From NCBI GenBank assembly GCA_035717985.1, contig DASTHW010000013.1:73436-137435 (forward strand): 64,000 nucleotides of DNA, given 5' to 3'. Numbering within the stretch: the stretch's first letter is position 1; every line of letters begins with the position of its first letter. The stretch comes from Candidatus Saccharimonadales bacterium (GTDB taxonomy: Bacteria > Patescibacteriota > Saccharimonadia > Saccharimonadales > UBA10212). This document shows, piece after piece, positions 1 to 64,000 of this stretch. Position numbers and translations under genes: made by a program. A model generated the notes under the pieces. That model saw nothing but the letters and a program-made list of their open reading frames with translations. It had not been told where the DNA came from and did no database searches.

Positions 1-370
1 CGAAATGGACGATGATTTGGGCTAGAGCTACAACTATTAGGCCAATAACTGCAAATGTGATGGTCTTTTTAGCGCCGGCTACGGCGTTTTCGCTACCGGC
101 GCTGGTAACAAACCGCAGACCAGCCACAATTATCATTATCACGGCAATTGCTCCAGCTAGAACAGATAAGATATTGACAACATGAGCAATCGTAGCCGAC
201 AAATCGGGTCCGGCGTTAGGTGGCGGGCTAGTACAATTTGACGCCGACGAGCCGGCCACTTGGTTAACGGCACATTTGATATTGCCTACCGGCGTGTCGG
301 CTAAAGCTAAAGAAGAGCTGGCTAGTAGAGTTAAAACGGAAGACAAAATTAAAATTGTTTTTTTTATCAT
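1..370 (-). CDS. VirB2/TrbC-like T4SS pilin paralog (C-terminus cut by window edge)
   Basis: The ATG is at 368-370 (minus strand). It is absent from the ORF track because it runs off the window. My translation is MIKKTILILSSVLTLLASSSLALADTPVGNIKCAVNQVAGSSASNCTS... It shows a signal peptide and 2 Cys, then two hydrophobic helices separated by a basic loop (AGAKKTITFAVIGLIVVALAQ). The four neighbouring ORFs have the same architecture. There is a 4-nt overlap with the stop of the upstream gene. Confidence 0.6.
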   Translation of the reverse strand, partial: MIKKTILILSSVLTLLASSSLALADTPVGNIKCAVNQVAGSSASNCTSPPPNAGPDLSATIAHVVNILSVLAGAIAVIMIIVAGLRFVTSAGSENAVAGAKKTITFAVIGLIVVALAQIIVHF

Positions 371-768
371 GACAATATTTGGTCGGTTATTAGTCTAATT
401 ATAGTCCAGGCTAGGCCAATAATAATCAAGCCCACTATCGAGCTAACCATCCGTTTACGGGCATTGGCCGTACCCTCGGTACTGCCGCCGCTAGTAATTA
501 GCTGGAACCCGCTGATTAAAATCATCAGCACCGCCAGCATGCCGGCTAACACGGCTAAGATATCAACGGCAATTTGGATAATATTGACAACTGGGTTAGT
601 GGTTCCCTGGCTAGCGGCCTGCTGACAGATGGAACTGGTTTTACCGGAACCGTTCTTATAATTACAGGTCGGGGTGCTAAAAAAATTGAAGGCCAGCGCC
701 TGGCTAGCCGGCAAAATTAAAAGCCCTAGACTAAAAACGGCGGCCGCTAAAAATTTTTTAAATCGCAT
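367..768 (-). CDS. VirB2/TrbC-like T4SS pilin paralog
   Basis: 133 aa. Signal peptide ends in ASQALA. A Cys pair follows (TPTCNYKNGSGKTSSICQQ). Two TM helices flank the basic loop TANARKRMVSSIVGLIIIGLAW. This is the TrbC/VirB2 hairpin topology. Confidence 0.65.
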   Translation of the reverse strand: MRFKKFLAAAVFSLGLLILPASQALAFNFFSTPTCNYKNGSGKTSSICQQAASQGTTNPVVNIIQIAVDILAVLAGMLAVLMILISGFQLITSGGSTEGTANARKRMVSSIVGLIIIGLAWTIIRLITDQILS

Positions 769-1059
769 CTAGCTTACCCTATCAAGTACGAAGTTAACTA
801 TAGCTACGGCCGAGGCCGCTACAATGACGCCAACTAGGGCGTGGGCCAGCTGGCGCTTGGATTCCGAAATAATAGTGTCATTGCTACCGGCCCGGATATA
901 ACGAAAACCGGCAATCACCACCATCAACATGGCGATCGCCCCTACGAGCGTAAAAATGATATCTAAAATAGTCTGCAGGGTGTCACTGCCGGGGCCGCCG
1001 CTACCGCCAACCTTTGGCAGACTATGCGGACTAACTAATTGAGCCAAAAAATACAGCAT
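769..1059 (-). CDS. VirB2/TrbC-like small membrane protein (pilin paralog without Cys)
   Basis: 96 aa. Two TM helices (IIFTLVGAIAMLMVVIAGF / ALVGVIVAASAVAIVNFVL) are separated by the loop RYIRAGSNDTIISESKRQ. It abuts the neighbouring pilin genes with 0-4 nt gaps. Confidence 0.55.
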   Translation of the reverse strand: MLYFLAQLVSPHSLPKVGGSGGPGSDTLQTILDIIFTLVGAIAMLMVVIAGFRYIRAGSNDTIISESKRQLAHALVGVIVAASAVAIVNFVLDRVS

Positions 1060-1063
1060 ATAG

Positions 1064-1495
1064 CTACAGCTTATTCCCTATAAATGATACTAGCCCGCCG
1101 GCAATTAAAACCATAGCCAGTCCAATCAGCGAGTTAACTACCCGCTTTCGAGCCGAGACACCTTTTTCAGAATTACCTTGGGTAAATAAGTACTCAAAGC
1201 CGGCCACAATAATTGATATGACAGCCACGATGCCAGCTAGATATAACAGCATATCTAAAACTGCCAGGCCAATGGCCCAGGCCCCTTCCGGAAAATTCAC
1301 TCTGGGCACGCATTTGCCCAAAATATCTTTATTGCCAGTAGATATATATTCCCACCAGGTGGGGAAGCCAAAAAAGTGATGAGCCGAGTTAGCCGTATTA
1401 GGGTCGCAATTAGAGCCAACAGCCGCCATAAAAATCTGCAGTTTAACTAAAGCCGCGTACCACATCAGCCGAAAATACCCCCCGGAATTAGCCAC
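1064..1495 (-). CDS. VirB2/TrbC-like T4SS pilin paralog
   Basis: 143 aa. Contains 2 Cys (SNCDPN, GKCVPR). Two TM helices flank GNSEKGVSARKRVVNSLIGLAMV. An alternative in-frame ATG at 1465 forms an ATGA overlap with the upstream stop, so the true start is either 1495 or 1465. Confidence 0.6.
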   Translation of the reverse strand: MANSGGYFRLMWYAALVKLQIFMAAVGSNCDPNTANSAHHFFGFPTWWEYISTGNKDILGKCVPRVNFPEGAWAIGLAVLDMLLYLAGIVAVISIIVAGFEYLFTQGNSEKGVSARKRVVNSLIGLAMVLIAGGLVSFIGNKL

Positions 1496-1941
1496 TGCAG
1501 GAAGGCAAAGATAAACATAAAGACTACCAGCGCAATCACGGCATTAGCTATCCGCTTTTTGGCGTTGGCGGTCTGGGTAGAATTATCGCCGGCTATGGAG
1601 TACTGAATACCGCCAACAATAATCATGGCCGTTACAAAAATGCCGACGCCGGCGCTCAAAAAATCAACAATGATATTGATGTCTTTAGAAATCGGATTGT
1701 TGGCCGAGACGGCGTGCTGGCTCAGGCAATTATCAAATTTGTCCTCGCCACCGCCAGCCGAGCGGTTGATATTCAGGCAAGCCGTTGGCGTTTGATCCTC
1801 GCAGTCTTTCTGAGCCGTAGTATTTTTTTGATCAGCAAACTTCTGACAGGCTGGATCCACCGCTAATACTGCCGGGCTGGCCAGGCAAAAGGCTACCACT
1901 ACCGCCAAAATGATTTGTTTTAGGTTTTTTACTTTTTTCAT
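1465..1941 (-). CDS. VirB2/TrbC-like T4SS pilin paralog (4 Cys)
   Basis: The start was moved to the internal ATG at 1941 (MKKVKNLKQIILAVVVAFCLASPAVLA), which gives a clean signal peptide. The mature part has 4 Cys. Two TM helices flank TQTANAKKRIANAVIALVVFMF. Confidence 0.6.
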   Translation of the reverse strand: MKKVKNLKQIILAVVVAFCLASPAVLAVDPACQKFADQKNTTAQKDCEDQTPTACLNINRSAGGGEDKFDNCLSQHAVSANNPISKDINIIVDFLSAGVGIFVTAMIIVGGIQYSIAGDNSTQTANAKKRIANAVIALVVFMFIFAFLQWLIPGGIFG

Positions 1942-2061
1942 AACGCTTACATGAGCTTGCTTGAAATATAGCATAACCAAGCTCCAAAAGCTCTACTGGG
2001 GTGGCAACAGATTGTTAAGCTATAGTGCTTGTGCTAAAGTTTGGGTTAGTAATAATCTTTG

Positions 2062-5000
2062 ATGAGCAAATATAAAAACCTGTTTTTAATCATCCTTTTG
2101 CCGGTGGTTTTTCTGGCTACTTTTTTCGCGGTCAATCACAAGGCCCTAGCCGACAATATCAGTGACGCTAACATGAACCAAATCTGTGTCCCGCCGTACA
2201 TTTCTACCAGCCGCTCCGGCCATCACCAAATTAACGGCTGGCTAAACATAGATGTTAAAGACCGGGCTCACCTGACTGCCACCTATACGGCCGCCGGTAA
2301 CTGCGCCACACCGGCCGGCAGTGATTCCAGCTACTTCTTTGGTAATCAAACCTTCGCTCAAATTTTTCAAAATATCAGCGGTAAGGCCGGAGTTTTAGAT
2401 TTAGTAGACAACCAGGCTGATTCTGATGTCAGCTATAACGAGCCAGTCGGCTCTTCCGGCCAAGATGACACCAGGATCGACCAGTTCTCCGGCAATTTTG
2501 ACAATTTAATGCAGGATAAAACCGGCGGTCATGACGCCGTTATGAATATGGGCGACATAAAAAATGCCATTGCCAACGCCGAAGTAACTCTGGGTCTAGA
2601 GACTGACGACGTGGGCTACGGTTGCGGACCCAGCTATTGGAAGAATGAAAACTTTGTCTTAACCGACGGCAAGACCCCAGCTTGGCAGTGTGTAGATTCA
2701 ACTGACATTAGCGGTCTTGAAGGCTTTGTAATTGGCGTAGATAACTTCTCTGATTTAGATAACTTCAACATCACTTACTACGCCACTGCTAACGGCAATA
2801 CGCTGACGGTAACTCCGGTCTACAAAAACGAGCAGGGAGACCGGACTTTTACATGGTGCGGTAATCAAGGCAAATTTATCAACAAAAACTGCCAAGGTAG
2901 CTTAGTTTTGAATGCCAGCCAAAGTGATATTAACTCTCTGGGTACCGGCCAAGGCCAGTTCGCAATTAAAGACGGGAGTGGCAATACGGCTAATGTGGTA
3001 GTGGCTGGCACCGGCTCCAGCGTAGCCCAAGTCAATGGTGGCGGTGCGGTTAGCGCTACGCCTCCAGGCGGCACCAGCTCCGGCAAATCCTGCGAGGCTA
3101 ATTTTAATTTTGGCTTTGAATGGGTGGTTTGTCCTTTCCTTCGTATGCTGGACGCCGGCGCTGGCGCGCTTAATGGTTTTGTCGAAAATCAGCTGACTAT
3201 TTGTACCGGCGCTTCTGATACCACCGGGCAGTCTTGCGCTAACAATATTTTGACGCCGCAGGTACAAAATGCCTGGGCCATATTCCGCGATATCGCCTCG
3301 GCCCTGCTGGTGCTAGTCATGCTGGCCATGGTCTTTTCTCAGGCTATGGGGGGCGGCCTGCTGGACGCCTACAGCCTTAGAAAAATGCTCCCCAGGTTAG
3401 TGGCGGCCGTGATTTTGATGCAGTTATCCTGGGTGATTTTGAAATTTGCCGTTGACGTATCTAACGACTTAGGCGTAGGAATTCGAGATCTAATGTATGC
3501 GCCATTTGGCGGTCAAAGTAATATGAGCCTTCAGGGAGTGGTTAATAATGTTCTATCGGTTCACGGCGCCAAAGTTGCCGGAATAAGTGTAGCCAACGAT
3601 TCTTTTGCTTTATTCGGTGTGCTAGCTGGTTCTGTAGCTTTGGTAGCTAACCCAATCGGTCTTTTAACTTTAGGCTTTTTTGTGTTTGTCAGTCTTACTA
3701 CAGCCTTTTTGGTGCTGGTTCTGCGCAAACTGTTCATAATTATGCTGATTGTTCTGGCACCGGTGGCCTTAGTACTTTGGATACTGCCTAATACTGAAAA
3801 GTACTGGAAGATGTGGAGTTCTAACTTTTCAAAGCTTTTGGCTATGTATCCACTGATTATGGGTTTAATCGCCGCCGGGCGGATTTTTGCCTACATTACT
3901 TCCACTACCGGTAGCGGTAGCGTAACCAGTTTTGCCGATTTAGCTATCGTGCTGTTTGCTTTCTTTGCGCCTTACTTAATGCTACCCAAAGCCTTTAGCT
4001 GGGGTGGGTCGATGATGTCGGCGGCGGCCGGCCAAGTCCAAAACCGCCTACAAAAGCCGCTTATGGATAAGGGCAAGGAGGGCTTCAAGGGTATGACCGA
4101 GCGCTACCAGGGCCGGATGGGCAAAGCCTATGATCCCGGTGCTAAAGGCGTCAAAGGCTGGGGCAAAAAGGTCTTTTACAGAGTTGGGTCTGGCCACTAT
4201 AATCCACTGCCGGGCGCCCTTGGCGGTAAGCGCTCCCAGCGCCTTGCCATACAGGCTGGCGACAAATGGTCTCAAGAGCAAGACGAGCAGGCCGGAGCCA
4301 AAATTAAACGCGCCGGCGAAAAAGTGCTGGCCGAGGGCTACGATACCTACGTTAGAACTGATGATGGTAAGTATGCAAAATACCAACGTGACGCTGACGG
4401 AGAAATAATGAAAGACGCTGACGGCAAAGACATAAAAATTGAGGTAGGCTCTAAGGACGAGGCAGAGACTAAGCACCTGACCGGCGTAGCGGCTATGAAA
4501 CAAATGTGGGTCGACCTGGCCGAAGATGGCGATAAATATGAGAAGAAGATGGCAATTCGCCAGCTGACCGCTACCAGCTCCTGGCCGGAAATCCAGAGTT
4601 CATTTACTAAAAACGGTAAGCGGGTGATCGATACTGATGCCTGGGCCGATTCTATAACCACAAGCCCCGAGGATTACCCGCGGGTACTCCGAAGCCGTGT
4701 CGATGCCACGCCTCACATCGATAACGCCGCCAAGAAGGCGCTTAAGGCCGAACTTGAAAATACTGATATGGATGAGTTTGAGCAAAGACGCTTTGTTAGT
4801 GCTTTTAGGGTAGATTACGCTATTACTAAACAGCTTGACAACGAAGGCTTTGCCACTCAGAGTGATGGCTTTTGGGAAGAGGCAGCCAGAATGGCTAATA
4901 TGACAGGCGCAGACGGAGAATTAACGGCTCAAGCGCAACAGATCAGACAGCACTTGAAAGACCGCTTTTTCGCCATCCAGCAAATTGGGGGTACAGCCCC

Positions 5001-5148
5001 AGCGCAGTTACTGGGGCATTTGGCTAACGGCGGGGAACTGCAGAAAAATGTCGAATCTATATTGGGCCAAAGTGTTCAAAACTATATGCATGGGGATGGT
5101 ACACCAGGAACGCCGCCGCCCGCCCCTGAGCCAGAACCAGAGCCCTAG
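2062..5148 (+). CDS. VirB6/TrbL-like polytopic T4SS channel protein with large N-terminal exo-domain and long hydrophilic C-terminal domain
   Basis: About 1028 aa. It has a signal/anchor helix, then a Cys-containing exo-domain of roughly 340 aa. A block of at least 6 TM helices follows (about aa 400-640), then a charged tail of roughly 380 aa ending in PPPAPEPEPEP. The ATG at 2062 is preferred over the TTG at 2059. The position between the pilins and VirB3/VirB4 analogues fits VirB6. Confidence 0.6.
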   Translation: MSKYKNLFLIILLPVVFLATFFAVNHKALADNISDANMNQICVPPYISTSRSGHHQINGWLNIDVKDRAHLTATYTAAGNCATPAGSDSSYFFGNQTFAQIFQNISGKAGVLDLVDNQADSDVSYNEPVGSSGQDDTRIDQFSGNFDNLMQDKTGGHDAVMNMGDIKNAIANAEVTLGLETDDVGYGCGPSYWKNENFVLTDGKTPAWQCVDSTDISGLEGFVIGVDNFSDLDNFNITYYATANGNTLTVTPVYKNEQGDRTFTWCGNQGKFINKNCQGSLVLNASQSDINSLGTGQGQFAIKDGSGNTANVVVAGTGSSVAQVNGGGAVSATPPGGTSSGKSCEANFNFGFEWVVCPFLRMLDAGAGALNGFVENQLTICTGASDTTGQSCANNILTPQVQNAWAIFRDIASALLVLVMLAMVFSQAMGGGLLDAYSLRKMLPRLVAAVILMQLSWVILKFAVDVSNDLGVGIRDLMYAPFGGQSNMSLQGVVNNVLSVHGAKVAGISVANDSFALFGVLAGSVALVANPIGLLTLGFFVFVSLTTAFLVLVLRKLFIIMLIVLAPVALVLWILPNTEKYWKMWSSNFSKLLAMYPLIMGLIAAGRIFAYITSTTGSGSVTSFADLAIVLFAFFAPYLMLPKAFSWGGSMMSAAAGQVQNRLQKPLMDKGKEGFKGMTERYQGRMGKAYDPGAKGVKGWGKKVFYRVGSGHYNPLPGALGGKRSQRLAIQAGDKWSQEQDEQAGAKIKRAGEKVLAEGYDTYVRTDDGKYAKYQRDADGEIMKDADGKDIKIEVGSKDEAETKHLTGVAAMKQMWVDLAEDGDKYEKKMAIRQLTATSSWPEIQSSFTKNGKRVIDTDAWADSITTSPEDYPRVLRSRVDATPHIDNAAKKALKAELENTDMDEFEQRRFVSAFRVDYAITKQLDNEGFATQSDGFWEEAARMANMTGADGELTAQAQQIRQHLKDRFFAIQQIGGTAPAQLLGHLANGGELQKNVESILGQSVQNYMHGDGTPGTPPPAPEPEPEP

Positions 5149-5233
5149 ATTGATTTATATTCATAATTATGTTATTATATATCTAGCCGACGGTAAGTAG
5201 CGTTGGCTCGCTCTCCGTTTCGGAGGTAACAAC

Positions 5234-5599
5234 TTGAGCTTTGACACCACGCTAGTCATCCTCATTGCCTTGGGGCTGTGCTTTTACTTCGCTACCTCCA
5301 TCGCGGTGATGGCGGTGCGGGAGCACTTCCGCAGGCTGGTGAGCGAAAAGAAGCAGGTGGGCCACCACCTGTTCTACGGAACGCTGGCGATCCTGCTGGC
5401 GGCCTTCTTCTACTTCTGGGGCATCATCATCATGGCCACAAAGCTGAATGCCGGCCAGGAAACGGCGGTAATCATCGCCGTGATCATGCTCGGCTTTGCC
5501 CGGGCCTGCTGGCGGCGGAAGAAGAATCGCCTCATCAGCCGGCTTGCGTGCCTTGGCCTGGCGGGCCTGGCCCTGCTCCTGCTGGCCGCGGCCTTCTGA
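5234..5599 (+). CDS. Small 4-TM membrane protein encoded by a GC-rich, foreign-looking cassette
   Basis: A TTG start lies 7 nt after a GGAGG Shine-Dalgarno. The 121-aa product is all helical-hydrophobic segments with RRKKNR-type loops. Third codon positions are overwhelmingly G/C (ctg, gcc, atc, ttc), unlike the flanking genes. Confidence 0.5.
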   Translation: MSFDTTLVILIALGLCFYFATSIAVMAVREHFRRLVSEKKQVGHHLFYGTLAILLAAFFYFWGIIIMATKLNAGQETAVIIAVIMLGFARACWRRKKNRLISRLACLGLAGLALLLLAAAF

Positions 5600-5752
5600 T
5601 GGCCAGCCTTCGGGCTAGGAGCTCCGGCGGAGGTGGCACCAGAAATGGTGCACCCTCCGCCACCGTGGCAGGGATTGAGCGAACTCGCTCTCCCTGCCTC
5701 GAAAAAACGTTATCAATTGCCATAACCGTTAATCTATTAGATACTTTTACTT

Positions 5753-6760
5753 ATGGCAGTCTATAAGGTAATTCAAGATATTGAGGCTGAGGACAAACTG
5801 CTTGGCCCGCTGACTTTTAGAGGCCTGGTTTACGCCGGCGTAGCAGTACTGCTTGGCTTTATAAACTATAAACTGCTAATCAGCCCGTTAGGTGTCCTTA
5901 AGTGGCCGTTTATTTTTATCTTATTGCTCCCGATGTGCCTTTTCGGCGTACTAGCTAGCCCGCTAGGCCGCCAGCAACCGACCGAGGTCTGGCTACTGGC
6001 GCGAATTCGCTTTTTCTTAAAACCTCGTCTGCGCATTTGGGACCAATCCGGGATTAGCCAGCTGGTAAATATTACGGTGCCCAAGCGGGAGATTAAGCAG
6101 TTAACTAAAAATTTAAGCCAAAGCGAGGTAGCTAGCCGCCTGCAGGCTTTAGCCACCACCCTGGATAGCCGCGGCTGGGCGGTTAAAAACGTCAGTGTCA
6201 ACTTAAGCGCCACACCCAGCTACCTGGACGAGCTTAATTCAGACCGGCTGGTGGATGCCAGCAATGTAGTGCAAGAGGTCCCGGAGATAAACGTCCGGCC
6301 GGCCGATGATATTTTGGATGCTAAAAATAACACCACCGCTCAGAATTTTCAAACTTTGATTAATCAGGCTGAGGTAAAGCGTCGGGAGGAACTGCAAGCC
6401 CGCGTTGAGGCCGCCCGTAAGGCCGAAGCCGAGGCCGCCGAACGGGCCCGGCAGACTCAAGCCGCGGGAGCCGCGGCTATGCCGTCGGTGGCTCAAGCCC
6501 CAGCACCACAGCCAACAGCTGAAGAAGAATTCTTTACCAAGCACGCCGGCCATGACGAAAAAATCCATGATATCCGCCAAGCGCAGAGCCTGGAAGACAG
6601 AGGCAAATCAGCCATGTTGGTCCGCCGTAGTTCAAGAAGACCTACTAGAGTGACACGGCAAGGTCAAACTGCTAAACTGGAGCTAGCCCAAAGTGGTAAT
6701 GATTTAAGTGTGGCTTCTATAGCCCGGCTGGCTAATCAGCCAGGGGCTAGCCAAGCTTAA
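5753..6760 (+). CDS. PrgI-family / VirB3-like T4SS membrane protein with long charged C-terminal region
   Basis: The N-terminus is MAVYKVIQDIEAEDKLLGPLTFRGLVYAGVAVLLGF..., followed by a second TM helix. From memory this matches the PrgI-family signature (short cytosolic start, ED-K-hydrophobic-GPLT, two TMs). It lies directly upstream of VirB4. Confidence 0.55.
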   Translation: MAVYKVIQDIEAEDKLLGPLTFRGLVYAGVAVLLGFINYKLLISPLGVLKWPFIFILLLPMCLFGVLASPLGRQQPTEVWLLARIRFFLKPRLRIWDQSGISQLVNITVPKREIKQLTKNLSQSEVASRLQALATTLDSRGWAVKNVSVNLSATPSYLDELNSDRLVDASNVVQEVPEINVRPADDILDAKNNTTAQNFQTLINQAEVKRREELQARVEAARKAEAEAAERARQTQAAGAAAMPSVAQAPAPQPTAEEEFFTKHAGHDEKIHDIRQAQSLEDRGKSAMLVRRSSRRPTRVTRQGQTAKLELAQSGNDLSVASIARLANQPGASQA

Positions 6761-6797
6761 ATAGATAAACAAAAATCCGCTGGGGCGAGGGTAAAAA

Positions 6798-7622
6798 ATG
6801 GAAAACTCTCCCAATAATCCGGCTCTTGGCGCAAGCACCGCCCAACCTCCGGCTCAAGGCGGCCCCGCTCAGCCGGCTGTTAAGAATAACCCCAACAGCA
6901 CTCAAAACACCCTGCTGGTCAGCGAAGTCCGCGACGGCATTGTGATTATGAATGACGGCACTTTTCGGGCCGTAATTATGTGCAAGTCCATCAACTTTGA
7001 TCTGATGAGCCCGCAGGAAAGAGAAGCGGTAGAGTTTAGTTATCAGGGCTTTATTAACTCACTTTATTTTCCGATTCAAATTCAAATCAGAAGCCAAAAA
7101 GTAGACCTTAGACCGTATTTGGAAAAGCTGGATAAAATCCGCTCTGAGCATGAAAACATGCTACTCGCCCTTTTGATGGAAGACTACATTACCTTTCTAG
7201 GAAGTATTGCTCAGCAGACCAACATTATGGATAAGAAATTCTATGTGGTGATTGAGTATCCGGACCCCGATGAAAAGGCCCGTAGCGCCGTCAACCAGTC
7301 CAAGGGCTTTTTCAGCGGCCTGGCCGGCCTATTTACACCTAACAAATCGCCGCAGATAACTATTAATGAAGCCCTACTAGAAGCCGGCAAGACCGAGCTA
7401 CGCAACCGTGTGCAAGCGGTTATGCAGGGGCTCCAGCAGTGCGGCATCCAAAGTCTGCCGCTGGACACTCAAGAGTTGATTGAGCTTTACTACGACGCCT
7501 ACAATCCAGATACCGCCACCCGCCAGCAATTAAAAAATTTCGATGATATGAACACACCGGTAGTAACTAAGGGTACCGGACAAGCCCCCCAGCCAAAACT
7601 TGATAGGGAGGTGCCGGCCTGA
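6798..7622 (+). CDS. Protein resembling the N-terminal domain of Gram-positive VirB4-family ATPases (split virB4, part 1)
   Basis: 274 aa. The segment VSEVRDGIVIMNDGTFRAVIMCKSINFDLMSPQEREAVEFSYQGFINSLYFPIQIQIRS resembles, from memory, the N-terminal module of TrsE/PrgJ/Tn916-Orf16-type VirB4 proteins. Its stop overlaps the ATG of the next ORF (TGATG, 1 nt shared). Confidence 0.5.
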   Translation: MENSPNNPALGASTAQPPAQGGPAQPAVKNNPNSTQNTLLVSEVRDGIVIMNDGTFRAVIMCKSINFDLMSPQEREAVEFSYQGFINSLYFPIQIQIRSQKVDLRPYLEKLDKIRSEHENMLLALLMEDYITFLGSIAQQTNIMDKKFYVVIEYPDPDEKARSAVNQSKGFFSGLAGLFTPNKSPQITINEALLEAGKTELRNRVQAVMQGLQQCGIQSLPLDTQELIELYYDAYNPDTATRQQLKNFDDMNTPVVTKGTGQAPQPKLDREVPA

Positions 7623-9733
7623 TGTTGGGCATGGGTAAAAGTGAGCCCCAGGTTGACCCGGCGGTCCTAGCCCGGGCCCGGGAACAGCAAGAGGTTAATG
7701 CCGCCTTTGCTAAAGGCGTAACGGCTCTGCGTGATTTTATTGCACCTAGCTCACTGACTTTCGCCGGCAACTATTTTCAACTGGGCACCCGCTTTGCCCG
7801 GACATATTACGTTTATGGCTACCCCCGTCAGCTATATACCGGCTGGCTATCGAGCATGGTCAACCTAGATGAAGTTATCGATCTATCGATGATAATTCAC
7901 CCGGTGGACAGCCAAATCGTGCTGGAGAATCTGCGCAAAAAAGTTAGTCAGCTAGAGGCCGGCATCCGAATTGACGAAGAGGCCGGCAAGGTCCGTGATC
8001 CGGGCAAAGAGGCCGCCGTCCAAGACGCCGAGGAGATGCGCGATAAGCTCCAAGTCGGCGAGGAGCGCTTTTTCCGCTTTGGCTTTTACTTCACCATTTA
8101 CGGCGGCTCCCTGGACGAGCTGGAATTCGTCAGCCACAAGGTGGAGTCTCTGCTCGGTCAGCAGTTGGTTTACTCTAAGCCGGCTACTGCCCAGCAGGAG
8201 CAAGCCCTAAACAGCGTCATCCCGCAGTTTACCGACCAGCTTCAGATCTACCGTAACATGAACACCGGCGCTTTGAGCACCAGCTTTCCATTCACCAGCG
8301 CTGATCTGACCCAGGAAAACGGCATTTTGTATGGCATTAATATGCATAATTCCGGCCTGGTAATTTTTGACCGCTTCAGCTTAGAAAACAGCAATAGCGT
8401 AGTATTTGCTAAATCCGGCGCCGGCAAAAGCTTTACGGTCAAACTGGAAGCTCTGCGCTCCATGATGTTTGGCACCGAAATCATCATTATTGATCCGGAA
8501 AACGAATATCAAAAAATGTGCGACGCTGTGGGCGGCGCCTACGTGCGCCTTAGCCTAAATAGCGCCACCCGGATTAACCCATTTGATCTGCCCCAAGTTG
8601 TTGATTCTGAGGAGGCCGATAATCCGCTGAGGTCTAATTTGATAACTCTCCACGGTCTACTGCGCCTAATGATGGGCGGCGCCCAAGCCCAAATGCAGGC
8701 TCAGGGCGGGGCGGCCGTCATGCCGGCACTTAGCCCGGCTGAAGAAGCCGACCTGGATGCCGCCCTGATTGAAACTTACGCTAAAGCTGGCATTACCAAC
8801 GACCCGTTAACCCACGGTGCTACGCCGCCAACCGTTACCGACCTTTACGATACTTTGCTTCACATGGGCGGCACCGGCCCTCAGCTAGCCCAGCGCCTGC
8901 GTAAATATACGTCAGGCACCTTTGCCGGCATTTTCAGCCAGCAGAGCAATATCAACGTCAATAATTCGATGGTGGTCTTTAACATTCGCGATTTAGAGGA
9001 CGAACTGCGGCCGGTAGCCATGTATATTGTGCTGAATCACATCTGGAACCGGACCAAGGTTGATAAAAAACGCCGGATTATGATTGTCGACGAGGCCTGG
9101 CAGTTAATGCGCTATGAAGATAGCGCTAACTTCTTGTTCAGTCTCGCTAAACGGGCCCGCAAATATAACCTGGGCATCACTACCATTTCGCAAGACGTGG
9201 AAGATTTTATGGCTAGCCGCATGGGCCGGGCGATTGTAGCCAACGCCTCTATGCAGATACTGCTCAAACAGTCACCCAGTGCGGTTGATGTGCTGGCCGA
9301 CGTCTTTAAGCTGACCAGCGAAGAGAAAAAGCGCTTAAGCCAATTCCCGGTAGGCCAGGGCTTGTTCTTTGCCGGCCAAAATCATGTTCACATCCAAGTT
9401 ATTGCCAGCCCGACAGAGTCTGAGCTAATCAGCACCACGCCCACTGTTAATGAGCCGTTGTCAGACGCCGATATTTTGTCTAAATTTATGCCGGCCGGCT
9501 ACACGCCGGGCGCAGAAGCGGCGCCCGAGCCGATTCCCCCGGCCATCTCAAACCCGCCAGCACAGCCTTCGTCCGCACCCACCCAGCCCGCCATCACTAC
9601 CCCAGCCTCCCCAACTCCGGCTATGCCGCCAGCACAGGCTGACGCTACCACTTTATATTTGCATCCGCAGGCCGGAGTCTCTGCCAGTACCGGCACGCCA
9701 ACCCCGCCAAGCCAGCCATTGACAGGAGCCTAG
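7622..9733 (+). CDS. virB4: VirB4-family T4SS ATPase (central and ATPase domains) with Pro/Ala/Thr-rich C-terminal tail
   Basis: 703 aa. Walker A is FAKSGAGKSF and Walker B is RRIMIVDEAWQLM. The upstream motif FIAPSSLTFAGNYFQLGTRFARTYYVYGYPR is typical of VirB4/TrsE. The last 75 aa or so are low-complexity P/A/T/S. Confidence 0.9.
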   Translation: MLGMGKSEPQVDPAVLARAREQQEVNAAFAKGVTALRDFIAPSSLTFAGNYFQLGTRFARTYYVYGYPRQLYTGWLSSMVNLDEVIDLSMIIHPVDSQIVLENLRKKVSQLEAGIRIDEEAGKVRDPGKEAAVQDAEEMRDKLQVGEERFFRFGFYFTIYGGSLDELEFVSHKVESLLGQQLVYSKPATAQQEQALNSVIPQFTDQLQIYRNMNTGALSTSFPFTSADLTQENGILYGINMHNSGLVIFDRFSLENSNSVVFAKSGAGKSFTVKLEALRSMMFGTEIIIIDPENEYQKMCDAVGGAYVRLSLNSATRINPFDLPQVVDSEEADNPLRSNLITLHGLLRLMMGGAQAQMQAQGGAAVMPALSPAEEADLDAALIETYAKAGITNDPLTHGATPPTVTDLYDTLLHMGGTGPQLAQRLRKYTSGTFAGIFSQQSNINVNNSMVVFNIRDLEDELRPVAMYIVLNHIWNRTKVDKKRRIMIVDEAWQLMRYEDSANFLFSLAKRARKYNLGITTISQDVEDFMASRMGRAIVANASMQILLKQSPSAVDVLADVFKLTSEEKKRLSQFPVGQGLFFAGQNHVHIQVIASPTESELISTTPTVNEPLSDADILSKFMPAGYTPGAEAAPEPIPPAISNPPAQPSSAPTQPAITTPASPTPAMPPAQADATTLYLHPQAGVSASTGTPTPPSQPLTGA

Positions 9734-9745
9734 GCCAGACCGTCT

Positions 9746-12700
9746 ATGGCTGAACCGGCAAGACAGTTCGACGAGGAGCAGACTCCGGGTAATGCCGACT
9801 CATCTCCGCCCGGCCGGCCGGAACTTCGGGCTCTAGAAGGCGGCGGCGAAACCAGCCCGCCTGAGCGTAGCTGGTACACCGGCGACGGTAGCGATCAGAC
9901 GGATAAAGAAAAACTATCTGGCTCCGAGAACTCTCCAGCCGAATCCAAATATAAAGATCAGGTTGGCTCTGGATATAAAAATACTCAGCCCAAGAAAACG
10001 ATTCGATCGCGGCTAGCCAGTCGTAAACGTCGGATTATATTCGCCGGCATATCGGCGCTCATTGCTCTAGGTATTTCTATAGCCGGATTCTTTTTTCTTT
10101 TACCATACAAGCTTAATTTCATCATGAACGATCTAGAAAAACACTACTATTCATCTACCCAAAATGCTATGGACAAAGAAGTGGATTCTTTATTTAGTAA
10201 TTATCTTCGGAATAAGGTTTTACCCAGCCTCAGATCCGGCAAAACCTGCGGTACTTCAGTGTTATCAACCATAAATCGTAAGTGTACAACCATCGTCCAG
10301 GGAAGCGGTTTAGTGAATAAGCTCTATAGCTCTTGGTCGCAAGCCCATATGGAAAATGATTTGGCTAATAAATACGGCATAGAATTTGGGTATGAAGGTG
10401 GTAATTACTATATGAAGGCACCCGGTCTAGGTCTAGATGATACCAAATACAATATTGATGGTTTTGCAAAAGCTAGTGGCGAAAGTTTAGATGATTTTAT
10501 CAGTAAAGATCCTCAGTTAACTGGCTTCGGAAGTACTAAAGAGTTTAAGGCCGCTGTGGCGGCTAAGCTGGATACTGCCCTGCAGAATGAGTCCAGATAT
10601 ACCCAAGTAATGTTCAAGTACAAAGTCGGCAGATACCTTGAAAAGAAATTCGGCATAAAGCGGTGTATCGTTGCTTGCGATACACGCCGCGATTTTAGTG
10701 ACTGGAAAAACAAGAAAAAAGCCGCAACTTTAATCCGAGCCCAGCGTGTTCTTCAACCAAATAATCAATTACTGGCTTTTGTCCTAGGCTGTATCGGGAA
10801 AGGCGGCCCCGTCACTGGTGATTGCAGTGTATTAAAGAAGGAGGATCCATCTTCTCAGCCTGTTGAGGATCCAAATGGAGATGGCTGTACGGCCAACTGT
10901 GTAACAGGAGGCGAACCATTAAGTCCGGCCGACACTGAAATAGAGGCGACTATGGGCAACTTAGCGGCTGAATATGGTATCTCGAGCGAAGAGGACGTAG
11001 CAAAAGCCCAAAAAATTTATGATGACCTCACGGGTAAGGGGGGCTATAAAAAATATTTAGTGAGCCAGGTAGTAGATAACCTGCTATCTGGTGCCGGGCT
11101 AAGCGATGACGCATCTAAAGCAGTGGCTAACTCCGCTGGAAAATTGGTAGCAGGAGATGTTCCCGGTCTTGGCGAAGTTCTGCTAGTCGGTAAATTAAAT
11201 AGCATGGCTTTGGCGGCCGGTGCCATCTTGCCGGCTATGGGCTACGCTCTACAGACTCAAACCATGGTGCATGAGTACTCGATATACCGAACTTACTTAG
11301 ATGAATTAAAAACCGGTAATGTTTCTGCTAGCATGGTAGGCTCTTTCACGGATTCGTTAGGGCCGGGCAACCAGGATCCCGCCAATACAGATGATAGTGA
11401 AATTGGTGGAACAGCATCAGCCGAGCAAACACCTCTATATAGTAGTCTGATTGGCGACGGTAGCGGCAAAGGAAGTTCCAATTATTTATGTGATAACGGC
11501 AAACCCGTGCCAGCCGGACAGCTAGTTTGCCCAGAAGAAAAGGTTGATGTTAAAACCAAAGCCGATGCTTTATCTATAGTTAATCGTGAGCCTTCTTTTG
11601 TTAAGCAGGCCACTGGTGTAGCTAACGATTTGTCAAATTGGCTTGGTGAATTAGCTTCCAAGGTCTTCGGTATTTTACATCTTAATGGTTTACTAAATCG
11701 GGCTGTCAGCGGTTTCCTTAGCTTGACTCACATAAATGGTCTCCTGGACGATTTAGGAAATTATCTGAAGGATGAATTTCTGCCCCCCGCTATCGTGGGG
11801 CCAAATACCAGTGGCGGCCGGACATTCGACATGATAGCCGCTGGTAATGATGTATCTGCCAATGACTTTGCTCATAACGGCTTAGGCGGCGTGGCTTTAA
11901 GCCAACAACAAAGTATAGCCATTGCCAATGAACAAATGGAAAGCCAGGCTATGCAGAATAGCGATCAGCCGGTTTTAGCCCGCCTTTTTAGCACCAATGA
12001 CTCTAATTCCTTACTTGGTAAGATAGCGCTTAATATGCCCTCTGGTGATGGCGATATCAAAACAAGTCTATCCAGCATCTTTAGCAATCCACTCCGTAAG
12101 GTCTTCTCCAGCTTCGCTGGAATTTTTGGCCGACGTGCTCTAGCTACCAGTGCCCAGCCTGATCCGTTTGACATTACGCAGTACGGCTACCCCGTTAATG
12201 ATCCAATTTTCAATCAAGACCCTGAAAAGTATTGGAGCCAGCATTGCATAGCTAATGCCGAAACGGTGGCCTGGAATACCGAAGCGGCAAATGTCGCCAA
12301 CTCAAATCCTAACGGCCTATACATAGCTGATAATCTTCAGCCTTCACAAACCGGCCGGCCATCGCCCACCGGTGACCCAATGGGCACCAACCCTTGTTTA
12401 TTAATTCAGGCCGCTGTTGGGAGTGTTGGTGGAATATATAATTCTAGTCTCTTAACCAATGATGATTTAGGAGACAGTTCTTCGGTCGGCTTTAACGAAT
12501 CATCGGCGGCTCCGGGCGATACCAGTGCTTATCAAAATCCCCTACGTGACGTTCAAAAGAACGGTTCGCTGGTACCGCAAAGAGTTGACCAGGGTGTAGA
12601 CTACGGAGGCTCGGGATCGGTTTATGCTATTGGGCCTGGCACAATTTTAAATATCAGTAACAGCGGCTGGTCTGTGGATGGAGGTCCGCCAACGTTTATT

Positions 12701-13048
12701 GTCTACCAGCTTTCCAGCGGCCCGGCTCAAGGAAAAGCCGTTTATGTGGCAGAGAACTGCATACCAAGTCCTCAGCTTAAAATAGGCGAAAGCGTAGACA
12801 GCAGTACGCCGCTTTGTACTATGGTTGACACTCCTCCACATATTGAAATGGGGTGGGCGGATGGATCGGCATTGGGTCAGGCGGCCGCTCACAGTTCCTG
12901 GGGGTCAAGTGTTGATGACCTTCAACACTACACCGCATACGGTCTTAACTTCTCTCAACTCCTCACCAAGCTGGGTGCACCTCCTGGAACAATCCAGTCT
13001 GGAGCTCAACTACTTGGTAGCTTACCTAGTGGGTGGCCTTCATGGTAA
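9746..13048 (+). CDS. 1100-aa single-pass membrane protein of the T4SS locus, C-terminal LytM/M23-like (probably degenerate) domain
   Basis: The N-terminal roughly 100 aa are disordered and are followed by one TM helix (IIFAGISALIALGISIAGFFFLL). A huge exo-domain follows. The C-terminal segment RVDQGVDYGGSGSVYAIGPGTILN...GKAVYVAENC...LKIGESV...PPHIEMGW follows the M23 strand order, but the metal-ligand His positions look substituted. Confidence 0.55.
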   Translation: MAEPARQFDEEQTPGNADSSPPGRPELRALEGGGETSPPERSWYTGDGSDQTDKEKLSGSENSPAESKYKDQVGSGYKNTQPKKTIRSRLASRKRRIIFAGISALIALGISIAGFFFLLPYKLNFIMNDLEKHYYSSTQNAMDKEVDSLFSNYLRNKVLPSLRSGKTCGTSVLSTINRKCTTIVQGSGLVNKLYSSWSQAHMENDLANKYGIEFGYEGGNYYMKAPGLGLDDTKYNIDGFAKASGESLDDFISKDPQLTGFGSTKEFKAAVAAKLDTALQNESRYTQVMFKYKVGRYLEKKFGIKRCIVACDTRRDFSDWKNKKKAATLIRAQRVLQPNNQLLAFVLGCIGKGGPVTGDCSVLKKEDPSSQPVEDPNGDGCTANCVTGGEPLSPADTEIEATMGNLAAEYGISSEEDVAKAQKIYDDLTGKGGYKKYLVSQVVDNLLSGAGLSDDASKAVANSAGKLVAGDVPGLGEVLLVGKLNSMALAAGAILPAMGYALQTQTMVHEYSIYRTYLDELKTGNVSASMVGSFTDSLGPGNQDPANTDDSEIGGTASAEQTPLYSSLIGDGSGKGSSNYLCDNGKPVPAGQLVCPEEKVDVKTKADALSIVNREPSFVKQATGVANDLSNWLGELASKVFGILHLNGLLNRAVSGFLSLTHINGLLDDLGNYLKDEFLPPAIVGPNTSGGRTFDMIAAGNDVSANDFAHNGLGGVALSQQQSIAIANEQMESQAMQNSDQPVLARLFSTNDSNSLLGKIALNMPSGDGDIKTSLSSIFSNPLRKVFSSFAGIFGRRALATSAQPDPFDITQYGYPVNDPIFNQDPEKYWSQHCIANAETVAWNTEAANVANSNPNGLYIADNLQPSQTGRPSPTGDPMGTNPCLLIQAAVGSVGGIYNSSLLTNDDLGDSSSVGFNESSAAPGDTSAYQNPLRDVQKNGSLVPQRVDQGVDYGGSGSVYAIGPGTILNISNSGWSVDGGPPTFIVYQLSSGPAQGKAVYVAENCIPSPQLKIGESVDSSTPLCTMVDTPPHIEMGWADGSALGQAAAHSSWGSSVDDLQHYTAYGLNFSQLLTKLGAPPGTIQSGAQLLGSLPSGWPSW

Positions 13049-14274
13049 AGATAAAGGGCTTGTTGAATCTAAATTACAGGAAAATTCTGCCGATTTTAAT
13101 GGCCTTGGCCCCCTTAGTCCTTAGTGGTCAGTCGGTCATCGCACAGAGCCTAAGTCAAGGTGACCTTAATAGTATTTACGACAATACGGTTTGGTACCAG
13201 CCGAGCGGCAATGGATGTACAGCAAATGTTGACGTCAGTCTAAGCGGCAATGGACAGATTCAGCAGGCATTTAACTTCTTTGTGTCAAAAGGGCTGTCGG
13301 CCGAGCAGGCGGCTGGTATCGTCGGCAACTTTAAGTGGGAGTCGGGGGTGGACCCCACCAAAGAAAATGGCGGCACCGATAGCAATACCCCCGGTGACAC
13401 CTGGGGTATTGCTCAGTGGACACAGTCTAGCGGAAGACTGGGGAATCTTGAAAAATATGCTCAGCAAAATAATTTAAATATAGACGATTTGGCAACTCAG
13501 CTGGCTTTTGCCTGGTATGAACTTAGTCAGGGAACCGAGACAAATGTTTTGGGTTATCTTAAACAGGTTAGCGGTTTCGGAATCCAGGCCGTAGATTCGG
13601 CCTCAAATATCGTTTTCAACAACTACGAGGGAGCCGGTGACGCAACCGGCCCCAAGCGCGCACAGCTATCTGAGGAGGTTTACCAGCAATACGGCGGGTC
13701 TACCGGCACCACTATCTCAACACCTATTGATAGCACTGGGTGTGCGAGTGTGGGGCCGGGGCAAGATACTCAATACATAAACGGGTTTACTGTCTATAAC
13801 CAATATGACCCCTCCTGGGCCAATGATCCCTACGGTAGCACAACCATTGCCGTAGCAGGATGCGGTCCTAGCGCCATGGCCATGATTATCACTGCTCTCA
13901 CCGGCCAACAAGTTACGCCAGATGTTGCGGCCCGATATGCTGATAGTCAAAACTTATATGTTGATGGTGAAGGAAGTAGTTGGAGTATTTCACCCGTCCT
14001 AGCCCAGCATTGGAACCTTCATGCCACCCTAATAGGGGCAGATACCGCCAAGATTACAGCCGCCCTACAAAGCGGCGCATTAGTCATCGCGGCCGGTGAG
14101 GGGCCATCTCCATTTACAAGCGAGGGCCACTTCTTGGTAATCCGCAGTGTAACTGCTGACGGCATGTGGCAGGTGGGTGACTCAGGGAATAGCTCAACAA
14201 GCAGTAAGGATTGGAGTCCGCAACAACTTACTGCTAGCATGAACGGAGGGAGTGTGTATGCGATTAGCAAATAG
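13042..14274 (+). CDS. Bifunctional cell-wall hydrolase (lysozyme-like N-domain plus papain-like Cys peptidase C-domain), VirB1/CwlT analogue
   Basis: There is a signal peptide. The motif GIVGNFKWESGVDP...WGIAQWT...LEKYA resembles the phage-tail-lysozyme family. The C-terminal AGCGPSAMAMIITALTG ... GHFLVIRSV gives the Cys/His of a C39-like/NlpC-type peptidase. The ATG at 13042 is preferred to the GTG at 13033. Confidence 0.75.
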   Translation: MVKIKGLLNLNYRKILPILMALAPLVLSGQSVIAQSLSQGDLNSIYDNTVWYQPSGNGCTANVDVSLSGNGQIQQAFNFFVSKGLSAEQAAGIVGNFKWESGVDPTKENGGTDSNTPGDTWGIAQWTQSSGRLGNLEKYAQQNNLNIDDLATQLAFAWYELSQGTETNVLGYLKQVSGFGIQAVDSASNIVFNNYEGAGDATGPKRAQLSEEVYQQYGGSTGTTISTPIDSTGCASVGPGQDTQYINGFTVYNQYDPSWANDPYGSTTIAVAGCGPSAMAMIITALTGQQVTPDVAARYADSQNLYVDGEGSSWSISPVLAQHWNLHATLIGADTAKITAALQSGALVIAAGEGPSPFTSEGHFLVIRSVTADGMWQVGDSGNSSTSSKDWSPQQLTASMNGGSVYAISK

Positions 14275-14791
14275 AAGATACTTACTAATCCTTGGATGCT
14301 CACTGCTGATATTATTAATAGTTATTGCCGCTCTCTTAGCTTTCCGTAATCAACCTAAGGTTCCGGGCAAAAATTCTCTGAGCCAGCACGTAGATACCTT
14401 TTCGGGCGAAACCGTTTCTAATCCCAAAGGAGTAGCTCCAGAGAAGTACGGCGTCAGCCCAAATACGCCAGTTTATCTTGGTTTTGATAAACTGCTTAAC
14501 TACGGCCTGACCGATATTCAGCTAAATTTGGTTAAATTGGCCTTTTATAAATACTCACAAAGTCTAGCCAAGCCACTCGGCCAGATAAGCGTAGGGGCCA
14601 ATACCATAACCACTCAACATGATCCCACGAACCCTAATTCTAACTTTAATATCCTGTTTAAGGTTCAGTTTGACGAAAAGGCTATCTATCAAGCCAATGT
14701 GGAGTATGCGGGTCTAAATGATGCTCGGTTAATTATCACTACTCAATCGGGAAATAAAGAATACGATTCAGGTACACTTGACTCTAATTAA
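14258..14791 (+). CDS. Membrane-anchored hypothetical protein (T4SS locus accessory)
   Basis: ATG at 14258 (MRLANRRYLLILGCSLLILLIVIAALLAF) gives an N-terminal anchor, followed by a soluble domain of about 150 aa. It overlaps the hydrolase stop, so it is probably co-transcribed. I recognise no family. Confidence 0.5.
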   Translation: MRLANRRYLLILGCSLLILLIVIAALLAFRNQPKVPGKNSLSQHVDTFSGETVSNPKGVAPEKYGVSPNTPVYLGFDKLLNYGLTDIQLNLVKLAFYKYSQSLAKPLGQISVGANTITTQHDPTNPNSNFNILFKVQFDEKAIYQANVEYAGLNDARLIITTQSGNKEYDSGTLDSN

Positions 14792-14812
14792 GTAAAGTGA
14801 TATAGTATTAAC

Positions 14813-15487
14813 ATGCGTTCCCCGGAAAATCACAACCTCAACGGACATTATCAGAGAAGGGCTAGGCTTGCGGCATTGGCCGCTGGCTTGAGTTTATTCG
14901 GCGGGGTAGTTGAAATGGTCCGTGCTGAGGGGGCGCTGGCACAGCCCGAACAGTATCAACTATCTGAACAGACCCCCCGTGCTTTTATTAGGGGTATCGA
15001 TAAAAAACTGATCAAAGTGGGCCATGAACTAAGAGCTTCCAGGAAAGTAAAAGAGATTAAGGGGAAAACCGCCAACCTACCTAAAGGCATTGATATTTAC
15101 TATATATCGACGCCGGGTTCTAAGGCGCGCCATTATAATATATTGTCTGTAACAGTTAAGGATGGCATGGCCACCCCTCTAATAACCGCCATTGATTTTA
15201 ACGCTAACGCCCGTACGCCAGCACGTATAACAAATAGTCCAGAAGGAATAATTGTAAGCCAGGTCTCCAACCCGAGTTCTAAGTTTACACCCAATACCAT
15301 CGAAATGTTTTCCGACCATGGAGTTTATTTTGAAAAATACTCTGCCTCTGTAACCAATTTTGACGGTAACCATCCGCCTTTCGGCAGATCAACAAGCGGT
15401 AATTATGAGCCGACCAGCTCCTCCGTTGTCTCTGGGGAATTTAATAGTTTCATCAAGGAGGCTAATCAAATACTAGAAGACGGCTAA
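14813..15487 (+). CDS. Secreted or anchored hypothetical protein
   Basis: 224 aa. The N-terminus YQRRARLAALAAGLSLFGGVV is signal-like. I recognise no family. It is the last gene of the plus-strand T4SS block and converges on recF. Confidence 0.5.
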   Translation: MRSPENHNLNGHYQRRARLAALAAGLSLFGGVVEMVRAEGALAQPEQYQLSEQTPRAFIRGIDKKLIKVGHELRASRKVKEIKGKTANLPKGIDIYYISTPGSKARHYNILSVTVKDGMATPLITAIDFNANARTPARITNSPEGIIVSQVSNPSSKFTPNTIEMFSDHGVYFEKYSASVTNFDGNHPPFGRSTSGNYEPTSSSVVSGEFNSFIKEANQILEDG

Positions 15488-16548
15488 GGTCGACTTCTAC
15501 TCAGCGTTACCAGGTTTTGGCTACCGCGAGAGAAATATTCGACCACCGTTTCGGCGTCGGTAGTGGTAATAATTGTTTGCTGATTTTTTAGAAAATCTAC
15601 AAGCGCCCGGCGGCGGGCGCCGTCTAGCTCGGAAAATACATCGTCTAAGAGAAAAATGGGCGTTTGGCCTCTAGCTTTTTCAATTAAACCAAGTTCAAAA
15701 ACTTTTAGAGCCAGCATGATGCTACGGATCTCGCCGCGCGAAGCGCTGATATTGGTGTTTTGGCCAGCCAGCTGAAAGCAAAAATCCTCGCGGTGCGGGC
15801 CGTAGGCCGTAAAACCCCTCACAAAATCCAGCTCGGCGCTGGCCCCCAGTTTGGCTAGCAGGCGGCTAGCGTAGCCCTCGATTTTAAACTGACTTTGATA
15901 GTCAACTGACAGCTCTATTTTGGAGCGGGCAATCTTACTATAGGTCTTAGCTATTTCTTGATTTATCTGATTAACCAGCGCCTCCCGGGCCTGGGCAATT
16001 TTTTCACCCAGCTCCGCCAGCCGGACATCCCAGACAAACAGCTGATCGCGCCGGGAACTATCGCCAGTTTTTAAAAGCCGGTTACGCTGAGCTAGTGCCC
16101 GCCGGTAGGCAGATGATTGCTGTTTAAAGCCTGGCTGGGTGCGCTCTAGCAGTTCATCAAAATAATCGCGCCTTTGCTCTGGCCCGCGAATCAAAAGCTG
16201 AAGGTGATTGGGCTCAAACCAGACCACCGGCAGACTCTTATCCAGGCTTAGCCGCTTATAGGGCTTATCATCGATTACAAAGTTCTTTTCGGCCTGCTCG
16301 CTAGCATATTTATAGGTACGAGTCTGGTTATCGAAATAACCATCCAGGCGGGCCCATGATTTATTAAATTTAACTAACTCTGGGTCTCGGGCCCGGTAAG
16401 AGCCGCCCCGGCAAAGGACTAAAACTGCCTCTAGTAAATTAGTCTTGCCGCTGGCATTGGGGCCAACCACAATATTTACCCCGGGCGTAAATTCAAATGA
16501 GGCGTCAGCGTAAGACCGAAAATTCTGGGCCCGTAAACTACTAATCAT
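15484..16548 (-). CDS. recF: DNA replication and repair protein RecF
   Basis: 354 aa. Has a Walker A (GPNASGKTNLLEA), an SMC-type signature region, and Walker B LLDDVFSELD. It sits in the canonical position after dnaN. Confidence 0.9.
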   Translation of the reverse strand: MISSLRAQNFRSYADASFEFTPGVNIVVGPNASGKTNLLEAVLVLCRGGSYRARDPELVKFNKSWARLDGYFDNQTRTYKYASEQAEKNFVIDDKPYKRLSLDKSLPVVWFEPNHLQLLIRGPEQRRDYFDELLERTQPGFKQQSSAYRRALAQRNRLLKTGDSSRRDQLFVWDVRLAELGEKIAQAREALVNQINQEIAKTYSKIARSKIELSVDYQSQFKIEGYASRLLAKLGASAELDFVRGFTAYGPHREDFCFQLAGQNTNISASRGEIRSIMLALKVFELGLIEKARGQTPIFLLDDVFSELDGARRRALVDFLKNQQTIITTTDAETVVEYFSRGSQNLVTLSRSRP

Positions 16549-16562
16549 TAGCTAAAGCTGGC

Positions 16563-17648
16563 TTAGCTACGCAGGGGCATTATCAAATGCAGATAGCCGG
16601 GGTCGGTACTAGAGCGCAAAATACACGGCTCTAGCTTGCCATTAAAACAAAACTCAACTTCTTCACCGCTTACGGCGTTAAGAGCGTCTATTAGATAGCG
16701 TGAATTTAGAGTGACTTCGCCTTCGCCGCTAACTTCGGCGTTGGCGGTAGCTGTATTTTCACCCACCTGAGAAGCGATAGAATTAATGCTTACTTTGCCG
16801 TCACTGGCTTTAATGGTGATACTGCCGGCGCTCTCTCTAGCAAACAAGCTGGAGATCTTGGTAATATTAGCAAAATCGGCTTTAGATAGTTTAGCGGTGG
16901 TAGCAAATTTGGTTGGGATTAATTTTTTATAATCCGGATAATTACCCTCCACTAGGCGGGCGACTAGACTAATATCACCAACCTGGAATAGTGCCTGCTG
17001 ATCATCGTGAGTAATCACTACCTCTTTGTCGCTGTCGGAAATAATTCTAAGTAGGTCATTGGCGGCGCTAGCCGGCACCAGAAAATTAACTTCCTGTTTA
17101 GATTTGCCGATTTTACGTTCGGCTAGGCGGTAACTGTCAGTGGCTACGGCGATAACATTACCGGCCTCTGAGCAAAAATAGACGCCGGTTAATATCGGCC
17201 GGGCGTCATCGGTGCTGGCCGCAAAAACTACCTGAGAAAGTGTCTTTTTAAACTCGGCGGCCGGCACCTTCCATAAATTATCACCTTTAATAGCCGGCAT
17301 TACCGGAAACTCCTCGGCCGACATGCCGTTGATGGTGGAGTGAAATTTATCGGTGGTGATAAGCAGGCGGTTATCTTTAGTTTCTAGCTCAATCCGGCTA
17401 TCCGGCAGATTACCTATAAAATCCTGCATTAGACGGGCTGGCACTGTCACCGCGCCGCCCTCATCAATCTTGCTCCCAATGAAATGGCTAATAGCTATAT
17501 CAAGGTTGGTGGCGGCAATACTTAGGCGGTTGTTTTCAGCCTTAAGTAAAATATTAGATAAAATCGGCAAAGTTCCACGGTTAACAGCCACTCGGGCTAC
17601 CGAGTTTAGGGCTTTGGCTAAGTTTTCCTGGGTTACCTGTAATTTCAT
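16563..17648 (-). CDS. dnaN: DNA polymerase III beta sliding clamp
   Basis: 361 aa. The N-terminus is MKLQVTQENLAKALNSVARVAVNRGTLPILSNILLKA and the C-terminus is MPLRS. It lies in dnaA-dnaN-recF synteny. Confidence 0.95.
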   Translation of the reverse strand: MKLQVTQENLAKALNSVARVAVNRGTLPILSNILLKAENNRLSIAATNLDIAISHFIGSKIDEGGAVTVPARLMQDFIGNLPDSRIELETKDNRLLITTDKFHSTINGMSAEEFPVMPAIKGDNLWKVPAAEFKKTLSQVVFAASTDDARPILTGVYFCSEAGNVIAVATDSYRLAERKIGKSKQEVNFLVPASAANDLLRIISDSDKEVVITHDDQQALFQVGDISLVARLVEGNYPDYKKLIPTKFATTAKLSKADFANITKISSLFARESAGSITIKASDGKVSINSIASQVGENTATANAEVSGEGEVTLNSRYLIDALNAVSGEEVEFCFNGKLEPCILRSSTDPGYLHLIMPLRS

Positions 17649-17912
17649 ATATTAATTTATATAAGATTTGTATTCGTATTAATAATGCCTGTGGTTAATG
17701 AGTAAAGCCGGGAGTTAACAGATAAATTTTGGCTAAAAAAGCTGTGACCAAAACTGTGGGAAAGATAAGCAAAAGCTGTGCGGTTTATGTGAAAAATCTC
17801 ACGGCAACACCGGCAAATTACAACAGAGGCTGTGGTTAGGCGGGAAAAATAACCGGCTTTTACCAGCGATTTACTAGCTTTTTGCACCATCTTTCCACAG
17901 GGTTGAGCTAGG
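17649..17912. other. oriC part 2: dnaA-dnaN spacer with AT-rich unwinding region and DnaA-box-like sites
   Basis: An AT-rich stretch lies at about 17646-17690. TGTGG-core boxes are TGTGGTTAA 17690-17698, TGTGGGAAA 17755-17763, TGTGGTTAG 17831-17839 and CTGTGGAAA (reverse complement) 17892-17900. Each has 1-3 mismatches to TGTGGATAA. Confidence 0.55.
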
Positions 17913-19307
17913 TTAAGCATATAGCTTCTCCTTGATTTCATTGACGTACTGCTTAATTACACCCTCATAACTCATCTCCCGCTCAATCTTTTCAATCGAG
18001 TGAATGGCGGTTGTGTGGTCTTTACGGCCTAACTCATGAGCAATTTTAGGAAACGACAAGTGAAGTTCGGAGCGCAAAATGTACATGGCAATTTGGCGAG
18101 GAACCACAATATCCTTATCGCGCTTAGGGCCTAAGATATCTTCCATTGAGACGTGAAAATGCCGGGCGGTGCGCTCAATAATATGACGCGGGTTGATGTG
18201 TTTTGGCCGGTTTTTAGTATTTTCATAAAGAGCGCTGACAACTTCTAGCGACGGCTCTACGCCGCGCATCTCGCAAAAAGCCAGTAGCTGGTTTAAGGCG
18301 CCCTCTAGCTCGCGGATATTGCTTTGGACTCGGCTGGCTAGAAACTCGACAACCGCCGGCTCCAGCTCCACATTTTGGCTGGCGGCCTTGGTGTGCAGGA
18401 TGGCGCACCGGGTTTCAAAATCCGGGGTTTGCATATCGATGGTCATACCCCAGGCAAAACGGCTCCGCAGGCGCTCTTCCAGGGTCGGGATATCCTTGGG
18501 CTGTTTGTCACTACTCATAATTATTTGCTTGTTGGCCTGATGCAGGGCATTGAAGGTGTGAAAGAACTCCTCTTGGATTTTCTCTTTGCCGGCCAAAAAT
18601 TGGACATCGTCGACAATTAAGACATCGGCGCTTCGGTAAAAACCGGCAAAATCGCTGGTATTTTTCTTAAACCTCAGAGCGTCAACAAATTCCTGGACAA
18701 ACTGCTCAGTCGAGACGTAAACCACTTTAGAATTTGGCCGGGCGGCTAGTAGGGCTGTGCCGACAGCCTGGATTAAGTGAGTTTTGCCGATACCCACGCC
18801 GCCGTATAAAAACAGCGGATTATATTTAGTGCCGGGATTCTGAGTAATAGCTTGGCAGGCCGCATAGGCCAGTTCATTGCCGGCACCGACTACAAAATTT
18901 TCAAACGTATAACGCTCGTTTAAACCCTGGCGATAGGAGTGAGCCGAGGCGCTAACAGTGGTTTGCGGGCGGACAGCGGTAGCTGTGGCGGTTTGGCTAG
19001 CCGGCGCGCTTTTAGGGTTACGCAGTATCTGATCGTCCTCTACCCGCGGTGCCGGTGATATGCCGGTGTGGATTTTATATTCTACCCGCTCGGGCTCCAC
19101 GCCGTTTTTAGATAATACTTCAGTGATAAGGTCGTTGAATTTCCGCTCTAGCTGGTTTTTGACAAAGATATTAGGTACGCCGATTACCACTAGGCCGTCG
19201 TGATTTTTAATTAATTTAGTATTTTTAAACCAGGTCACAAAGTTGCCGCGCGAAATACTTAGTTCTATCTCGCCCAACACCGCTTGCCATAGGTTAGTTT
19301 CCTGCAT
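17913..19307 (-). CDS. dnaA: Chromosomal replication initiator DnaA
   Basis: 464 aa. Has the AAA+ Walker A (GGVGIGKTHL) and the box VII/sensor region. The C-terminal HTH is DHTTAIHSIEKI. Confidence 0.95.
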   Translation of the reverse strand: MQETNLWQAVLGEIELSISRGNFVTWFKNTKLIKNHDGLVVIGVPNIFVKNQLERKFNDLITEVLSKNGVEPERVEYKIHTGISPAPRVEDDQILRNPKSAPASQTATATAVRPQTTVSASAHSYRQGLNERYTFENFVVGAGNELAYAACQAITQNPGTKYNPLFLYGGVGIGKTHLIQAVGTALLAARPNSKVVYVSTEQFVQEFVDALRFKKNTSDFAGFYRSADVLIVDDVQFLAGKEKIQEEFFHTFNALHQANKQIIMSSDKQPKDIPTLEERLRSRFAWGMTIDMQTPDFETRCAILHTKAASQNVELEPAVVEFLASRVQSNIRELEGALNQLLAFCEMRGVEPSLEVVSALYENTKNRPKHINPRHIIERTARHFHVSMEDILGPKRDKDIVVPRQIAMYILRSELHLSFPKIAHELGRKDHTTAIHSIEKIEREMSYEGVIKQYVNEIKEKLYA

Positions 19308-19560
19308 TTTTTCTGTACGCTCTTCCTATTAAGGGCTAAAAACGAACCCAAAAGTTATCCATCACTATAGACCAAGGACTGGGTTTTTTCCACAGGCAAA
19401 AACTAACTAGTGCAGTCAAAAGCTAAAAAGTCACACATAAGGTGATTTTTTATACACACCGTATACACGCCCCTGTTATTTTGTGGAGAATTATAGCCGT
19501 TTTGGGGATAAGCTAGGCTGTTTTGTGGGTTAGCATTGTTTTTTTAACCAGCCGGCGTAA
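19308..19560. other. oriC part 1: rpmH-dnaA spacer with DnaA-box cluster
   Basis: Box-like 9-mers are TTATCCATC 19354-19362, TTTTCCACA 19385-19393, TTATACACA 19449-19457, TGTGGAGAA 19481-19489, TGGGGATAA 19512-19520 and TGTGGGTTA 19533-19541. Each has 1-2 mismatches to TTATCCACA or its complement. Confidence 0.6.
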
Positions 19561-19622
19561 TTTTTAGCAAAAGTATGATACGGCCCCTTACAAGAGGTGA
19601 TTTAATCTGCTAAGGTAGTAGA

Positions 19623-19760
19623 ATGCCCAAACGAACTTATCAGCCCAAAAAAGCTCAGCGTAGCCGCGAACACGGCTTTTTGAAGCGCATGAGCACTAAA
19701 GCCGGCCGTAATGTCCTGCGCCGCCGGCGGCTTAAGGGCCGCGCCCGTCTGTCTCATTAA
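19623..19760 (+). CDS. rpmH: 50S ribosomal protein L34
   Basis: Not in the ORF track (45 aa). My translation is [45 protein letters not shown]. It sits in the canonical position upstream of rnpA. Confidence 0.95.
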
Positions 19761-19811
19761 ATCGCCCGCTAACTGGTACCGTCGGTCCCAGCTTGCTAAT
19801 CTATTAACTAG

Positions 19812-20171
19812 ATGATTGGAAGAACTCACCGGTTTCACGGCTATGCTAGCCTGCGCTATGTCTACCGTCACGGTCAAACCGTACGCGGGCCGCTGTTCGC
19901 CGTAAAAGCAATAGCTAACCCAAAGCGCAGTGGTTACCGGGCGGCGATTGTGGTTAGCCGTAAGGTTAATAAATCAGCCGTCGCTAGAAACCGCATTCGT
20001 CGGCGGCTTTATGAGGCCATTAGGCTGATGGAAGATCAGATTAGCCAGCCGCACGACATCGTGATAACCGTTTTTCAAGACGGTGTTTTGCAGGAGCCGT
20101 TTGAAAACCTTAGCCGGCAATTGCGGCGCCAGCTCGTCCTAGCCGGCGTAATCGGCATACGCCGGCCTTAA
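19812..20171 (+). CDS. rnpA: Ribonuclease P protein component
   Basis: 119 aa and basic. Contains KVNKSAVARNRIRRRLYEAIR (RNR motif). It lies in rpmH-rnpA-yidC synteny. Confidence 0.9.
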   Translation: MIGRTHRFHGYASLRYVYRHGQTVRGPLFAVKAIANPKRSGYRAAIVVSRKVNKSAVARNRIRRRLYEAIRLMEDQISQPHDIVITVFQDGVLQEPFENLSRQLRRQLVLAGVIGIRRP

Positions 20172-20242
20172 GAAGCCAAGCGTTTAACCGGCGGTACCCT
20201 GGCGTGCTATCATAAATCGAAGGTTTTAAAGAGTTTTTAGCC

Positions 20243-21265
20243 ATGTTTACGACTATTATTGTCCAGCCGATTTTTAATTTCCTGGTTTTGATTACGGCTA
20301 TTATTCCGGGCCATAACTTTGGCCTGGCTATCATTATCTTTACGCTGATTATCCGGATTTTGATGTGGCCGCTGGTTAGAAAACAGCTTAACCACGCTAA
20401 AGCCATGCGCGAGCTGGCGCCGGAGCTCAAAAAGATTAAGGCCGCCGCCAAGGGCGACCGCCAGGAAGAATCGCGCCTAACTATGGAGCTTTATAAAGAA
20501 AAAGAGGTAAACCCGTTTGCCTCTATTGGCATACTTTTGGTGCAGGTGCCGATTTTAATCGGCCTTTATAGCGGCATTAGAAAGATTATCGGCGACCCCC
20601 ACCAGATACTGACATTTTCTTATTCCGGCCTGCATCATCTGGCCTGGATGCAATCTCTAGCGCATAACATTCATAATTTTGATGAGACGCTTTTTGGCGT
20701 AGTTAACCTTACCCGCACAGCGCTGGATACGCACGGTGTTTATTGGGCGGCTATGGTGATAGTTATCGCCAGCGCCATTGCCCAATATTTGCAGAGCCGG
20801 CAGTTAATGCCCAAAACCGGCGAGTCGCGCGGCCTGCGGGCGATTATGCGCGAGGCCGGCAAAGGTAAGCAGACCGACCAAATGGAGGTCAACGCCGCTG
20901 TCAGCCGCACCACCCTTATTTTTGTGCCGCTAGTAGTACTTTTGGTATCTCTTCATCTAGCGGTCGCTTTGCCGCTGTACTGGCTGACCAGTAGCGTCAT
21001 TGCTTATATTCAGCAGTCCCGGATCCTGCGTGAGGATGCCGCCGATGCTGACGCCTCGGTTACGCCGGCCGCCCCGCCCCGAAAAGTGATAAGCCGGCCC
21101 AAAGTGTCTTTTAAAGAACGGCTAGTCAAAAAGGAAGCTCCGGTAGCGCCGGCTCAAACTATCGAAACTAAAGAAGGTCTAAAAGTTACGCGCCACACCC
21201 TGGGTGACGCCAAAAAACAAAAACCAAGACGCCCCCCTCGTAAATCTAAAAGGAGGAGAAGATGA
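20243..21265 (+). CDS. yidC: YidC/Oxa1-family membrane protein insertase (short Gram-positive type) with basic tail
   Basis: 340 aa. Contains IIIFTLIIRILMWPLVRKQLNHAKAMRELAPELKKIK and 5 TM helices. The C-terminal tail is Lys/Arg-rich. Confidence 0.9.
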   Translation: MFTTIIVQPIFNFLVLITAIIPGHNFGLAIIIFTLIIRILMWPLVRKQLNHAKAMRELAPELKKIKAAAKGDRQEESRLTMELYKEKEVNPFASIGILLVQVPILIGLYSGIRKIIGDPHQILTFSYSGLHHLAWMQSLAHNIHNFDETLFGVVNLTRTALDTHGVYWAAMVIVIASAIAQYLQSRQLMPKTGESRGLRAIMREAGKGKQTDQMEVNAAVSRTTLIFVPLVVLLVSLHLAVALPLYWLTSSVIAYIQQSRILREDAADADASVTPAAPPRKVISRPKVSFKERLVKKEAPVAPAQTIETKEGLKVTRHTLGDAKKQKPRRPPRKSKRRRR

Positions 21266-21918
21266 TGCAAAATTCTAATGAGCAGCCAGGCGCTAGCGCG
21301 GTCCGAGCTTCTCAGAATGAGTCGATGGAAGAGGCGATTATGTTCGCCAAGAAATATTTAGAGGATTTACTATCCTTTTTTGGCTTAAACACCGATGTTT
21401 ATGCCACCACCGAGGATGATGAAGTTATAGAGCTGGATATCCCGTCTACCCACCTAAACGGCTTTTTGATTGGCCAACACGGCGACACTATGCGGGCTCT
21501 GCAGTACACCATTTCTAACGCCCTGAAGAATAAAAATTTCAGCCACACCCGGGTAAACGTAGACGTGGCCGATTATAAAAAGAACCGAGCCGAGCGGGTG
21601 GTCAAAAATGTAGAAGAGTGGTTCCGCCACGTGCGCGACTCTGGCCAGGCCAAAGAATTGCCGCCCATGAATGCGGCAGACCGGCGGGTGGTGCATAAAG
21701 CCGCCGTTGATTATGGTCTGAATTCAGAATCTAGCGGTTTCGGCCGGGACCGCCACATTGTGCTTAAACCTGCCGAAGGGCCCGAAGAAAAGACAGATAA
21801 AAAGCCAGCCCAAGAAGAAAAAGAAGCAAAATCCATGGAAAAGCCAGAAGAAATGCCTGCTAAGGCGGAGAAAAAGCCAAAAACCAAAACCAAAAAAGCG
21901 ACCAAAAAAGAAAAGTAA
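21262..21918 (+). CDS. jag: Jag/KhpB-like RNA-binding protein (KH plus R3H domains)
   Basis: 218 aa. The R3H motif region is DRRVVHKAAVDYGLNSESSGFGRDRHIVLKP. Its start overlaps the yidC stop (ATGATG). The tail is Lys-rich. Confidence 0.85.
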   Translation: MMQNSNEQPGASAVRASQNESMEEAIMFAKKYLEDLLSFFGLNTDVYATTEDDEVIELDIPSTHLNGFLIGQHGDTMRALQYTISNALKNKNFSHTRVNVDVADYKKNRAERVVKNVEEWFRHVRDSGQAKELPPMNAADRRVVHKAAVDYGLNSESSGFGRDRHIVLKPAEGPEEKTDKKPAQEEKEAKSMEKPEEMPAKAEKKPKTKTKKATKKEK

Positions 21919-24543
21919 TTATTTCTTAGTGTTTTTCACAGCCAGCCGCCAGGTAGTGAGTGAGATAGTGGCAAGGCTTGCTAGACCAATAGCTATAGTC
22001 AGGGTGTTGGAGCTTTTATACTGCGTCTCAGCCTGGCCATTTGAAGTGTTGGCCGCTAAAACCCGCGAAGGACCATTATTGTTAGGACTAGCTGGGGATA
22101 CCTCGCTGGCCACTAAAACTGGGTCTTGTGAGTTTGCTGTATTTTCCTTATTCAGAGACGAAATATCGCTATCTTGGTAAGCGGCCGGGGTGGGTGGATT
22201 ATCAATTGTGCCATCACAGGCGTCGTCAATACCGTCTTGATCGTAATCTTGGCTGGAGGCCGGTACGCCAACACAGGGTTCTATTGAGTCACCGACTCCA
22301 TCGCCGTCCAAATCTGCCGGGCTATCGGCTATGTAGATAGTTTTATAGATATCAACCGCCTGGCCGGATAAATCAGTGCCGTAGAAGTGGAGCGTGTGGT
22401 AACCCGTTGGCACACTGACAGGTATTTGAAGTGTCGCCGCCAGATTACCTGAGGAGTCGGTTGTATAAGTTCCGAGACCAATAGGCGTTGAGTGTAAAAC
22501 TGCTGTCAAAGAGGCCGCAGGTGGTAGGGCGTGGTCTGAGCCGGTAATAGAAACGGCGAGAGAGCTGTTTTGATAAGCAATATCATCACTAATAGAGCTA
22601 TCCAGTTCAGCTGAGCCGGTTTGCTGGCCGCCGGCCGGAACGTCTAGAAGTTCTAAACCGGCTGAAGGCGGTGGAGCGGCCGCCAAATTGACGGATGGCA
22701 TAGGGTCGGTCAAACCGTGAGTGATGCCTAAAATGGTGTTTTCAAGAAGGTGGTAGCCAAAGGCATTTGGATGATAACTTTCGGCGCCAATCGGCCCACC
22801 CAGCACCCTTGGCCGATCATTGCCGGCGGTTAAGCCGTTCATGGCAATTGAGCCTGGCCCAGCTTCACATAGGCGGTGCCCAGATAGAGCACCTTGGGTA
22901 TCGACGTAAAAAACACCGGCTTTGGCCGCCGCTTGCGCCAGCACGCCATCTAAGTAGCCGATTAACTGTTGGGAGAAAATAAGCTCATCGTGGTCAAGGT
23001 GGACATTTACAGCACAGTCCCCATCAGGATAAGCAATTTGCGGATAGCCAATTACGTAAAGGCGCATATCGGGCGGGCCAGCGTGCTTGATTTGTTGATA
23101 AGTGCTAACTAGCTCAGGAAAGACTTGTTGGTTAATAAGATTGACTAACTGCAGGCGCTCCTCATAAGTCGAGTAGCAGGTATTACCCTGCCAAGGCTCG
23201 ACGCACTTTTGAAGGATGCCAGCAAAGCCCATATCATTGCCGCCAACCGATAAGGTTACTGCTTGGGGTTGGTATTCTTGTACAAAATTTAATTGGTCGA
23301 GGTAGCCAGGCTCGAAGGAAGAGAGGATAGTGTTGATCTCACTGGCGGTGCGGTTTCTCTTAGGAATTCCATCCTCTTGTCCTATGTAGTCTCGGGATGA
23401 GTTGGACAAATCGTTCATTACAGCGCCAGAGCAGGCTACGGAATGGTAAGAACTGTAGTCCAACGATCCTCCAATCAAGTAAGGATAAGACACTAAAGAA
23501 ACATGACAGCGATTGTCATCCGTATCGGTACCGCCCTGGTAATCTCGGGCTCCCTCGCCGGAGATATATGAATCGCCAAGAGCCAGGTATTGAACTCGGC
23601 TGGTTGTGTCAGAAGTACTGACAATGAACCGAGCCGTCTTCGTTTTGGAATCCTGAACAAAGTTAGCATAAACTGCCAGTTTATCGTCAGCCAGGAACCG
23701 GACGCTGTCAACAGACGTATAACCAGCCACGCTATCTTGCATAAACTTATTTAAATCTCGAAACTTACAGTCGAGCGAACCTGTTATGACGCTTGGTACC
23801 GCGCCGCAGGTACCCAAATCGTAAATGGCAAAGTCGTAAAAATTTCTGGACGCAACTACGGCATAATGGCCGTCATTAGATATTGCCGTCCGTGGAGACG
23901 GAGCATAACCAATGGTGTAGTTAAAGCCGGAGGCAAAAGGCACTACCTCAAAAGTATCTAAATTAACTCTTAACATCGCGACATTGGGGTCAGACACAAC
24001 CATCCACTGACCATTTTGTGAAAAACTCATTGACTGCAGGTCGGCTGGTAAAAGTTTGCCGGATTTGTCCGCCAACCTGGCATCCGGAGACCGGTTGATA
24101 CGGTATATGTTTGTGCCATTATCCCTAGTCGCCGAAAGCGAGGAGCTAATATCATTAGTGAAATAGTAGTAAAGACCGTAAACCGGCCCGCCGGTGTAGC
24201 TAATGCCCGTATTAGAATTTGGTATTGGCTGAAAGTGGCGTTGGCCGTCAATATAGCTGGCCACTTGTCGAAAGTCGGCGGTGCCGTTTAGGCGAATAGC
24301 ACCGTTTTGGTCCGCGGCGCCATAAACGGTAGGCACGGAGCAGGCGAACTGGTTTTCCATAGAACAATCCACATTGTTATTCCAGGATGAAGGCAGAGCA
24401 CCAGTATCGGCTTGCTTTTTGATTGAGAGCGCCGAGGTAATCCAAGGGCTGTCATCTTCGGCGTGCACTGTTAAATTAACCGCTATGAAAGCAGACGCAA
24501 GGATAGCTAAAACAACCACCCAACCAAAAGTAAACCTGCGCAT
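21919..24543 (-). CDS. Large secreted SGNH/GDSL-family hydrolase with beta-propeller-like N-region, Asp-rich calcium-type repeats and C-terminal membrane anchor
   Basis: 874 aa with a signal peptide. The GDSL block I motif is YLALGDSYISGEGA. The segment DLDGDGVGDS...DYDQDGIDDACD resembles thrombospondin-type-3 or calcium-binding repeats. The C-terminal hydrophobic helix is followed by RLAVKNTKK. Confidence 0.75.
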   Translation of the reverse strand: MRRFTFGWVVVLAILASAFIAVNLTVHAEDDSPWITSALSIKKQADTGALPSSWNNNVDCSMENQFACSVPTVYGAADQNGAIRLNGTADFRQVASYIDGQRHFQPIPNSNTGISYTGGPVYGLYYYFTNDISSSLSATRDNGTNIYRINRSPDARLADKSGKLLPADLQSMSFSQNGQWMVVSDPNVAMLRVNLDTFEVVPFASGFNYTIGYAPSPRTAISNDGHYAVVASRNFYDFAIYDLGTCGAVPSVITGSLDCKFRDLNKFMQDSVAGYTSVDSVRFLADDKLAVYANFVQDSKTKTARFIVSTSDTTSRVQYLALGDSYISGEGARDYQGGTDTDDNRCHVSLVSYPYLIGGSLDYSSYHSVACSGAVMNDLSNSSRDYIGQEDGIPKRNRTASEINTILSSFEPGYLDQLNFVQEYQPQAVTLSVGGNDMGFAGILQKCVEPWQGNTCYSTYEERLQLVNLINQQVFPELVSTYQQIKHAGPPDMRLYVIGYPQIAYPDGDCAVNVHLDHDELIFSQQLIGYLDGVLAQAAAKAGVFYVDTQGALSGHRLCEAGPGSIAMNGLTAGNDRPRVLGGPIGAESYHPNAFGYHLLENTILGITHGLTDPMPSVNLAAAPPPSAGLELLDVPAGGQQTGSAELDSSISDDIAYQNSSLAVSITGSDHALPPAASLTAVLHSTPIGLGTYTTDSSGNLAATLQIPVSVPTGYHTLHFYGTDLSGQAVDIYKTIYIADSPADLDGDGVGDSIEPCVGVPASSQDYDQDGIDDACDGTIDNPPTPAAYQDSDISSLNKENTANSQDPVLVASEVSPASPNNNGPSRVLAANTSNGQAETQYKSSNTLTIAIGLASLATISLTTWRLAVKNTKK

Positions 24544-24591
24544 TGGCCCAACTTAACTTAGGCCAAATTATCCCACAATTTTCTCAGAGAC

Positions 24592-25218
24592 TCAACTAAC
24601 ACTGGAAGTCGGATAGTAGAGTTTTCGAGCGCTACCCCAACATCCAATACTTAGTTCAAATATTTTTTTAGAAGGGTCTTTTATTGAGAGATCTATTTCA
24701 CTGGGTAAATCATAAGTATATTTGAAGCTACACATTACGCCTTCGTGTGTCTTGTAATAATCTACAGATGAATTTACTGTTCCTGGAGCTGGTTTAACTA
24801 TTATATCCGAGGCTGGTGCTGATGAACTTCGGAATATGCTTCCAGACCCATTAATAGTTCCCTGTATTTCACTTTTTAGTCTATTAGCATCAGATTCACC
24901 AGGGACACCATAGGCTAAGTCAGAGGCCACCTCACAATAGATCGGGCCATTATTGAATGCGCGGCTAAGGCGGCTACATTCATTGGTTCGTCTGTGGCTA
25001 TCGGGCTGGCCGACTTGAGCAACTATGTCGGCATAGATTTTATCAATGGCCGCTCTGGCTTGCTCAAAATTGTGCTTTTCAATTCTTACGGCCACCGCCT
25101 GGTAAACAAATATTCCAATAACAACTAACACAACTAAAACAACTAGAGAAGTTATTTTGTGGCGGCCGATGGGGCTTAAAATTGAAGAAAAGCTGATTTT
25201 CTGCTTAGCCATTAGCAT
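24592..25218 (-). CDS. Membrane-anchored hypothetical protein
   Basis: 208 aa. One N-terminal TM helix (ITSLVVLVVLVVIGIFVY) is followed by a Cys-containing exo-domain. I recognise no family. Confidence 0.5.
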   Translation of the reverse strand: MLMAKQKISFSSILSPIGRHKITSLVVLVVLVVIGIFVYQAVAVRIEKHNFEQARAAIDKIYADIVAQVGQPDSHRRTNECSRLSRAFNNGPIYCEVASDLAYGVPGESDANRLKSEIQGTINGSGSIFRSSSAPASDIIVKPAPGTVNSSVDYYKTHEGVMCSFKYTYDLPSEIDLSIKDPSKKIFELSIGCWGSARKLYYPTSSVS

Positions 25219-25265
25219 ATTCTAGCTATTTAAAGCATAAAAAGTAAGCTGTAACTGACTATTGA

Positions 25266-26234
25266 CTAACTTACTTGGGCGTCCCAGGCAAAGCTATTGC
25301 CAAAGTGGCCATAGCGGGCCGTTTGCTCGAACTGTGGCTTGCGCAAATCCAGGAAATCTATGATGCCCTTCGGTGTTAAATCATAGCCCTCTACCGCATG
25401 GCTTTGGCCATCAGCCACAATGGTAGCCTCTACCGGCTGGGCCACGCCGATGGCATAAGCTAAATAGCAAAAAACCTCTTTAGCTTTATTTTTTCTAATG
25501 TAATCTACGGCCACACGACGGGCCATATAGGCGGCAGAACGGTCTACCTTAGTGGCGTCCTTACCCGAAAAAGCGCCCCCGCCAATAGGGATTTGCGGGC
25601 CATAGTTGTCTATAACCAGCTTTCGGCCGGTTAGGCCGCTGTCGGCGTCGAAGCCGCCTTGGCTCCAATCACCCGAGGGGTTAGCAAAGATATCAACATC
25701 TTTAACATGCGGCCGACCCTTAAGCCAATCGCTTACGGCGGCGTACAAATCTTTGCCTTTGGCGTTTTGAAAGCTGGCTACCAGGGCCGTAATTTTACCG
25801 TCGGCTAGGGTAACCTGGGTTTTGCCGTCATAAGGCCAAAGCTTAAATAGATGTTGATTAAGACGGCGGGCCAGAACCACCTCTAGCGGTAAAAGCTCCG
25901 GTGTTTCACTGGTGGCGTAGCCCACCATAATGCCCTGGTCGCCGGCGCCGCCGCTATCTACTCCCTGTGCTATCTCTGGGCTTTGATGCACGATTTTTTG
26001 CCGGAGGGTAACATTGCCGGCCAGGCGCTTAACTATTGGCGTAATGTTCACCTGGCCGTTAGCGGTGACTTCGCCCACCACAAAAACCTCGCTGTGGCCG
26101 CCGACGGCCTCTACGGCTACCCGCGCGCTAGGGTCAATCCTAAGATAGGCGTCTAAAATAGCGTCTGAAATCTGGTCGCACAGTTTATCCGGATGTTTTG
26201 GTGATACACTCTCGGCGGTTCTAAATTTTGGCAT
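25266..26234 (-). CDS. metK: S-adenosylmethionine synthetase (compact 322-aa form)
   Basis: Contains ESVSPKHPDKLCDQISDAILDA, GAGDQGIMVGYA, GGGAFSGKDATKVDRSAAYMAR and TARYGHFG. All are hallmark MetK motifs. The protein is about 60 aa shorter than the E. coli enzyme. Confidence 0.92.
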   Translation of the reverse strand: MPKFRTAESVSPKHPDKLCDQISDAILDAYLRIDPSARVAVEAVGGHSEVFVVGEVTANGQVNITPIVKRLAGNVTLRQKIVHQSPEIAQGVDSGGAGDQGIMVGYATSETPELLPLEVVLARRLNQHLFKLWPYDGKTQVTLADGKITALVASFQNAKGKDLYAAVSDWLKGRPHVKDVDIFANPSGDWSQGGFDADSGLTGRKLVIDNYGPQIPIGGGAFSGKDATKVDRSAAYMARRVAVDYIRKNKAKEVFCYLAYAIGVAQPVEATIVADGQSHAVEGYDLTPKGIIDFLDLRKPQFEQTARYGHFGNSFAWDAQVS

Positions 26235-26239
26235 TAAAA

Positions 26240-26390
26240 ATCCCTTCTTGTTTTCCCGGTCGGTCGGGACAGAAGGGCGTTATTTGCAAGCTTATCTACC
26301 CCGAAAATCGGGCTGGACTTGGCACCCAGCATTATCTGGGTTGTCGGCGGGTCGCAGGGCCATTTCCCTAGCCGCACTCTTGATAATTAA
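26240..26390 (-). promoter_or_regulatory. SAM-I (S-box) riboswitch controlling metK
   Basis: The minus strand reads TTATCAAGAGTGCGGCTAGGGAAATGGCCCTGCGACCCGCCGACAACCCAGATAATGCTGGGTGCCAAGTCCAGCCCGATTTTCGGGGTAGATAAG. This matches the SAM-I consensus blocks AUCAAGAG, AGGGA, GGCCC, CAACC, GUGCCAA and AGAUAAG. A hairpin CCCTTCT...AGAAGGG plus ATTTTTA follows and ends 3 nt before the ATG, covering the putative SD. Confidence 0.88.
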
Positions 26391-26433
26391 TTTTTAAAAG
26401 TACCCATAGAGTATATCATGGGCACCGGGCTCG

Positions 26434-27537
26434 CTAGCTGTCCAAAACATCCTGATAGAGCTTTAGGGTTTGGCTGGCTGTGGCTTGCCAAGAGTATTTA
26501 GCGGCCTGAATAGAGCCTTTTTTAATCAGCTCTTGGCGCAGGTTTTTATCATCCAAAACAGAGCTAATTTTGGCGGCAATATCATCTGGGTCATGTGGGT
26601 TAAAATATAGCGCGCCACTGCCATAAACCTCTGGCAGACAGGTGGCATTGCTGGCTATAACCGGCGCGCCGTGAACCATAGCCTCCAGCCCCGGCAGGCC
26701 AAAGCCCTCGCTAAAAGAAGGGAAAACGTAAGCCTGGCAATTTTCGTAAAGCCAGCGTAGCTGGCCCTCGCTAACAAATCCGGTAAATACCACCGATTCT
26801 TTCAAGCCCATCCTGACTACTTTTTTAGCCAGCTTTTCATAATTTTTGTCAGTTTTGCCGGCCAGCACTAGCTGAAGACCCTCATACTTTTTGATTAAGG
26901 ACGCAAAAGCCTCTACCAGCTTATCTAGGTTTTTATGCGGTGTGGGCCGGCCAACGTACATTAGAAACTTAGTATTTTCTAGGCCGGCCACCGGCACAGC
27001 CGGCTCTATAATTTTGTCGGCCGACTCGTAAATAACAGATATTTTATCTGGCCTACAGCCGCTGAAATTTGCCAGATCATCTTTAACCCACTGGCTGGGC
27101 GTAATTATATGAGCGGATTTTTTAGCTACGCGCTTGATAACCCGGCGGTAAACCATTTGCTTTAGCTTAAATGTAAGCCAATTTTTAGAGGGGTTGTTAA
27201 AGCGGACGGTAATTAAATCGTGCACGGTAGTTACGGACTTGCCGCGATACAAAACCGGTTGCTGGGTCATGCCAAAGTGAACTAAATCGGCTTTTTGCTT
27301 GCGCACCTGCTTTAAAAAACCTAACTGCTCGGCAAAGGTAAACTCTTTATAGTCAGACGCTACTACTTTGAAAGCCGGCGCAATCCGCTGGACAAAATCA
27401 ACGCGGGCGCTCTTGGTTAAAATGGTGAATTCAAAATCCGGCTTAAGCGCATGCAAATGCTCGATCAATTTATCGATATAGCGGCCGGTACTAGTGCCGG
27501 ACTCCCGGCCGTCAATTACAAGCTTCATATTCGTCAA
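26434..27537 (-). CDS. GT4-family (GT-B fold) glycosyltransferase
   Basis: 367 aa. The C-terminal motif is SFSEGFGLPGLEAMVHGAPVIASN (E-x7-E type). Confidence 0.85.
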   Translation of the reverse strand: MTNMKLVIDGRESGTSTGRYIDKLIEHLHALKPDFEFTILTKSARVDFVQRIAPAFKVVASDYKEFTFAEQLGFLKQVRKQKADLVHFGMTQQPVLYRGKSVTTVHDLITVRFNNPSKNWLTFKLKQMVYRRVIKRVAKKSAHIITPSQWVKDDLANFSGCRPDKISVIYESADKIIEPAVPVAGLENTKFLMYVGRPTPHKNLDKLVEAFASLIKKYEGLQLVLAGKTDKNYEKLAKKVVRMGLKESVVFTGFVSEGQLRWLYENCQAYVFPSFSEGFGLPGLEAMVHGAPVIASNATCLPEVYGSGALYFNPHDPDDIAAKISSVLDDKNLRQELIKKGSIQAAKYSWQATASQTLKLYQDVLDS

Positions 27538-27572
27538 TTATATTCGCAATAGTTGTTTGATAGAATTGTTAC

Positions 27573-28619
27573 ATGGCAAAGAGAGCATTAATAACTGGAG
27601 TAAACGGCCAGGACGGCGGGCATCTAGCAAAATTATTACACGATAAAGGCTATGAAGTCTTTGGGATTATCAGGGGCCAAGGCGAAGTTTCGCATCCTAA
27701 GTTCTCAACCTTTAAAGAGGAATTTCCTTATGTTGAAGTTATATTGGGAGATTTGCTAGATTTAGCGTCGTTAATCAGAGCAGTTGAGTTTTCTCAACCA
27801 GATGAAATCTATAACCTCGCCGCTATTAGCCATGTAGGGTACTCGTTCCGGGACCCGATATTGACCTTTCAAGTCACCGGCGGCGGCGTACTTAATATGC
27901 TGGAGGCAATTAGAGTTACGGGCCGCGAGAAAAAAACCCGATTTTATCAGGCGTCAACCTCAGAAATGTTTGGCGGCCTGGACTATAACAGACCCGGCAA
28001 AGGCTATGACGAAAATGCCCTCTTCCACCCGCGTAGCCCATACGGAGTAGCCAAGCTATACGGCCATTGGATAACTAAAAACTACCGCGAAAGTTACGGA
28101 ATGCACGCTAGCTGTGGGATATTGTTTAATCACGAAGGCGAGCGCAGAGGGCCAGAATTTGTTACCAGAAAAATCAGCCAAGCGGTAGCGCGGATAAAGT
28201 TAGACAAGCAGAATCATATTGAGCTTGGTAATTTAGACTCCAAGCGGGATTGGGGATATGCCGGCGATTATGTTTACGGGATGTGGCTGATGCTCCAGCA
28301 AGATAAATCTAGCGATTACGTTTTGGCTAGCGGCGAGAGCCACTCTATACGCGAGTTCTGCCAGGCGGCTTTTAAAGAAGTAGGTATTGATATTCATTGG
28401 CAGGGGGAGGGCGTAAACGAGGTTGGATTAGATTCAACGGGCAAAACCTTAGTTAAAATTAATCCGGACTTTTTCAGGCCGGCAGAGGTAGATATTTTAC
28501 TCGGCAACCCCACCAAGGCAGAGCAAGAATTGGGCTGGAGACGTCAGGTAGATTTTCAGGGCTTGGTCAAAACAATGGTTAAGTACGATTTAGGTTTTGA
28601 ATCTTCGCGCTCAAGTTAA
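27573..28619 (+). CDS. gmd: GDP-mannose 4,6-dehydratase
   Basis: 348 aa. Contains MAKRALITGVNGQDGGHLAKLLHDKGYEVFGIIR, the catalytic region YGVAKLY and the FNHEGERRG motif. Confidence 0.92.
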   Translation: MAKRALITGVNGQDGGHLAKLLHDKGYEVFGIIRGQGEVSHPKFSTFKEEFPYVEVILGDLLDLASLIRAVEFSQPDEIYNLAAISHVGYSFRDPILTFQVTGGGVLNMLEAIRVTGREKKTRFYQASTSEMFGGLDYNRPGKGYDENALFHPRSPYGVAKLYGHWITKNYRESYGMHASCGILFNHEGERRGPEFVTRKISQAVARIKLDKQNHIELGNLDSKRDWGYAGDYVYGMWLMLQQDKSSDYVLASGESHSIREFCQAAFKEVGIDIHWQGEGVNEVGLDSTGKTLVKINPDFFRPAEVDILLGNPTKAEQELGWRRQVDFQGLVKTMVKYDLGFESSRSS

Positions 28620-29569
28620 GCGGCCATTAGGCCTGGCTCATCCTTATTTTGCACAAAGTCATCAACAGTTTTGCTAATTGGGATTGACGGTGCCCAGCCG
28701 GTATCTTTCTGCAGGCGTTCATAGCTACCATAAATTTCCTGAGGATCGTTTGGCCGCATTAAAGACTCATCCTTCTCGACCCTAAGGTTGGTGCCAACAG
28801 CTTTTTGGACCCAGCCCAAGATATCGCGGCCGGAAAGACTTTTACCGCTACAAACATTGTATAAACCATGGTCTAACGACGGAGCTAGAGCTAGCTCCGT
28901 ATAGGCTTTAACGACATCACGCACATCTGTATAATCCCGCTTCGTATCAATATTGCCTGCAGTCAATGTATTGCCGGCTGGTTTTAGCTCAACGATTTTC
29001 TGGTATAGGTCTGGGACTAAAAAGCCTGTTTCTTGGCCGGGGCCAGTATGGTTAAAAGGCCTTACAATGACACAATCTAGCCCTCTACGGCTTAAATCCT
29101 GAGCCGCCGCCTCCATCTTTATTTTGCTTTGGACATAGGGTGAGCCGCCCTCAACCGTTTTTGATTCTTCGGTCAAAGGCATGGTCTGTTGGCTGTCGTA
29201 GACTGCCCCGGTGCTGATGGCGATTACTCTTGGCGATAAATCTTCGGCTATGATTTTTTCTCCCAACACGGATAAAACTTTTACATTGACCTGCATATAC
29301 CGGTCAGGATTTTTAAAAGAATCACCAACCCTGGCTAGCCCCGCCAAACTTATAACAGCGTCAATATCATCAAGCTTCAACTTGTCTACTTCATCGGCAT
29401 TTGTAAGATCGCAGGCATAGTAGCTTTGTAAGCTGTCGGCAATCAGCGGGCTAGGGGAAGTATCTTGCCCAACGCCGACCACCTCGCATTCTCTTGCACT
29501 TAACTCTCTTGTCAGGTGCTTGCCGACAAAACCATTAACTCCAGTAACCATAACTTTAGGCATATCCAT
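28616..29569 (-). CDS. NAD-dependent sugar epimerase/reductase, likely GDP-4-keto-6-deoxy-D-mannose reductase (Rmd-like)
   Basis: 317 aa. Rossmann motif VTGVNGFVGKHL and catalytic YVQSK. It converges with gmd, overlapping at their 3' ends. The Rmd-versus-fucose-synthase assignment is inferred from context only. Confidence 0.7.
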   Translation of the reverse strand: MDMPKVMVTGVNGFVGKHLTRELSARECEVVGVGQDTSPSPLIADSLQSYYACDLTNADEVDKLKLDDIDAVISLAGLARVGDSFKNPDRYMQVNVKVLSVLGEKIIAEDLSPRVIAISTGAVYDSQQTMPLTEESKTVEGGSPYVQSKIKMEAAAQDLSRRGLDCVIVRPFNHTGPGQETGFLVPDLYQKIVELKPAGNTLTAGNIDTKRDYTDVRDVVKAYTELALAPSLDHGLYNVCSGKSLSGRDILGWVQKAVGTNLRVEKDESLMRPNDPQEIYGSYERLQKDTGWAPSIPISKTVDDFVQNKDEPGLMAA

Positions 29570-29621
29570 AGACTATATGAAAAAACTCATCGGTTGAAGC
29601 CTAACAGTTTAAAATGTAGAA

Positions 29622-30440
29622 TTGAATGGCGTGAAACAGATTAAAAACCGCTACCGATACTCGGTAATCTTGCTTAAACAGCTAGTTAAAACAGACTTTA
29701 AACTACGCTATCAAAATTCAGTTCTTGGCTATCTATGGTCGCTACTGCGGCCGCTAGCCTTGTTTTTGATTATGTACGTGGTATTCGTAAAGTTCTTACA
29801 CGTTAATTATCGGGTGCCCTATTCGGCAGTCTACTTACTAATGGGCCTGGTGGTATGGAATTACTTTGGCGAAGTTACTAGCGGAAGCATTGGCGCCATA
29901 GTCGGCCGGGGCGACATACTTAGAAAGCTGAACTTCCCTCGGTACACAATTGTCTTAGCCGGTTCATTCTCGGCATTAATTAATCTGCTGATTAACTTTG
30001 TCGTTATTGCAATATTTATGATTGTAGCCAAAGTACCAGTACAGGGGATCATCGCATATGCGCCGCTATTGGTTATCGAGCTTTTTATTTTTTCTATTGG
30101 TCTGGCATTTTTCCTAAGTGCTTTATTTGTTAAATTCAGAGACGTCAATTATATATGGGAAGTCATAATGCAGGCGGCATTTTATGCTACGCCGATTTTT
30201 TATCCGCTTGCATCCATCCCGCATAAGTATGGCATTGCCAAGATTATTATGCTTAATCCCTTGGCACAAATTATTCAGGACATGCGGCACGTGGTGGTGA
30301 CAGATAAATCACCTACTATTGCTTCCGCTTTTGGCGCGGGCTGGGTTCGGTTGATACCAATATTTATTACTTTATTTATTGCGCTTTTATCGGCTATTTA
30401 TTTTAGGCGGCGCTCTAAATACTTTGCGGAGGAAATCTAG
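29622..30440 (+). CDS. wzm: ABC-2 type polysaccharide export permease (Wzm/TagG-like)
   Basis: 272 aa with 6 TM helices. The N-terminal segment LVKTDFKLRYQNSVLGYLWSLLRP is the ABC-2 signature. The start is TTG at 29622 or GTG at 29631. Confidence 0.88.
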   Translation: MNGVKQIKNRYRYSVILLKQLVKTDFKLRYQNSVLGYLWSLLRPLALFLIMYVVFVKFLHVNYRVPYSAVYLLMGLVVWNYFGEVTSGSIGAIVGRGDILRKLNFPRYTIVLAGSFSALINLLINFVVIAIFMIVAKVPVQGIIAYAPLLVIELFIFSIGLAFFLSALFVKFRDVNYIWEVIMQAAFYATPIFYPLASIPHKYGIAKIIMLNPLAQIIQDMRHVVVTDKSPTIASAFGAGWVRLIPIFITLFIALLSAIYFRRRSKYFAEEI

Positions 30441-30441
30441 T

Positions 30442-31629
30442 ATGAAAGATGCCGAGACCGCTATTAAGATTGACCATGTTTATAAAGATTTTCTATTGCC
30501 GCACGAAAAGGCCGGTTCAGTTAAGAATGTTTTTACTCATATGTTTAGCTACATAAGTTCAAAACAAAGCTATGGTACTCAGCATGCTTTACAGGACGTT
30601 TCAATCGATATAAAAAAGGGCGAATTCTTTGGCATAGTAGGCCGGAATGGGAGCGGCAAAAGCACACTACTAAAAATGATTGCCGCCATCTATCAGCCAA
30701 CAAAGGGTAGCATCCAGGTTGATGGTAAATTGGTGCCATTTATCGAACTTGGAGTCGGTTTTAATGGTGAGCTTACCGGCCGCGAAAACGTTTACCTTAA
30801 CGGTGCCCTGCTTGGCTTCACCAAAAAAGAGATGGATGCCAAGTATAAAGATATTGTAGAGTTCGCAGAACTTGAAGCTTTCATGGACCAGAAGTTAAAA
30901 AACTACTCTTCGGGGATGCAAGTTCGTCTGGCATTCTCGCTGGCTATACGGGTGCAAACGGACATCTTGCTTGTAGATGAAGTTTTAGCCGTGGGTGATG
31001 CCGACTTTCAGCGTAAATGCTTCAACTACTTCAAAGAACTAAAAGCCCAAAAAAAGACTGTCATTTTTGTTACTCATGACATGAGCGCAGTAAGAGAATT
31101 CTGCGACAGAGCTATGCTTATTGAGTCCAGCAAGGTGATGGCAGTAGGCGACTCGAGAGACATAGCCCGTGAATATTCTTTATTATTTATGGAAGACTCA
31201 AATTCAGTTCAAAAGGATGGTAAGCGATGGGGGAAAGGTGATATTAAAATCGAGGAGGCGAAGGCCTCAATTGAAAAAAACGAGGTGGTAATAAGAGTTA
31301 AGGCCAAAGCTAAAAAAGGCATAGACGGTTTGATATATGGAATTCATGTTATAGCTAGCGACGGTAAAGAGATTACTGCCATGAACAATCGAATGATATT
31401 AGAAGAAGATATTAAAGATTTATCACCTAATGATACGGTTGAATTCGAGTGGAGAATGTTGAATATTTTTAACGACGGTGATTATTCGATTACATTAACC
31501 TTGGTAAGTTCAATATTCGAGGACTTAGATTGGTATACAGAAGCGGCAAGATTCAGGGTAAAAAGAGCAGAAAGATCTACGACGGCTGTATTGCCACCGT
31601 TAAAAGTAAGCCATAAGATTAAAAGATGA
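30442..31629 (+). CDS. wzt: Polysaccharide export ABC ATPase (Wzt/TagH-like) with C-terminal beta-sandwich extension (Wzt_C-like)
   Basis: The ATG at 30442 follows a GGAGG; the ORF-track start at 30379 overlaps wzm. Walker A is GRNGSGKSTL, the signature is YSSGMQVRL, and Walker B is ILLVDEVL. About 140 extra C-terminal residues (GKGDIKIEEAKASI...ITLTLVS) follow. Confidence 0.9.
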   Translation: MKDAETAIKIDHVYKDFLLPHEKAGSVKNVFTHMFSYISSKQSYGTQHALQDVSIDIKKGEFFGIVGRNGSGKSTLLKMIAAIYQPTKGSIQVDGKLVPFIELGVGFNGELTGRENVYLNGALLGFTKKEMDAKYKDIVEFAELEAFMDQKLKNYSSGMQVRLAFSLAIRVQTDILLVDEVLAVGDADFQRKCFNYFKELKAQKKTVIFVTHDMSAVREFCDRAMLIESSKVMAVGDSRDIAREYSLLFMEDSNSVQKDGKRWGKGDIKIEEAKASIEKNEVVIRVKAKAKKGIDGLIYGIHVIASDGKEITAMNNRMILEEDIKDLSPNDTVEFEWRMLNIFNDGDYSITLTLVSSIFEDLDWYTEAARFRVKRAERSTTAVLPPLKVSHKIKR

Positions 31630-32639
31630 AGGAGCCGGTGAAAAAGTTTATCAGAAAATCCCGGGACGGTATATTGTCGAGCGTATACCGCCGCATTGAC
31701 TCCCTAGACTTGATTTTGGCTGAGACTGATAAAAAAATTGAGCTTCTTCAAAATGAATTAAGAGACTTGAATAACAAAGCTGACGCTTCAGAAAATCAGA
31801 TTAAGAACAGCGGCGTTATCCAGATTTCTGAAGAAGAAATGATTGCTAAGTTATTCACAGGCATAAAAATGTATCTCGACCCTAGAGACATCTCAGTAAG
31901 TCCTCACATAGCCCTCGATTCCATATGGGAACACCATATTACTAAAGCCTGGCTATCCGTTATACAACCCGAATGGACAATTTTAGATATTGGAGCCAAT
32001 TTTGGGTACTTTGGCGCCATTGCGGCTCAGAAAACAAACAAGAAAAAATCATCCGTCATTCTTTTTGAACCGAACCCAGAGCTTATTCCCTACATTAAAA
32101 AAACATTAGCCGTGAATTGGCTGAATGAGCAATCAGTCGTAGAGAATCTGGCTGTCTCAGATAAAAACGGATCGGTTGAGCTGAATGTACTAAAGGACTA
32201 CATAGCCTCTTCATCCCTACATACCAGCAAGCACATAGATGAATATATGCATAACAAAATGTATGTTAAAACTGACAGAGTAATTAACGTAAAGTCGGTT
32301 ACTATAGATGACTACTGCCGGCAAAACAAAATTGACGAAGTTAATCTTATCAAGATGGACATTGAAGGGTTTGAAGACAGAGCTTATTCGGGCATGCGTG
32401 AAATGGTGAAAAGAAGTAAAGATATAACTCTTTTTGTCGAGTTCACAAAAGAAAGCTATGCAAAACCCAAAGACTACTATGATCAAATGCTGGCTGATTT
32501 TGGACACGTTTATGTTATTGATAGTAGCGGCAATATAATCAAACCTCAGACAAATAGATATCAGGACGTGATTGGAAATGCGGATGACTGGGTGATGCCG
32601 GTTTTCTCTAAAAGGAGGAATCTTAATGAGGTGGTGTAG
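31626..32639 (+). CDS. FkbM-family methyltransferase with N-terminal coiled coil
   Basis: 337 aa. The SAM-binding motif is ILDIGANFGYFG, with VNLIKMDIEGFE downstream. A heptad-like segment ETDKKIELLQNELRDLNNKADASENQIKN lies in the N-terminal region. An ATGA overlap links it to wzt. Confidence 0.8.
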   Translation: MKEPVKKFIRKSRDGILSSVYRRIDSLDLILAETDKKIELLQNELRDLNNKADASENQIKNSGVIQISEEEMIAKLFTGIKMYLDPRDISVSPHIALDSIWEHHITKAWLSVIQPEWTILDIGANFGYFGAIAAQKTNKKKSSVILFEPNPELIPYIKKTLAVNWLNEQSVVENLAVSDKNGSVELNVLKDYIASSSLHTSKHIDEYMHNKMYVKTDRVINVKSVTIDDYCRQNKIDEVNLIKMDIEGFEDRAYSGMREMVKRSKDITLFVEFTKESYAKPKDYYDQMLADFGHVYVIDSSGNIIKPQTNRYQDVIGNADDWVMPVFSKRRNLNEVV

Positions 32640-32714
32640 GCAGGGGGGTGAAAAACAAGAAAAGACGGCTTTAAATTACCAGCCACAGCTAAACTAAGAG
32701 ACTAAAGGCGGCGA

Positions 32715-32990
32715 ATGGTTTTTAAAATTATAACCATCCTGAAGAAAATAGACGCATTTGTGTCAAGGTGTATAGGGGTGGGGCTACCAAGTTCGTATGG
32801 ATATGAGATACCGCAGGCTAGTACGGAATCACAGCTAAGAGCTAAATTTATTAAGATGTACTTTAATTCTCAGCCTTCACTTTTGCGGCTTGTGCTGTCA
32901 AAGGCATATACGCTCAGTAAGAGAGTTGCTTTTCGATCAATCCGCAAGGCTCTCGGATCAATGACCAAGGTAGCCGGGAGAGCCGCTTGA
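32715..32990 (+). CDS. Small basic hypothetical protein
   Basis: 91 aa. Its TGA overlaps the TTG start of the next glycosyltransferase (TTGA), which suggests coupling. I recognise no family. Confidence 0.4.
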   Translation: MVFKIITILKKIDAFVSRCIGVGLPSSYGYEIPQASTESQLRAKFIKMYFNSQPSLLRLVLSKAYTLSKRVAFRSIRKALGSMTKVAGRAA

Positions 32991-34681
32991 AAAACATAAT
33001 TTTTGACGGTCAGGTGCTACAAACCGACGCGTGGTACAGGGGTATGGGGCGCTATACATTGCAGTTACTTCACTCTTTAAGTGACATGCCCAGCCAGGAT
33101 ATTAAACTGCATATTATCTTTAATAAGAATATAAACTGCGCGCCTGAACGTTTTGAGGTTATCAAATATCTTTGTCCCAATGTTGAGCAGATTATTGCGG
33201 ATCTGCCAGTAGCAACGGATAGATCTGCTTCGGAACGCGCCTACAAGCGCAAGCTTACTAGCTTGCTAAAGAAAAGCATATCCGGAAGTGATAACTATTT
33301 TGTTATCACTTCATTATTTAGCTTCAGCTTTTTTGCTCAATTTCCAAACAATTGCCGTAAAATCCTGCTTTTTTATGACCTGACGCCTCTTTTATTTTGG
33401 AAGGATTTAGGGGGGTACTTCCCGCCGCACCTATATATGAAACGCTTCAGGCAAGTATATGAAGCCGACATTATAACCACTATCTCGGGCACCATTCTTA
33501 AAGATGTGATCTCTGTATTTGGTTTTGAGCCGAACAGGGTCGTAAACATTAACGGTGGTTTTACTAAATCTACCAATAAAGCCATCAAACCGAAAAGGAT
33601 CGGCAGAACCAAAAAATACCTGCTTTTTGTATCAGGGGATTTGCCGCACAAGAACAATGAGTTTGCTGTCAAGGGCTTCGCTAAATATAAAAAGCTTAGC
33701 GGTAGCAATGTTGATCTAGTTATTAGCTCGACATTCAGTGAACAGAGTCAGCAAGAACTTATGAAAATATACCCCGATGTTATATTCAGCGGAAACGTTA
33801 GCGATGAAGAGCTAGAGTGGCTATACGAGCATGCTCAGGCCGTATTGTTTGCCTCTAAATATGAGGGGCTAGGTATTCCTATCCTTGATGCAGTATTTAA
33901 CAATAAACCTGTAATAGCCTCATCAATACCTGTATTCAAAGAAATGACGGATAAGTTTTATTTCTTTAATCCTAATCGTGAAGATGAACTTGTATCGGCA
34001 ATTCATAACGGCCTGGCAAAAAAAGACTTTGCTGAGAGGCAGAAAGACTACAGCGCAATTCTAAATAAATATAGTTGGCAAAACACAGCCAACGAGTTTA
34101 TTGGGGCTATCAAGTCAGCGCCTGAGAATTTAATTGTAAAAAAACCAGCTGAGAAAATTGCTCTAGTATCAGTGCATCCTGGGATTTCTGGCCAAGTCGG
34201 ACGCTTGGCGGAGCCGCTTAACTACTGGTTATCGAAAGATTTCATTGTGGATTATTATTTCGATTCTACCGGTCTTAGCATAACAAAGATGGAGCGGCCG
34301 ACCTTTTTGGACCAGCTTAATGTGCGGGTAGCCGATATCACTGAAATGACACCGCGAGCCTATAGGAGCTATACGGAAGTAATTTTTCTCCTCGACAACA
34401 AATCGCTTAGATATAAGACAGCTGAGTTTGCCGCGGTACTGCCCGGCATATGTGTTGCTGATTTTAGAGGCGTCTCCCGCTCATCTAAACTGGCCGTACG
34501 GGATGTGGTGCTTGACAACCAAAAATCCACGCTTAACCCGGAGGACAAAAAGCCCGAACAGATTGCCCAGTGGATTAAAGAGCAGATTAAAGACGTCAAA
34601 CCAAGTAAAAGCGAGCTAATAATCCGGCAGAGGGCTCCAAACAGCATCATTATGCGAAAACTATTGAAAGTTAATGTATGA
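32987..34681 (+). CDS. GT4-family glycosyltransferase with extra C-terminal domain
   Basis: 564 aa. The start is TTG, because the next ATG would delete the conserved N-terminus FDGQVLQTDAWYRGMGRYTLQLL. The motif SKYEGLGIPILDAVFNNKPVIASS is present. About 190 aa of unknown function follow. Confidence 0.8.
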   Translation: MKNIIFDGQVLQTDAWYRGMGRYTLQLLHSLSDMPSQDIKLHIIFNKNINCAPERFEVIKYLCPNVEQIIADLPVATDRSASERAYKRKLTSLLKKSISGSDNYFVITSLFSFSFFAQFPNNCRKILLFYDLTPLLFWKDLGGYFPPHLYMKRFRQVYEADIITTISGTILKDVISVFGFEPNRVVNINGGFTKSTNKAIKPKRIGRTKKYLLFVSGDLPHKNNEFAVKGFAKYKKLSGSNVDLVISSTFSEQSQQELMKIYPDVIFSGNVSDEELEWLYEHAQAVLFASKYEGLGIPILDAVFNNKPVIASSIPVFKEMTDKFYFFNPNREDELVSAIHNGLAKKDFAERQKDYSAILNKYSWQNTANEFIGAIKSAPENLIVKKPAEKIALVSVHPGISGQVGRLAEPLNYWLSKDFIVDYYFDSTGLSITKMERPTFLDQLNVRVADITEMTPRAYRSYTEVIFLLDNKSLRYKTAEFAAVLPGICVADFRGVSRSSKLAVRDVVLDNQKSTLNPEDKKPEQIAQWIKEQIKDVKPSKSELIIRQRAPNSIIMRKLLKVNV

Positions 34682-35883
34682 GCGATAAAAAAATCCTCAT
34701 TATTTCTACATACCCTATAGCCAACCCGAGAGACGGCGGGCAAAAACGGGTGAACGCCATAGTTAAAGAATATAAAAAAGCCTTCAAGCAGGTTAAGTTT
34801 ATGGCCGTCTTCAAAGGCAGATATCCATCTTACGATAAGGACGATATATATGTGCCGACCGACGGTAGCTACCCGGCCCACCTTATACCATTTATTGGTG
34901 ACGTCATCGCCGGCTCTGCTATTTTTAGCGACAGCCGAATAAAAAATAAAATGGTAAAAATTTTGAGGCAGTACCAGCCAGACATTATCCAAATTGAGCA
35001 GACCTTCCCGTATATTGGCCTTAAATTGTTGCTTGAAGAATTGAATATGAACCCAAAACTTGTACTTAGTTCTCATAATGTTGAATACCGAATGAAGCAG
35101 GAGATATTAGACGGCCTGGGCGTTCCGGCGGCAGACTCAAAGCCGATTATAAAAAAAATACGGGAGGCCGAAGAAGAATTATCAAAAAGAGCCACCCTTG
35201 TGATAGCCGTCAGTAAAGATGACATACGTGAGCATAAGAAGATGGGTGCCAAAAGGCTGGTTTTAGCACCGAATGGAATCGAGAGGGTAGCGCCATCACA
35301 AGAGGCTGTTGAATATTGGCGAAACTATTTTAAAGATAAAGCTATAAAATATACAGCCTCCTTTATAGGTAGCGCCCACCCGCCCAACTGGGAAGGCTTT
35401 AAAAAAATGGTTGGCGATAGAATGGGATTTGTGCCGCCGGACACCAGAATGGTTCTGGCAGGAAGCATAGCGGATTACTTTCAAGATAATTTTAAAGATA
35501 TGAATCTCGGCCATATGACTTTTTGGCAAAGAGTAATTCCAGTAGGCCGGTTAGATGAAAATAAGTTAGCTGGCCTGATTGCCGCCACAGATGTCATTTT
35601 ACTTCCAATTACTGAAGGCGGCGGCTCAAACCTAAAGACGGCCGAAGCAATTTTATCCGGCCGCAAGATTGTAGCCACCAGCTATGCTTTCCGGTCGTTT
35701 GAAAAGTATAGGGATTTACCGAATATCTTCATTGCAGATGACCCCGATAGGTTTAGGCAAAATATTTTAAAGGCAATAAGCTCTCCGCTAACTGAAAGAA
35801 CCAAACCTCAGATTGAACTGGCAGAGAAGGTGCAGTGGCATTATAGTTTAAAGGGCGCAGTTAAAGAGGTTAGTGAACTATGA
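34678..35883 (+). CDS. GT4-like glycosyltransferase
   Basis: 401 aa. The N-terminus is KILIISTYPIANPRDGGQKRV. The C-terminal segment GGGSNLKTAEAILSGRKIVAT is present. There are 4-nt overlaps with both neighbours. Confidence 0.75.
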   Translation: MSDKKILIISTYPIANPRDGGQKRVNAIVKEYKKAFKQVKFMAVFKGRYPSYDKDDIYVPTDGSYPAHLIPFIGDVIAGSAIFSDSRIKNKMVKILRQYQPDIIQIEQTFPYIGLKLLLEELNMNPKLVLSSHNVEYRMKQEILDGLGVPAADSKPIIKKIREAEEELSKRATLVIAVSKDDIREHKKMGAKRLVLAPNGIERVAPSQEAVEYWRNYFKDKAIKYTASFIGSAHPPNWEGFKKMVGDRMGFVPPDTRMVLAGSIADYFQDNFKDMNLGHMTFWQRVIPVGRLDENKLAGLIAATDVILLPITEGGGSNLKTAEAILSGRKIVATSYAFRSFEKYRDLPNIFIADDPDRFRQNILKAISSPLTERTKPQIELAEKVQWHYSLKGAVKEVSEL

Positions 35884-37214
35884 GCGGGCACAGCAAAGTC
35901 TGGATAGACTTAACAGACATCATTGAGTGGCGAGGGCATCATACCGGTATCCAAAGAGTTGTATATCAGTTAGCGAGCCGCTATAGCCAAGATCCAGAAA
36001 CCGGTTACTTTACATTTGATCCGCGGTCGAAGAAATTCCGCGAGGCTTCATTTACATCAATTGAGCAAGCGATGGCGGCCGAAAAGGAAAGGCCAAGCCA
36101 GAAAGCGGCTGAATATCAAGTCAATAAATATAAGGTCATCGCCTATAAAGTCTATGCAAAGTCACCATTGTGGCTAAAGGATAGGGTAGCTACGCCTAAA
36201 AACAAGGACCGGTTAAGGCGCGTCTATCACCGAGCCGCCAATATCCGCCAGCGGCCAAAGCTGGCTAAAGTATCGGCTATTAGTGCGAGAGAGGTCAGCT
36301 TTGGAGCAGGCGACACGGTGTTGGTGCTAGGCAAAGCGTGGGATTATTCTCCTGATTTCATGGAAGCTATGCGTCGCAAAAAACTACGGGCAGACTTCAA
36401 GCTGGTACAGGTGGTATATGACCTTATACCAATATTCTGTCCACACCTTTTCGGGATTCCGCTGATTGAACCGTACACCAAACACTTATTTGAAGTATGC
36501 GCTAGCTCCGACGGTCTACTGGCCATATCGCAATCTACCAAGCGGGATGTGCAGAAGTTCTGTAAAGAAATGGAACTGGCGGAACCGCCAATCGCTGTTA
36601 TCCATCTAGGCGACGACTTTATAGAGGCACCGACGGCCCCACCCGATATTTCCGGCGTAAAATCCGGTAATTTTATCTTGAGCGTCGGCACACTCGAGGT
36701 TCGCAAAAATCGTCAGCTTATACATATGGCCTATAAGGAAGGCTTACTGCGAGGCATTGACCTACCGCAGATGGTTATAATTGGTGCTAAAGGCTGGTAT
36801 AACGAAGATGTACTTTATCAATTCCAATTTGATCCGCAGTTAAAGGATAAGGTGCATGTTTTACATGGCGTCAATGATTCAGAACTACGCTGGTTATATG
36901 AGAATTGTCTTTTTACTACCTTCCCGTCAATTTATGAAGGCTGGGGGCTACCGGTAGCCGAATCTTTGGCCTACGGCAAATTTTGCCTAACCACTAATGT
37001 ATCCTCAATGCCTGAAATTGCCGGTGATCTACTGGAGTATTCCTCTCCTTATGATTCATCTCAGTATCTAGATCTGTTAGTAAAGTATCTCGATCCAGCA
37101 ACTCTTAAAAATAAAGAGGAAGAAATAGCTAAAAAATATCAGCCGACTCAGTGGGGTGATACTTTTAAGCAAGCAAAAGATTTTTTAGAAACTAAAGTTT
37201 CTGGTCATCGCTAG
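35880..37214 (+). CDS. GT4-family glycosyltransferase
   Basis: 444 aa. Contains VWIDLTDIIEWRGHHTGIQRVVYQL and PSIYEGWGLPVAESLAYGKFCLTTNVSSMPEIAG. Confidence 0.85.
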   Translation: MSGHSKVWIDLTDIIEWRGHHTGIQRVVYQLASRYSQDPETGYFTFDPRSKKFREASFTSIEQAMAAEKERPSQKAAEYQVNKYKVIAYKVYAKSPLWLKDRVATPKNKDRLRRVYHRAANIRQRPKLAKVSAISAREVSFGAGDTVLVLGKAWDYSPDFMEAMRRKKLRADFKLVQVVYDLIPIFCPHLFGIPLIEPYTKHLFEVCASSDGLLAISQSTKRDVQKFCKEMELAEPPIAVIHLGDDFIEAPTAPPDISGVKSGNFILSVGTLEVRKNRQLIHMAYKEGLLRGIDLPQMVIIGAKGWYNEDVLYQFQFDPQLKDKVHVLHGVNDSELRWLYENCLFTTFPSIYEGWGLPVAESLAYGKFCLTTNVSSMPEIAGDLLEYSSPYDSSQYLDLLVKYLDPATLKNKEEEIAKKYQPTQWGDTFKQAKDFLETKVSGHR

Positions 37215-37334
37215 TCATAATTAATAAAGCTGTCGCTATCTTCGCCGGCTATAGCTGTATCTAGTAATTATAATCTGGCTTTTTACAACGAGCTCAGCGC
37301 GGCAGTTAGATTATAATAATGCCTATAATTTATC

Positions 37335-38189
37335 ATGGCTCAAACCTCTAAACCCCTAGTTACGTACTCGCAAAATCGAGAAGATTTCTTTCTTTGGGCG
37401 CTTATAGGCCATCGCAAGAATGGCTTTTACGTTGATGTCGGGGCGCATGATCCGGAACTACATTCAGTCACTAAGCTTTTTTATGACAGGGGTTGGTCGG
37501 GTATCAATATCGAAGCGAACCCTCACTTATTTAAACCTTTTCCAAGAGCACGCAAAAGAGATATTAATCTTAATGTCGGCGTAGCCGATAAAAAACAACT
37601 GCTGGTGTTCCGGCGCTACCCGCATCATCCGGGCTTCTCGACCTTTTCAGAATATGTAAAAAAAGAGCACGAATCAGAACAAATACCTCATGTTGACGAA
37701 GCGATACCGGCTAGGCCTCTTAAAGATATATTTAGAGAGTATAAGGTTAAAAAAATCGACTTTATGTCAATAGATGTGGAGGGTTTTGAGGTAGAAGTCA
37801 TAAAAGGAAATGACTGGGAAAAATATAGGCCAAATGTCATGGTCTTAGAAGCTACCATGAGAAAAAAAGTAAACCCTCTACTTAAATCTCTGGGTTATAA
37901 ACTTGAGTTCTTCGACGGGTTGAATAACTACTATGTTGATACCCGATCCACTGAGCAGTTGACGATTTACAGATACGCCCCCACCATTTTGGCCAGCGGT
38001 TTTTATACAACTTTTGAGGATAGGCTACAAAAACAGCTAAGGAAACTTTCTGACGAACTTGACCAAAAAAATAGGGAGTATGAACTAATTAATAGTCAGC
38101 TCAACGAAATGAAACGGCTGAGAAACCAGCCAAAGAACCTAGCCAAAGCGAGCAGGGCTTTTTTGCACTATCGGCTAAACCGTAAGTAG
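37335..38189 (+). CDS. FkbM-family methyltransferase with C-terminal coiled coil
   Basis: 284 aa. Contains YVDVGAHDPELHSVT and IDFMSIDVEGFE. The C-terminal heptad-like segment is LQKQLRKLSDELDQKNREYELINSQLNEMKRLRN. Confidence 0.8.
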   Translation: MAQTSKPLVTYSQNREDFFLWALIGHRKNGFYVDVGAHDPELHSVTKLFYDRGWSGINIEANPHLFKPFPRARKRDINLNVGVADKKQLLVFRRYPHHPGFSTFSEYVKKEHESEQIPHVDEAIPARPLKDIFREYKVKKIDFMSIDVEGFEVEVIKGNDWEKYRPNVMVLEATMRKKVNPLLKSLGYKLEFFDGLNNYYVDTRSTEQLTIYRYAPTILASGFYTTFEDRLQKQLRKLSDELDQKNREYELINSQLNEMKRLRNQPKNLAKASRAFLHYRLNRK

Positions 38190-38191
38190 AT

Positions 38192-40096
38192 CTAAGGTAC
38201 TGTTACACCGGTCCAGGGAAGCCAGACATTGTTAAAAGGAATATTCCAGGCTAATCCCGGTGCTCCTTCCTGGACCAACTGGAAGTACTCCTGATATGTC
38301 TTTGAGGCCTCGCCGGCGGGTACGTTAATTGGAATATCAAACTGGGCGTACTGCCCAACTTTGACAGTGTGCCAGTTATTGGCAAGACAAGTAGTAGCAA
38401 TAGTATTACAGCCAGTGTCGCCATTCCAGCCTGTATCATAGACTCTAGAAAATCCGTTAGCAGTGGCTGGGTAAATAAGCGGACGGTTTTTGCTTGGCCA
38501 GGTACTGCCAAAATCATCAATTCTATTGATGGGATTAGAAGTAGCTAGATGTATGGGTAGCACTCCGGGGGGGAGATCATGGTCGTCAAACCATGGGTCG
38601 GTGCCAACATTCTTAAAAACAAACGAGATTGTGCCTGAAGAGCCCTTATTTATTGTTTGAGTGGGACTATTTTGTATCCAGCTAGCCTTATAGTTCGGTA
38701 CGTTTATGCCAATATCTAAATATGCCCACGCTCCCATATTCCAATTACTTGAGCCCTCGACTACCGGTTGAAAATATTCTCTATAAACTCCGCCGGGGAT
38801 GGACGGATTAGCATAAAGAGTAAAAGCAAATTCTCCAATCTGTCCGGGTCTTACTGTATGTTGATCGGCCGGTACCGTATCGAGTGAACCATCGGCATTA
38901 TAGACTTTGTAGATAATGCCGGTCGGCCTGCTTGGCGACAGCCAATTACCTGCCGCAAAAGAGCTCTTTTTATTTATAGGATTAGATACTGCTAGATGGA
39001 TAGGATTCCAGCCCGAGAAAGTGCTTTGGTCGTCTTTCCAGAAATTATATCCAGTATTCTTGAAGCGAATGAATACGCTTACATTAACACCGGAATTAAT
39101 AATCGTGTATCCGCTTTCAGAATCGTATGTGGCGGAATACGCTGGGCCGGTTGCCGGTCCAAACCAAGATTCAAAAATTGAGTCGAAGCTCTGAATGTGA
39201 GGAGTATAGACATAAAGTGCGGCAGTCCCGCCCGTGCTCATCAGTAAACTTTGATTATCAATATTCGCGTAGCCGTCATAACTGGCAGTTGAGGTATCGG
39301 TGGGGCAACGTTTGTAATTACCTTGTGTCATTAGACCGGAGTAGCAGGCCCAGTTTGAGGGAATATTCAATGCCGCCGCGCAGGTATTGTTGTCGTCGCA
39401 GTGGTTCCAGTTACCATTTATGGCCGCCCACCAGGTTTGGCCCTCTGAATGATGCCTGGAAAAAGATAACAACCATGCAGTGCGGATGACCTGCTCTGAA
39501 AAACCTGCCATATAATTTTTATTGACGCAGGTATTTGTTACGGAATTTACGGGATTACCATTTCTGTAGTATAAGGGTGTCTGCAAAGCGGAGGAGTCAG
39601 AATATGGATCATTACCGTTATAGGTGTAGGCATGTTCTGTGACAGTATCAGGACAGTTATAGCCTGTAGCTGAAGCAAATTGCCAATCGTTACAGCCTTG
39701 GCTGTAACCGGAAGGGGCATTGCCGTTAATCAGCAATTCCTCGTTCTGTAGCTTTGTAAGCAAAACCTGCGGATTGATCTGATTGGCTATGGCGGCATCG
39801 TAAATGACTTGCCCGGCAGAGACGGGAGAACCATAGGTATATTTACCGTCTATATTGGAGGATAGCGGGCTGTAGCCGGTTGGGTCCGGCGCCGTGAAAC
39901 CGCTATTCGTACTTATACAGCTACCCGGAAATCCGTTCAGAAAAGTATCAATTTGTGATGCTGTCATTGTTGTAGTGTTATCAAAAACCGCATCATCGAT
40001 CAGGCGGCTAGAGCTTGAGGCGGCCAGAGCCGACGAACCGGATGCGGCTAAGGCGCCTGCTATTACAGGAATAAGACAAACAATAAACTTTTTCAT
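38192..40096 (-). CDS. Secreted Cys-rich protein with two C-terminal Ig-like (NBR1/CARDB-type) repeats
   Basis: About 634 aa with a signal peptide ending in ALAASSS. An internal repeat is visible: FKNTGYNFWKDDQSTFSGWNPIHLAVSNPINKKSSFAAGNWLSPSRP versus FKNVGTDPWFDDHDLPPGVLPIHLATSNPINRIDDFGSTWPSKNRP. The ATG at 40096 overlaps the stop of the upstream gene. Confidence 0.6.
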   Translation of the reverse strand: MKKFIVCLIPVIAGALAASGSSALAASSSSRLIDDAVFDNTTTMTASQIDTFLNGFPGSCISTNSGFTAPDPTGYSPLSSNIDGKYTYGSPVSAGQVIYDAAIANQINPQVLLTKLQNEELLINGNAPSGYSQGCNDWQFASATGYNCPDTVTEHAYTYNGNDPYSDSSALQTPLYYRNGNPVNSVTNTCVNKNYMAGFSEQVIRTAWLLSFSRHHSEGQTWWAAINGNWNHCDDNNTCAAALNIPSNWACYSGLMTQGNYKRCPTDTSTASYDGYANIDNQSLLMSTGGTAALYVYTPHIQSFDSIFESWFGPATGPAYSATYDSESGYTIINSGVNVSVFIRFKNTGYNFWKDDQSTFSGWNPIHLAVSNPINKKSSFAAGNWLSPSRPTGIIYKVYNADGSLDTVPADQHTVRPGQIGEFAFTLYANPSIPGGVYREYFQPVVEGSSNWNMGAWAYLDIGINVPNYKASWIQNSPTQTINKGSSGTISFVFKNVGTDPWFDDHDLPPGVLPIHLATSNPINRIDDFGSTWPSKNRPLIYPATANGFSRVYDTGWNGDTGCNTIATTCLANNWHTVKVGQYAQFDIPINVPAGEASKTYQEYFQLVQEGAPGLAWNIPFNNVWLPWTGVTVP

Positions 40097-40650
40097 CACT
40101 TAATAACTAATGTCATTGGGTCTGCTACTTTTGCGGTCTGGCCATTTAAAACGGCTACTGCTGTTACAGTCCAAGAGCCCGAGCTAAGGCCGGCTGAGCC
40201 AATACTCCAATACCAATAAACGGCACCTTTACCGTCCGTTTGTTGTTCTTCTAATTTCTTTACCGTGCTTCCATTGGTAAATTCTATATAACAGCTGGCT
40301 CCGGGCGTTGTGTTGCAGACGGACACCTCTGCTACGGTGCCGTCGGGATGATGATTGCTTACGAAGTCACCTGTAGGAAGCTGGGGGCCCGGTCCGCTTG
40401 TGTTTTGCGGCCCGGAAGATTGGGTTTGAGTGTTTTTGGGAGAAGTAGGCGTTTTGCTGGTGTCTGTTGAGCTAACTTTAGATGCTGAAGGGATCGGGGT
40501 AGAACTAGGGATTACAGCATTATTATGTGAATTCATCTTTTTATAGCCAAAAAAGGCTCCGGCCAAAATTATCACCACAATTACTAGCGACAACACTAAA
40601 TGTTCTTGCAAGAATCTTATATTTTTGTTCATTTTTTGTTTTGTGCTCAC
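40096..40650 (-). CDS. Membrane-anchored protein with Ser/Thr/Pro-rich linker and small beta-rich exo-domain
   Basis: 184 aa with one TM helix (LVLSLVIVVIILAGAFFGY). An S/T/P-rich linker of about 70 aa follows, then a globular C-terminal domain. It is translationally coupled to the downstream secreted protein. Confidence 0.55.
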   Translation of the reverse strand: MSTKQKMNKNIRFLQEHLVLSLVIVVIILAGAFFGYKKMNSHNNAVIPSSTPIPSASKVSSTDTSKTPTSPKNTQTQSSGPQNTSGPGPQLPTGDFVSNHHPDGTVAEVSVCNTTPGASCYIEFTNGSTVKKLEEQQTDGKGAVYWYWSIGSAGLSSGSWTVTAVAVLNGQTAKVADPMTLVIK

Positions 40651-40717
40651 CGATATTATTTTAGTACTTATGCACAGCCTTAATCAATAACTGATGGCGT
40701 GTAGTAATGACATCAGA

Positions 40718-41242
40718 TTAGCTTCGGCCGAAGTCATCTTGGAGACGGACGATGTCGTCTTCGTTGGAAGGGTTAGCGAGGTCGGTGTGTTGCCAGATCT
40801 CGGCTACCAGGGCCCAGCCGGTTAGGCCCACCCCGCGGTGGCGGGTGCCTTGGGCAATGCTTACTACCTCACCCTCGTTGACCCGCTCGGGCGGCTCTTC
40901 TTTATCGGTCTTAGAAGTAACTAAATCGTATGAGCCAGCTAGAGTTCGCCATATCTCACTGCGCCGGTGGTGGTACTGCCAGCTCAACCGCTGGCCGGGG
41001 GCGATACCTAAAAACTTAGGTCTTAGAGGCAGACCTTTTTTGATGTCAGCTAAGTCTACTCCGGCATAAAATTCTTTAATGAACTGAGGAGCCTGGGATT
41101 CATCAACTGAAAGGAAGAATCCCCAGGGGCGAGTAATGTCTATGTCTATAAATTTAAAGTCTTTTTTTAGAAGGATTGCCGCGGCTTGCTGAAAGACTTC
41201 TGTTTTATTTTTGGAGGCCGTATTGAATACATAACTGCTCAT
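40718..41242 (-). CDS. Cupin-type mannose-6-phosphate isomerase (type II PMI C-terminal domain as a stand-alone protein)
   Basis: The start was moved to the ATG at 41242, because the ORF-track start would overlap the divergent manC-like gene. Contains RPWGFF, GQRLSWQYHHRRSEIW and GTRHR, a cupin motif pattern like the ManC C-domain. Confidence 0.7.
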   Translation of the reverse strand: MSSYVFNTASKNKTEVFQQAAAILLKKDFKFIDIDITRPWGFFLSVDESQAPQFIKEFYAGVDLADIKKGLPLRPKFLGIAPGQRLSWQYHHRRSEIWRTLAGSYDLVTSKTDKEEPPERVNEGEVVSIAQGTRHRGVGLTGWALVAEIWQHTDLANPSNEDDIVRLQDDFGRS

Positions 41243-41294
41243 GTAGCTTTTATCATAACAAATAGACCGGCCGGTTTTTGGTATCATCGTAAGG

Positions 41295-42356
41295 ATGATT
41301 ATAGTTATTATTGCCGGTGGCTCTGGTACCCGGCTATGGCCACTGTCCACCCAAGACTATCCGAAGCATTTGCTGAAACTAACAAATGACAGAAGTCTGC
41401 TTCAAAACACCTATGACAGAGTTAAAAGCCTGACCAAAGATATTTTTGTTGTTACTGAGAAATCTCATTCTAAATATGTACATCGGCAATTGTCGGAGGT
41501 ACCCGGCCGGCGGATTTTAGCAGAACCGGCCCGCCGCGGTACGGCCTCTTGCCTGGTTTTGGCTCTAAGCGAAATAAAAAGGCGCGGCTATAAGGACCAG
41601 GCTGTTTTTTTCCTCTGGGCCGACCATTTAGTAAAAGATGGCAAGGCCTTCACAAAGGCAATCGAGCAATCTGTTAGTTTAGCGGAGAAGGAACAAAAGT
41701 TGATCTTTATGGGTATAAAACCGACTTATGCTTCTACCGGGTTTGGCTATATCCAAAAAGGAAAGAAAAAAGCAAAAGATGTTTATGGGCTCCAGCAATT
41801 CGTGGAAAAGCCTAACGCCGCTACCGCGCAACGTTATCTAAAAAGCGGTCAATATTTGTGGAATACCGGCTACTTGACCGGCACAATTGAATCGTTTGAG
41901 CAAAACTTGCGTCAGCATGCCCCTAGACTTTGGAATGACTACCAGGCTTTAAATTCAGCCATTTTACCAATGTCCAGGCGCAAACTGTACTTGGATTTTG
42001 TGTCCGAACCCATTGATACGGCCATGAGTGAACATGTACCGGACGCTCTGACCGTTGAAGCCAAGTTCGATTGGGCGGACGTGGGCTCGTTTCATGATTT
42101 ACATGGCGTCAGCCAGCTGGATAAAACCGGTAATCATATAGGCGGCGAGAATATCACCCTAGAAAATGTAAATGACAGCTATGTGCGCAATGAGACCGAC
42201 GCGCCGGTAGCCGTTATTGGCCTGGACAATGTGGCGGTAATCGTTACCGGCCAGGGTATTTTGGTCACCAACAAGGCCGAGGCCCAGAAAGTGGGCGACA
42301 TCAGTAAACGTTTGCAGGCCGAGAAAAACCAGCAAAAATGGTACGCAAAGTTATAG
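41295..42356 (+). CDS. manC: Mannose-1-phosphate guanylyltransferase (nucleotidyltransferase domain only)
   Basis: 353 aa. The N-terminus is MIIVIIAGGSGTRLWPLS, with PTYASTGFGYI further in. There is no fused cupin domain. Confidence 0.82.
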   Translation: MIIVIIAGGSGTRLWPLSTQDYPKHLLKLTNDRSLLQNTYDRVKSLTKDIFVVTEKSHSKYVHRQLSEVPGRRILAEPARRGTASCLVLALSEIKRRGYKDQAVFFLWADHLVKDGKAFTKAIEQSVSLAEKEQKLIFMGIKPTYASTGFGYIQKGKKKAKDVYGLQQFVEKPNAATAQRYLKSGQYLWNTGYLTGTIESFEQNLRQHAPRLWNDYQALNSAILPMSRRKLYLDFVSEPIDTAMSEHVPDALTVEAKFDWADVGSFHDLHGVSQLDKTGNHIGGENITLENVNDSYVRNETDAPVAVIGLDNVAVIVTGQGILVTNKAEAQKVGDISKRLQAEKNQQKWYAKL

Positions 42357-43108
42357 CTTTTGACCTGGACGGCACGTTAGCGCCCAGCAAATCGCCCTTA
42401 CCGGATAGAATGGGTCTAGCCCTGAACAATCTTTTAGGTAAATATCAAGTTTGCGTTATCTCTGGTGGTAAATTTGAACAATTTGAAAAGCAATTGCTAA
42501 CTGGTCTGAAGGCTGGCCCTGAAAAGTTAGCCAAGCTCCATCTTATGCCTACTTGTGGGACGCGCTACTACCGATTTAATTCCGGTGAGTGGCAGAAAAT
42601 TTACGCTGAAGATTTTGCCCCAGCCGAAAAAAAGAAAATTATTGATGTACTCAATAAAGTAGTCGACGAGCTGGGGTATCGCGAAAAACGGGTCTGGGGG
42701 CAGGAGATAGAAGACCGGGAAAGCCAAATAACTTATTCGGCCTTAGGGCAGGATATTGTTGAAAAACTGGGTAAAAAAGGCGTAAAGATGAAGTACGACT
42801 GGGACCCAGACAATTCTAAGAAGAACAAAATTCGTGATCTAGCGGCGCCGCTACTGCCGGAATTTGAGGTTAGGGTCGGTGGCGTAACATCGATAGATGT
42901 GACCAAGCCCGGAATCGATAAAGCCTATGGCATGCAAAAGTTGATGGCTGAGCTTTCAATAAAAAAAGAAGACATTTTATTTATTGGCGACCGTCTAAGC
43001 GAAGGTGGCAATGATTACCCAGTCAAAGCTTTTGGTATCGACTGCATGGAAATAAGCGATTGGCAAGAAACGGCCCTAGCCGTTGAAGCCATCGTTAATG
43101 TTAGCTAG
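42338..43108 (+). CDS. HAD-IIB phosphomannomutase (eukaryotic-type PMM family)
   Basis: 256 aa. HAD motif I is IAFDLDGTLAPSK. The cap region follows, then GDRLSEGGNDYP. It overlaps the manC-like gene by 19 nt. Confidence 0.7.
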   Translation: MVRKVIAFDLDGTLAPSKSPLPDRMGLALNNLLGKYQVCVISGGKFEQFEKQLLTGLKAGPEKLAKLHLMPTCGTRYYRFNSGEWQKIYAEDFAPAEKKKIIDVLNKVVDELGYREKRVWGQEIEDRESQITYSALGQDIVEKLGKKGVKMKYDWDPDNSKKNKIRDLAAPLLPEFEVRVGGVTSIDVTKPGIDKAYGMQKLMAELSIKKEDILFIGDRLSEGGNDYPVKAFGIDCMEISDWQETALAVEAIVNVS

Positions 43109-44115
43109 TTAAGAGTTTTCTGCCATCGCCAAGCGTCGGCGCAGGCATTTTCAATAGTTAATTCAGACTGCCAATTCAGATGTTTTTTAGCCTTTTTGGC
43201 TTCAGCATAATAGGCCGCTGGATCGCCTGGGCGTCTTGCTCCAATTTTATAGGGCACCTTTATATTATTAATTTTCTCGAAAGTTTTAATTAGTTCCAGT
43301 ACGCTGGTTGGTTTGCCAGTGCCGATATTATAGATTTCAAAAAGCCCTTTTCTTTGATGGAGGGCGTAGTCTAGGGCAGAGACGTGAGCCCGGGCAAGGT
43401 CCACCACGTGGACATAGTCTCGTTGGCAAGTGCCGTCTGGAGTTTGGTAATCATCACCAAAAATAGTTAACGGCGGAATTTTTTTAGCGCAGGCTTGTAC
43501 GACAATCGGCAAAAGATTTTGTGGTTTACCTTTAGGCAGTTCACCGATTTTAGCCTCTGGGTGAGCACCAACGACATTAAAATAACGCAGAGCCACACCC
43601 TTTAAATGCTTAGTAGCGGTGCAAGTATTTTTAAGAATGATCTCATCCATGTATTTACTCCAGCCGTACGGAGAAGTTGGCCGGCAGGCCGTTTCTTCGG
43701 TTACCAATGTTGCGGGCGGTTCACCATAAACAGCGGCGCTTGAAGAAAAAACAAAGTTATTAACAGCTTTCTTTGTTAAAAAATCTAAAAGATCCACAAA
43801 GCCAGAGACGTTATTGTCATAATATTTCAATGGTTGCTCTACAGACTCCCCCACGGCTTTATAGGCCGCAAAGTGAATAACCCCAGCTATTTTTTGAGCT
43901 TTAAAAATCTTTTCTAAAAGCGATTTGTCTTGGTAGTCGCCCTCGTATAGAGTGATTTGTTTGCCTGCTAATTTGTTAATTCGATCGACTATCCAGAGCT
44001 CTGAATTACTAAAATTATCAACTATTACCGGCCTGTAACCGGCTTTGGCTAGTTCCACAACAGTATGAGAACCGATGAAACCGTAACCGCCCGTAACAAG
44101 AATAGATTTTTGCAT
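43105..44115 (-). CDS. galE: UDP-glucose 4-epimerase
   Basis: The start was moved to the ATG at 44115 (MQKSILVTGGYGFIGSHTV). Catalytic YGWSKYM is present. It ends in the conserved WRWQ region. Confidence 0.88.
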   Translation of the reverse strand: MQKSILVTGGYGFIGSHTVVELAKAGYRPVIVDNFSNSELWIVDRINKLAGKQITLYEGDYQDKSLLEKIFKAQKIAGVIHFAAYKAVGESVEQPLKYYDNNVSGFVDLLDFLTKKAVNNFVFSSSAAVYGEPPATLVTEETACRPTSPYGWSKYMDEIILKNTCTATKHLKGVALRYFNVVGAHPEAKIGELPKGKPQNLLPIVVQACAKKIPPLTIFGDDYQTPDGTCQRDYVHVVDLARAHVSALDYALHQRKGLFEIYNIGTGKPTSVLELIKTFEKINNIKVPYKIGARRPGDPAAYYAEAKKAKKHLNWQSELTIENACADAWRWQKTLN

Positions 44116-44138
44116 CACGGCTAGTATAGCAAACGCGC

Positions 44139-44714
44139 TTAGCTTTGGATGGGCTGGATGTCTTTTAGGTTTGGATGACTTTTGTCGGATTCGGCAACTT
44201 CGGCCCACTCCAGCGGGATGGGCCACTGAACATTCAGTTCGGCATCCCAAAGGTTTATAGAAGTGGTGGGTGTGTCAGGCGAATCATAGCCGTTCATCAT
44301 TGAAGAATAAGCGGTGTCCGATTCCAGTGATTGAAAAGCCTGGCCACAGGCACGAGGGATAAATAGCGAAATACCAGGGTTCAGCTCAAAACTGGCAGTT
44401 TTGCCAAAACCGTCGCCGGCGCGTAGGTCTACTATCGCGGCGAAAACCGAGCCCGAAGCAATGGTAATAAATTGGTCGTACGGCTTGGCGTGAATACCCC
44501 TGGTGGCGCCTCTTTGGGCATGGTAAGAAATATTGTTTTGGACAATCTCAAAACCGGCCGGAAAGCCCAAGCTCTCAAACTTTTCTCGCTTAAAATTCTC
44601 CTTAAACCAGCCACGGCCCTCCGGCCGGACTTCCATACCGATAACCAGAAGACCCGGAACATCGGTGTGAGTAACTCTTACTTCGCGGTAACTGGATGGT
44701 TCAAAAACGTTCAT
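44139..44714 (-). CDS. dTDP-4-dehydrorhamnose 3,5-epimerase-like cupin (RmlC family)
   Basis: 191 aa. Contains RGWFKENFKREKFESLG and RGATRGIHAKPYDQFITIASGSVFAAIVDLR, which are RmlC fold motifs. Confidence 0.8.
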   Translation of the reverse strand: MNVFEPSSYREVRVTHTDVPGLLVIGMEVRPEGRGWFKENFKREKFESLGFPAGFEIVQNNISYHAQRGATRGIHAKPYDQFITIASGSVFAAIVDLRAGDGFGKTASFELNPGISLFIPRACGQAFQSLESDTAYSSMMNGYDSPDTPTTSINLWDAELNVQWPIPLEWAEVAESDKSHPNLKDIQPIQS

Positions 44715-44775
44715 TTTGAACTAATTATAAACAGTAGCGTTATATTGTAAAAGCTTATACTGGGACAGCGGTGGC

Positions 44776-44804
44776 TTGACTAGGTAATAGCCAACCCTTA
44801 AATT
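44776..44804 (+). promoter_or_regulatory. Candidate sigma70-type promoter for the 101-aa ORF
   Basis: TTGACT (44776-44781), a 17-nt spacer, then TAAATT (44799-44804). An AAAGGAG Shine-Dalgarno lies 7 nt before the ATG at 44826. Confidence 0.4.
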
Positions 44805-44825
44805 GTTTAGGAAAGGAGCAGACAA

Positions 44826-45131
44826 ATGGCCAATATGCATGAAGCGCCCACGGATCAAGTAACCGTCTATCCGGACGATATTACCAACCTGGAATATTTA
44901 GCGCAGATAAACCAGAGATTGGTGGAAGAAAGAGCCGCCGGTCAGCCAAAACTGCAAAGAACGGTGGAAGCGTCTACGGCCTTGGCGCAGTTAATCAAGA
45001 CTCAAGTTGAGCCTAGAAGTACACATCCAACTGGATCTGCTGGTGTAGTAATTGAAATAGATAGGGACTTACTGCCTACATTATCTATATCAAGAAACCT
45101 TGGCAGTACTTATACCGAGCTACCCGCCTAG
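44826..45131 (+). CDS. Hypothetical protein
   Basis: 101 aa with a good SD and promoter-like elements upstream. I recognise no family. Confidence 0.5.
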   Translation: MANMHEAPTDQVTVYPDDITNLEYLAQINQRLVEERAAGQPKLQRTVEASTALAQLIKTQVEPRSTHPTGSAGVVIEIDRDLLPTLSISRNLGSTYTELPA

Positions 45132-45138
45132 CCGCATT

Positions 45139-46386
45139 TTATTCTAATGTTATTTTAGAGACGAATGCTTTTAAGCTGTGCCTGAAAGACTGGGCTGAGA
45201 AATTTTGGCTGAAATTCTGAATATAGTCATTATCAAAGCTGGTGGCTGAGAAGTCTTTTACGGCTTTTGCTAAGCTGGCGGGCGTTTGCTTATCAAAAAA
45301 AAGGCCAGTTTTAGCAGGGATGACATAGTCAAGGGCGCCGCCGGCCTTATAGGCGATAACCGGCGTGCCGGCGCTTAACGCCTCAACCGCCACAATGCCA
45401 AAATCATCCAGATTGGGCAGGATGAAGGCCAGGGAAGTCTTAAAATAATGAGCCATATCAGTGTCCGATGGGTTTTTGATGAATGTAATTTTACGGCCAG
45501 CTAGTCTTTCTAGGCGTTTGTGATCGGGCCCATTACCTAGTACCAGCAGGGGCAGGTCCAGTTGATTAAAGGCCTCAACCACTAAATCGATTCGTTTATA
45601 CGGCGTCTGCCGGCCGGCGGTCACAAAGCCACGCCGTAGCTCATCGGCTTTTTTGGCAAACCGCTCGGTGTCTACAGGTGGGTGAATGACCTCGGCCGCA
45701 CGATTGTAGAATTTTTTAATCATCTCTTTGGTGTGCTTGGAGTTGGTAACGATATAATCCGGCCTTTGAGCGGCTTTATAGTCCCAGCGCCGCAAGGGGC
45801 CGACCAACAGCTTTAGGCCCAGGCGGGCCAGGGGATCCAGCCAGCCGAAGCCGGGATTTTTCAAATATTCATCGTATCGGACCCAATAGTAGTGGGTTGG
45901 CGAGTGAACATAGGCGATGTGCGTCGCCTTGGTAGATGGTAGATGGTAGGCGGTAGATAGGCCAGACGCTTTCAGGACTCTTTTTTTGAATTGCGCCCAT
46001 CTACTATCTACTAATGCCCAACTACTAGTCTTCACTCCCTTAGCCTCGGCGCCGCTGGAAGAAATTACTAAATCATATTCACTTAAATCTAGATGGCTAA
46101 AATACCAGGCGCGGGCTAAAGGCAAAAATTTGCGCAGGCTTTTGGGTAGTTTATTCAGCCAGCCAGTGCGTACGTCGGCGTCGGCAAACCAGTTTTCACC
46201 ATGCCAAGCGCTAGGCCGCTTATCATACTGGCTGGTATAAATCGGCGCCTCCGGGTAAAGCTTATGTAGCTCCAACACTACCCGCTCAGCGCCTCCGGTG
46301 CCAATCAGCCAATCGCAAACCAAAGCAACCGAAGGCCGTTTTGGATTTACCATTTTCCGTTTACCGTTTGCCAAATTATTTACCAT
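45139..46386 (-). CDS. GT4-family glycosyltransferase carrying an in-frame repeat-rich insertion
   Basis: 415 aa. Contains CDWLIGTGGAERV, HIAYVHSPTHYYW and DDFGIVAVEALSAGTPVIA. An extra segment of about 35 aa (WALVDSRWAQFKKRVLKASGLSTAYHLPSTKAT) lies between conserved blocks. An alternative start is at 46353. Confidence 0.8.
   Translation of the reverse strand: MVNNLANGKRKMVNPKRPSVALVCDWLIGTGGAERVVLELHKLYPEAPIYTSQYDKRPSAWHGENWFADADVRTGWLNKLPKSLRKFLPLARAWYFSHLDLSEYDLVISSSGAEAKGVKTSSWALVDSRWAQFKKRVLKASGLSTAYHLPSTKATHIAYVHSPTHYYWVRYDEYLKNPGFGWLDPLARLGLKLLVGPLRRWDYKAAQRPDYIVTNSKHTKEMIKKFYNRAAEVIHPPVDTERFAKKADELRRGFVTAGRQTPYKRIDLVVEAFNQLDLPLLVLGNGPDHKRLERLAGRKITFIKNPSDTDMAHYFKTSLAFILPNLDDFGIVAVEALSAGTPVIAYKAGGALDYVIPAKTGLFFDKQTPASLAKAVKDFSATSFDNDYIQNFSQNFSAQSFRHSLKAFVSKITLE
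45931..46012. repeat. Heptamer-based imperfect inverted repeat inside the GT gene
   Basis: Plus strand: GGTAGAT GGTAGAT GGTAGGC GGTAGAT at 45931-45958. A 40-nt spacer containing a T7 run follows. Then ATCTACT ATCTACT at 45999-46012, which is the reverse complement of AGTAGAT x2. Confidence 0.6.
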
Positions 46387-46458
46387 TTTTCATTGTTGAA
46401 ACAACCTTTTGTAGAATCAAATTAAGCTCCAGAGCCTCTATGTTAAATGTAAATTGAC

Positions 46459-47904
46459 TCACTTGGCTCCGGTTCGGCTAACGACCACGCGGACAGTTTT
46501 AACTAAAATCACTATATCCAGCCAAAGACTCCAGTTTTGGACGTAGTAAATATCCAGCTTGCGGCGCTCGGCAAACGGCAGGTCTTTACGGCCGGATATT
46601 TGAGCTAGGCCGGTGACGCCGGATTTAACACTTAAAATAGAGTGCTTTTTCTCATAGGTGCTTAATTCTTGCGGGATTAGGGCTCTGGGCCCAACCAGGC
46701 TTAAATCACCTTTTATTACATTAAATAACTGAGGTAGCTCATCAAGGCTAGTTTTTCTCAGAAACAAGCCGATTCGGCTGTAGCGCGGGTCGTCTGGCAA
46801 GTACTCGCGATTATCATAAAACTCTTTCAATAGTTCGGGTCTGCCCATTTTGGCAAAAGCCTGTGCATGGGTTAGGCTGTTATATTCGGCTTTGGCAGTG
46901 CGGAATTTGAAAACCCTAAATTGATTATTGAATCTAGTTAACCTGGTTTGCCGGAAGAAAACGCCGCCCCGGCCGCCAAACAGTAAAATTAAAAGCGCGA
47001 TAATCAGCATAAAGGGTGAGGCTATAATCAATAAAATTCCCCCGGCTAAAATATCGAAAAGCCTTTTGATAATCCGACCCCAGCCAATTAAAGCCGTTTG
47101 GTGCACGGCGATGACTGGCACCGAGGAGCGAAATAGCTCAACGGCAATATTACCAACAAACAATTCACTATTGCCTGGGACAAAACGGTAAGAAATATGG
47201 TTGGTCTGGGCAAATTCCAAAATCTGATCATTGCGCTCAGAGGCCGAAAACAGCTCGGTCTGCACAATAGAGTGTATTTTCTCGGCCGGCAGTTTAGCGG
47301 TAGCCTCATCAAAGCTGTCAAAAACAGCAATATGCGGATATTTTTCCTTAGAATGAGCTTTAGTGCCTACAACGCCGACTATCCGGTAACCGCTTAGGGC
47401 CGGGTTAGCCAGACTGGCTACCAGCTCGCTGGCGATTTTAGTGTTACCGACAATTAAAAGATTAGTTATGCCGGTACCGTGCGAATAAAGTTTTATCCTG
47501 ACTGCCCGGGCCGAATTGCGAAAAATTAGCAGAAATAAAAACCCCAGGATAAAGCCGTAAACCGGTACCAGCTTAGACGGAAAAACCGGATTGTTATCAG
47601 CATAAGCATAGGACGCCACAAACAGCAGACCGACAAAAGAACCAATCAGCAGGCGCCCGGTTTCGGCAAAACGCTTTTCTAAAATGTTATTACTATAGAG
47701 CCCCAGCAGGGCAAAAAATAAAATCCAAAACGGCAAAAGTGCTAAAAATATGTCGGCGTAGGAGCCGGCCGTGATAGGGTGAGCCACCGGGGTATGATAA
47801 AGCTTGCCACGGATAACATAGGCCGCCACAAAGGCCGCCACCAGGGCTAAAAAATCGCCCACCACTAAAATTAAACTGTAGATGAGCGACGCATTACTTT
47901 TCAT
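46459..47904 (-). CDS. Polyprenyl-phosphate sugar phosphotransferase (WbaP/bacterial sugar transferase family), priming enzyme
   Basis: 481 aa with N-terminal TM helices. The C-terminal domain has KRLFDILAGGILLIIASPFMLIIALLI, DELPQLFNVIKGDLSLVGPRA and a DIYYVQNW-type motif. Confidence 0.88.
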   Translation of the reverse strand: MKSNASLIYSLILVVGDFLALVAAFVAAYVIRGKLYHTPVAHPITAGSYADIFLALLPFWILFFALLGLYSNNILEKRFAETGRLLIGSFVGLLFVASYAYADNNPVFPSKLVPVYGFILGFLFLLIFRNSARAVRIKLYSHGTGITNLLIVGNTKIASELVASLANPALSGYRIVGVVGTKAHSKEKYPHIAVFDSFDEATAKLPAEKIHSIVQTELFSASERNDQILEFAQTNHISYRFVPGNSELFVGNIAVELFRSSVPVIAVHQTALIGWGRIIKRLFDILAGGILLIIASPFMLIIALLILLFGGRGGVFFRQTRLTRFNNQFRVFKFRTAKAEYNSLTHAQAFAKMGRPELLKEFYDNREYLPDDPRYSRIGLFLRKTSLDELPQLFNVIKGDLSLVGPRALIPQELSTYEKKHSILSVKSGVTGLAQISGRKDLPFAERRKLDIYYVQNWSLWLDIVILVKTVRVVVSRTGAK

Positions 47905-47925
47905 CTATACTAGATTGTAGCATTT

Positions 47926-49257
47926 ATGCGCAGATTTACCCCTGTTAGCCTGAGCGCCGTTTTAGCCTGGATTACCGGCTTCATTCTAGTATTGGTGCCG
48001 TTTCATGCTTTTATTACAGTTTGGCTGGCTAGCATTCTCGGCCACTACACCCTCCTTCGGCTTTGGAAGGAATTTTTACTAGCCATTTTACTGGCCGGGG
48101 TACTTTACTATTTGGTAGTCGATAAAGCGGTCCGCCAAAAATTTTTAGCCGACAAGCTTGTATGGCTGATTGGCCTATATGCGCTACTACTGCTGATCTG
48201 GGGGTTGGTACCGCTAGCGCGTCATGAAATCGCGGCTAAGGCGGTATGGTACGGATTGCTGGTAGACCTTCGCTTTTTAGCTTTCTTTTTGGCAGTTTTG
48301 ATATTAGCGGCTCGAGCTAGTAGCCTAAAAGCCAACTGGATTAGGATTTTACTGGTCCCGGCGGCGATAGTCGCCGGCTTTGCCGTCTTAGAATATTTAG
48401 TTTTACCTTATGACTTTCTGCGGCACTTTGGCTACGGCCCGGCTACCATCAGTCCGTACGAAACCATTAATAACAATCTAAACCATATAAGAGTGATGTC
48501 TACATTGCGCGGCGCTAACCCGCTGGGGGCGTATCTAATACTGCCGCTCTGCGCGGCGGCCGCTATCGGTCTTAAAAATAGAGGCCGCCGGGTGGTGCTT
48601 TCGGCTTTAGGTTTAATCTTTATATTGGCTCTACTTTTTAGTTTTTCACGTAGCGCATGGGTTGGTGCCGTTTTAGGGTTGGCGGCCGTAGCCGGCTTGT
48701 CGCTTAAATCAGCTAGGCAATACAAATTGGCTGGAGGCGTGGTAGCGGCCTTAATAGTTCTGATCGTTCTGGCGCTGGTTATTTTTAGCAACAATCTTGG
48801 CTTTGAAGACATTATTTTCCATACCGACAAGGCTTCAAGTGTTAAGACTAGCTCAAATGGTCAGCATGCCTCGGCCTTTAAAAATGGATTGTCAGATATA
48901 GTTCATCAGCCGTTCGGCGCCGGAGTGGGTAGCGCTGGACCGCAGTCTGTTTATAATCATAGCCAAGCCCGCATTGCTGAGAATTACTTTTTGCAAATTG
49001 GCCAGGAAGCCGGCTGGCCGGCTATGATTGGTTTTATAGCTATCTGTGTTGTCGTGGCCGTACGGTTATTTAAGCGGCGCGGTTCTACCTTGGCCCTGGC
49101 TTTGCTGGCCAGCCTAATTGGTATTAGTTTTGTTAATCTGCTTAGCCATGCCTGGGCTGATGATACTTTGGCCTACACCTGGTGGGGTTTGGCAGGTATA
49201 GCCCTGGCACCTGTTCTGCTCACCAGGCCGTATAAGCCTGCCGCCAAGCCTAGCTAG
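47926..49257 (+). CDS. O-antigen ligase/polymerase-like (Wzy_C family) polytopic membrane protein
   Basis: 443 aa with at least 10 TM helices. The motif region is LLFSFSRSAWVGAVLGL, followed by a periplasm-type loop. Confidence 0.75.
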   Translation: MRRFTPVSLSAVLAWITGFILVLVPFHAFITVWLASILGHYTLLRLWKEFLLAILLAGVLYYLVVDKAVRQKFLADKLVWLIGLYALLLLIWGLVPLARHEIAAKAVWYGLLVDLRFLAFFLAVLILAARASSLKANWIRILLVPAAIVAGFAVLEYLVLPYDFLRHFGYGPATISPYETINNNLNHIRVMSTLRGANPLGAYLILPLCAAAAIGLKNRGRRVVLSALGLIFILALLFSFSRSAWVGAVLGLAAVAGLSLKSARQYKLAGGVVAALIVLIVLALVIFSNNLGFEDIIFHTDKASSVKTSSNGQHASAFKNGLSDIVHQPFGAGVGSAGPQSVYNHSQARIAENYFLQIGQEAGWPAMIGFIAICVVVAVRLFKRRGSTLALALLASLIGISFVNLLSHAWADDTLAYTWWGLAGIALAPVLLTRPYKPAAKPS

Positions 49258-49422
49258 TCGCACTGCCTATACTCTCAATGCCGGGCTTCGTTACTGATTC
49301 TGGGTGCTCCCTCGCTGTATAGGAATACAGCTTTGGTCCGCGCCCCCTCAGTGCCTAGCCCGACCTTGAGCCTGACAAGCAGAATGTATGATAACTGCTA
49401 TACTTTTAGCGTAAGTATTATC

Positions 49423-49914
49423 ATGCTAAAGCTGAAGTCGCGCCAGCGTAAGCTGGCCATCCAATTCATCGAGTATGCCATTTCCGGCGGCGTCTATTTT
49501 TGGGTCGGCTATATCTTGCTGGACATCTTTTATTACGCCTGGCACTGGAACCTCTGGTGGTCGACTATCGCCAGTAGTGTCATCGGCTGGGTGGTCAACT
49601 ACGTGCTTCAGTACTACTGGGTATTTAAAAATCCCAGCCTAGCTGAACACCGCACCCGGACTACTGGCCGCTACCTGGTTATTACCGTAGTCGACTGGGT
49701 AATTAATTATTTGATTTTGACGGCGCTTAGATCGGTTGGTATCACGCCGGCCATCGGCCAGTTCGGTAGTGCCGCCTTCTTCACGGTCTGGAATTATCTG
49801 TGGTACCGTTTTTGGGTATTCCCCAAGCCGGGCGACCATTTGAGGCTCAGGGCCAACTTAATCAGATTTTTTATTCACCGGCCGCACGGGCCTAGCACTT
49901 ACCGGAGAGCTTAA
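49423..49914 (+). CDS. GtrA-family membrane protein
   Basis: The start was moved to the ATG at 49423 (MLKLKSRQRKLAIQFIEYAISGGVYFWVGY). It has 4 TM helices and NYLWYRFWVF, typical of GtrA. Confidence 0.75.
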   Translation: MLKLKSRQRKLAIQFIEYAISGGVYFWVGYILLDIFYYAWHWNLWWSTIASSVIGWVVNYVLQYYWVFKNPSLAEHRTRTTGRYLVITVVDWVINYLILTALRSVGITPAIGQFGSAAFFTVWNYLWYRFWVFPKPGDHLRLRANLIRFFIHRPHGPSTYRRA

Positions 49915-49915
49915 A

Positions 49916-50395
49916 GTGGCTGAAACTGGAACAATCCGGCCCACTAAAAAACAGCAGGAACTGCTAAACTACATTGAAACTTTTATTGGCCAATACGGCT
50001 ACAGCCCCAGCTACCGCGAGATCATGAAAGGCTTAAATTACACCTCGGTGGCTACTGTCAGCCTGCACGTTAATAGCCTTATAAGCCGTGGCCACCTAAA
50101 AAAGCGCGACCGCTCAGCCCGGTCTTTAGAAGTTGTTAAGGCCAGCCCTCAAGCATCTGACAAAATCAGCCCTAAGCAGTTAAACGCCAGCGAAGAAAAG
50201 TGGCTAGTCGATAAAGTGGAACTATTTTTTAAGGAAGCTGAAGATCTGCCTAGAGCCGAGCAGGCTCAGCTGGACCAGCTTTATGTTTTAGTTGGCGCCT
50301 TAAAGGTGCTTGGCCTCACTGGCGCCGCCAGCTCTTACTCGGCCCGCTTAAGTGTCCTTAAAAAACCGGCTACCGAGACCGAATACGCCGTTTAA
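49916..50395 (+). CDS. LexA-N-terminal-type winged-helix DNA-binding protein lacking the S24 peptidase domain
   Basis: GTG start. The segment TKKQQELLNYIETFIGQYGYSPSYREIMKGLNYTSVATVSLHVNSLISRGHLKK matches the LexA DNA-binding domain. The remaining 85 aa or so are helical/charged and have no Ser-Lys dyad region. Confidence 0.7.
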   Translation: MAETGTIRPTKKQQELLNYIETFIGQYGYSPSYREIMKGLNYTSVATVSLHVNSLISRGHLKKRDRSARSLEVVKASPQASDKISPKQLNASEEKWLVDKVELFFKEAEDLPRAEQAQLDQLYVLVGALKVLGLTGAASSYSARLSVLKKPATETEYAV

Positions 50396-50406
50396 TGCCA
50401 CGTTTC

Positions 50407-52101
50407 TCAGGCAGTCTCGCTATAAATATATTTACCGCCCCTTAGCCACGAGGCCCCGGCGGCAATCAGGCAGGCTATAACCGCAAAAGTTAATACTACT
50501 ACTAGCCCGTGCTTAAACGGGCCAGCAATAAGATGCGGGAAGAATTCTTTAGAAGTCAGCCGGCTGGCCTGGGCGTGCGATAGGTGATTTAAAACATGAG
50601 GGCCCAGCAGAGTGCGCAAGGGGTTATAACCTAAAAAGGCGGCGAACAAGTAGCTGATTGCCGGCAAATGCGACAAGTTGGCGGCAGTGGCGGCTGGCAC
50701 GCCGTTAGCCGTTAAGCCACTGTAAATGCTAGCCGGCACATGGGCCGTGAGGCCAACAATCATCAGGCTAAAAAAGATACCGATAGATAGCGGCATGCCG
50801 ATGTTCATAAAGGTAGCCCGCATGCCCGAAGCCACGCCGCGAAAGCGGGCCGGCACCGAGTTCATAATCCCGGCAGTATTGGGCGAGCTAAACATGCCAA
50901 AGGCTAGTCCGTTAACCAGCAAAATTAGGGCGAATAAATAGTAGGGGAAATTGACCGGCAGTAACATCATTAGCCCAAAACTTAACCCAGCTAAAATCAT
51001 GCCGCCGGTAGCAAACGGCCGGGCGCCATATTTATCTGATAAATAGCCAGAAAGTGGCCCGGCGATTAAAAAGCCGGCCGTCGTTGGTAGCATGTAGATG
51101 CCGGCCCATAACGGTGTGTCGGTAAAGGCATAGCCGTGCAGTGGTAGCCAAATGCCCTGAAGCCACATAATCAGCATGAACTGCAAGCCGCCCCGGCCGA
51201 CGGCGGCCATCAGCCCGGCAATATTGCCGGCCGTGAAGGCTCTAATTTTAAAGAGACTCAAATTAAACATCGGCTCACTGACCCGCCGCTCAATAAAAAT
51301 AAAAGCAATCAGCGCCGCCAGCCCGCCCAAAATCATACCAATCACAAAGGGATCAGCCCAGCCCATCGGCGATGAGCCGTAGGGGCGGATACCGTAGGTT
51401 ATGCCGGTAAGTAACATTGCCAGTCCGGCGGCAAAGGTGATATTGCCCAGCCAGTCCAGCCGGGCCGGGTGAAAGACATCAATTTCTTTAAGGGCTAAAT
51501 ATGACCACAGAGTACCAATAATACCTATTGGAACGTTAAAGAAAAATACCCAGCGCCAAGAGTACTGGGACAAAAAGCCGCCGACCAAAATACCGACAAA
51601 CGAGCCGGCCATGGCCGAAATCTGGTTAACGCCCAGCGCCATACCGCGCTGATTCTCCGGAAAGGCATCAGTTAAAATGGCCGCCGAGTTGGCCATCAGC
51701 ATAGCGCCGCCGACTGCCTGAACCATCCTAAAAATAATTAGCTCTAGCGCTCCGGCCGAGCCGTGGCTGAAGGTCAAAGTAGCCAAGAGCGCGCCCAGAG
51801 TAAAAATGATAAAGCCTAAATTATACATTTTGACCCGGCCAAACATATCGCCCAGACGGCCCAGCGCCACTACCAAAACGGCGGTTACTAGCATGTATCC
51901 CAGCAAAATCCAGAGTAGATAAGTAAAACTGCTAGGGCTTAGCGGGTTGATGTGGATGCCTCGAAAAATTACCGGCAAGGCAATAATCAAGCTGGTAGAG
52001 TTGAGCGCCGCCAGCAACACGCCCAGCGTAGTGTTAGATAGGGCTATCCATTTATAATGCGGACTTTGTTTATTGGCATGGCGAAGTAAGCTCTTAATCA
52101 T
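50407..52101 (-). CDS. MFS transporter, DHA2 (EmrB/QacA, 14-TMS) family
   Basis: 564 aa. Contains LGRLGDMFGRVKMY (motif A-like). Many TM helices are present and the length fits a 14-TMS drug:H+ antiporter. Confidence 0.85.
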   Translation of the reverse strand: MIKSLLRHANKQSPHYKWIALSNTTLGVLLAALNSTSLIIALPVIFRGIHINPLSPSSFTYLLWILLGYMLVTAVLVVALGRLGDMFGRVKMYNLGFIIFTLGALLATLTFSHGSAGALELIIFRMVQAVGGAMLMANSAAILTDAFPENQRGMALGVNQISAMAGSFVGILVGGFLSQYSWRWVFFFNVPIGIIGTLWSYLALKEIDVFHPARLDWLGNITFAAGLAMLLTGITYGIRPYGSSPMGWADPFVIGMILGGLAALIAFIFIERRVSEPMFNLSLFKIRAFTAGNIAGLMAAVGRGGLQFMLIMWLQGIWLPLHGYAFTDTPLWAGIYMLPTTAGFLIAGPLSGYLSDKYGARPFATGGMILAGLSFGLMMLLPVNFPYYLFALILLVNGLAFGMFSSPNTAGIMNSVPARFRGVASGMRATFMNIGMPLSIGIFFSLMIVGLTAHVPASIYSGLTANGVPAATAANLSHLPAISYLFAAFLGYNPLRTLLGPHVLNHLSHAQASRLTSKEFFPHLIAGPFKHGLVVVLTFAVIACLIAAGASWLRGGKYIYSETA

Positions 52102-52112
52102 TTCAAATTAAA

Positions 52113-53726
52113 TCACTCTGTCTCTAGGGCGGCACCCTTAGCTACGTCTGCGGCCGAGCCCCTTAGTGGTGTCTCGCGCAGGAAAAGGGCCGCAATAAAA
52201 GCCGCCGCTACAAACGGTATGCCAATCAAAAACATGTCATGGAAAGAGCGGATAAAGGCAAGTAGGACATCGTGCTGGACGCTGGCCGGCACATGCTTAA
52301 GACCGGCGGTGCCGCTCTGGGTAATGGCAGAAATAGAGACATGTTTAAGAGCCTCTGGCGGTATGGCTTGCATAAGATGACGCGTCAGCCGCGAAATCAA
52401 TACTGTACCAAACACTGCGCCGCCTAGGGCGCTACCAATTGTTCTAAAGAATGTCGTGCTGGAGGTGGCTGTGCCCATTTGCGAGCGCTCCACCGAGTTT
52501 TGGACCGCCAGGGTCATAACCTGCATGAAAGAGCCTAGCCCCAGACCGATTATGACCATCCAAGCAGACAGCGTCAGCACGCTGGTAGTCAGCGTAACGT
52601 GGCTAAACAGCCACATACCCAGAGCTATCATCACGGCGCCAAAAATCGGGAAAGGCTTATAGCGGCCATATTTGGTAATCAGCCGCCCGGAGGTAATCGA
52701 AGCTGTCATCAGCCCGGCTACCAGCGGGAGCATGGCTAGGCCGGATTTGGTTGGACTATAGCCGCGGACCACTTGCTGGTACTGCGGGATATATAAAATG
52801 GCCGCAAACATGGCAATGCCCATCAGCACACTTAGTAGAACCGAGACGCTGAAAATGTCGTTTTTAAACAAATTCATTGGGATTAACGGCTCGGCGGCCC
52901 GCCTTTCCCAAAATACAAACCAGATACCAAAGACCAGCGTGCTGGCGATGAGACCCAAGATTTCCGAGCTGGTCCAGGCATAAGTTACGCCGGCCCAGAC
53001 AGAGACCAAAATTAAACTGACTACCGAAACGCTCATCAGGCCGGCACCAAAATAATCCACCTTGTGTTCGCGCCGGTGGACCGGCAAGTGCAGGCGGGCG
53101 GCTACGGCCGACAGGGCAATTACGCCTAGGGGCAAGTTAATGTAGAAAATCCAGCGCCAGCCGGCTATACCAAGCGCCGTCGGCAGGTCAGCTAAAAAGC
53201 CGCCAAGTAGCGGCCCGACTACGCTAGACAAGCCCCAAACGGCGCCAAAATAACCCTGGTAGCGCCCCCGCTGACGCGGCGGGATGACGTCGCCGATAAT
53301 GGCCAGCACCAGGCTCATCAGTCCGCCGGCCCCCAGGCCCTGGATGGCCCTAAATATCACCAGCTGATCCATGCTGTGGGACAGACCGCACAGTGCTGAG
53401 CCCAGCAGAAAGATGACAATCGCAATTTGGAAAATTTTCTTTCGGCCGAACAGGTCGCCAATCTTACCGTAAATTGGCGTGACGATAGCGCTGGTTAGCA
53501 GATATGCGGTAGCAACCCAGGCATATTTATTAAGCCCATTCAGATCAACGGCGATTTTGGGTAGCGCAGTAGAGACAATGGTCTGGTCCAGTGCGGCCAG
53601 TAACATTACCATCATCAGGGCGCCGATGACCACCATAATCTCGCCATGACTGCGCTCGGCGTGTAAGTCTTCCGGCGCCGGCGCCGATAAAGTGCCGCTA
53701 ACTTTACTAGCTAATTTCTTAATCAC
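52113..53726 (-). CDS. MFS transporter, DHA2 (EmrB/QacA) family
   Basis: 537 aa. Contains LDQTIVSTALPKI and GKIGDLFGRKKIF. It is a paralogue of the adjacent pump and overlaps marR by 4 nt. Confidence 0.85.
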   Translation of the reverse strand: MIKKLASKVSGTLSAPAPEDLHAERSHGEIMVVIGALMMVMLLAALDQTIVSTALPKIAVDLNGLNKYAWVATAYLLTSAIVTPIYGKIGDLFGRKKIFQIAIVIFLLGSALCGLSHSMDQLVIFRAIQGLGAGGLMSLVLAIIGDVIPPRQRGRYQGYFGAVWGLSSVVGPLLGGFLADLPTALGIAGWRWIFYINLPLGVIALSAVAARLHLPVHRREHKVDYFGAGLMSVSVVSLILVSVWAGVTYAWTSSEILGLIASTLVFGIWFVFWERRAAEPLIPMNLFKNDIFSVSVLLSVLMGIAMFAAILYIPQYQQVVRGYSPTKSGLAMLPLVAGLMTASITSGRLITKYGRYKPFPIFGAVMIALGMWLFSHVTLTTSVLTLSAWMVIIGLGLGSFMQVMTLAVQNSVERSQMGTATSSTTFFRTIGSALGGAVFGTVLISRLTRHLMQAIPPEALKHVSISAITQSGTAGLKHVPASVQHDVLLAFIRSFHDMFLIGIPFVAAAFIAALFLRETPLRGSAADVAKGAALETE

Positions 53727-54157
53727 TCTTGGCTCTCCTGGTTGGCGGCGTCGGCTAATTTTTGATGCAGTTCATGCAATACTTTTAATTCGTGGTCGCT
53801 TAGAGCGCTCATAGCCGAGCGCAGGCCGCCCATTTTATAACGGTTTAGTTTAATGACTAACTGCCGGCCCCTAGTAGTTAGGGCAATGACGGCTACCCGC
53901 CGGTCGGCAGTATCTGGCGCCCGGCTAACGAGACCCTTATCGATTAGCTGTTCAATCAACTGAGTGACGGCGCTTTTACTGATGCCCAAATGATCGGCCA
54001 GCTGTTTCATATTTATACCGGGCCGGTAAAACAGGGTATAAAGCATTCCCAGCTGGGCTCTAGACAGCTGGGTTTTTTGCCAGACAATTGGGCTTAGAGC
54101 CCGCTGAAGCCTGGCCACATTCTCAATAATCTCCTGAATTTTTTCGGCTCGATTCAT
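53723..54157 (-). CDS. MarR-family transcriptional regulator
   Basis: 144 aa. Winged-HTH region: MKQLADHLGISKSAVTQLIEQLIDKGLVSRAPDTADRRVAVIALT. Confidence 0.88.
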   Translation of the reverse strand: MNRAEKIQEIIENVARLQRALSPIVWQKTQLSRAQLGMLYTLFYRPGINMKQLADHLGISKSAVTQLIEQLIDKGLVSRAPDTADRRVAVIALTTRGRQLVIKLNRYKMGGLRSAMSALSDHELKVLHELHQKLADAANQESQE

Positions 54158-54159
54158 TT

Positions 54160-54200
54160 ATTTTAGTTAAGCTATTAAATAGTTAAGATACTTAAATGTT
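54160..54200. promoter_or_regulatory. Candidate MarR operator/promoter region
   Basis: Direct repeat TAGTTAAG at 54164-54171 and 54180-54187. Perfect palindrome TTAAG-ATA-CTTAA at 54184-54196. Both lie immediately upstream of marR. Confidence 0.4.
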
Positions 54201-54223
54201 AACAAACTTAACGAATGAGGTCA

Positions 54224-54249
54224 AGAAAAAAGCCCCGTTTAAGGGGCCA
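54224..54249 (-). terminator. Rho-independent terminator after the Pro-rich small protein gene
   Basis: The minus strand reads GGCCCC-TTAAAC-GGGGCT followed by TTTTTT. Confidence 0.7.
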
Positions 54250-54271
54250 ATTTCTGTTAAAGCAAAACTAG

Positions 54272-54520
54272 TTATTTTTTGGTCAGCAAGTAGGCTATGA
54301 CGATGATAGCGATTATCACTACCACGCCGATAATTAGCCAAGTGTGCGACTTTTTAGCCGGCATAGGCGGCTTGGGGCCGACAGCACTGGGCGCGGGCGG
54401 CGGGCCGGCAGGGTCAGGACCGGGCGGTGTGGGTGCCGGGCCGGGCGTTGGTGCTGGACCACTGGTCACTGGCGGCGTGGGTGCGGCCACCGGTGATTGA
54501 GGAACTTGGTTAGGATTCAT
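54272..54520 (-). CDS. Proline-rich protein with C-terminal TM anchor
   Basis: 82 aa. Roughly 55 aa of P/A/G/T low complexity are followed by WLIIGVVVIIAIIVIAYLL. A terminator lies downstream. Confidence 0.5.
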   Translation of the reverse strand: MNPNQVPQSPVAAPTPPVTSGPAPTPGPAPTPPGPDPAGPPPAPSAVGPKPPMPAKKSHTWLIIGVVVIIAIIVIAYLLTKK

Positions 54521-54595
54521 AATTCTTCCACCTTTTTAGCTTATATAACCCATTTTAGCATAAGCTAAAACTAAATTGCCTAGTCTTTTTTAGGC

Positions 54596-54760
54596 CTACA
54601 GGCGCCGCCGGCCAAAGATGTGATCTAAGATGTAAATTATTAGAGCGGCCACGAGTAGGAGATAAATAAAAAAACCGCCAATGTGGACGATTATGCCCAA
54701 CAGCCAAAGCAGTATCAAAATAGCAATTATGGCTAGTATCATGGCGCTAATCATAGCCAT
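54596..54760 (-). CDS. lmo0937-family small membrane protein
   Basis: Not in the ORF track (54 aa). My translation is MAMISAMILAIIAILILLWLLGIIVHIGGFFIYLLLVAALIIYILDHIFGRRRL. The LLWLLG...H..GG..I.LLLV....GRR pattern matches this family from memory. Confidence 0.65.
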   Translation of the reverse strand: MAMISAMILAIIAILILLWLLGIIVHIGGFFIYLLLVAALIIYILDHIFGRRRL

Positions 54761-54798
54761 AAAGCGGCCTCGTAAGCTGTTAGATAATTAACAGTTAG

Positions 54799-55065
54799 CT
54801 AATCTTCGGCGCCGTGCACAACATCTTCGGCCGGCGGGCTCTCAGTCTCCATAATTTCTACCTGCTCGGTCCGAGCGAGCAAATCTTCGCGGTTGGTAAA
54901 GCAGGCATTATCCGGGAAGGCTTTATAAAAATCTACTATCTCTGAGCCGGCGCCTTCCTTTTTGGCCAGGCCGGTTAGCTGGCGGGCTGAAATAGGGTAG
55001 TCGTCCACTTTATCGATTAAGTGCTGGAGATCGGTTAACTTTGCTTTAGTATCAAGAATAATCAT
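54799..55065 (-). CDS. Small cytosolic protein, DUF2795-like
   Basis: 88 aa. The segment DDYPISARQLTGLAKKEGAGSEIVDFYKAFPD resembles the DUF2795 pattern (Y/FP-x-S/K ... A...GA..EV...). Assignment is low certainty. Confidence 0.5.
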   Translation of the reverse strand: MIILDTKAKLTDLQHLIDKVDDYPISARQLTGLAKKEGAGSEIVDFYKAFPDNACFTNREDLLARTEQVEIMETESPPAEDVVHGAED

Positions 55066-55073
55066 GATTCCCC

Positions 55074-55223
55074 CTAGCGGTATTGATTATTAGCGTTTGT
55101 ACCTTTAGGCGGCACCTGCGGCGCGGTTTTTGACGGGTCGGCCGGCTTGGTGGGCTGAGCACCTGGGTTCCGGGCTGATCTTTGAATATGTAGTTTATTG
55201 TCGGCGCTAGTATGTTTGCTCAT
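55074..55223 (-). CDS. Possible 49-aa hydrophilic micro-protein
   Basis: My translation is MSKHTSADNKLHIQRSARNPGAQPTKPADPSKTAPQVPPKGTNANNQYR. A GGGGG lies 5 nt before the ATG. However, it sits only about 30 nt after a terminator hairpin, so expression is uncertain. Confidence 0.25.
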   Translation of the reverse strand: MSKHTSADNKLHIQRSARNPGAQPTKPADPSKTAPQVPPKGTNANNQYR

Positions 55224-55253
55224 GTTTACCCCCTGACATATCTCTAACTTCAA

Positions 55254-55286
55254 TAAAAAACCCCGTGCCTTCTCACTCGCACAGGG
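55254..55286 (-). terminator. Rho-independent terminator after the S/G-rich anchored protein gene
   Basis: The minus strand reads CCCTGTGC-GAGTGAGAAG-GCACGGGG followed by TTTTTTATT. There is one mismatch in the 8-bp stem. Confidence 0.6.
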
Positions 55287-55376
55287 TTTTATGCTTGACG
55301 CCTAATAATCATTCGGGCTACCTCCCAAGCACAAGTTTATTTAATATTATCTGCCCGGTTTCAGCTGTGTGAAATT

Positions 55377-55889
55377 TCACAAGCTAAGGCTGGTGGGCTT
55401 AGGGATTGACGGATCAATGGTGGTTGAGGTGCCGCCAACCGACAAATTACCAACGCTTAAACTTGGAGTCTGCAGGGTGGCCGAGACATTATTTTTGCCG
55501 GTTACGCCGCTAGCTGGCAGTGACGAGCCGGAGCTTGAGCCGCCGCTCCCGCCTAGACCGCCATAAGTAGTAGGGCTAGAGGGTTGATATAGGCTACCGG
55601 TTTGGCCGCTTGCGCTACCAGCTGAGCTAGCTGGGACAGCAATCCCGCCGGAGCCGCCACTGCTAGAGCCAGCCGACTGCGGGCCATGAGCGGTCTGGCC
55701 AGGGCTGGTGCTGGACGGCTTAACTGTATAAATCCCCAGCGTCTGCGGTTTTGGCCCGGGCTGGCTGGTGGTAATACCGAAATAAATTACCAAAAATAAT
55801 ATCACCGCCATCGGCAGGATAAATTTAAGATTATCGGTCAGTGTCTCTAAAGATGGGTGTTCTACCCCACCGTGGACCGTGTACCTCAC
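55377..55889 (-). CDS. Membrane-anchored Ser/Gly/Pro-rich low-complexity protein
   Basis: GTG start 9 nt after AGGAG. It has one TM helix (FILPMAVILFLVIYFGI). About 125 aa of S/G/T/P-rich sequence follow. Confidence 0.5.
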   Translation of the reverse strand: MRYTVHGGVEHPSLETLTDNLKFILPMAVILFLVIYFGITTSQPGPKPQTLGIYTVKPSSTSPGQTAHGPQSAGSSSGGSGGIAVPASSAGSASGQTGSLYQPSSPTTYGGLGGSGGSSSGSSLPASGVTGKNNVSATLQTPSLSVGNLSVGGTSTTIDPSIPKPTSLSL

Positions 55890-56012
55890 AAGCAGTTACT
55901 CCTAAAAGCCATTTCATTACTTCTCTCGCTAGCTAACAGGATACGGGTAAGAGGTCCAAGACCACAGTTACTTTTTTGACAGGTAAAGACCTAAATTTTT
56001 AACACCTATGAG

Positions 56013-56618
56013 CTAGAAATTACCGAAGTAGTACCAAAAGCGTTTTAGAACCAGAGCGATAATTATGAGATACCAGACGATTAAAATGTCTAAATGATGA
56101 CGGCGGGCAAAGGTTGTCGCGCCCGCCAGCCGCTTAGGCTTTGTCAGATGGCCGGCGTCCAGGTTATATAAAGTGGTGTACCAAAAGGCCGGGATGGTTA
56201 CGGCCCAGGTAACCATGCAAAAAAGGCAGAGCGCACCGATTCGGTAAAGCGTTTCATACTGTAGCCAGGTGATAAAAACGATGGCAAAGGTCATACCAAG
56301 CTGGAATAGGCGCCAAAACCATTTTTTAAGCCGGGCGCCGGCCAGCAAAACAGAACCAACCGTGGCTACGGCCGCAAAACCGGCTAGGCCAAGGAAGGGG
56401 TTATAAAAACCAAAGGCCTCGGCTTGGTCAGAGCCGGAGACAGTAGAACAGCTAAAGATCGGGTTTAAGTTACAAACCGGCACGTAATGCGGATTTTTTA
56501 AGGTATCAATTTTTTCGATAGAAAGTATCAGCGAGGCCAATACCCCGATAATGCCGGCTATTAAAATCAACCACGGAAAAACCGTGCTCAATTTCTCACC
56601 CGCCTTCACTTTCGCCAT
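56013..56618 (-). CDS. Vitamin K epoxide reductase (VKOR) family disulfide-bond-forming protein
   Basis: 201 aa with 4-5 TM helices. The loop Cys pair is CNLNPIFSC and the redox motif is CLFC, as in bacterial VKOR homologues. Confidence 0.8.
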   Translation of the reverse strand: MAKVKAGEKLSTVFPWLILIAGIIGVLASLILSIEKIDTLKNPHYVPVCNLNPIFSCSTVSGSDQAEAFGFYNPFLGLAGFAAVATVGSVLLAGARLKKWFWRLFQLGMTFAIVFITWLQYETLYRIGALCLFCMVTWAVTIPAFWYTTLYNLDAGHLTKPKRLAGATTFARRHHLDILIVWYLIIIALVLKRFWYYFGNF

Positions 56619-56668
56619 ATATCAAATAAGTATAAGCGCTAGCGAGTGCGGGCGTAAAGCGGACTGTT

Positions 56669-56770
56669 CTACCAGAAATTTTGGTTGTCTTCGCTCAAAA
56701 CTTCTCGTACCTGCCGGCGAATGGCCCGCCGCTTTTGGTAGTCATTTAAGTAGTCTTGAAATCCGCGCAT
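56669..56770 (-). CDS. Possible 33-aa basic micro-protein
   Basis: My translation is MRGFQDYLNDYQKRRAIRRQVREVLSEDNQNFW. A strong GGGAGG lies 3 nt before the ATG. It is below the ORF-track cutoff. Confidence 0.35.
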   Translation of the reverse strand: MRGFQDYLNDYQKRRAIRRQVREVLSEDNQNFW

Positions 56771-56875
56771 TTGCCTCCCGTATCTATCCCCGTATCTATC
56801 TAAATACAATTGTAGATCCGGTGAGCGGGCTTTTCTGTTAGGTATTTAACGAGCGGACCAGTTTCAGGCTATAAA

Positions 56876-57289
56876 TTATTCAAATTGGCCAAGAGTGCCA
56901 ATGATGATCAAAACGGCGCCGGCAATAGCTATTGCCAGGCCGATAAAAAACGGCAAGAACACCCAGCAGGCTATGCCGATAATGATAACGATAAAGCCGG
57001 TCAGAATTATTTTAGTTTGAGTTGGATTGGCCGGTTTTTTGCTAGTGGGTTCGGGTGCCTCGGCCGGAATTTTAGCAAGCTCGGAAGTTTTATAACCCAA
57101 AATCCCTGGCTCCTTGCCGGACTTTTTTTCGCCTTCGCTTTCCTCTTTTTCTTTTTCCTCGTCCTCTTTTTTGTCTTCGCACTCGGTCTGCTTAATTTTT
57201 AACTCATCACCCTCTATAGAGACCGCCTCTTTAGGGAGCTCTAATTCTATTTTCACAGTCTCGGTTTTGTCCTCATCTTCTTCTGCCAT
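56876..57289 (-). CDS. Glu/Lys-rich protein with C-terminal double-TM anchor
   Basis: 137 aa. The acidic N-terminal half (EEDEDK, KKEDEEKEKEESEGEKK) is followed by two hydrophobic helices. Confidence 0.5.
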   Translation of the reverse strand: MAEEDEDKTETVKIELELPKEAVSIEGDELKIKQTECEDKKEDEEKEKEESEGEKKSGKEPGILGYKTSELAKIPAEAPEPTSKKPANPTQTKIILTGFIVIIIGIACWVFLPFFIGLAIAIAGAVLIIIGTLGQFE

Positions 57290-57372
57290 GACCTTAGTCT
57301 GGAATCAAAATATAAATGCCACAGTAAGGGATTTAACAATTGGCTAGCTGAAGAAGACGGGCTAAAGATTTT

Positions 57373-57492
57373 TTATGAATCTATCTCTTCGGCAAGCTCT
57401 TTTTTGTCGCTGTCCGTCAGCTGATCGGGGCTAATGCCTTGCTCCTCAATCATTTTGTCGACTTTTTTTGGCGTTGGTGTGTTGTCGTCCAT
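57373..57492 (-). CDS. Possible 39-aa acidic micro-protein
   Basis: My translation is MDDNTPTPKKVDKMIEEQGISPDQLTDSDKKELAEEIDS. GGAGGGGGAG lies directly upstream of the ATG. Confidence 0.35.
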   Translation of the reverse strand: MDDNTPTPKKVDKMIEEQGISPDQLTDSDKKELAEEIDS

Positions 57493-57574
57493 GGCTCCCC
57501 CTCCTTAGTGACTAAAGCATAGGCCGGCCAGCCGGCTGGTAGCTATAAGAATTTTGACAAGCTTTGAGTTGATT

Positions 57575-58123
57575 TTAGGGCCGCAAGACTTCTAGGCCAT
57601 CTTGGCTAAGGCGGATAACCTTACTGGCAGAGCCACCCACCTGCCCGGCGCGGTAAAAATCTACTTGGTCGTCAAAATATTGTTTAGCCTCAGTGATATT
57701 GCCGGCCGGCGGGGAGCCCTCGGGGTTAGCGCTGGGCGCCGTCAGCGGGCCGGTACTAGCTAGCAAACGCCGCAGTGCCGGTTTAGCCGGCACTCTAAAG
57801 GCTAAAGACTGGCCGCCGCGGTGCAGATAAGCAAATTTATCCTGCGGGCAGGGCAGTACTAGGCTGACCGGCCCGGGCCAAAACTGTTTAAGCTGGGCGG
57901 AAAGGTTTTTATCTAGGTGAATATCAAATAATTTCAAATAGCGGGGGCTGGCAATAAGAATAATGAATGGCTTATCGGCACGGCGACCTTTTAGCTGGTA
58001 AATCCGCTCTACGGCGTTTGGTGAAAAGGCGGAGCCAACCAAACCATAAATAGTATCGGTAGCCATTACACCTACGCCGCCGTTTTTTAAAATTTCGATA
58101 ATGTCTACTGAGCTTTTTGGCAT
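57575..58123 (-). CDS. tsaC: L-threonylcarbamoyladenylate synthase (YrdC/TsaC family)
   Basis: 182 aa. Contains ATDTIYGLVGSAFSPNAVERIYQLKGRRADKPFIILI and SANPEGSPPA. Confidence 0.85.
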   Translation of the reverse strand: MPKSSVDIIEILKNGGVGVMATDTIYGLVGSAFSPNAVERIYQLKGRRADKPFIILIASPRYLKLFDIHLDKNLSAQLKQFWPGPVSLVLPCPQDKFAYLHRGGQSLAFRVPAKPALRRLLASTGPLTAPSANPEGSPPAGNITEAKQYFDDQVDFYRAGQVGGSASKVIRLSQDGLEVLRP

Positions 58124-58230
58124 TTGCTTTATATGATCTCCTGGTTAAGGCTAGTCTTCATGGGACTAGGGCTGGTGTCTTTTAGAAGCTACTACCTAAG
58201 TAAAGCCTTGGTCAAGAGCTAAAGCCAAGT

Positions 58231-58260
58231 TTGACTGGTTAAGCAGAGCTACCCTATAAT
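58231..58260 (+). promoter_or_regulatory. Near-consensus sigma70 promoter driving the leader and tRNA-Asn
   Basis: TTGACT (58231-58236), an 18-nt spacer, then TATAAT (58255-58260). Confidence 0.6.
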
Positions 58261-58299
58261 CAATCTGTTATTTTCTTCTTTATCCAAGGGAAAAGAGCA

Positions 58300-58376
58300 G
58301 GCACGATTCGCTCATATTGAGCGAATCCGGATTCACTCCGGAAGTGCCGATGAGGAAAACCGTAGGTTGTCCTCAT
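58300..58376 (+). ncRNA. Highly structured leader RNA between promoter and tRNA-Asn (unknown class)
   Basis: GGCAC (58300-58304) pairs with GTGCC (58344-58348). This helix encloses a perfect 9-bp hairpin, GATTCGCTC/GAGCGAATC (58305-58327), and a CCGGA/TCCGG hairpin (58328-58341). A 7-bp hairpin ATGAGGA/TCCTCAT follows at 58350-58376. Confidence 0.35.
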
Positions 58377-58392
58377 GAGCGTCAAGCGCTAA

Positions 58393-58467
58393 TCCGGGGT
58401 AGCTCAACGGTAGAGCGGGTGGCTGTTAACCACTAGGTTGCTGGTTCGAATCCAGTCCCCGGAGCCA
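58393..58467 (+). tRNA. tRNA-Asn (anticodon GTT), CCA encoded
   Basis: Hand-folded cloverleaf. Acceptor TCCGGGG/CCCCGGA, D-arm GCTC/GAGC, anticodon stem GGTGG/CCACT with loop CTGTTAA, T-arm GCTGG-TTCGAAT-CCAGT, discriminator G, then CCA. Confidence 0.9.
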
Positions 58468-60075
58468 AGATAGAGAATCAACGCTAATTGACCGAGATTG
58501 ACCCCTGCTATAGGGGTCTTTTTCGTTGGTTCTAACCACACTTGCAAGCTCCAACTTGCTTTCATTCATTTTTTCGATAGGAACAAAGTATTTATTAGGT
58601 GTAAATTGTATGGTTCTATCCTTAATCGTAAGCTTTTCGCCAAGCTTCACCACAACTGCACGTTTCTTCTCTAAGTCATCACTATCAAATTCTTCTTTAG
58701 CATATCGCGCAAAAGTGAACACTTCATCAGCTTTAGCACGCCAGTCACGAGCCTTGTACTCATCTTTATTACGAGTATTTTGTAAGCTCTCTAACTCGTC
58801 TTCAAGTGTTTGCATTTCCGCAAAGTACCATGAGTCATCGTCAGCCTCTCCTGCATATCGCATTCTGCGTAGATTGTTAATGGACAGTTTCTTCTTTTCT
58901 ATCGCTCTGTCGTGAGCCAATGTCTTAGCTTGGTCTTTTACCACAACCTCATCTTCCTCCTGTGCTAATGCTTCAATAGCAAGCTTGTAGAAATCGGGGT
59001 CAATAGTGAATTTACTTAGCTTTTCTTTTATTTGTTCAATCAAGACATCCTCATTTACGTGTAGTTTTGGTTGGCTACATTTAATGGCTTTGTTCTTACC
59101 CGTGCAGTGATAGTACACATACTCTTTACGTTCTCCGGTAGATTTAATAGTCTTACGTTTCTGTTCAGCAGTTATTGCAAAACCACACTCACCGCAACGG
59201 AAAAGGTTTCGCAGTTGAAAGTTATAAGTCTTGTCTTTAGGACGAGTTGTGTGTGTTGGGTCTATGATTTGTTGCACTCGTTCGAATTCATCTTCTGTGA
59301 TCATAGCAGGATGCTTACCCGGATATTCCTCACCTTTGAACATTAATGTACCTGTGTAGAATTTGTTTTTGAACATGGCACATAGTGATGAATAGGCGAT
59401 AGGATTTCCACCAGTTCTACCTCTAACAGGTGTAGTTAAATGTAAATCGAACTCTGCAATATCAACTAATTCCGCCATAGAATAGGTTCCGGTCAGCATC
59501 TTTTCCCATAACAGACGAACTAGGTTGAATCGGTCAGGATCAGCGATAATAACCTTTTCAAGACGATCGTTTAAGTAACCGATAGGTGGTACTCCGGGTT
59601 TGTGTCCCTTTTCGACTTTCGATTGCATTCCACGGCGGGTATTACTGCTTAGCTCACGAATATATTGGTTAGACATACCTGCTTCAACGCTAAATACGAT
59701 AGCGTTGTCTTCGGGATAGTAGCTCTTTTCAGCAGTTAGGATGTGCTTTAGCTTACCGTCTTGTAATAGCTGTTGAATACGGCCACTTTCAGTCGGGTTG
59801 CGAGACAAACGGTCTAATTTCCAGCACACAATGCCATCAATCTTACCGTCTTCAATCTCTTGCATGAGTTCATCGAATAACGGTCGAGCAAAGGGACGTT
59901 TTGCAGAATGACTTTCGCGATAAGGTTCACCGATTAGACGTACACTCTCACGCTTAGCCACTGATTTCATTACCTTTACTTGGTCATCAAGCGACTGAAC
60001 CTGTCTATCTTCTGTTTCTGATGACTTACGAGCATACAGACGGTAACGTAAGTTCTGTAAATTTCTGTTATTCAT
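58426..60075 (-). CDS. Large serine recombinase (integrase)
   Basis: 549 aa. Resolvase-type N-domain with YARKSSETEDRQVQSLDDQ. A recombinase domain follows, then a zinc-ribbon (CGECGFAITAEQ...YYHCTGKNKAIKC) and a coiled coil. The last 14 codons are antisense to tRNA-Asn, and the TAA stop is the complement of TTA in the anticodon loop. Confidence 0.9.
   Translation of the reverse strand: MNNRNLQNLRYRLYARKSSETEDRQVQSLDDQVKVMKSVAKRESVRLIGEPYRESHSAKRPFARPLFDELMQEIEDGKIDGIVCWKLDRLSRNPTESGRIQQLLQDGKLKHILTAEKSYYPEDNAIVFSVEAGMSNQYIRELSSNTRRGMQSKVEKGHKPGVPPIGYLNDRLEKVIIADPDRFNLVRLLWEKMLTGTYSMAELVDIAEFDLHLTTPVRGRTGGNPIAYSSLCAMFKNKFYTGTLMFKGEEYPGKHPAMITEDEFERVQQIIDPTHTTRPKDKTYNFQLRNLFRCGECGFAITAEQKRKTIKSTGERKEYVYYHCTGKNKAIKCSQPKLHVNEDVLIEQIKEKLSKFTIDPDFYKLAIEALAQEEDEVVVKDQAKTLAHDRAIEKKKLSINNLRRMRYAGEADDDSWYFAEMQTLEDELESLQNTRNKDEYKARDWRAKADEVFTFARYAKEEFDSDDLEKKRAVVVKLGEKLTIKDRTIQFTPNKYFVPIEKMNESKLELASVVRTNEKDPYSRGQSRSISVDSLSWLRGLDSNQQPSG
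58500..58523 (+). terminator. Rho-independent terminator after tRNA-Asn
   Basis: GACCCCT-GCTAT-AGGGGTC followed by TTTTT. It lies inside the antisense 3' end of the recombinase ORF. Confidence 0.65.
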
Positions 60076-60241
60076 TTTTGGTGTCTTTTGATTTCGTTAT
60101 GTTTTGTTCTGATATTTTTTCAACATATTGTTTAATTCTCTTGAATTGATCTTTAGATAAATTTGAGTGCTTCTGTTTAAGACCAATAGGCTGGCGGGCT
60201 ATTAAAACAATGTCTCTCTGGCTTACTACACGATAGTTCAT
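60068..60241 (-). CDS. 57-aa protein overlapping the recombinase start (candidate directionality factor or regulator)
   Basis: My translation is MNYRVVSQRDIVLIARQPIGLKQKHSNLSKDQFKRIKQYVEKISEQNITKSKDTKNE. Its last codons overlap the integrase ATG (AAATGAATAA). It is below the ORF-track cutoff. Confidence 0.4.
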   Translation of the reverse strand: MNYRVVSQRDIVLIARQPIGLKQKHSNLSKDQFKRIKQYVEKISEQNITKSKDTKNE

Positions 60242-60320
60242 ATTATTTCCTTATTTTGCGTTAGTTACAATTAGATGGCTATATTATAGTTGGACTATTA
60301 TAGGATGTATATCTTTACTT

Positions 60321-60413
60321 AGTAGAACCTTTATATAAGATTAACTTTAAATACTAAATGTATATTTATATATAAAGGTATATCTAGATATAAAGGTCTA
60401 CTAATGTAAAGGT
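60321..60413. repeat. AT-rich regulatory repeats upstream of the recombinase operon
   Basis: TATATAAAGGT occurs at 60369-60379, ATATAAAGGT at 60388-60397 and TGTAAAGGT at 60405-60413. An inverted copy ACCTTTATATA lies at 60327-60337. The 15-mers AGTAGAACCTTTATA (60321-60335) and TATAAAGGTCTACTA (60389-60403) form an inverted repeat with one indel. Confidence 0.6.
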
Positions 60414-60420
60414 TCATGGG

Positions 60421-60759
60421 TTAGAAGTCTGGTATATCATCCAGAGTTATTGGTCCATCAGGTATATCTGTAACCACGACATCCTTACTGTCCGCGATAT
60501 ACAACTTAACCTGATCAACACAAGCTTCGAATATCTCCTCCCACAAGGGAAGATGCGTGTTGAACTGTACGATCGGTATATATTTACCGAATTTATTGCG
60601 TTGATTGGGTGGATATACAGCCCAGTCATGCTCTCCATCGGGTGGAAAAACCACCATGCCATTTATGAAGATGCCTAACACTTTGTCAGATACTTTAACC
60701 CTGAAACCCTTGTCTAATGGCATATGTACTTCTGCTTCGATGTTAAATAGCTTTGGCAT
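60421..60759 (-). CDS. Island hypothetical protein (weak SpoVG-like flavour)
   Basis: 112 aa and acidic. The segment FINGMVVFPPDGEHDWAVYPPNQRNKFGKYIPIVQFNTHLPLWEEI is loosely reminiscent of the SpoVG beta-sheet module. This is not a confident family call. Confidence 0.5.
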   Translation of the reverse strand: MPKLFNIEAEVHMPLDKGFRVKVSDKVLGIFINGMVVFPPDGEHDWAVYPPNQRNKFGKYIPIVQFNTHLPLWEEIFEACVDQVKLYIADSKDVVVTDIPDGPITLDDIPDF

Positions 60760-60907
60760 TTAACACCTCCTTTTGAGGAGTGGTCAAACGAACAAAGTCT
60801 GCAAGCTCCTTTAGTTGCGACTCGGCTGCTGAGTAACCTATGACCTCACCATATTTGTTAAGGTAGATCGCTTGAAAGCGTTCTACTAGTTCTTTACTTA
60901 ATTGCAT
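60743..60907 (-). CDS. 54-aa island micro-protein
   Basis: My translation is MQLSKELVERFQAIYLNKYGEVIGYSAAESQLKELADFVRLTTPQKEVLNAKAI. A GGAGAG lies upstream. Its 3' end overlaps the next ORF start by 17 nt. Confidence 0.35.
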   Translation of the reverse strand: MQLSKELVERFQAIYLNKYGEVIGYSAAESQLKELADFVRLTTPQKEVLNAKAI

Positions 60908-61049
60908 TTCTACTCTCCGTAGAGAGTTCGCCTAACCGGACGATTGTTGCTAGGTGAACTCGGATTATTCGTCCTAGTCCCTAGTTAAAATCTTTATAAG
61001 TTTATTGTCGTTGTATTGGTTTTATGTCGTTACAAAATGGTTCAGTTTC

Positions 61050-61916
61050 TTACATTTTCGGTTCAGTAACAGCGCCTAGTTCTTTAAGTTTGTTGTCTAG
61101 TGTGACTGTATCAATTTTCTCGGTATCTGCTTGTTCGCGTGTAATTGTGGGACGGAAAACGATACCATTATCTTTACTTACAGTCGGAAAAAACAATGCT
61201 CTTAGTTCTTTTGTAAATCCCGCACTATTTAGAACTGTACTTATGTTACGTGCTGTTTGACCTAAATTAGGTTTAAATAGCGTGTTAGGATTTTTTAAGG
61301 ATTGTTCAAGTAGTCGTTCTGTTGTTGACCCAGCATGAGCTTTTTTTAGTTTCATAACATCATTAACCAAAATTGAGCCATCAGGTTTATAGGTCAGTGT
61401 GTACTTTGGGATATATCTTTCGCTCTCTTTTTTTATTTGCTGTTCTTTGTTTACTTCATTAGCAATTTTGTTGTACTTAGACATTGCTGTTTTAGCGTTA
61501 TCAATCAGCTTTTTTTGGCCTGCTGACATATGTGGTTCTTCAACACCAGAAACAATACATAGCTTTTCTAATCTAGCACCATGAGCTTTCATTTCATCAG
61601 GGCTTATTTCAGTTGCATAGTCATTTATTTCCCAAGTAGAGGTTCGCAGAACATCAAAACGCTTCCAAATGGGTTCAGGCTTAATTTCAGCTAATGCAGG
61701 ATTGTGGTCATACAACTTTTGTAATTCTGCGACAAGAAGTATGTACGCCCTATTAAGTTCATTTATTTCATAGTTGTCTGGCATACCGAAAGTATCACCG
61801 ACTATCACTGTAAATATTATTGCTAAAGCCTGATCATTCAGTACTTTTGCAACTGCGTAATCATTCTTAGCGACAGACTGATTCGTAACACCCATATCGT
61901 TAAACATTATATGCAA
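61050..61916 (-). CDS. Island hypothetical protein
   Basis: 288 aa with a long uninterrupted ORF in AT-rich DNA. It is divergent from a small HTH gene across a 46-bp spacer. I recognise no family. An alternative start is at 61907. Confidence 0.55.
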   Translation of the reverse strand: MHIMFNDMGVTNQSVAKNDYAVAKVLNDQALAIIFTVIVGDTFGMPDNYEINELNRAYILLVAELQKLYDHNPALAEIKPEPIWKRFDVLRTSTWEINDYATEISPDEMKAHGARLEKLCIVSGVEEPHMSAGQKKLIDNAKTAMSKYNKIANEVNKEQQIKKESERYIPKYTLTYKPDGSILVNDVMKLKKAHAGSTTERLLEQSLKNPNTLFKPNLGQTARNISTVLNSAGFTKELRALFFPTVSKDNGIVFRPTITREQADTEKIDTVTLDNKLKELGAVTEPKM

Positions 61917-61962
61917 ATGTCTATACTTATATATAGAGGACTAATACAAAAAGGAGTAAGTT

Positions 61963-62193
61963 ATGGCGATCAAAAATGCTGTAGGACGACCACCTAAAAT
62001 GTCGATGAAAATAATCGACAAATTATCTGATTCAATCTCTCACAATTACAATGTCAGTGATTCATGCAAATACGCAAAGATTGCGAGGAGCACATTTTAC
62101 CAGTACCTAAAAACCGAGCCAATCTTCGCTAATAAAATTGCTATCGCACGAGAAAACCAGAACAAAGTAAGTTTTAATTTTCGTACACTTTAG
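61963..62193 (+). CDS. Small helix-turn-helix DNA-binding protein
   Basis: 76 aa with an AAAGGAG SD. The segments GRPPKMSMKIIDKLSDSI and SDSCKYAKIARSTFYQYLK give a resolvase/terminase-small-type HTH pattern. Confidence 0.55.
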   Translation: MAIKNAVGRPPKMSMKIIDKLSDSISHNYNVSDSCKYAKIARSTFYQYLKTEPIFANKIAIARENQNKVSFNFRTL

Positions 62194-62428
62194 TTGCTTA
62201 ACTAGCGCCCCCGTACACGATTTTGACAAATATTATGTACGAAAATGGCGTTGAGGGGTTATTGGCGGAAAAAAAATTTGCGTGGTATTGAAATGCTCTA
62301 ATAAAGCGATTTGGATGAACGGTTTTTAAATGCTTCTGTCGGCTATTTGGAGCGTGTTGGACGCGTTCCAGCTTGGGAGTTGATAAAAGTATCATCCCTT
62401 ATCTACTCCTGTTAAATTTGGTTTTTAT

Positions 62429-63136
62429 CTACTTTGAATTGAGAGCTTTAATTAAACCCTCATCATCATATTTGAACGCATTTGTATTATTACCGACTTC
62501 AACGACTTTTAATCCACCGTCTTCTAGTGGGTGAATGAATGGTTCTATTTCATCACGTTTTGTTTTTGTTGGGTCGATCCATGCTTGTTCGTCTTCTTTA
62601 TGCAAAATAACTGGCATTCTGTTATGAACCTTTGACGCTTCTTTATTTGGTTCAGTTGTAATTATCGTATAGGTTTTCCAATCTCTATCTCCGGCATCTT
62701 TCCAAACATCATAAAAACCTGCGAAAGAGAATAGTTCTTGTTGCTTTAGAGTGTAATAATACTTTTGCTTTTCTTCGCCCTTTGGAGGTTTTGTCCACTC
62801 ATAATACCCAGATGCTGGGACTAATGCACGTTTGCGATATACGCTTCGCCACATTCCACTGGTAAATACTTTATCGTCTCTTGCGTTGAATAATTTGTAG
62901 CTGATTTTGGGGTCTTCTTTCCACCATGATGGAATTAAGCCCCATTTCATTTCTTCAAGAACAGTTTGACCTTTATCATTTACGAAAATCACAGGCGCCA
63001 TCTGTGATGGTCGAATGTTATAACTTTTAAAGCCTTCGCCCGTTTTATCTAGAAAACCATAGTTACTTTTAAACCCGTCAGCCGTAGCGTACACAGAGTA
63101 TGCACCACAAGCATCGTCATATCGAAAGTAATTCAT
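62429..63136 (-). CDS. SRAP (SOS-response-associated peptidase, YedK/HMCES) family protein with a 9-residue N-terminal extension before the catalytic Cys
   Basis: 235 aa. Family motifs are present: LFNARDDKV (Asn), LVPASGYYEW (Glu) and VHNRMPVIL (His). The protein begins MNYFRYDDACGAYS instead of the canonical MCGR. Confidence 0.8.
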   Translation of the reverse strand: MNYFRYDDACGAYSVYATADGFKSNYGFLDKTGEGFKSYNIRPSQMAPVIFVNDKGQTVLEEMKWGLIPSWWKEDPKISYKLFNARDDKVFTSGMWRSVYRKRALVPASGYYEWTKPPKGEEKQKYYYTLKQQELFSFAGFYDVWKDAGDRDWKTYTIITTEPNKEASKVHNRMPVILHKEDEQAWIDPTKTKRDEIEPFIHPLEDGGLKVVEVGNNTNAFKYDDEGLIKALNSK

Positions 63137-63303
63137 CGCAACATTTCCTTGAGTTTTTCGAAGTATTCCAGCACTTTATCTTGATCCCAACTGCTATATG
63201 TATCAAGGCGTGACATCTTTTGTAATTGCTTTTCTACGGGGTTTTCTTCAAACACATCGTGAAATAGTATCTCAAGTTTTTTACGCGCCTCGTCTTTATC
63301 CAT
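63133..63303 (-). CDS. 56-aa acidic helical micro-protein coupled to the SRAP gene
   Basis: My translation is MDKDEARKKLEILFHDVFEENPVEKQLQKMSRLDTYSSWDQDKVLEYFEKLKEMLR. Its TGA overlaps the SRAP ATG (ATGA). Confidence 0.4.
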   Translation of the reverse strand: MDKDEARKKLEILFHDVFEENPVEKQLQKMSRLDTYSSWDQDKVLEYFEKLKEMLR

Positions 63304-63325
63304 TGCTTAATTATATAATCCTCTG

Positions 63326-64000
63326 TTAGTCGACTTTTGAAAGGAAAAGCACAGAAGGTGTAATTACCCATGACTCTGAGCCATATAGGTTCATATAGGG
63401 ATTCTGAATAATTAATGGCTCGTAGTCTGATTTGGCGATTTTGGTTCTATCAACAAGGTAGAGATAGTAATTTTTATGTTTCGCCTTAGCAGTTTTGATT
63501 TCATTCTCCGACCAATAAAAACTAGGCTTACCTGAGAATGATTTAACTTCAATTAAACGCTGTGGGGAATGAGATTGGTTATCGTGAAATGAAATAATGT
63601 CATAGCCAGCAGTGACATCAACATCTGAAATCCTCTTTATCATTTTTTTATTAGGGTTCCCATACAGTCTTTTAGATTCAAATTTAACTACAAAATCTTC
63701 TGCCTCGGCGCCATAGAGTTCCTGGCGTAGTAAAGATTCTTTTAGCTGTTCGATTGATACAGTCCGCAAAGAATTTTCTTTTGATAACAGCCCAGTAAAA
63801 AATAAATCATACGGTGCATTTATCTGATAACTGAATGTAGATTGTTGCCTTGTAAGCAAACCTAAGTCAGTTAGCATACGTCTAATTGGTCTGTAGCGAA
63901 GCGGAAAACTTTGAGGCCCGACAATTAGCAAATCTGTTCCAGAATCACGTGTGATTGCCTGAGGATTAAATAGCTTGAAGAGTTCATTACTTTCTTCCAA
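63326..64000 (-). CDS. C-terminal part of a DUF3883-like (PD-(D/E)xK nuclease-fold) protein, N-terminus beyond the window
   Basis: The C-terminus is TAGYDIISFHDNQSHSPQRLIEVKSFSGKPSFYWSENEIKTAKAKHKNYYLYLVDR. This fits the DUF3883 pattern G-[YF]-D-I...IEVK...F-x-S-x-N-E...Y-x-L-Y-x-V. Confidence 0.65.
   Translation of the reverse strand: MEESNELFKLFNPQAITRDSGTDLLIVGPQSFPLRYRPIRRMLTDLGLLTRQQSTFSYQINAPYDLFFTGLLSKENSLRTVSIEQLKESLLRQELYGAEAEDFVVKFESKRLYGNPNKKMIKRISDVDVTAGYDIISFHDNQSHSPQRLIEVKSFSGKPSFYWSENEIKTAKAKHKNYYLYLVDRTKIAKSDYEPLIIQNPYMNLYGSESWVITPSVLFLSKVD

Follow-up and report, generated by a model that had tools for sequence, protein, structure and literature searches.

A predicted seven-gene VirB2-like pilin array at an origin-proximal T4SS locus of Saccharimonadales

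Saccharibacteria and other Patescibacteria live attached to host bacteria and have no nucleotide, amino acid or lipid synthesis of their own. A survey of Patescibacteria listed 383 assemblies with arrays of 2-11 VirB2-like genes, and describes these arrays as highly variable in its main text (Quinonero-Coronel et al. 2025, Microb Genom; PMC12102498). According to the same text, the arrays consist of tandem PF18895/PF04956 genes in the vicinity of virB4 and dnaA and lack a neighbouring relaxase or coupling protein, as does the array described here, and the T4SS to which they belong is related to the MPF-FATA class, Tenericutes being among the groups that have it. The patescibacterial T4SS is unique among monoderm systems in having VirB2-like pilins, and no other T4SS has been reported as essential for the growth of its owner. 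In Southlakia epibionticum ML1, all six pilin genes (SEML1_0014-0019) were called essential by Tn-seq, with 11-15 input insertions per pilin gene (Wang et al. 2023, Cell; PMC10633639). The essentiality of the upstream pilin genes could be a polar effect on the genes downstream of them.

Two other groups of T4SS pilins are close enough to be compared with this array. The TrbC/VirB2 pilins (VirB2 of the T-pilus, TrbC of RP4 and TraA of F) have a leader, two hydrophobic helices, a basic loop and VirB3, VirB4 and VirB6 partners, and these recur here, the leader in most members. Filament formation, lipid binding and cyclisation are known for the Gram-negative pilins. The present array differs from them in belonging to a monoderm cell, in having seven paralogues rather than one, one class of which is leaderless, and in carrying a 25-60-residue segment with a Cys pair ahead of helix 1. 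The virB2/trwL genes of Anaplasma, Ehrlichia and Bartonella are likewise tandem divergent VirB2 genes within one T4SS locus, and have been discussed as a source of surface variation.

The stretch of DNA analysed here (64,000 nt in full, referred to as the window) is part of a Saccharimonadales (Patescibacteria) chromosome, in which the array is origin-proximal and near dnaA: recF, dnaN, dnaA, rnpA and yidC are found at 15.5-21.3 kb. A divergent intergenic region (1942..2061), presumed to hold promoters in both directions, separates the minus-strand array from a plus-strand operon. The first gene of this operon (2062..5148) encodes a 1028-aa VirB6-like (TrbL_3) polytopic membrane protein; hmmscan at E<=0.01 gave no match for it, and the assignment comes from the precomputed PF19590 match of the identical gene on contig L081 (see below). 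It is followed on the same strand by genes for a 335-aa PrgI family (VirB3-like) protein (5753..6760; PF12666, E=8.9e-10), a 274-aa TraC-like protein (6798..7622; precomputed PF26593) and a 703-aa VirB4-type ATPase (7622..9733; PF19044 TraG P-loop, E=2.6e-27, and AAA_10). The TraC-like protein is the positional equivalent of SEML1_0009 of ML1 and has about 68% identity over 77 related loci; VirB4 shares 79-94% identity with 80 GTDB loci, almost all of them titled Saccharibacteria, Saccharimonadales or Patescibacteria. Next are a 1100-aa protein with no Pfam match (9746..13048), which by synteny is the positional counterpart of SEML1_0007 (1113 aa), and a cell-wall hydrolase of putative VirB1/PrgK-like role with lysozyme and Peptidase_C39_2 domains (13033..14274; PF18013, E=5.6e-27, and PF13529, E=3.2e-9). 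Structure-based annotation of SEML1_0006 of ML1 gives it PF18013 and a cysteine-proteinase-fold domain (PMC10633639). Across the 64-kb window, Pfam searches covering nearly all ORFs of 100 aa or more gave no relaxase and no VirD4-type coupling protein.

Tandem VirB2-like genes near virB4, together with PrgI/VirB3 and VirB6 homologues, are what defines a patescibacterial VirB2 array. The array belongs to this known kind, of which the window is one further example. The original prediction regarded it as unusual on the grounds that T4SS loci typically encode one major pilin, but arrays of several genes are usual in this lineage, as earlier publications show. The closest described locus is SEML1_0001-0020 of ML1, with which the following gene order is shared: dnaA-dnaN-recF, two small exported proteins, the lysozyme/peptidase, the ~1100 aa protein, VirB4, the TraC-like protein, PrgI, the VirB6-like protein, the divergent PF18895 pilins and a convergent Hsp20 gene. 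The third pilin is the short one in both loci (103 aa in ML1, 96 aa here). On the other hand, ML1 has six pilins, whereas seven are present here and in the closest relatives; ML1 also has two VirB6-like genes with an extra gene in between, unlike here, and essentiality is known for ML1 alone.

Reading of the ORFs at 1-1941 gave five minus-strand genes, as had been described: P1 (1941..1465; 158 aa, or 169 aa with an alternative ATG at 1974), P2 (1465..1064; 133 aa), P3 (1059..769; 96 aa), P4 (768..367; 133 aa) and P5 (370..<1; at least 123 aa in the window). All five exceed the gathering cut-off of PF18895 T4SS_pilin (26.6 bits) with scores of 30-47 bits, namely 39.3 for P1, 30.4 for P2, 41.3 for P3, 47.0 for P4 and 42.8 for P5. 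For PF04956 TrbC/VirB2 (cut-off 27.9 bits), P3 is the sole window member above the cut-off (30.1 bits), with P4, P5, P2 and P1 below it at 21.8, 18.1, 17.6 and 15.1 bits, respectively. When the array members of this and related genomes were searched (66 members, 11 genomes), PF18895 matched every one and PF04956 matched 39 at E<=0.01 (best E=6.4e-10). In addition, P4 is 100% identical to an NCBI entry named ‘pilin [Candidatus Saccharimonadales bacterium]’. The best NCBIfam match of all five genes, over the two-helix core, is NF045849, the Mbov_0395/MMCAP2_0565 family of pilin-like conjugal transfer proteins from the Mycoplasma ICEs of wall-less monoderm Tenericutes, at 22-37 bits against a cut-off of 40. 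A tblastn search with P3 against 72,556 plasmids returned no match, hence no sequence link to plasmid-borne TrbC.

These genes could in principle be unrelated small holin-like membrane proteins that resemble pilins through hydrophobic composition only. The helical hairpin is a common fold, weak Pfam matches to unrelated membrane families (DctQ, TMEM37) were obtained, and the Foldseek and PDB sequence searches gave no significant match; the profile of the 66 array members, run against all PDB sequences, retrieved no pilin and no match better than E=0.97. This explanation is nonetheless refuted by the HMM searches: all five genes lie above the curated PF18895 cut-off, TrbC is matched within the family at the E-value given above, and the array is linked to VirB4, VirB6 and PrgI genes without exception in ~50 genomes. 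The original assignment of the five genes as VirB2-like T4SS pilin paralogues is thus supported, as judged from PF18895 in all five, PF04956 in P3, and the VirB6-like, PrgI and VirB4 neighbours.

The number of genes had to be revised. Over 8039 nt, contig L081 (Logan SRR25158356) matches the window without a single mismatch, and it runs 1356 nt beyond window position 1, giving seven pilin genes in all. The array size of five was therefore an artefact of the window edge, which also removes the last 6 codons and the stop of P5 (full protein 129 aa; L081:7670-8059). The two further genes, both outside the window and both with PF18895 in precomputed matches, encode P6 (154 aa, 4 Cys) and P7 (137 aa, 2 Cys). 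A strong terminator is found 3′ of P7 in L081, followed by the convergent Hsp20 gene.

A hydropathy scan shows two C-terminal hydrophobic segments in 7/7 pilins, with a short inter-helix loop ending in a basic motif, A(K/R)KR, SKRQ or AKKT. Signal peptides were likewise called from hydropathy, with no dedicated signal-peptide predictor: a leader with an AxA-like site is clear in P1, P4, P5, P6 and P7, weak in P2 and absent in P3. Of the plan that all members were said to share, the two helices and the basic loop are retained, but not every member has the signal/anchor. The exposed segment of P1 is long and Cys-rich, and its class is marked by the C-terminal motif FAFLQWLIPGG. P2 carries the class motif C..FFxFPxWWEYL..G.C with two conserved Cys, as seen in the alignment of position-2 orthologues. 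P4 has a signal peptide and 2 Cys, and P5 has these together with the two-helix core. P3 belongs to a short class with 0 Cys and no signal peptide; a stop codon 4 nt ahead of its ATG leaves no room for an upstream extension, and a conserved (N/S)LP(K/R/H/Q) motif precedes helix 1. The position-3 orthologues have a median length of ~100 aa, and a signal-like hydrophobic N-terminal segment was undetected in 35/46 of them. Two further sorting signals were considered and rejected. A double-glycine leader in P3 (…KVGG/SGG…), cut by the C39-like domain of the operon, fails on the GG, which is unconserved in position-3 orthologues, while a lipobox for the P2 class (…AAxC) is a misfit in the P2 of the window (AAVGSNC) and in several orthologues.

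The signal peptides bear on another possible explanation, in which the array encodes Sec-secreted effectors, small proteins released by the T4SS or by Sec to act on the host. Most members do have signal peptides, T4SS-adjacent genes are labelled ‘putative effector genes’ in the TM7x literature, and a ‘Sec secreted array’ label is cited in the main text of PMC12102498. However, the same text counts the TM7x ‘Sec secreted array’ among the VirB2 pilin arrays, pilin HMMs match every member, and the two long hydrophobic helices in each of them would anchor it in a membrane or a polymer. We therefore consider release as effectors to be highly improbable.

The Cys counts of 2, 2, 0, 2 and 4 originally listed for P5 to P1 hold for the mature part, P1 having one more Cys inside its signal peptide. 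In the family as a whole, the exposed segment contains an even number of Cys in 252/290 members, and exactly 2 in 181/290, while the membrane core is without Cys in 251/290. A VKOR homologue is encoded elsewhere in the window, outside the T4SS locus (56013..56618, minus strand; PF07884, E=6.9e-40), and is a candidate oxidant of the paired exposed cysteines. The earlier suggestion of extracytoplasmic disulfides is strengthened by the even counts, the Cys-free core and this homologue.

The N-terminal segments differ strongly, as had been claimed: the exposed segments have ~17% identity between paralogues, and whole paralogues show 23-64% local BLAST identity here, a low range comparable to the 25% average given in the main text of PMC12102498. 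Segment-wise amino-acid identity was used in place of dN/dS; synonymous sites are saturated, because the pilin orthologues of the nearest array-bearing relatives are only 35-63% identical. Between orthologues, the N-terminal segment is 22-49% identical versus 44-75% for the core, and the pilins are 33-48% identical to their orthologues versus 83% for VirB4.

Such divergence is what would be expected if the members were interchangeable alternative major pilins, providing surface diversity for host range or for evasion of host or phage, as has been proposed for Anaplasma, Ehrlichia and Bartonella. The pilins evolve much faster than VirB4, their exposed segments are poorly conserved between both paralogues and orthologues, and adaptation to different host strains was suggested in the main text of Quinonero-Coronel et al. 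(PMC12102498). We compared 35 complete related arrays, which include 26 six-gene and 6 seven-gene arrays. The pilin most similar to a given member came from another genome in 215 cases and from the same array in 4. Between arrays, the position of the best match was the same in 79% of the six-gene comparisons and in 82% of the seven-gene ones, although orthology is less clean at positions 4 and 5 of the six-gene arrays (0.50 and 0.47 on the diagonal). P1 had its best match at position 1 in 50/50 loci, and P2 at position 2 in 49/49. No member is decaying, contrary to the possibility that only one is conserved: in the 35 complete related arrays, each position is occupied by an intact ORF that is conserved in place.

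The pattern is thus not that of interchangeable copies from lineage-specific duplication, the model for Anaplasma and Bartonella. In the account given in PMC12102498, the copies in Anaplasma, Ehrlichia and Bartonella are attributed a role in antigenic variation or in varied contacts with host cells; here, by our comparison, each copy is an old, architecture-specific positional orthologue. The classes carry their own motifs and architectures, such as the signal-less P3 and the WWEY motif of P2, there are no recent duplicates, and depletion of 6/6 ML1 genes in Tn-seq is unexpected under redundancy. An interchangeable set is quite unlikely on this evidence, and of the three functional options raised in the original prediction (a heteropolymeric filament, antigenic or host-range diversification, or major and minor pilins), interchangeable antigenic or host-range copies are the least supported. 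The comparison favours instead an old, position-specific, non-redundant and presumably co-expressed set of subunits. No mention of positional orthology was found by a term search of the main text of PMC12102498, and the positional-orthologue classes, a conserved distal gap (see below) and the Cys-pair rule may be additions to the published arrays.

The spacing of the genes is also relevant to their expression. The junctions, originally given as gaps or overlaps of 0-4 nt, are a 1-nt overlap for P1/P2 (TGATG), a 4-nt gap for P2/P3, no gap for P3/P4 and a 4-nt overlap for P4/P5 (ATGA). P1-P5 thus appear to be packed for translational coupling, and the overlaps between start and stop codons imply that the genes are expressed together and not as alternatives, which again argues against interchangeable variants. 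Tight packing is common to the 35 arrays, with one conserved gap of 60-120 nt ahead of the distal gene(s). A promoter-like TTGACT-N17-TATAAA, found by eye and with a loose regular expression upstream of P6, is a lead only, and would be consistent with an internal promoter before the distal genes. A consensus promoter scan of the array gave 4 sites versus 6.2 expected, all on the wrong strand and thus nothing above background, and was uninformative for the divergent intergenic region as well. The terminator after P7, a hairpin of -25.1 kcal/mol (z = -6.0) by folding, was overlooked by the same scan.

AF2 models of P4 (H59-92 and H97-132) and P3 (H25-56 and H61-95) are helical hairpins with pLDDT ~80; the alignments were shallow (15-16 rows), as the P4 homologue search gave 12 proteins, and the N-terminal segment is poorly modelled (pLDDT 51-60). 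Searches of both models against the PDB with Foldseek gave nothing at E<=0.001 (best E ~0.6). The top match of P4 is a conjugative pilus, that of Aeropyrum pernix (8dfu; prob 0.93, target-normalised TM 0.63), but with E=0.61, and P3 matched generic hairpins only. For a predicted two-helix protein, this test is uninformative.

A generic membrane hairpin is also compatible with proteins that stay in the membrane as parts of the translocon and form no filament, the hairpins forming or lining a channel with the VirB6-like protein in a pilus-independent VirB2 role. Filaments seen by cryo-ET of TM7x were assigned to type IV pili, with no T4SS pilus (PMC12206443), and no T4SS filament in Saccharibacteria is reported in the literature searched. 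Furthermore, the main text of PMC12102498 treats monoderm MPF-FATA systems, the ancestors of the patescibacterial T4SS, as pilus-less. Still, a purely membrane-resident role leaves both the fast-evolving, disulfide-bearing extracellular segments and the need for seven classes unexplained, and the proteins are homologous to the filament-forming TrbC/VirB2. We regard it as unlikely.

Taken together, these results are best explained, with a probability of roughly 0.6, by a VirB2-type pilin array of the origin-proximal chromosomal T4SS of a Saccharimonadales epibiont, whose subunits build one heteromeric structure. Most members would be Sec substrates processed by signal peptidase, while P3 would probably be inserted without signal cleavage; each hairpin would then reside in the membrane with its basic loop in the cytoplasm. 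The VirB4, VirB6-like and PrgI machinery would pull the subunits out and stack them, the lysozyme/peptidase of the operon opening the passage through peptidoglycan. The product would be a single heteromeric, lipid-associated tube or short conduit to the host bacterium, in which the basic loop faces the lumen and the outside, turned towards the host, is made up of the disulfide-stabilised N-terminal segments. We infer both the heteromeric assembly and a division into major and minor subunits: P6/P7, the best-conserved distal class, behind the 60-120 nt gap with the promoter-like motif, would be the likeliest bulk subunit, and P1-P5, the proximal classes, would have specialised roles as minor, base or tip subunits.

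A stronger form of this proposal, which we put forward tentatively and hold to be doubtful as yet, is that the seven pilins are seven fixed blocks of one ordered organelle, conserved across Saccharimonadales and assembled in a defined order. The short signal-less P3, the Cys-rich P1, the WWEY-bearing P2 and the separately promoted bulk classes P6/P7 would each have their own place in it, and the organelle would be a heteromeric VirB2-type conduit for the exchange of material between epibiont and host. The pilins may build a pilus or a short conduit, or nothing outside the cell; the comparison narrows the hypotheses and argues against simple antigenic variation. The genes of most interest for deletion or tagging are those of the distal P6/P7 class, which may supply the bulk subunit, and that of the leaderless, atypical P3 class. 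If true, the ordered organelle would give monoderms their first T4SS pilus, and T4SS pili their first obligately heteropolymeric case.

The original prediction placed five tandem, divergent VirB2-like pilin paralogues at 1-1941, and the ORF coordinates confirm these minus-strand genes and the junctions it described. P1 (1941..1465, -; 158 aa, or 169 aa with the start at ATG 1974) overlaps P2 (1465..1064, -; 133 aa) by 1 nt, a 4-nt gap precedes P3 (1059..769, -; 96 aa), P4 (768..367, -; 133 aa) follows with a 0-nt gap, and P5 (370..1, -), cut by the window edge at a length of at least 123 aa, overlaps P4 by 4 nt. All share two long hydrophobic helices, a short intervening loop and a basic motif at the loop end; in pairwise comparison, P2-P5 are just 20-28% identical to P1. 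The mature regions of P1 to P5 contain 4, 2, 0, 2 and 2 cysteines, respectively. No further family members were found elsewhere in the 64-kb window.

The array size of five is an artefact of the window. A look-up of the exact P4 protein identified a Logan contig, L081 (SRR25158356; 9395 nt), which is identical to the window across 8039 nt and runs 1356 nt past window position 1. On this contig P5 is complete (129 aa) and two more pilin genes are present, namely: P6 (154 aa, 4 Cys) and P7 (137 aa, 2 Cys). The array of this genome is one of seven genes. The extension also holds a hairpin (-25.1 kcal/mol, z = -6.0) and a convergent Hsp20 gene.

In Pfam, P1-P5 all exceed the curated cut-off of PF18895 (T4SS_pilin; 30.4-47.0 vs. 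26.6 bits). PF04956 (TrbC/VirB2) ranks second for P3, P4 and P5 and third for P1 and P2, and P3 passes its cut-off (30.1 vs. 27.9). The top NCBIfam match of each, scoring below threshold, is a Mycoplasma ICE 'pilin-like conjugal transfer protein'. Of the 66 array members tested from eleven genomes, this one and ten relatives, all match PF18895 and 39 match PF04956 at E<=0.01, and NCBI already has the exact P4 sequence, named 'pilin [Candidatus Saccharimonadales bacterium]'. For P4 and P3, AlphaFold2 predicts a helical hairpin (pLDDT about 80) with a poorly defined N-terminal segment. Since structure and PDB-sequence searches do not discriminate for so simple a fold, the pilin assignment rests on HMMs and gene context, both of which support the VirB2-like interpretation. 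The HMMs and the conserved linkage to a T4SS refute the idea that these are unrelated small membrane proteins; its probability is negligible.

That linkage is to a divergent plus-strand operon adjoining the array, which encodes a 1028-aa VirB6-like (TrbL_3) protein (2062-5148), PrgI/VirB3-like and TraC-like proteins, the VirB4 ATPase, an 1100-aa protein (9746-13048) and a lysozyme plus C39-like hydrolase (13033-14274). Beyond it lie recF, dnaN, dnaA, rnpA and yidC; thus, the locus is chromosomal and beside dnaA, where the origin of replication is usually found. In the ORFs scanned with Pfam across the 64 kb, neither a relaxase nor a coupling protein was found. The VirB4 protein shares 79-94% identity with that of 80 related loci, nearly all of which carry the label Saccharibacteria, Saccharimonadales or Patescibacteria. 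The closest VirB4 (94%) is on DATKKU010000027.1, labelled 'Candidatus Binatia bacterium'; this contig and DATLRC010000014.1, labelled 'Candidatus Dormiibacterota', are probably Saccharimonadales contigs misplaced in metagenomic bins. Between the VirB6-like and PrgI genes, a GC-rich stretch (54%) holds a 121-aa hydrophobic ORF (5234-5599, +), called as a gene on L081, with no blastp match in the 80 loci.

Several other features of the window were recorded. A stretch of about 23 kb (26434-49914) forms a cluster for cell-surface polysaccharide, with genes for a GDP-mannose dehydratase and epimerases, an ABC-2/Wzt exporter, two FkbM methyltransferases, several GT1/GT4 glycosyltransferases, a priming sugar transferase, Wzy_C and GtrA, and its GC falls to 40% at 30-34 kb. 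A SAM riboswitch (RF00162, 55.2 bits; 26289-26389, -) sits immediately 5' of the S-adenosylmethionine synthetase gene (25266-26234, -). Adjoining the jag/yidC genes is a gene (21919-24543, -) whose 874-aa product has a GDSL lipase/acylhydrolase domain; this enzyme could scavenge host lipids for an organism unable to make fatty acids. Finally, the region 58393-64000 looks like an integrated mobile element at a tRNA gene: tRNA-Asn (58393-58467, +) overlaps the 3' end of a large serine recombinase ORF as called (58426-60075, -; Resolvase, Recombinase and Zn-ribbon domains), after which a low-GC stretch (36-38% vs. about 47% elsewhere) contains ORFs without Pfam match, an SRAP peptidase and a NOV_C protein.

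The array is an instance of an already known kind, since the system has been described by Wang et al. and Quinonero-Coronel et al. In Southlakia epibionticum ML1, the T4SS locus has the same gene order as here and ends in six small pilin genes, SEML1_0014-0019 (Wang et al. 2023, PMC10633639, Table S1), compared with seven in this genome, with a convergent Hsp20 gene after them. All six were called essential at T1 and T2, a Tn-seq result that, for the pilin genes further upstream, may be due to polar effects on the genes after them. In Quinonero-Coronel et al. 2025 (PMC12102498), a search of 3,035 Patescibacteria genomes gave 441 VirB2 arrays of 2-11 genes each; these come from 383 assemblies, are concentrated in Microgenomatia and Saccharimonadia and have a within-array identity of 25% on average. 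Most clusters there are without relaxases, and T4SS genes are often near dnaA. Earlier TM7x work labelled T4SS-adjacent genes putative effectors, and a TM7x 'Sec secreted array' is classed as a VirB2 array by Quinonero-Coronel et al. For the proteins studied here, Sec-secreted effectors are a very improbable reading, contradicted by the pilin HMM matches and by the retention of both membrane helices.

An HMM built from the window proteins and iterated across all ORFs of the 80 loci recovers some 290 pilin ORFs, each of which runs divergently from the VirB6-like-to-VirB4 operon. Of 35 arrays wholly within their locus, 26 have six genes, six have seven, two have eight and one has five. Position 1 matches P1 in 50/50 loci and position 2 matches P2 in 49/49. 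In all-against-all comparisons between arrays, the best match occupies the same position in 79% (six-gene) and 82% (seven-gene) of cases, and the closest relative of a pilin is in another genome 215 times vs. four times in its own array. Judged by sequence, array members are positional orthologues. With signal peptides assessed by hydropathy alone, the P1 class is long and Cys-rich with a C-terminal FAFLQWLIPGG motif; the P2 class has the motif C…FFxFPxWWEYL…G.C, two conserved cysteines and a weak leader; the P3 class is about 100 aa, without signal peptide and usually without cysteine; and the remaining classes have a signal peptide and one Cys pair. The last (P7) class is the best conserved of all. 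The P3 class (769-1059, -, and position 3 elsewhere) carries a conserved (N/S)LP(K/R/H/Q) about 10-15 residues before helix 1; although the N-terminus of this class has to cross the membrane, it lacks a signal peptide.

Gene spacing is conserved as well. Proximal junctions in related arrays are mostly -4 to +11 nt, with a gap of 60-120 nt ahead of the final gene in six-gene arrays or the final two in seven-gene arrays. Across this genome and L002, L004, L005, L008, L014, L029 and L055, the break between otherwise overlapping genes spans 60-160 nt. In this genome it comes before P6, at L081:8060-8122 (beyond window position 1), where TTGACT-N17-TATAAA and an AAGGA ribosome-binding site are present; 7/8 seven- and eight-gene arrays have a loose form of the promoter-like motif in this gap. 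As a sequence-pattern lead, the motif may be an internal promoter setting subunit ratios. Among the options raised originally, interchangeable variants for host range or immune escape are quite unlikely, being disfavoured by orthology, coupling and essentiality, and the heteromeric, major-plus-minor reading is preferred.

Orthologues are 44-75% identical in the two-helix core vs. 22-49% in the exposed N-terminal segment, and whole pilins 33-48% vs. 83% for VirB4 and 69% for DnaA. The envelope-exposed VirB6-like protein (2062-5148), 1100-aa protein (9746-13048) and hydrolase (13033-14274) diverge as fast as the pilins (about 30-45% identity), whereas cytoplasmic VirB4 and the TraC-like protein (68%) are well conserved; therefore, the machine's whole outer face evolves quickly. 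Exposed-segment cysteines are even in number in 252/290 proteins and exactly two in 181/290, and the membrane core is Cys-free in 251/290; N-terminal lengths, and Cys counts at position 1, are noisy because each ORF of the related loci was started at the first start codon following a stop. The genome also encodes a VKOR homologue (PF07884, E=6.9e-40; 56013-56618, -), a DsbB-like disulfide-generating oxidoreductase; no DsbA-like partner was identified beside it, and the flanking ORFs (55377-55889, 56876-57289) are without Pfam match. Given the paired cysteines and this homologue, the predicted extracytoplasmic disulfides are plausible here. Membrane-resident channel parts that form no filament would agree with the fact that no T4SS filament has been observed; this reading is unlikely, leaving exposed, fast-evolving, disulfide-bearing segments unexplained.

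Several lines of evidence point to a set of VirB2-type subunits that is co-expressed and non-redundant: membership of the pilin family, linkage to the T4SS, the geometry of translational coupling, long-standing positional orthology, an architecture specific to each class, exposed segments that evolve fast and carry paired cysteines, and essential counterparts in ML1. By analogy with characterised VirB2/TraA pili, we propose a mechanism to which, as a whole, we assign a probability of roughly 60%. Most subunits would be exported by Sec and then cleaved, while P3 would insert without a leader; all would be parked in the membrane, basic loop towards the cytoplasm. Extraction and stacking would fall to the VirB4, VirB6-like and PrgI machinery, working via a wall gap opened by the lysozyme/peptidase, and would give a heteromeric tube or short conduit whose lumen is lined by the loop and whose N-terminal segments face the host cell. 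The distal, best conserved and separately spaced P6/P7 class is the candidate bulk subunit, with specialised minor parts as the proposed role of the proximal classes. The classes resolved here help to frame the question of what VirB2 arrays build.

Follow-up and report, generated by a model that had tools for sequence, protein, structure and literature searches.

The locus described here raises two linked questions, namely where a short and unusually GC-rich gene in the middle of a Saccharimonadales T4SS came from, and what it may do there. The gene, called X in the following, was found in a stretch of 64,000 nucleotides (the window, i.e., the whole stretch of DNA that was analysed), in an interval of 604 nt that reaches from the stop of a VirB6-like gene to the start of a PrgI-like (VirB3-like) gene and contains X as its single ORF (5149-5752). 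An initial annotation had taken this interval for a foreign cassette added between a VirB6-like and a VirB3-like gene and recently acquired from a high-GC donor, for which an actinobacterial host was the suggested candidate. The placement is borne out by the matches to TrbL_3 and PrgI that flank X; the fate of the proposed origin is taken up further below.

The slot and the gene within it

The features of the interval and its neighbours are collected in Table 1. The VirB6-like protein ends in a soluble extension of ~330 aa, and its gene forms the upstream limit of the slot, with X starting 86 nt past its stop; the PrgI-like gene forms the downstream limit. L001 (SRR25158356), an independent Logan assembly of the same population, agrees with the window to 100% across 8039 nt, both junctions included, so that a single assembler cannot have created the arrangement.

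Table 1. Features of the X cassette and of the two genes that enclose it (positions in the window).
Feature	Position	Strand	Description
VirB6/TrbL_3-like T4SS membrane protein	2059..5148	+	1029 aa; Pfam TrbL_3 recorded for the identical gene in L001
P1, cassette promoter-like site	5150..5178	+	TTGATT-17 nt-TATTAT, TG ahead of the -10 hexamer (scan)
5′ leader	5179..5233	+	GC 0.56; SD GGAGG at 5222-5226
X (ORF)	5234..5599	+	TTG start; 121 aa; four predicted TM helices; GC3 0.87
Hairpin A	5626..5661	+	arms GGCGGAGGTGGCACCA / TGGTGCACCCTCCGCC
Hairpin B	5664..5701	+	core 5667-5698; inner stem GAGCG/CGCTC
P2, promoter-like site	5717..5745	+	TTGCCA-17-GATACT (scan); upstream of the PrgI-like gene
PrgI (VirB3-like) protein	5753..6760	+	335 aa; Pfam PF12666, 8.9e-10, residues 5-95

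The composition of X sets it apart from everything around it. Its GC content is 0.617, with 0.57, 0.42 and 0.87 at the three codon positions, and only 0.6% of the 366-nt windows across the 64 kb match it in GC. The two rows for which GC had initially been counted are indeed at 0.62 (5341-5400) and 0.68 (5521-5580), and the GC-rich third positions were likewise confirmed: the window's 54 long ORFs have a mean GC3 of 0.484 (sd 0.08, maximum 0.665), so that X stands about 4.8 sd out. The switch is sharp, since GC3 in blocks of 30 codons stays at 0.83-0.93 throughout X, compared with 0.37-0.57 in the tail of the VirB6-like gene (its last 180 codons) and 0.43-0.67 at the head of the PrgI-like gene, the T4SS genes neighbouring X being at 0.43-0.62 overall. 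Codon usage in X is of a generic high-GC, foreign-like kind, with ATC in 10/11, AAG in 5/5, CTG or CTC in 16/20 and GCC or GCG in 18/19 cases, where the background fractions for the first three are 0.28, 0.35 and 0.29. The protein is still rich in isoleucine (9.1%) and phenylalanine (8.3%), GC1+GC2 equals that of the allele in the related locus L082 (see below), and the amino-acid composition is not GC-shifted; the skew sits at synonymous sites, which means that amino-acid composition is not its driver.

X is a real gene, as is evident from the frame-specific periodicity of GC1/2/3, from its start and SD, which line up with the N-termini of its homologs, and from the family HMM, which recovers these X ORFs only when run against 16,597 ORFs (92 loci and the window). 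The SD, the TTG start and two shadow ORFs (5278..5766 on the + strand and 5535..5723 on the - strand), which are opened by the high GC, are all present as had been annotated. AF2 places four hydrophobic helices at residues 3-38, 45-70, 73-94 and 99-120, in a low-confidence model (pLDDT 58.7) that was built from two sequences. X is probably a small inner-membrane protein, and its basic loops RRLVSEKK and RRKKNR would fit a topology with both the N- and the C-terminus outside.

Promoter-like sites, leader and hairpins

Equivalents of P1, also TG-extended and with a 17-nt spacer, lie right behind the VirB6 stop in the related loci L056 (TTGATA-17-TAAAAT) and L092 (TTGACT-17-TAGTAT), and a P1-like site, TTGACT-17-CACTAT, was recognised by eye in L082. 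In the leader, the stem CTCCG-TTT-CGGAG (5213-5225) overlaps the SD of X, and an analogous CTCC-N7-GGAG can be read from the sequence of L082; the stem may have a regulatory role. The 3′ end of the cassette (5703-5752) is AT-rich, with a GC content of 0.26, and contains P2. Similar sites were seen by eye past hairpin B in L056 (TTGCTA..TGGTATACT) and L014 (TTGATA..TGTTATACT), which the scan did not call because their spacers are shorter.

The two hairpins that had been proposed behind the stop codon of X, neither with a T-run, are both real, although their coordinates had to be shifted by 2 nt. The region 5597-5712 folds with -65 kcal/mol, compared with -41.5 +/- 3.8 for shuffled sequences (z = -6.1; 0/200 shuffles as good). 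Hairpin B has an outer stem GGCAGGGA/TCCCTGCC at 5667-5674/5691-5698, and a survey of 1.5 Mb of related loci found its core, GAGYGA-N2-7-TCRCTC, nowhere but at this position in loci that carry X. Both of its stems vary by compensatory changes. In the inner stem, the relatives have GAGTGA/TCACTC where the window has GAGCGA/TCGCTC; in the outer stem, three lineages have GGCAGGG[GA] where L092 has GCGGCGGGC. These changes were read from individual folds, as the MAFFT-based RNAalifold alignment mis-registers hairpin B of the window. The place of hairpin A, just 5′ of hairpin B, is taken by a strong hairpin of unrelated sequence in L092 and L056 and by a weaker one in L014, the sequence being different in each lineage. 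An architecture that is shared in this way by the relatives makes the twin hairpins a conserved part of the module, not donor debris. No match was obtained when 4900-6000 was compared with the Rfam 15 covariance models at E <= 1.

Hairpin B resembles intrinsic terminators and 3′ stabiliser hairpins in being a stem-loop of high GC content that closes a short transcription unit, and, as seen by eye, it is directly followed by a T-run in L014 (GTTTTTCAT) and L056 (GCTTTTCATTT), with the T-run of L092 lying 9 nt further on. It is unlike a canonical terminator in that no T-run follows either hairpin in the window, where hairpin B gives way to an A-run (tail TCGAAAAAACG) without a U-tract, and in that the strong, lineage-specific hairpin A generally precedes it. 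A terminator scan called hairpin B in none of the loci scanned (the window, L056, L014 and L092) because its stem has internal bulges. The cassette in sum consists of an extended -10 promoter of its own, an SD leader, a gene whose product is a predicted four-helix protein of the inner membrane, and two tandem hairpins, which most plausibly end and stabilise a short X transcript, after which P2, in the AT-rich stretch, would restart the PrgI-VirB4 genes. With the U-tract of hairpin B lost in the window, read-through into the PrgI-like gene is plausible.

The relatives also have, 3′ of X and in X-bearing loci only, a mini-ORF of 27-32 aa (MDKLLYRFGL..AR..R.LVN..) with its own SD, which is not present in the window. 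A candidate remnant behind the X stop amounts to an 8-nt likeness, TTCGGGCT or 'FGLG' in translation, w​ithout a start codon, and is unconvincing.

Relatives of X and their distribution

Searched against 5.8 billion clustered proteins, X matches only itself, and the sole database name that it bears is 'MAG TPA: hypothetical protein VFP35_02200 [Candidatus Saccharimonadales bacterium]'. HMMER over 1.84 billion representatives returned a single relative, P0002 (46% identity, E 2e-12); three further members came from scans for relatives of VirB4 (80 GTDB loci) and for those of the C-terminal domain of VirB6 (9 metagenome loci), and a profile search of a large protein database, capped below the full representative library, yielded no additional member. 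The family has five members across ~15 billion proteins, all of them in Saccharimonadales T4SS loci (Table 2). Homologs are 22-46% identical, in the same frame and with intact ORFs in five lineages, and such low identities indicate that the module is old within the clade. In all five members the gene follows a VirB6-like gene and/or precedes PrgI; the contigs of L014, L082 and L092 end at the slot, so that one side of it is visible in each.

Table 2. The five members of the X family, their surroundings and their GC3.
Locus	Length of X	Surroundings	GC3 of X	GC3 of flanking genes
Window	121 aa	see Table 1	0.87	~0.53
L082/L083 (P0002)	120 aa	on two contigs of 1.3 kb; immediately 3′ of a VirB6-like C-terminus that shares 64% identity with the window's	0.58 (L082)	0.42 (L082)
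L092 (P0003)	125 aa	behind a VirB6 C-terminus that shares 58% identity with the window's	0.68	0.42
L056 (P0004)	167 aa	flanked by TrbL_3 and PrgI; protein and gene order recur unchanged in L093-L098 (six further assemblies)	0.68	0.38-0.49
L014	154 aa	directly upstream of a PrgI-like gene	0.72	0.65-0.73

Pfam, NCBIfam and PDB, queried with X and with the five-member alignment at permissive thresholds, gave only noise, except for a match of the L056 member to DUF3040 (PF11239; 20.6 bits, E 5.5e-4), which is below the gathering cut-off of 24.7 and which X of the window does not share. DUF3040 is a mostly actinobacterial family. A comparison of the X cassette with plasmids and phages by tblastn and blastn gave no match either, and no homolog outside Saccharimonadales T4SS loci, Actinobacteria included, came from the protein sets of 5.8 billion and 1.84 billion sequences, from plasmids or from phages.

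X is present in 5 of the ~70 related lineages examined, and the absence of the cassette from most relatives was confirmed at their junctions. Where the junction is readable in GTDB relatives, VirB6 and PrgI are adjacent in ~27/57, with a gap of 4-160 nt, and in the remainder the slot holds unrelated genes of 130-770 aa. Loci with the window's VirB6 C-terminal domain may also be X-less (L084-L091), co-occurrence thus not being strict, and in four of them (L084, L085, L087 and L089) 2-37 nt separate the stop from PrgI. In L002, the closest locus by VirB4 (94% identical), the stop of the upstream gene overlaps the ATG of PrgI; divergence between this locus and the window is mosaic, with PrgI at 65%. 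X-bearing and X-less lineages are interleaved in crude NJ trees, both for VirB4 and for the C-terminal domain of VirB6, and the identity of X ranks roughly as that of its flanks does (L082 > L092). The cassette, which at least five lineages have, is a presence/absence allele in a hypervariable part of the T4SS locus.

The GC3 excess in the relatives

The GC3 of X lies above that of its flanks in 4/5 lineages, most strongly in the window; L014 shows no excess because its entire locus is GC-richer. As the excess recurs in the relatives, the skew is to be seen as a trait of the module. Its limits coincide with the transcription unit, and the flanks are unaffected.

Three general causes of such a skew were considered and set aside. 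Translational selection is unlikely, as no other gene in the 64 kb exceeds a GC3 of 0.67 and the pilin genes, which are assumed in this argument to be highly expressed, lie at 0.48-0.56. Selection for mRNA structure in the coding region is insufficient, the coding regions showing no more structure than shuffles matched for composition (z = -1.8, -0.4 and -1.9). GC-biased conversion across the whole slot is also unlikely, since the other genes found in the slot have a GC3 at or below the average of their locus.

The initial annotation had weighed against its own proposal the case in which all relatives carry the same gene at this position with an equal skew, the bias being driven by the amino acids of an ancient core gene. 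X does occupy the same position in other loci, in a minority of the relatives and with a weaker GC3 (0.58-0.72); the location of the skew at synonymous sites contradicts the amino-acid explanation.

Origin of the cassette

The reading favoured here, to which about an even chance is given, is that 5149-5752 is a self-contained accessory cassette of the Saccharimonadales T4SS which is exchanged among related loci, and that the allele in the window comes from a GC-richer relative. The cassette would have been gained, lost or replaced among related Saccharimonadales T4SS loci, and the window allele would stem from, or have been shaped in, a GC-richer relative with the same module and would not stem from the actinobacterial host. 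Foreign-like codons, patchy occurrence and mosaic divergence speak for such an exchange, and the cassette shares with horizontally acquired genomic islets the sharp break in GC and GC3 as well as the presence or absence in relatives. It differs from them in that a donor, a mobility gene and a credible target-site duplication are all lacking, in that the homologs of X are confined to one slot of one clade, and in that the GC3 excess recurs. Also to be set against an exchange is that the most GC-rich related locus reaches 0.575 GC, which is too low to explain a GC3 of 0.87, and that a GC-rich donor lineage was not found. The GC3 excess in 4/5 deeply diverged lineages fits a gene-specific bias at least equally well, and the way in which the identity of X tracks that of its flanks is compatible with vertical descent and repeated loss. 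This latter course of events, in which X would be an old resident, already there in the ancestor of this Saccharimonadales subclade, that was inherited vertically and deleted many times, its GC3 bias being kept in place by selection on the transcript or by biased repair or conversion and being strongest in the window lineage, is the less likely of the two explanations left for the bias. It would explain why GC3 exceeds that of the flanks in four lineages despite the low identity of the proteins, why the limits of the skew match the transcription unit exactly, why the amino-acid composition is unshifted, and why the divergence of X ranks with that of the flanks. The three comparisons given above (no second gene with such a GC3 in the window, coding regions that are not unusually structured, other occupants of the slot without enrichment) count against it, every loss must have left VirB6 and PrgI neatly adjacent, and to our knowledge there is no mechanism that would produce an offset of 0.35 in the GC3 of one 366-nt gene.

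The origin that had been proposed initially, a recent transfer from a high-GC donor outside the clade (e.g., the actinobacterial host) that landed by chance in a secretion operon, is very improbable in the light of the searches. The high-GC codon usage, the closest relatives without the cassette and the sub-threshold DUF3040 match of L056 (20.6 vs 24.7 bits) would agree with it, but the window's own X lacks this match, no search gave a homolog beyond Saccharimonadales T4SS loci, and the four relatives all sit in one slot with a common promoter and hairpin architecture. An integrase is absent as well, and flanking direct repeats are limited to one 10-mer, CTCGCTCTCC (5207/5684), which was rejected as a target-site duplication, as its copies lie inside the leader and hairpin B, off the boundaries of the empty site; short two-copy repeats of this kind are often chance matches. 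Least probable of all is that the segment is a decaying remnant, a non-coding structured element with an open frame owed to its GC content, or a chimeric assembly. The long shadow ORFs in other frames, the missing mini-ORF and terminator T-run of the window copy and the low confidence of the AF2 model could be cited in its favour; yet the GC1/2/3 pattern is frame-specific, the protein is conserved with intact ORFs in five lineages, six assemblies made from different runs carry the L056-type allele in identical form, and the two assemblies of the window's population are 100% identical.

Possible function of X

The proposed exchange of an accessory cassette among related loci leaves the role of its product to be considered, and here the neighbourhood is suggestive. 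Entry-exclusion genes abut the genes of VirB6 homologs and target their products, as in the case of TraS of F next to traG, of Eex of SXT/R391 with TraG, and of the exclusion genes of IncP, IncW and IncN plasmids by VirB6 homologs (PMC11493245). X would most likely be a specificity or protection factor of this TraS/Eex-like kind, although this is argued by analogy: like those proteins it is small, polytopic and hydrophobic, its gene adjoins that of a VirB6 homolog (also in L082, L092 and L056), it varies between related systems, and it diverges faster than the core (46% identity in L082, compared with 64% for the VirB6 C-terminus). Unlike them, it resembles none of the exclusion families in sequence when compared with Pfam, NCBIfam and PDB, and the X gene is missing from the majority of related T4SS loci. 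The initial annotation had suggested an exclusion, immunity or adaptor component, and the position beside a VirB6 homolog would fit each of these; an immunity or adaptor role may be entertained equally with exclusion. In any of these roles, X might act at the membrane with or on the VirB6/VirB3/VirB4 translocon.

Monoderm (MPF_FATA) conjugation systems also have conserved small accessory proteins in the membrane, e.g., ICEBs1 ConC and pCW3 TcpD, which are short TM proteins whose genes lie among those for VirB6, VirB3 and VirB4 in Gram-positive-type T4SSs. X is like them a short TM protein encoded among such genes, and unlike them it occurs in 5 of ~70 lineages, comes with a promoter and a terminator-like hairpin of its own, and has no homology to them that could be detected. 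The T4SSs of Patescibacteria are homologous to those of the Gram-positive type, and are chromosomal, MPF_FATA-like and mostly without a relaxase and a coupling protein (PMC12102498). Given these traits, classical conjugative entry exclusion may not apply, and any exclusion by X would be a protection of, or discrimination between, epibiont cells, not plasmids. A bolder and, as it stands, doubtful extension is that the cassette serves kin discrimination, exclusion or self-protection and is the first such module to be recognised in the Patescibacteria T4SS, a machine reported to be essential for epibiotic growth. It would be a self-contained unit of promoter, 4-TM protein, twin hairpins and restart promoter, joined in the relatives by the mini-peptide, and would be swapped between lineages at the VirB6/VirB3 junction. 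Its GC3 excess would then arise from a gene-specific process, e.g., repeated exchange out of a GC-rich reservoir or biased conversion, and not from one transfer event.

Implications

Few systems have been linked by experiment to the epibiotic way of life of Saccharibacteria, and the T4SS is one of them (PMC12102498 and work cited therein). The X cassette sits in it where conjugative systems keep their exclusion genes, which makes X a candidate for a factor that tunes the targets of the T4SS or protects its producer. The synonymous GC excess, being restricted to one small gene and recurring in its deeply diverged alleles, offers a clean case in which amelioration, selection and biased conversion may be separated. 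If neither of these ideas holds, X would be an orphan accessory gene of limited reach with five known members. The cassette is in any case more structured than the initial annotation had it, being a five-member orphan module with a conserved promoter and hairpin architecture in a fixed slot of the Saccharimonadales T4SS.

The GC-Rich Four-TM Gene and Its Surroundings

The GC-rich 121-aa four-TM gene contains an internal direct repeat of 21 nt (window 5391-5411 and 5577-5597; 81% identical) whose copies are translated as ILLAAFF (TM2) and LLLAAAF (TM4), and which may be the vestige of an internal 2+2 TM duplication. The gene is preceded by a short stem, CTCCG-TTT-CGGAG (window 5213-5225), in which an anti-SD sequence pairs with the SD of the gene, and a counterpart, CTCC-N7-GGAG, was seen at approximately 795-810 of L082, one of the relatives carrying the gene. 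Such a stem could serve translational control, or could have arisen by chance.

Immediately 3′ of the gene, a conserved mini-ORF of 27-32 aa with an SD of its own was found in four related T4SS loci (consensus M/L-DKLLYRFGL..F..AR..R.LVN..). It is restricted to loci bearing the four-TM gene, is absent from the window copy of the cassette, and its product had no match in Pfam.

Coordinates of the mini-ORF 3′ of the four-TM gene
Locus	Position
L082	1221-1304
L056	7765-7860
L014	507-596
L092	1157-1255

In many relatives without the four-TM gene, the slot between the VirB6-like and PrgI genes is filled by a different gene of ~240-325 aa (L031, L034, L048, L052, L077, L079, L072 and L063), with a GC3 that does not exceed the average of its locus. 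Two other related loci, L002 (DATKKU010000027.1) and L036 (DATLRC010000014.1), lie on Saccharimonadales-type T4SS contigs whose MAGs bear the labels Candidatus Binatia and Candidatus Dormiibacterota, a placement that is probably due to mis-binning.

Neighboring Genes and Divergence along the Locus

The VirB6-like protein carries a soluble C-terminal extension of ~330 aa (aa ~700-1029; window 4160-5148) ending in a Pro-rich tail; its residues 770-1010 (window 4366-5088) are 48-64% conserved in some relatives only (L082, L084-L092); in most others, no counterpart was detectable. In the 335-aa PrgI/VirB3-like protein (window 5753-6760), the Pfam PrgI domain is limited to residues 5-95, the remainder being a long and charged extension rich in Ala and Gln. 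The opposite strand carries, upstream at window 367-1980 (-), a tandem array of four T4SS_pilin (VirB2-like) paralogues, and the longer contig of L001, an independent assembly 100% identical to the window over 8039 nt, has a run of seven (339-3330).

The second-ranked GC-rich spot of the window, at 9401-9947 (GC up to 0.67), covers the C-terminal tail of VirB4, which is rich in Pro, Ala and Thr, together with the beginning of the following 1100-aa ORF, so that its bias is amino-acid-driven, unlike that of the four-TM gene. When window 5753-9733 was compared with L002, the closest relative by VirB4, the identity was found to be mosaic, with 94% for VirB4, 80% for the TraC-like protein and 65% for PrgI, a pattern of sequence divergence which suggests recombination inside the T4SS locus.

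Follow-up and report, generated by a model that had tools for sequence, protein, structure and literature searches.

An integrative element of Saccharibacteria at tRNA-Asn whose large serine integrase gene probably contains its own attachment site

In large serine recombinases (LSR) attP is normally situated outside the integrase gene. A site placed inside a coding sequence can change the product upon integration: in the integration-dependent immunity of mycobacteriophages, which relies on a tyrosine integrase, attP is located inside the repressor gene and the altered C-terminus changes stability or activity of the repressor. The SSV1-type integrases target a tRNA gene, and their integration splits the integrase gene into two large parts. 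The target of Mx8 is reportedly a tRNA-Asp locus, and the integrase segment replaced there is said to be much longer than in the system described here. In Mx8 (IntP/IntX) attP lies within the integrase coding sequence and upon integration the gene is recombined to a different 3' end (PMC6070905; cited in PMC4383910), its modified product remaining active with a changed specificity (PMC6070905); the ORF of the SSV1-type archaeal integrases also spans attP (PMC4383910). Serine integrases targeting tRNA genes were not known at the time of the Islander survey of 2015 (PMC4383910), in line with the remark of the first-pass annotation of this locus that such a target is unusual for them, and a large LSR survey (Durrant 2022) analysed protein-coding target genes and left tRNA unmentioned in its main text. 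No description of a serine integrase at a tRNA gene, or of the Saccharibacteria system reported here, was found in the literature, searched mostly without subscription papers, and the combination of a tRNA target with attP inside the integrase gene appears, from these sources, to have been described only for unrelated tyrosine integrases.

The sequence studied, hereafter the window, is a stretch of 64,000 nt from Candidatus Saccharimonadales bacterium (GCA_035717985.1, contig DASTHW010000013.1, positions 73,436-137,435 of the forward strand). It contains a single tRNA gene detectable by ARAGORN, tRNA-Asn(GTT), and to the right of ~58500 the GC content falls from ~50% to ~38% and remains low up to the window end. 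The ORF that enters the tRNA gene from the opposite strand contains the domains Resolvase (PF00239, E 8.6e-19, residues 13-158), Recombinase (PF07508) and Zn_ribbon_recom (PF13408) and is therefore a large serine recombinase; Pfam found only serine-family recombinase domains in it, and not the tyrosine-family integrase by which tDNA islands are recognized. In an alignment of 36 sequences S18 of the YARKS motif was nearly invariant and the zinc-ribbon cysteines C294, C297, C324 and C333 were invariant. Among solved structures the SPbeta integrase is the nearest (E 9e-12), the A118 integrase also ranking among the closest, and the AlphaFold model of the relative P0092, weak as a whole (pLDDT 65), has long helices at residues 361-407 and 414-464 with a local pLDDT of ~80-90. 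An exact look-up of the 549-aa protein gave no match; a public copy differs in one residue (Q/R), resulting from a T/C difference in the variable loop of the tRNA. The coordinates confirm the initial observation that the ORF crosses a hairpin (58500-58523) and continues for 42 nt (58426-58467) into tRNA-Asn, where it stops at a TAA (58426-58428), the complement of the TTA made up of the anticodon positions 35-36 and A37. The proposal that an element inserted at tRNA-Asn has this recombinase as its integrase was also borne out by comparison of the homologue tails and of attL, attR and a circular-assembling form. On this sequence evidence, an integrative element with attP inside the integrase ORF very probably has its left junction (attL) at the right end of the window. 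Because the element runs past the window end, attR is located outside the window; the P-arm motif did not occur in positions 50001-64000, the matching Logan contig ended ~41 nt past position 64,000 and an exact 40-mer of the window end was absent from viral contigs. With attR outside and no longer assembly found, the right end and the size of the element rest on its relatives, whose mapped members span about 7.5-11 kb.

Table 1. Features at the right end of the window (positions of the window; strand given where assigned).
Feature	Position	Strand	Remarks
tRNA-Asn(GTT)	58393-58467	+	Intact (ARAGORN); B arm of attL, the half-site contributed by the host
Large serine recombinase (integrase) gene, integrated form	58426-60075	-	549 aa; last 13 codons (WLRGLDSNQQPSG) and stop are antisense tRNA
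Candidate zinc-ribbon binding motif, B half-site	58443-58451	+	GGTTCGAAT (T-arm); inferred by position counting
Common core GAGCCA	58462-58467		Last 2 nt of acceptor stem, discriminator base and CCA
P' arm of the element	58468-58523	+	AGATAGAG (58468-58475) and intrinsic terminator for the tRNA (hairpin 58500-58518 and T-run)
57-aa ORF (orf57)	60068-60241	-	8-nt overlap with the integrase ATG; lineage-restricted
AT-rich intergenic region	60242-60420		29-33% GC; repeated and inverted ATATAAAGGT-like motifs
Conserved core module	60421-61916	-	orf112 (60421-60759), orf54 (60743-60907), orf288 (61050-61916)
76-aa helix-turn-helix protein	61963-62193	+	Divergent; Pfam HTH_7; PHROG small-terminase-like HTH
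Variable cargo	62429-64000	-	SRAP peptidase (62429-63136), orf56 (63133-63303), NOV_C-domain protein (63326 to beyond 64000); Pfam

A four-way comparison, using 9 loci and the circular-assembling form, identified GAGCCA as the sole sequence common to attP, attB, attL and attR, so the crossover dinucleotide is placed inside this core and, as had been suspected, inside the overlap of the ORF with the tRNA. With the crossover mapped to 6 bp, the dinucleotide is probably GA (58462-58463), favoured because the inverted repeat CTCTAT/ATAGAG of attP centres on it. The attP x attB hybrid architecture of attL and attR was present in 9 loci, with the common core narrowed to these 6 bp. At every locus attL reads ...TCTCTATC[T/A] TGGCTC and then continues as the tRNA, and the attR sites 7.5-11 kb upstream read TGGCTC followed by ACNACGATAGAGGAAGTTATAACC, coding for WL-TTIEEVIT..., and hold just the 6-bp core, without the tRNA fragment that marks the tDNA islands. 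The direct repeat of the tRNA 3' segment, anticipated at attR in the first-pass annotation, was thus the wrong thing to look for, the circular-assembling form being also free of a tRNA fragment. A functional tRNA is retained after insertion, with an intact tRNA-Asn called in the window and in ~20 occupied loci.

The hairpin crossed by the integrase ORF is followed by TTTTT and is terminator-like (folding z = -2.7), the z-scores ranging from -2.7 to -5.2 across three P' classes. It had been taken for the tRNA's own terminator, a reading that did not hold: the same P' class, present in P0002, P0005 and P0054, is found beside differing tRNA-Asn variants and the native terminator is at attR in relatives, so that the hairpin with the ~25 codons over it belongs to the P' arm of the element, whose other strand codes for integrase residues ~N511-S536 (NEKDPYSRGQSRSISVDSLS). 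The tRNA sequence varies with the host genome, and the element-side arm classes are shuffled among hosts. In L009 the flank of attR shows homology to the DNA directly 3' of tRNA-Asn in unoccupied sites, and, as judged from such alignments, the native tRNA-Asn terminator is displaced to attR in relatives. Among 154 loci there was no unoccupied site from the host lineage of the window itself, and the Sua5 flank matched the same contig only.

The sequences recognized by the zinc-ribbon domain are probably GGTTCGAAT in attB and GGTTATAAC in attP, by analogy with the A118-type model, which has a 5-bp register shift of the zinc-ribbon motif between attP and attB (Rutherford 2013): GGTTATAAC occupies positions -24..-16 of the P arm and GGTTCGAAT positions -19..-11 on the tRNA side, 5 bp nearer to the core, and the two are identical at 6 of the 9 positions. 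The half-site model of this type fits only partly, because P' is poorly conserved (not at all past +13), neither P' nor B' has a mirror of the motif, and the inner B half-site is unlike the P half-site.

More than 3,000 integrase homologues were present at 70-90% identity, and the element family is very common in Saccharibacteria. The tails of the 120 best homologues consisted of antisense tRNA in 109 cases and of another element's arm in six, with four interrupted by a contig end and one of other nature. The ORF runs into tRNA-Asn in ~20 of the 26 GTDB Saccharibacteria loci. LSR families just 23-26% identical enter tRNA-Asn too, their frame being unchanged and the W derived from the complement of CCA. 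Other tRNA genes are entered as well: tRNA-Arg by a 44%-identical relative and tRNA-Glu, to a depth of 61 nt, by an LSR of 26% identity. The loci L002 and L004 contain tandem arrays of different element types. Phage records reached at most ~27% identity to the integrase, and the scans of viral contigs gave neither an integrase relative nor the P-arm pattern; the family does not look phage-like.

The un-integrated integrase is represented by P0092 (551 aa), encoded on one 8,960-bp contig in each of two samples. The ends of either contig overlap by 141 bp and one contig is a circular permutation of the other, so that the closed sequence measures 8,819 bp. The same period of 8,819 bp is seen in a third contig (17,954 bp), whose two units are only 94% identical. 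The circular-assembling contigs contain no tRNA and no tRNA sequence past GAGCCA. The assembly topology suggests a circular form, albeit identical units in tandem would give the same picture. Written in the tRNA sense, attP consists of the P arm (GGTTATAAC-TTC-CTCTAT-N6), GAGCCA and the P' arm (AGATAGAG, hairpin and T-run), and the un-integrated integrase reads antisense through the whole of it, ending with ...SLSWL-[T/P][T/V]IEEVITxIKxD(3-10 aa); in L032 and L033 the ORF runs from P' over the core into the P arm, its end lying 17 codons past the core. The prediction that the integrated and excised forms would encode different C-termini was supported, with ...WL-PVIEEVITIIKNDLVLI in the un-integrated protein against ...WL-RGLDSNQQPSG in the integrated protein of the window, and with the [T/P][T/V]IEEVITxIKxD... 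type of end present both in the circular-assembling form and at the attR sites. In the swap accompanying integration the last 17-22 codons give way to 11 antisense-tRNA codons stopping at the anticodon-loop TAA. The estimate that the last 15-45 residues come from the att/tRNA region stood only in part: a tRNA-coded portion is real, but it comprises only 13 codons (WL and the following 11). A protein search with the C-terminal 67 aa alone returned only 11 fragments, from which the un-integrated forms cannot be counted.

Several other readings of this junction have to be considered. That the recombinase gene merely adjoins the tRNA, the insertion being not its doing, was the null set against the initial proposal; the attR of the window's own copy is indeed not visible in the window, but the identical junction recurs in ~20 independent genomes with differing tRNA-Asn sequences, matching attR sites exist and the tRNA-free circular-assembling form has an intact site, so a chance abutment is almost certainly the wrong explanation. 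A classical tDNA island, with crossover in the anticodon or T loop and an element-borne tRNA 3' half replacing that of the host, would account for the position of the ORF stop in the anticodon loop, which is the classical crossover region, and for the loci (L005, L009, L071 and others) where the integrase gene is followed by no more of tRNA-Asn than its 3' half. The better explanation of these half-tRNA loci is, however, that an unrelated element inserted a second time, upstream in the anticodon loop. The variation of the tRNA 3' halves with the host, with the P' classes shuffled across them, the lack of tRNA sequence beyond the core in the circular-assembling form and the bare 6-bp core at attR make the classical island highly improbable. 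The 'free' form might also be a chromosomal head-to-tail tandem array, with an intact attP-type junction existing only between neighbouring elements. The arrays of different element types are real, and the unequal units of the 17,954-bp contig are in keeping with this, but the closed 8,819-bp cycle was recovered in two samples with no host junction and each unit of an array must once have been a circle with the same attP; we regard an array as an improbable source of this form.

In the preferred reading, as the sequence comparison shows, the integrase is an LSR whose own ORF contains attP at its 3' end, and attB is the 3' end of the tRNA-Asn gene together with the native terminator. Strand exchange takes place within the 6-bp identity; integration leaves the tRNA intact and host-encoded, places the element's terminator behind it and moves the native one to attR, and antisense-tRNA codons replace the integrase tail. 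Such a swap probably marks the integrated state and alters the activity or specificity of the integrase, by analogy with Mx8 IntP/IntX, and convergent tRNA transcription may damp integrase expression after insertion. A further, unlikely possibility is that a half-symmetric system uses the swap as its directionality device: with a difference only between the left half-sites (P arm against tRNA arm) and with loose P' and B', attL would still resemble attB and attR would resemble attP, and re-excision would be blocked by the loss of the conserved C-terminal helix to tRNA-antisense codons, perhaps together with the convergent transcription, and not by a separate factor. If true, new elements would keep inserting tRNA-proximally, producing integron-like arrays at tRNA-Asn in which autonomous elements of ~7.5-11 kb are mixed with integrase-less single-gene units bounded by P'/P arms. 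A functionless swap within the same structure, where a disordered C-terminal extension happens to cross attP and its change is neutral, has a substantial chance of being correct, somewhat short of even. The AlphaFold model of the un-integrated integrase points in this direction, as its last 40 residues (510-551) have pLDDT <50, too weak to place the docking of the tail, which may be a dispensable disordered extension; moreover, the block between MVRT and SLSWL is hypervariable, apparently dictated by the terminator hairpin that each arm carries, and the integrated tails follow the host tRNA sequence, lengthening where only a tRNA half follows. On the other hand, not one of the 120 best homologues has its stop before the conserved 'SWL' at the core, in spite of the freedom of the P' DNA to vary, and the read-through frame is kept even in the LSR families of 23-26% identity. 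Furthermore, the tail codons 12-15, lying outside the 25-bp half-site, deviate from the consensus 12 times at the first codon position, 9 times at the second and 32 times at the third in 20 distinct P arms, and the tails of type B arms end in a similar hydrophobic motif, ..[LI]IKE[VI]L... Such third-position bias suggests that the integrase tail appears to be under protein-level constraint.

Upstream of the integrase gene, the 57-aa ORF has an intact frame and 82% amino acid identity in the closest relatives (L155-L158) and a weak syntenic similarity in L021 and L004, which are perhaps distant counterparts. Its candidacy as a directionality factor comes from position only, because it is absent from most family loci, the circular-assembling form included. 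The AT-rich region behind it contains promoter-like sites facing the integrase gene and is probably a regulatory or origin region. By tblastn the genes orf112, orf54 and orf288 were found ahead of the integrase gene, their order unchanged, in at least 12 related loci and in the circular-assembling form; neither they nor orf57 had a Pfam or PHROG match. All 218 homologues of orf288 are hypothetical, and its confident AlphaFold model (pLDDT 88.6) gave no PDB fold match better than E 0.2. The helix-turn-helix protein, conserved in 9 loci, belongs to the conserved core. In the variable cargo, the tblastn matches of the SRAP gene were limited to L001 (the same sequence) and L021, with annotated or aligned counterparts in L155/L156, and the NOV_C gene matched L001 only.

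The family is also abundant in other candidate-phyla-radiation (CPR) genomes and carries defence and repair cargo; given this abundance and cargo, much of the gene flux in these reduced genomes probably passes through it. Its existence counters the working rule that tRNA genes are targeted only by tyrosine integrases (Islander 2015), and island finders keyed on a tRNA plus a tRNA fragment will miss the class with the GAGCCA core. The directionality of LSR is usually credited to coiled-coil contacts and a separate factor, to which a C-terminus reporting the integration state would be a testable addition. A compact integrase with a ~50-bp site at the widespread tRNA-Asn gene would lend itself naturally as an integration tool in organisms that are difficult to modify genetically.

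In comparison with the known systems, the integrase shares with the phage and ICE LSR (A118/LI, SPbeta SprA, phiC31, Bxb1 and TP901-1) the resolvase, recombinase and zinc-ribbon domains, and would probably resemble them in a predicted coiled-coil-like long helical insertion of the latter, in short att sites with a tiny common core and in a candidate zinc-ribbon-type motif lying 5 bp further out in attP than in attB. It differs from them in the tRNA 3' end as the target, in attP inside the gene and in the poorly conserved P' half-site, the sequences themselves being distant. The islands of the Islander class have in common with this element the insertion at a tRNA gene, the functional tRNA left behind, the integrase adjoining the tRNA and the variable cargo, but they employ tyrosine integrases and duplicate a tRNA fragment at the far end, where only GAGCCA is found here. 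As in integration-dependent immunity, the form of a protein would read out the integration state, albeit the protein is the repressor there and the integrase here, and no degradation tag is evident in the integrase tails. The SSV1-type enzymes are archaeal tyrosine recombinases whose gene is split, while the integrase gene here stays essentially whole. The closest parallel in arrangement is Mx8, which likewise has the attP core inside the integrase ORF and acquires a new integrase C-terminus on integration; its Int is, however, a tyrosine recombinase, in contrast to the LSR described here with its 6-bp core and the exchange of only ~17-22 codons, by which the 'attP inside the integrase gene' arrangement of Mx8 and SSV would be extended to the serine recombinases.

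The protein encoded at the right end of the window carried the Resolvase, Recombinase and Zn_ribbon_recom domains that form the domain set of large serine recombinases (LSR), and its gene had 42 nt in common with the tRNA-Asn gene, ending at a TAA (58426-58428) complementary to anticodon bases 35-36 and A37. ARAGORN, the ORF list and Pfam thus bore out the first-pass annotation of a recombinase frame running through a terminator-like hairpin into the anticodon loop. The accompanying claim that some 15-45 C-terminal residues stem from the att/tRNA region held as to a tRNA-derived part, but this part amounts to only 13 codons (WLRGLDSNQQPSG), and the ~26 codons before it (NEKDPYSRGQSRSISVDSLS) overlie element DNA. 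The GC content fell from ~50% to ~38% from ~58500 on and stayed low to the window end. Position 58439, in the variable loop of the tRNA, is T in the window and C in L001, a public contig identical elsewhere; one LSR tail residue (Q/R) differs in consequence, and an exact-protein look-up therefore gave no match.

Coordinates of the features discussed (window positions unless a comparison locus, L, is named)
Feature	Position	Strand	Basis or remark
tRNA-Asn(GTT)	58393-58467	+	ARAGORN; sole tRNA in window
LSR ORF, 549 aa	58426-60075	-	ORF list; Pfam
Terminator-like hairpin, then T-run	58500-58518		Inside LSR ORF; sequence, folding
AT-rich spacer, 29-33% GC	60242-60420		Between orf112 and integrase region
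orf288 (core module)	61050-61916	-	218 homologues, all labelled hypothetical
Tandem arrays, mixed element types at tRNA-Asn core	L002 10001-19173; L004 10001-20037; L018 ~11597; L028 ~1324-1781		

More than 3,000 LSR homologues were found at E <= 1e-20, the best 120 of which were full-length, 70-100% identical and from Saccharibacteria wherever the source gave a name. These 120 shared a C-terminal layout of a conserved MVRT, a 17-33-aa block belonging to one of a few mutually unrelated classes, a conserved SLSWL and a tail, and none terminated before SLSWL. The tail was RxxDSNxxPxx-like in 109 of them and represents the tRNA translated antisense, with W from the complement of CCA and DSN from the complement of the T-loop GGTTCGAATCC; a second conserved tail (..[LV][AV]DxLR[TN]..) was present in five, PVIEEVITIIKNDLVLI in one (P0092) and yet another tail in one (P0033), and four contigs ended directly after WL. 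When a single genome of each GTDB species was scanned, 26 loci were obtained, all in Saccharibacteria metagenome-assembled genomes, and in ~20 of these the ORF entered tRNA-Asn(GTT) in precisely the arrangement of the window.

Read in the integrase sense, all attL junctions had the form (hairpin)...TCTCTATC[T/A]-TGGCTC-(tRNA). The tRNA side was genome-specific and the left-side classes were shuffled among genomes, indicating that the left part, including the hairpin, is element DNA (the P' arm) and not the tRNA's own terminator, as had been assumed at first. Upstream of the integrase gene, at a distance of 7.5-11 kb, several loci had a second TGGCTC, preceded by unrelated terminator-bearing DNA and followed by ACNACG-ATAGAGGAAGTTATAACC..., which encodes WL-TT(I/V)EEVITxIKxD... 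in the frame of TGG. Judged from its sequence, this site is attR, composed of the P arm and the displaced host flank; the flank in locus L009 was homologous to DNA directly 3' of tRNA-Asn in unoccupied metagenomic sites (L104, L132 and L083 among them). The attR of the window's own copy lies beyond the window end and the right-end picture comes from relatives; an unoccupied tRNA-Asn site of the window's own lineage was not found among 154 loci.

GAGCCA, at 58462-58467 in the window (the final two bases of the acceptor stem plus the discriminator and CCA), was the only sequence common to the attP and attB sites reconstructed for nine elements, which places the crossover dinucleotide within these 6 bp and inside the overlap of ORF and tRNA, the case considered earlier. 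The inverted repeat CTCTAT(C)...(G)ATAGAG of attP has its centre at the GA within GAGCCA, and this symmetry makes GA the likely crossover dinucleotide. The motif GGTTATAAC occupied positions -24..-16 from the G of GAGCCA in the P arm, and GGTTCGAAT (T-arm) positions -19..-11 in the tRNA; the two are identical at 6/9 positions and offset by 5 bp. The offset of this candidate zinc-ribbon motif partially fits the register shift between attP and attB proposed for A118-type integrases (Rutherford 2013). Unlike in the full A118-type model, the P' and B' arms were poorly conserved beyond AGA(TAGAG), and the att-site comparison revealed no mirror motif in either. With such weak right half-sites attL might still be attB-like, and it may be speculated that the tandem arrays at tRNA-Asn arise in this way.

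Two samples each gave an 8,960-bp contig encoding the P0092 protein (551 aa). Both contigs had an exact 141-bp terminal overlap, and one was a circular permutation of the other; in a third sample the unit recurred every 8,819 bp along a 17,954-bp contig, and none of the three carried a tRNA. The unit is most simply read as an 8,819-bp circle, a tandem array of identical units, which would show the same assembly topology, being less likely. Its gene order was int, DUF4268, GmrSD, EcoRI-type methylase, HTH_17 and the conserved core genes, and an intact attP (P'-GAGCCA-P) was located within the integrase ORF. In circle and array alike, the integrase gene ends in the IEEVIT tail at the un-recombined site and in antisense tRNA at attL, in line with the earlier expectation of different integrase C-termini in the two states. 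Several assemblies broke within the island or else exactly at, or directly behind, the TGGCTC core (L007 end (11602), P0078, P0113, P0116, L001 start); such breaks would be expected of a population in which integrated, excised and tandem forms coexist.

The sequences show that upon integration the tRNA-Asn remains intact and host-encoded, that its native terminator is displaced to attR, and that the putative P'-arm terminator takes its place (folding z-scores of the P' hairpin ranged from -2.7 to -5.2 for three of the P' classes and were weaker for a fourth). The integrase exchanges its last 17-22 codons for 11 tRNA-antisense codons. By analogy with Mx8, for which a change of integrase activity after integration was reported (PMC6070905), the favoured reading is that this swap alters activity depending on the state, at roughly even odds against neutrality. 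That the exchange is neutral and without function is nearly as likely: the integrated tails are whatever the tRNA sequence dictates, and in the AlphaFold model of the un-integrated form the final 40 residues scored pLDDT <50 and showed just one helix, of low confidence, at 537-547. A tail that matters is suggested by the lack of any stop before the core in the 120 homologues, even though nothing else prevents the P' DNA from varying, and by LSR families with only 23-26% identity, which enter tRNA-Asn in an unchanged frame. Furthermore, among 20 distinct P arms the IKxD tail codons beyond the expected 25-bp half-site had 12, 9 and 32 consensus differences at codon positions 1, 2 and 3, a third-position bias that is the pattern of protein-level constraint.

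Elements of two types adjoined in loci L002 and L004: the integrase frame of the first continued into the P arm of the second, which encodes a 500-513-aa LSR and a Phage_CRI replication protein, and in L004 the LSR of this second type itself read into tRNA-Asn. A third P-arm type (TGGCTC-nGCTTACAGGTCACGAAC) also had the GAGCCA core, making tRNA-Asn a hotspot for several LSR/P-arm families. The 120 metagenomic loci retrieved by the tRNA-Asn 3' end were mostly unoccupied, with a long antisense ORF into the tRNA in ten. In L005 (~2118-2170), L009 (~10130-10180), L071, L124 and L133 the LSR gene adjoined only the 3' 42 nt of tRNA-Asn, the sequences diverged exactly in the anticodon loop and the integrase tails were longer (..PSGYT...). 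This pattern resembles that of a further insertion on the upstream side, of the classical tyrosine type, by which the 3' half of the tRNA was displaced along with the LSR element. At other tRNAs, the ORF of a relative with 44% identity entered tRNA-Arg. Among deposited phage records the best match was a human faecal scaffold of 9.3 kb labelled 'Bacteriophage sp.' (MT836653.1, 7529-9156). Its LSR was 26.5% identical to that of the window, and the LSR ORF overlapped tRNA-Glu(TTC) in antisense by 61 nt, in another frame than at tRNA-Asn; targeting of tRNA ends by LSRs may extend beyond Saccharibacteria.

Integrase-less segments bounded like the LSR elements, from tRNA-Asn to a type-A P arm, were observed in L048 (857 bp), L089 (727 bp), L108 (772 bp) and L119 (1,160 bp), and with larger spans of 2.6-6.1 kb in L036, L101, L150 and L129. 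Their layout was tRNA-Asn GAGCCA, a ~77-bp conserved end with a terminator hairpin, cargo, P arm, GAGCCA and a native-type terminator. The smallest had single-gene cargo (RibD_C, NUDIX, Imm5-like), and L048, L089 and L108 had only the two ends in common. Such units could be non-autonomous, integron-cassette-like and mobilised in trans, or else deletion remnants.

By tblastn, the conserved core of the element consisted of a divergent 76-aa HTH gene, orf288, orf54, orf112 and the integrase gene, and SRAP, orf56 and a NOV_C protein were variable cargo; no phage or conjugation genes were recognised in the element. The AlphaFold model of orf288 was confident (pLDDT 88.6) and had no PDB match better than E 0.2, so its fold may be undescribed. 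The 57-aa ORF suggested as a directionality factor kept its frame in the nearest relatives, at 82% aa identity and with ten codon changes each of the synonymous and the non-synonymous kind, and perhaps had distant counterparts in two other loci, but most loci had none at that position, which leaves this possible role unsupported. In the AT-rich spacer, ATATAAAGGT-like motifs recurred in both orientations next to sequences resembling promoters; the spacer may be an operator or origin. A conserved stretch translating ..HKHAQSVFISRPKMGGRYQEMALRYGLCQQPA.., absent from the window, lay ~150 nt upstream of and overlapping the integrase start in L010, L016, L028, L002, L024, L013 and L023; it might encode a small protein or act as a conserved regulatory or RNA element.

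No description of this Saccharibacteria LSR family was found within the literature searched, and the main text of the LSR survey of Durrant 2022 reports protein-coding targets without mention of tRNA. In chemistry and domains the window LSR resembles known serine integrases, those of SPbeta and A118 being the nearest solved structures. Its tRNA target and attP-spanning ORF are, by contrast, features of tyrosine integrases: tRNA targeting is documented for these (Islander 2015, PMC4383910), as is an integrase ORF spanning attP in Mx8 and SSV (PMC4383910, PMC6070905). The Saccharibacteria enzyme is a serine integrase combining two properties otherwise documented for tyrosine integrases.
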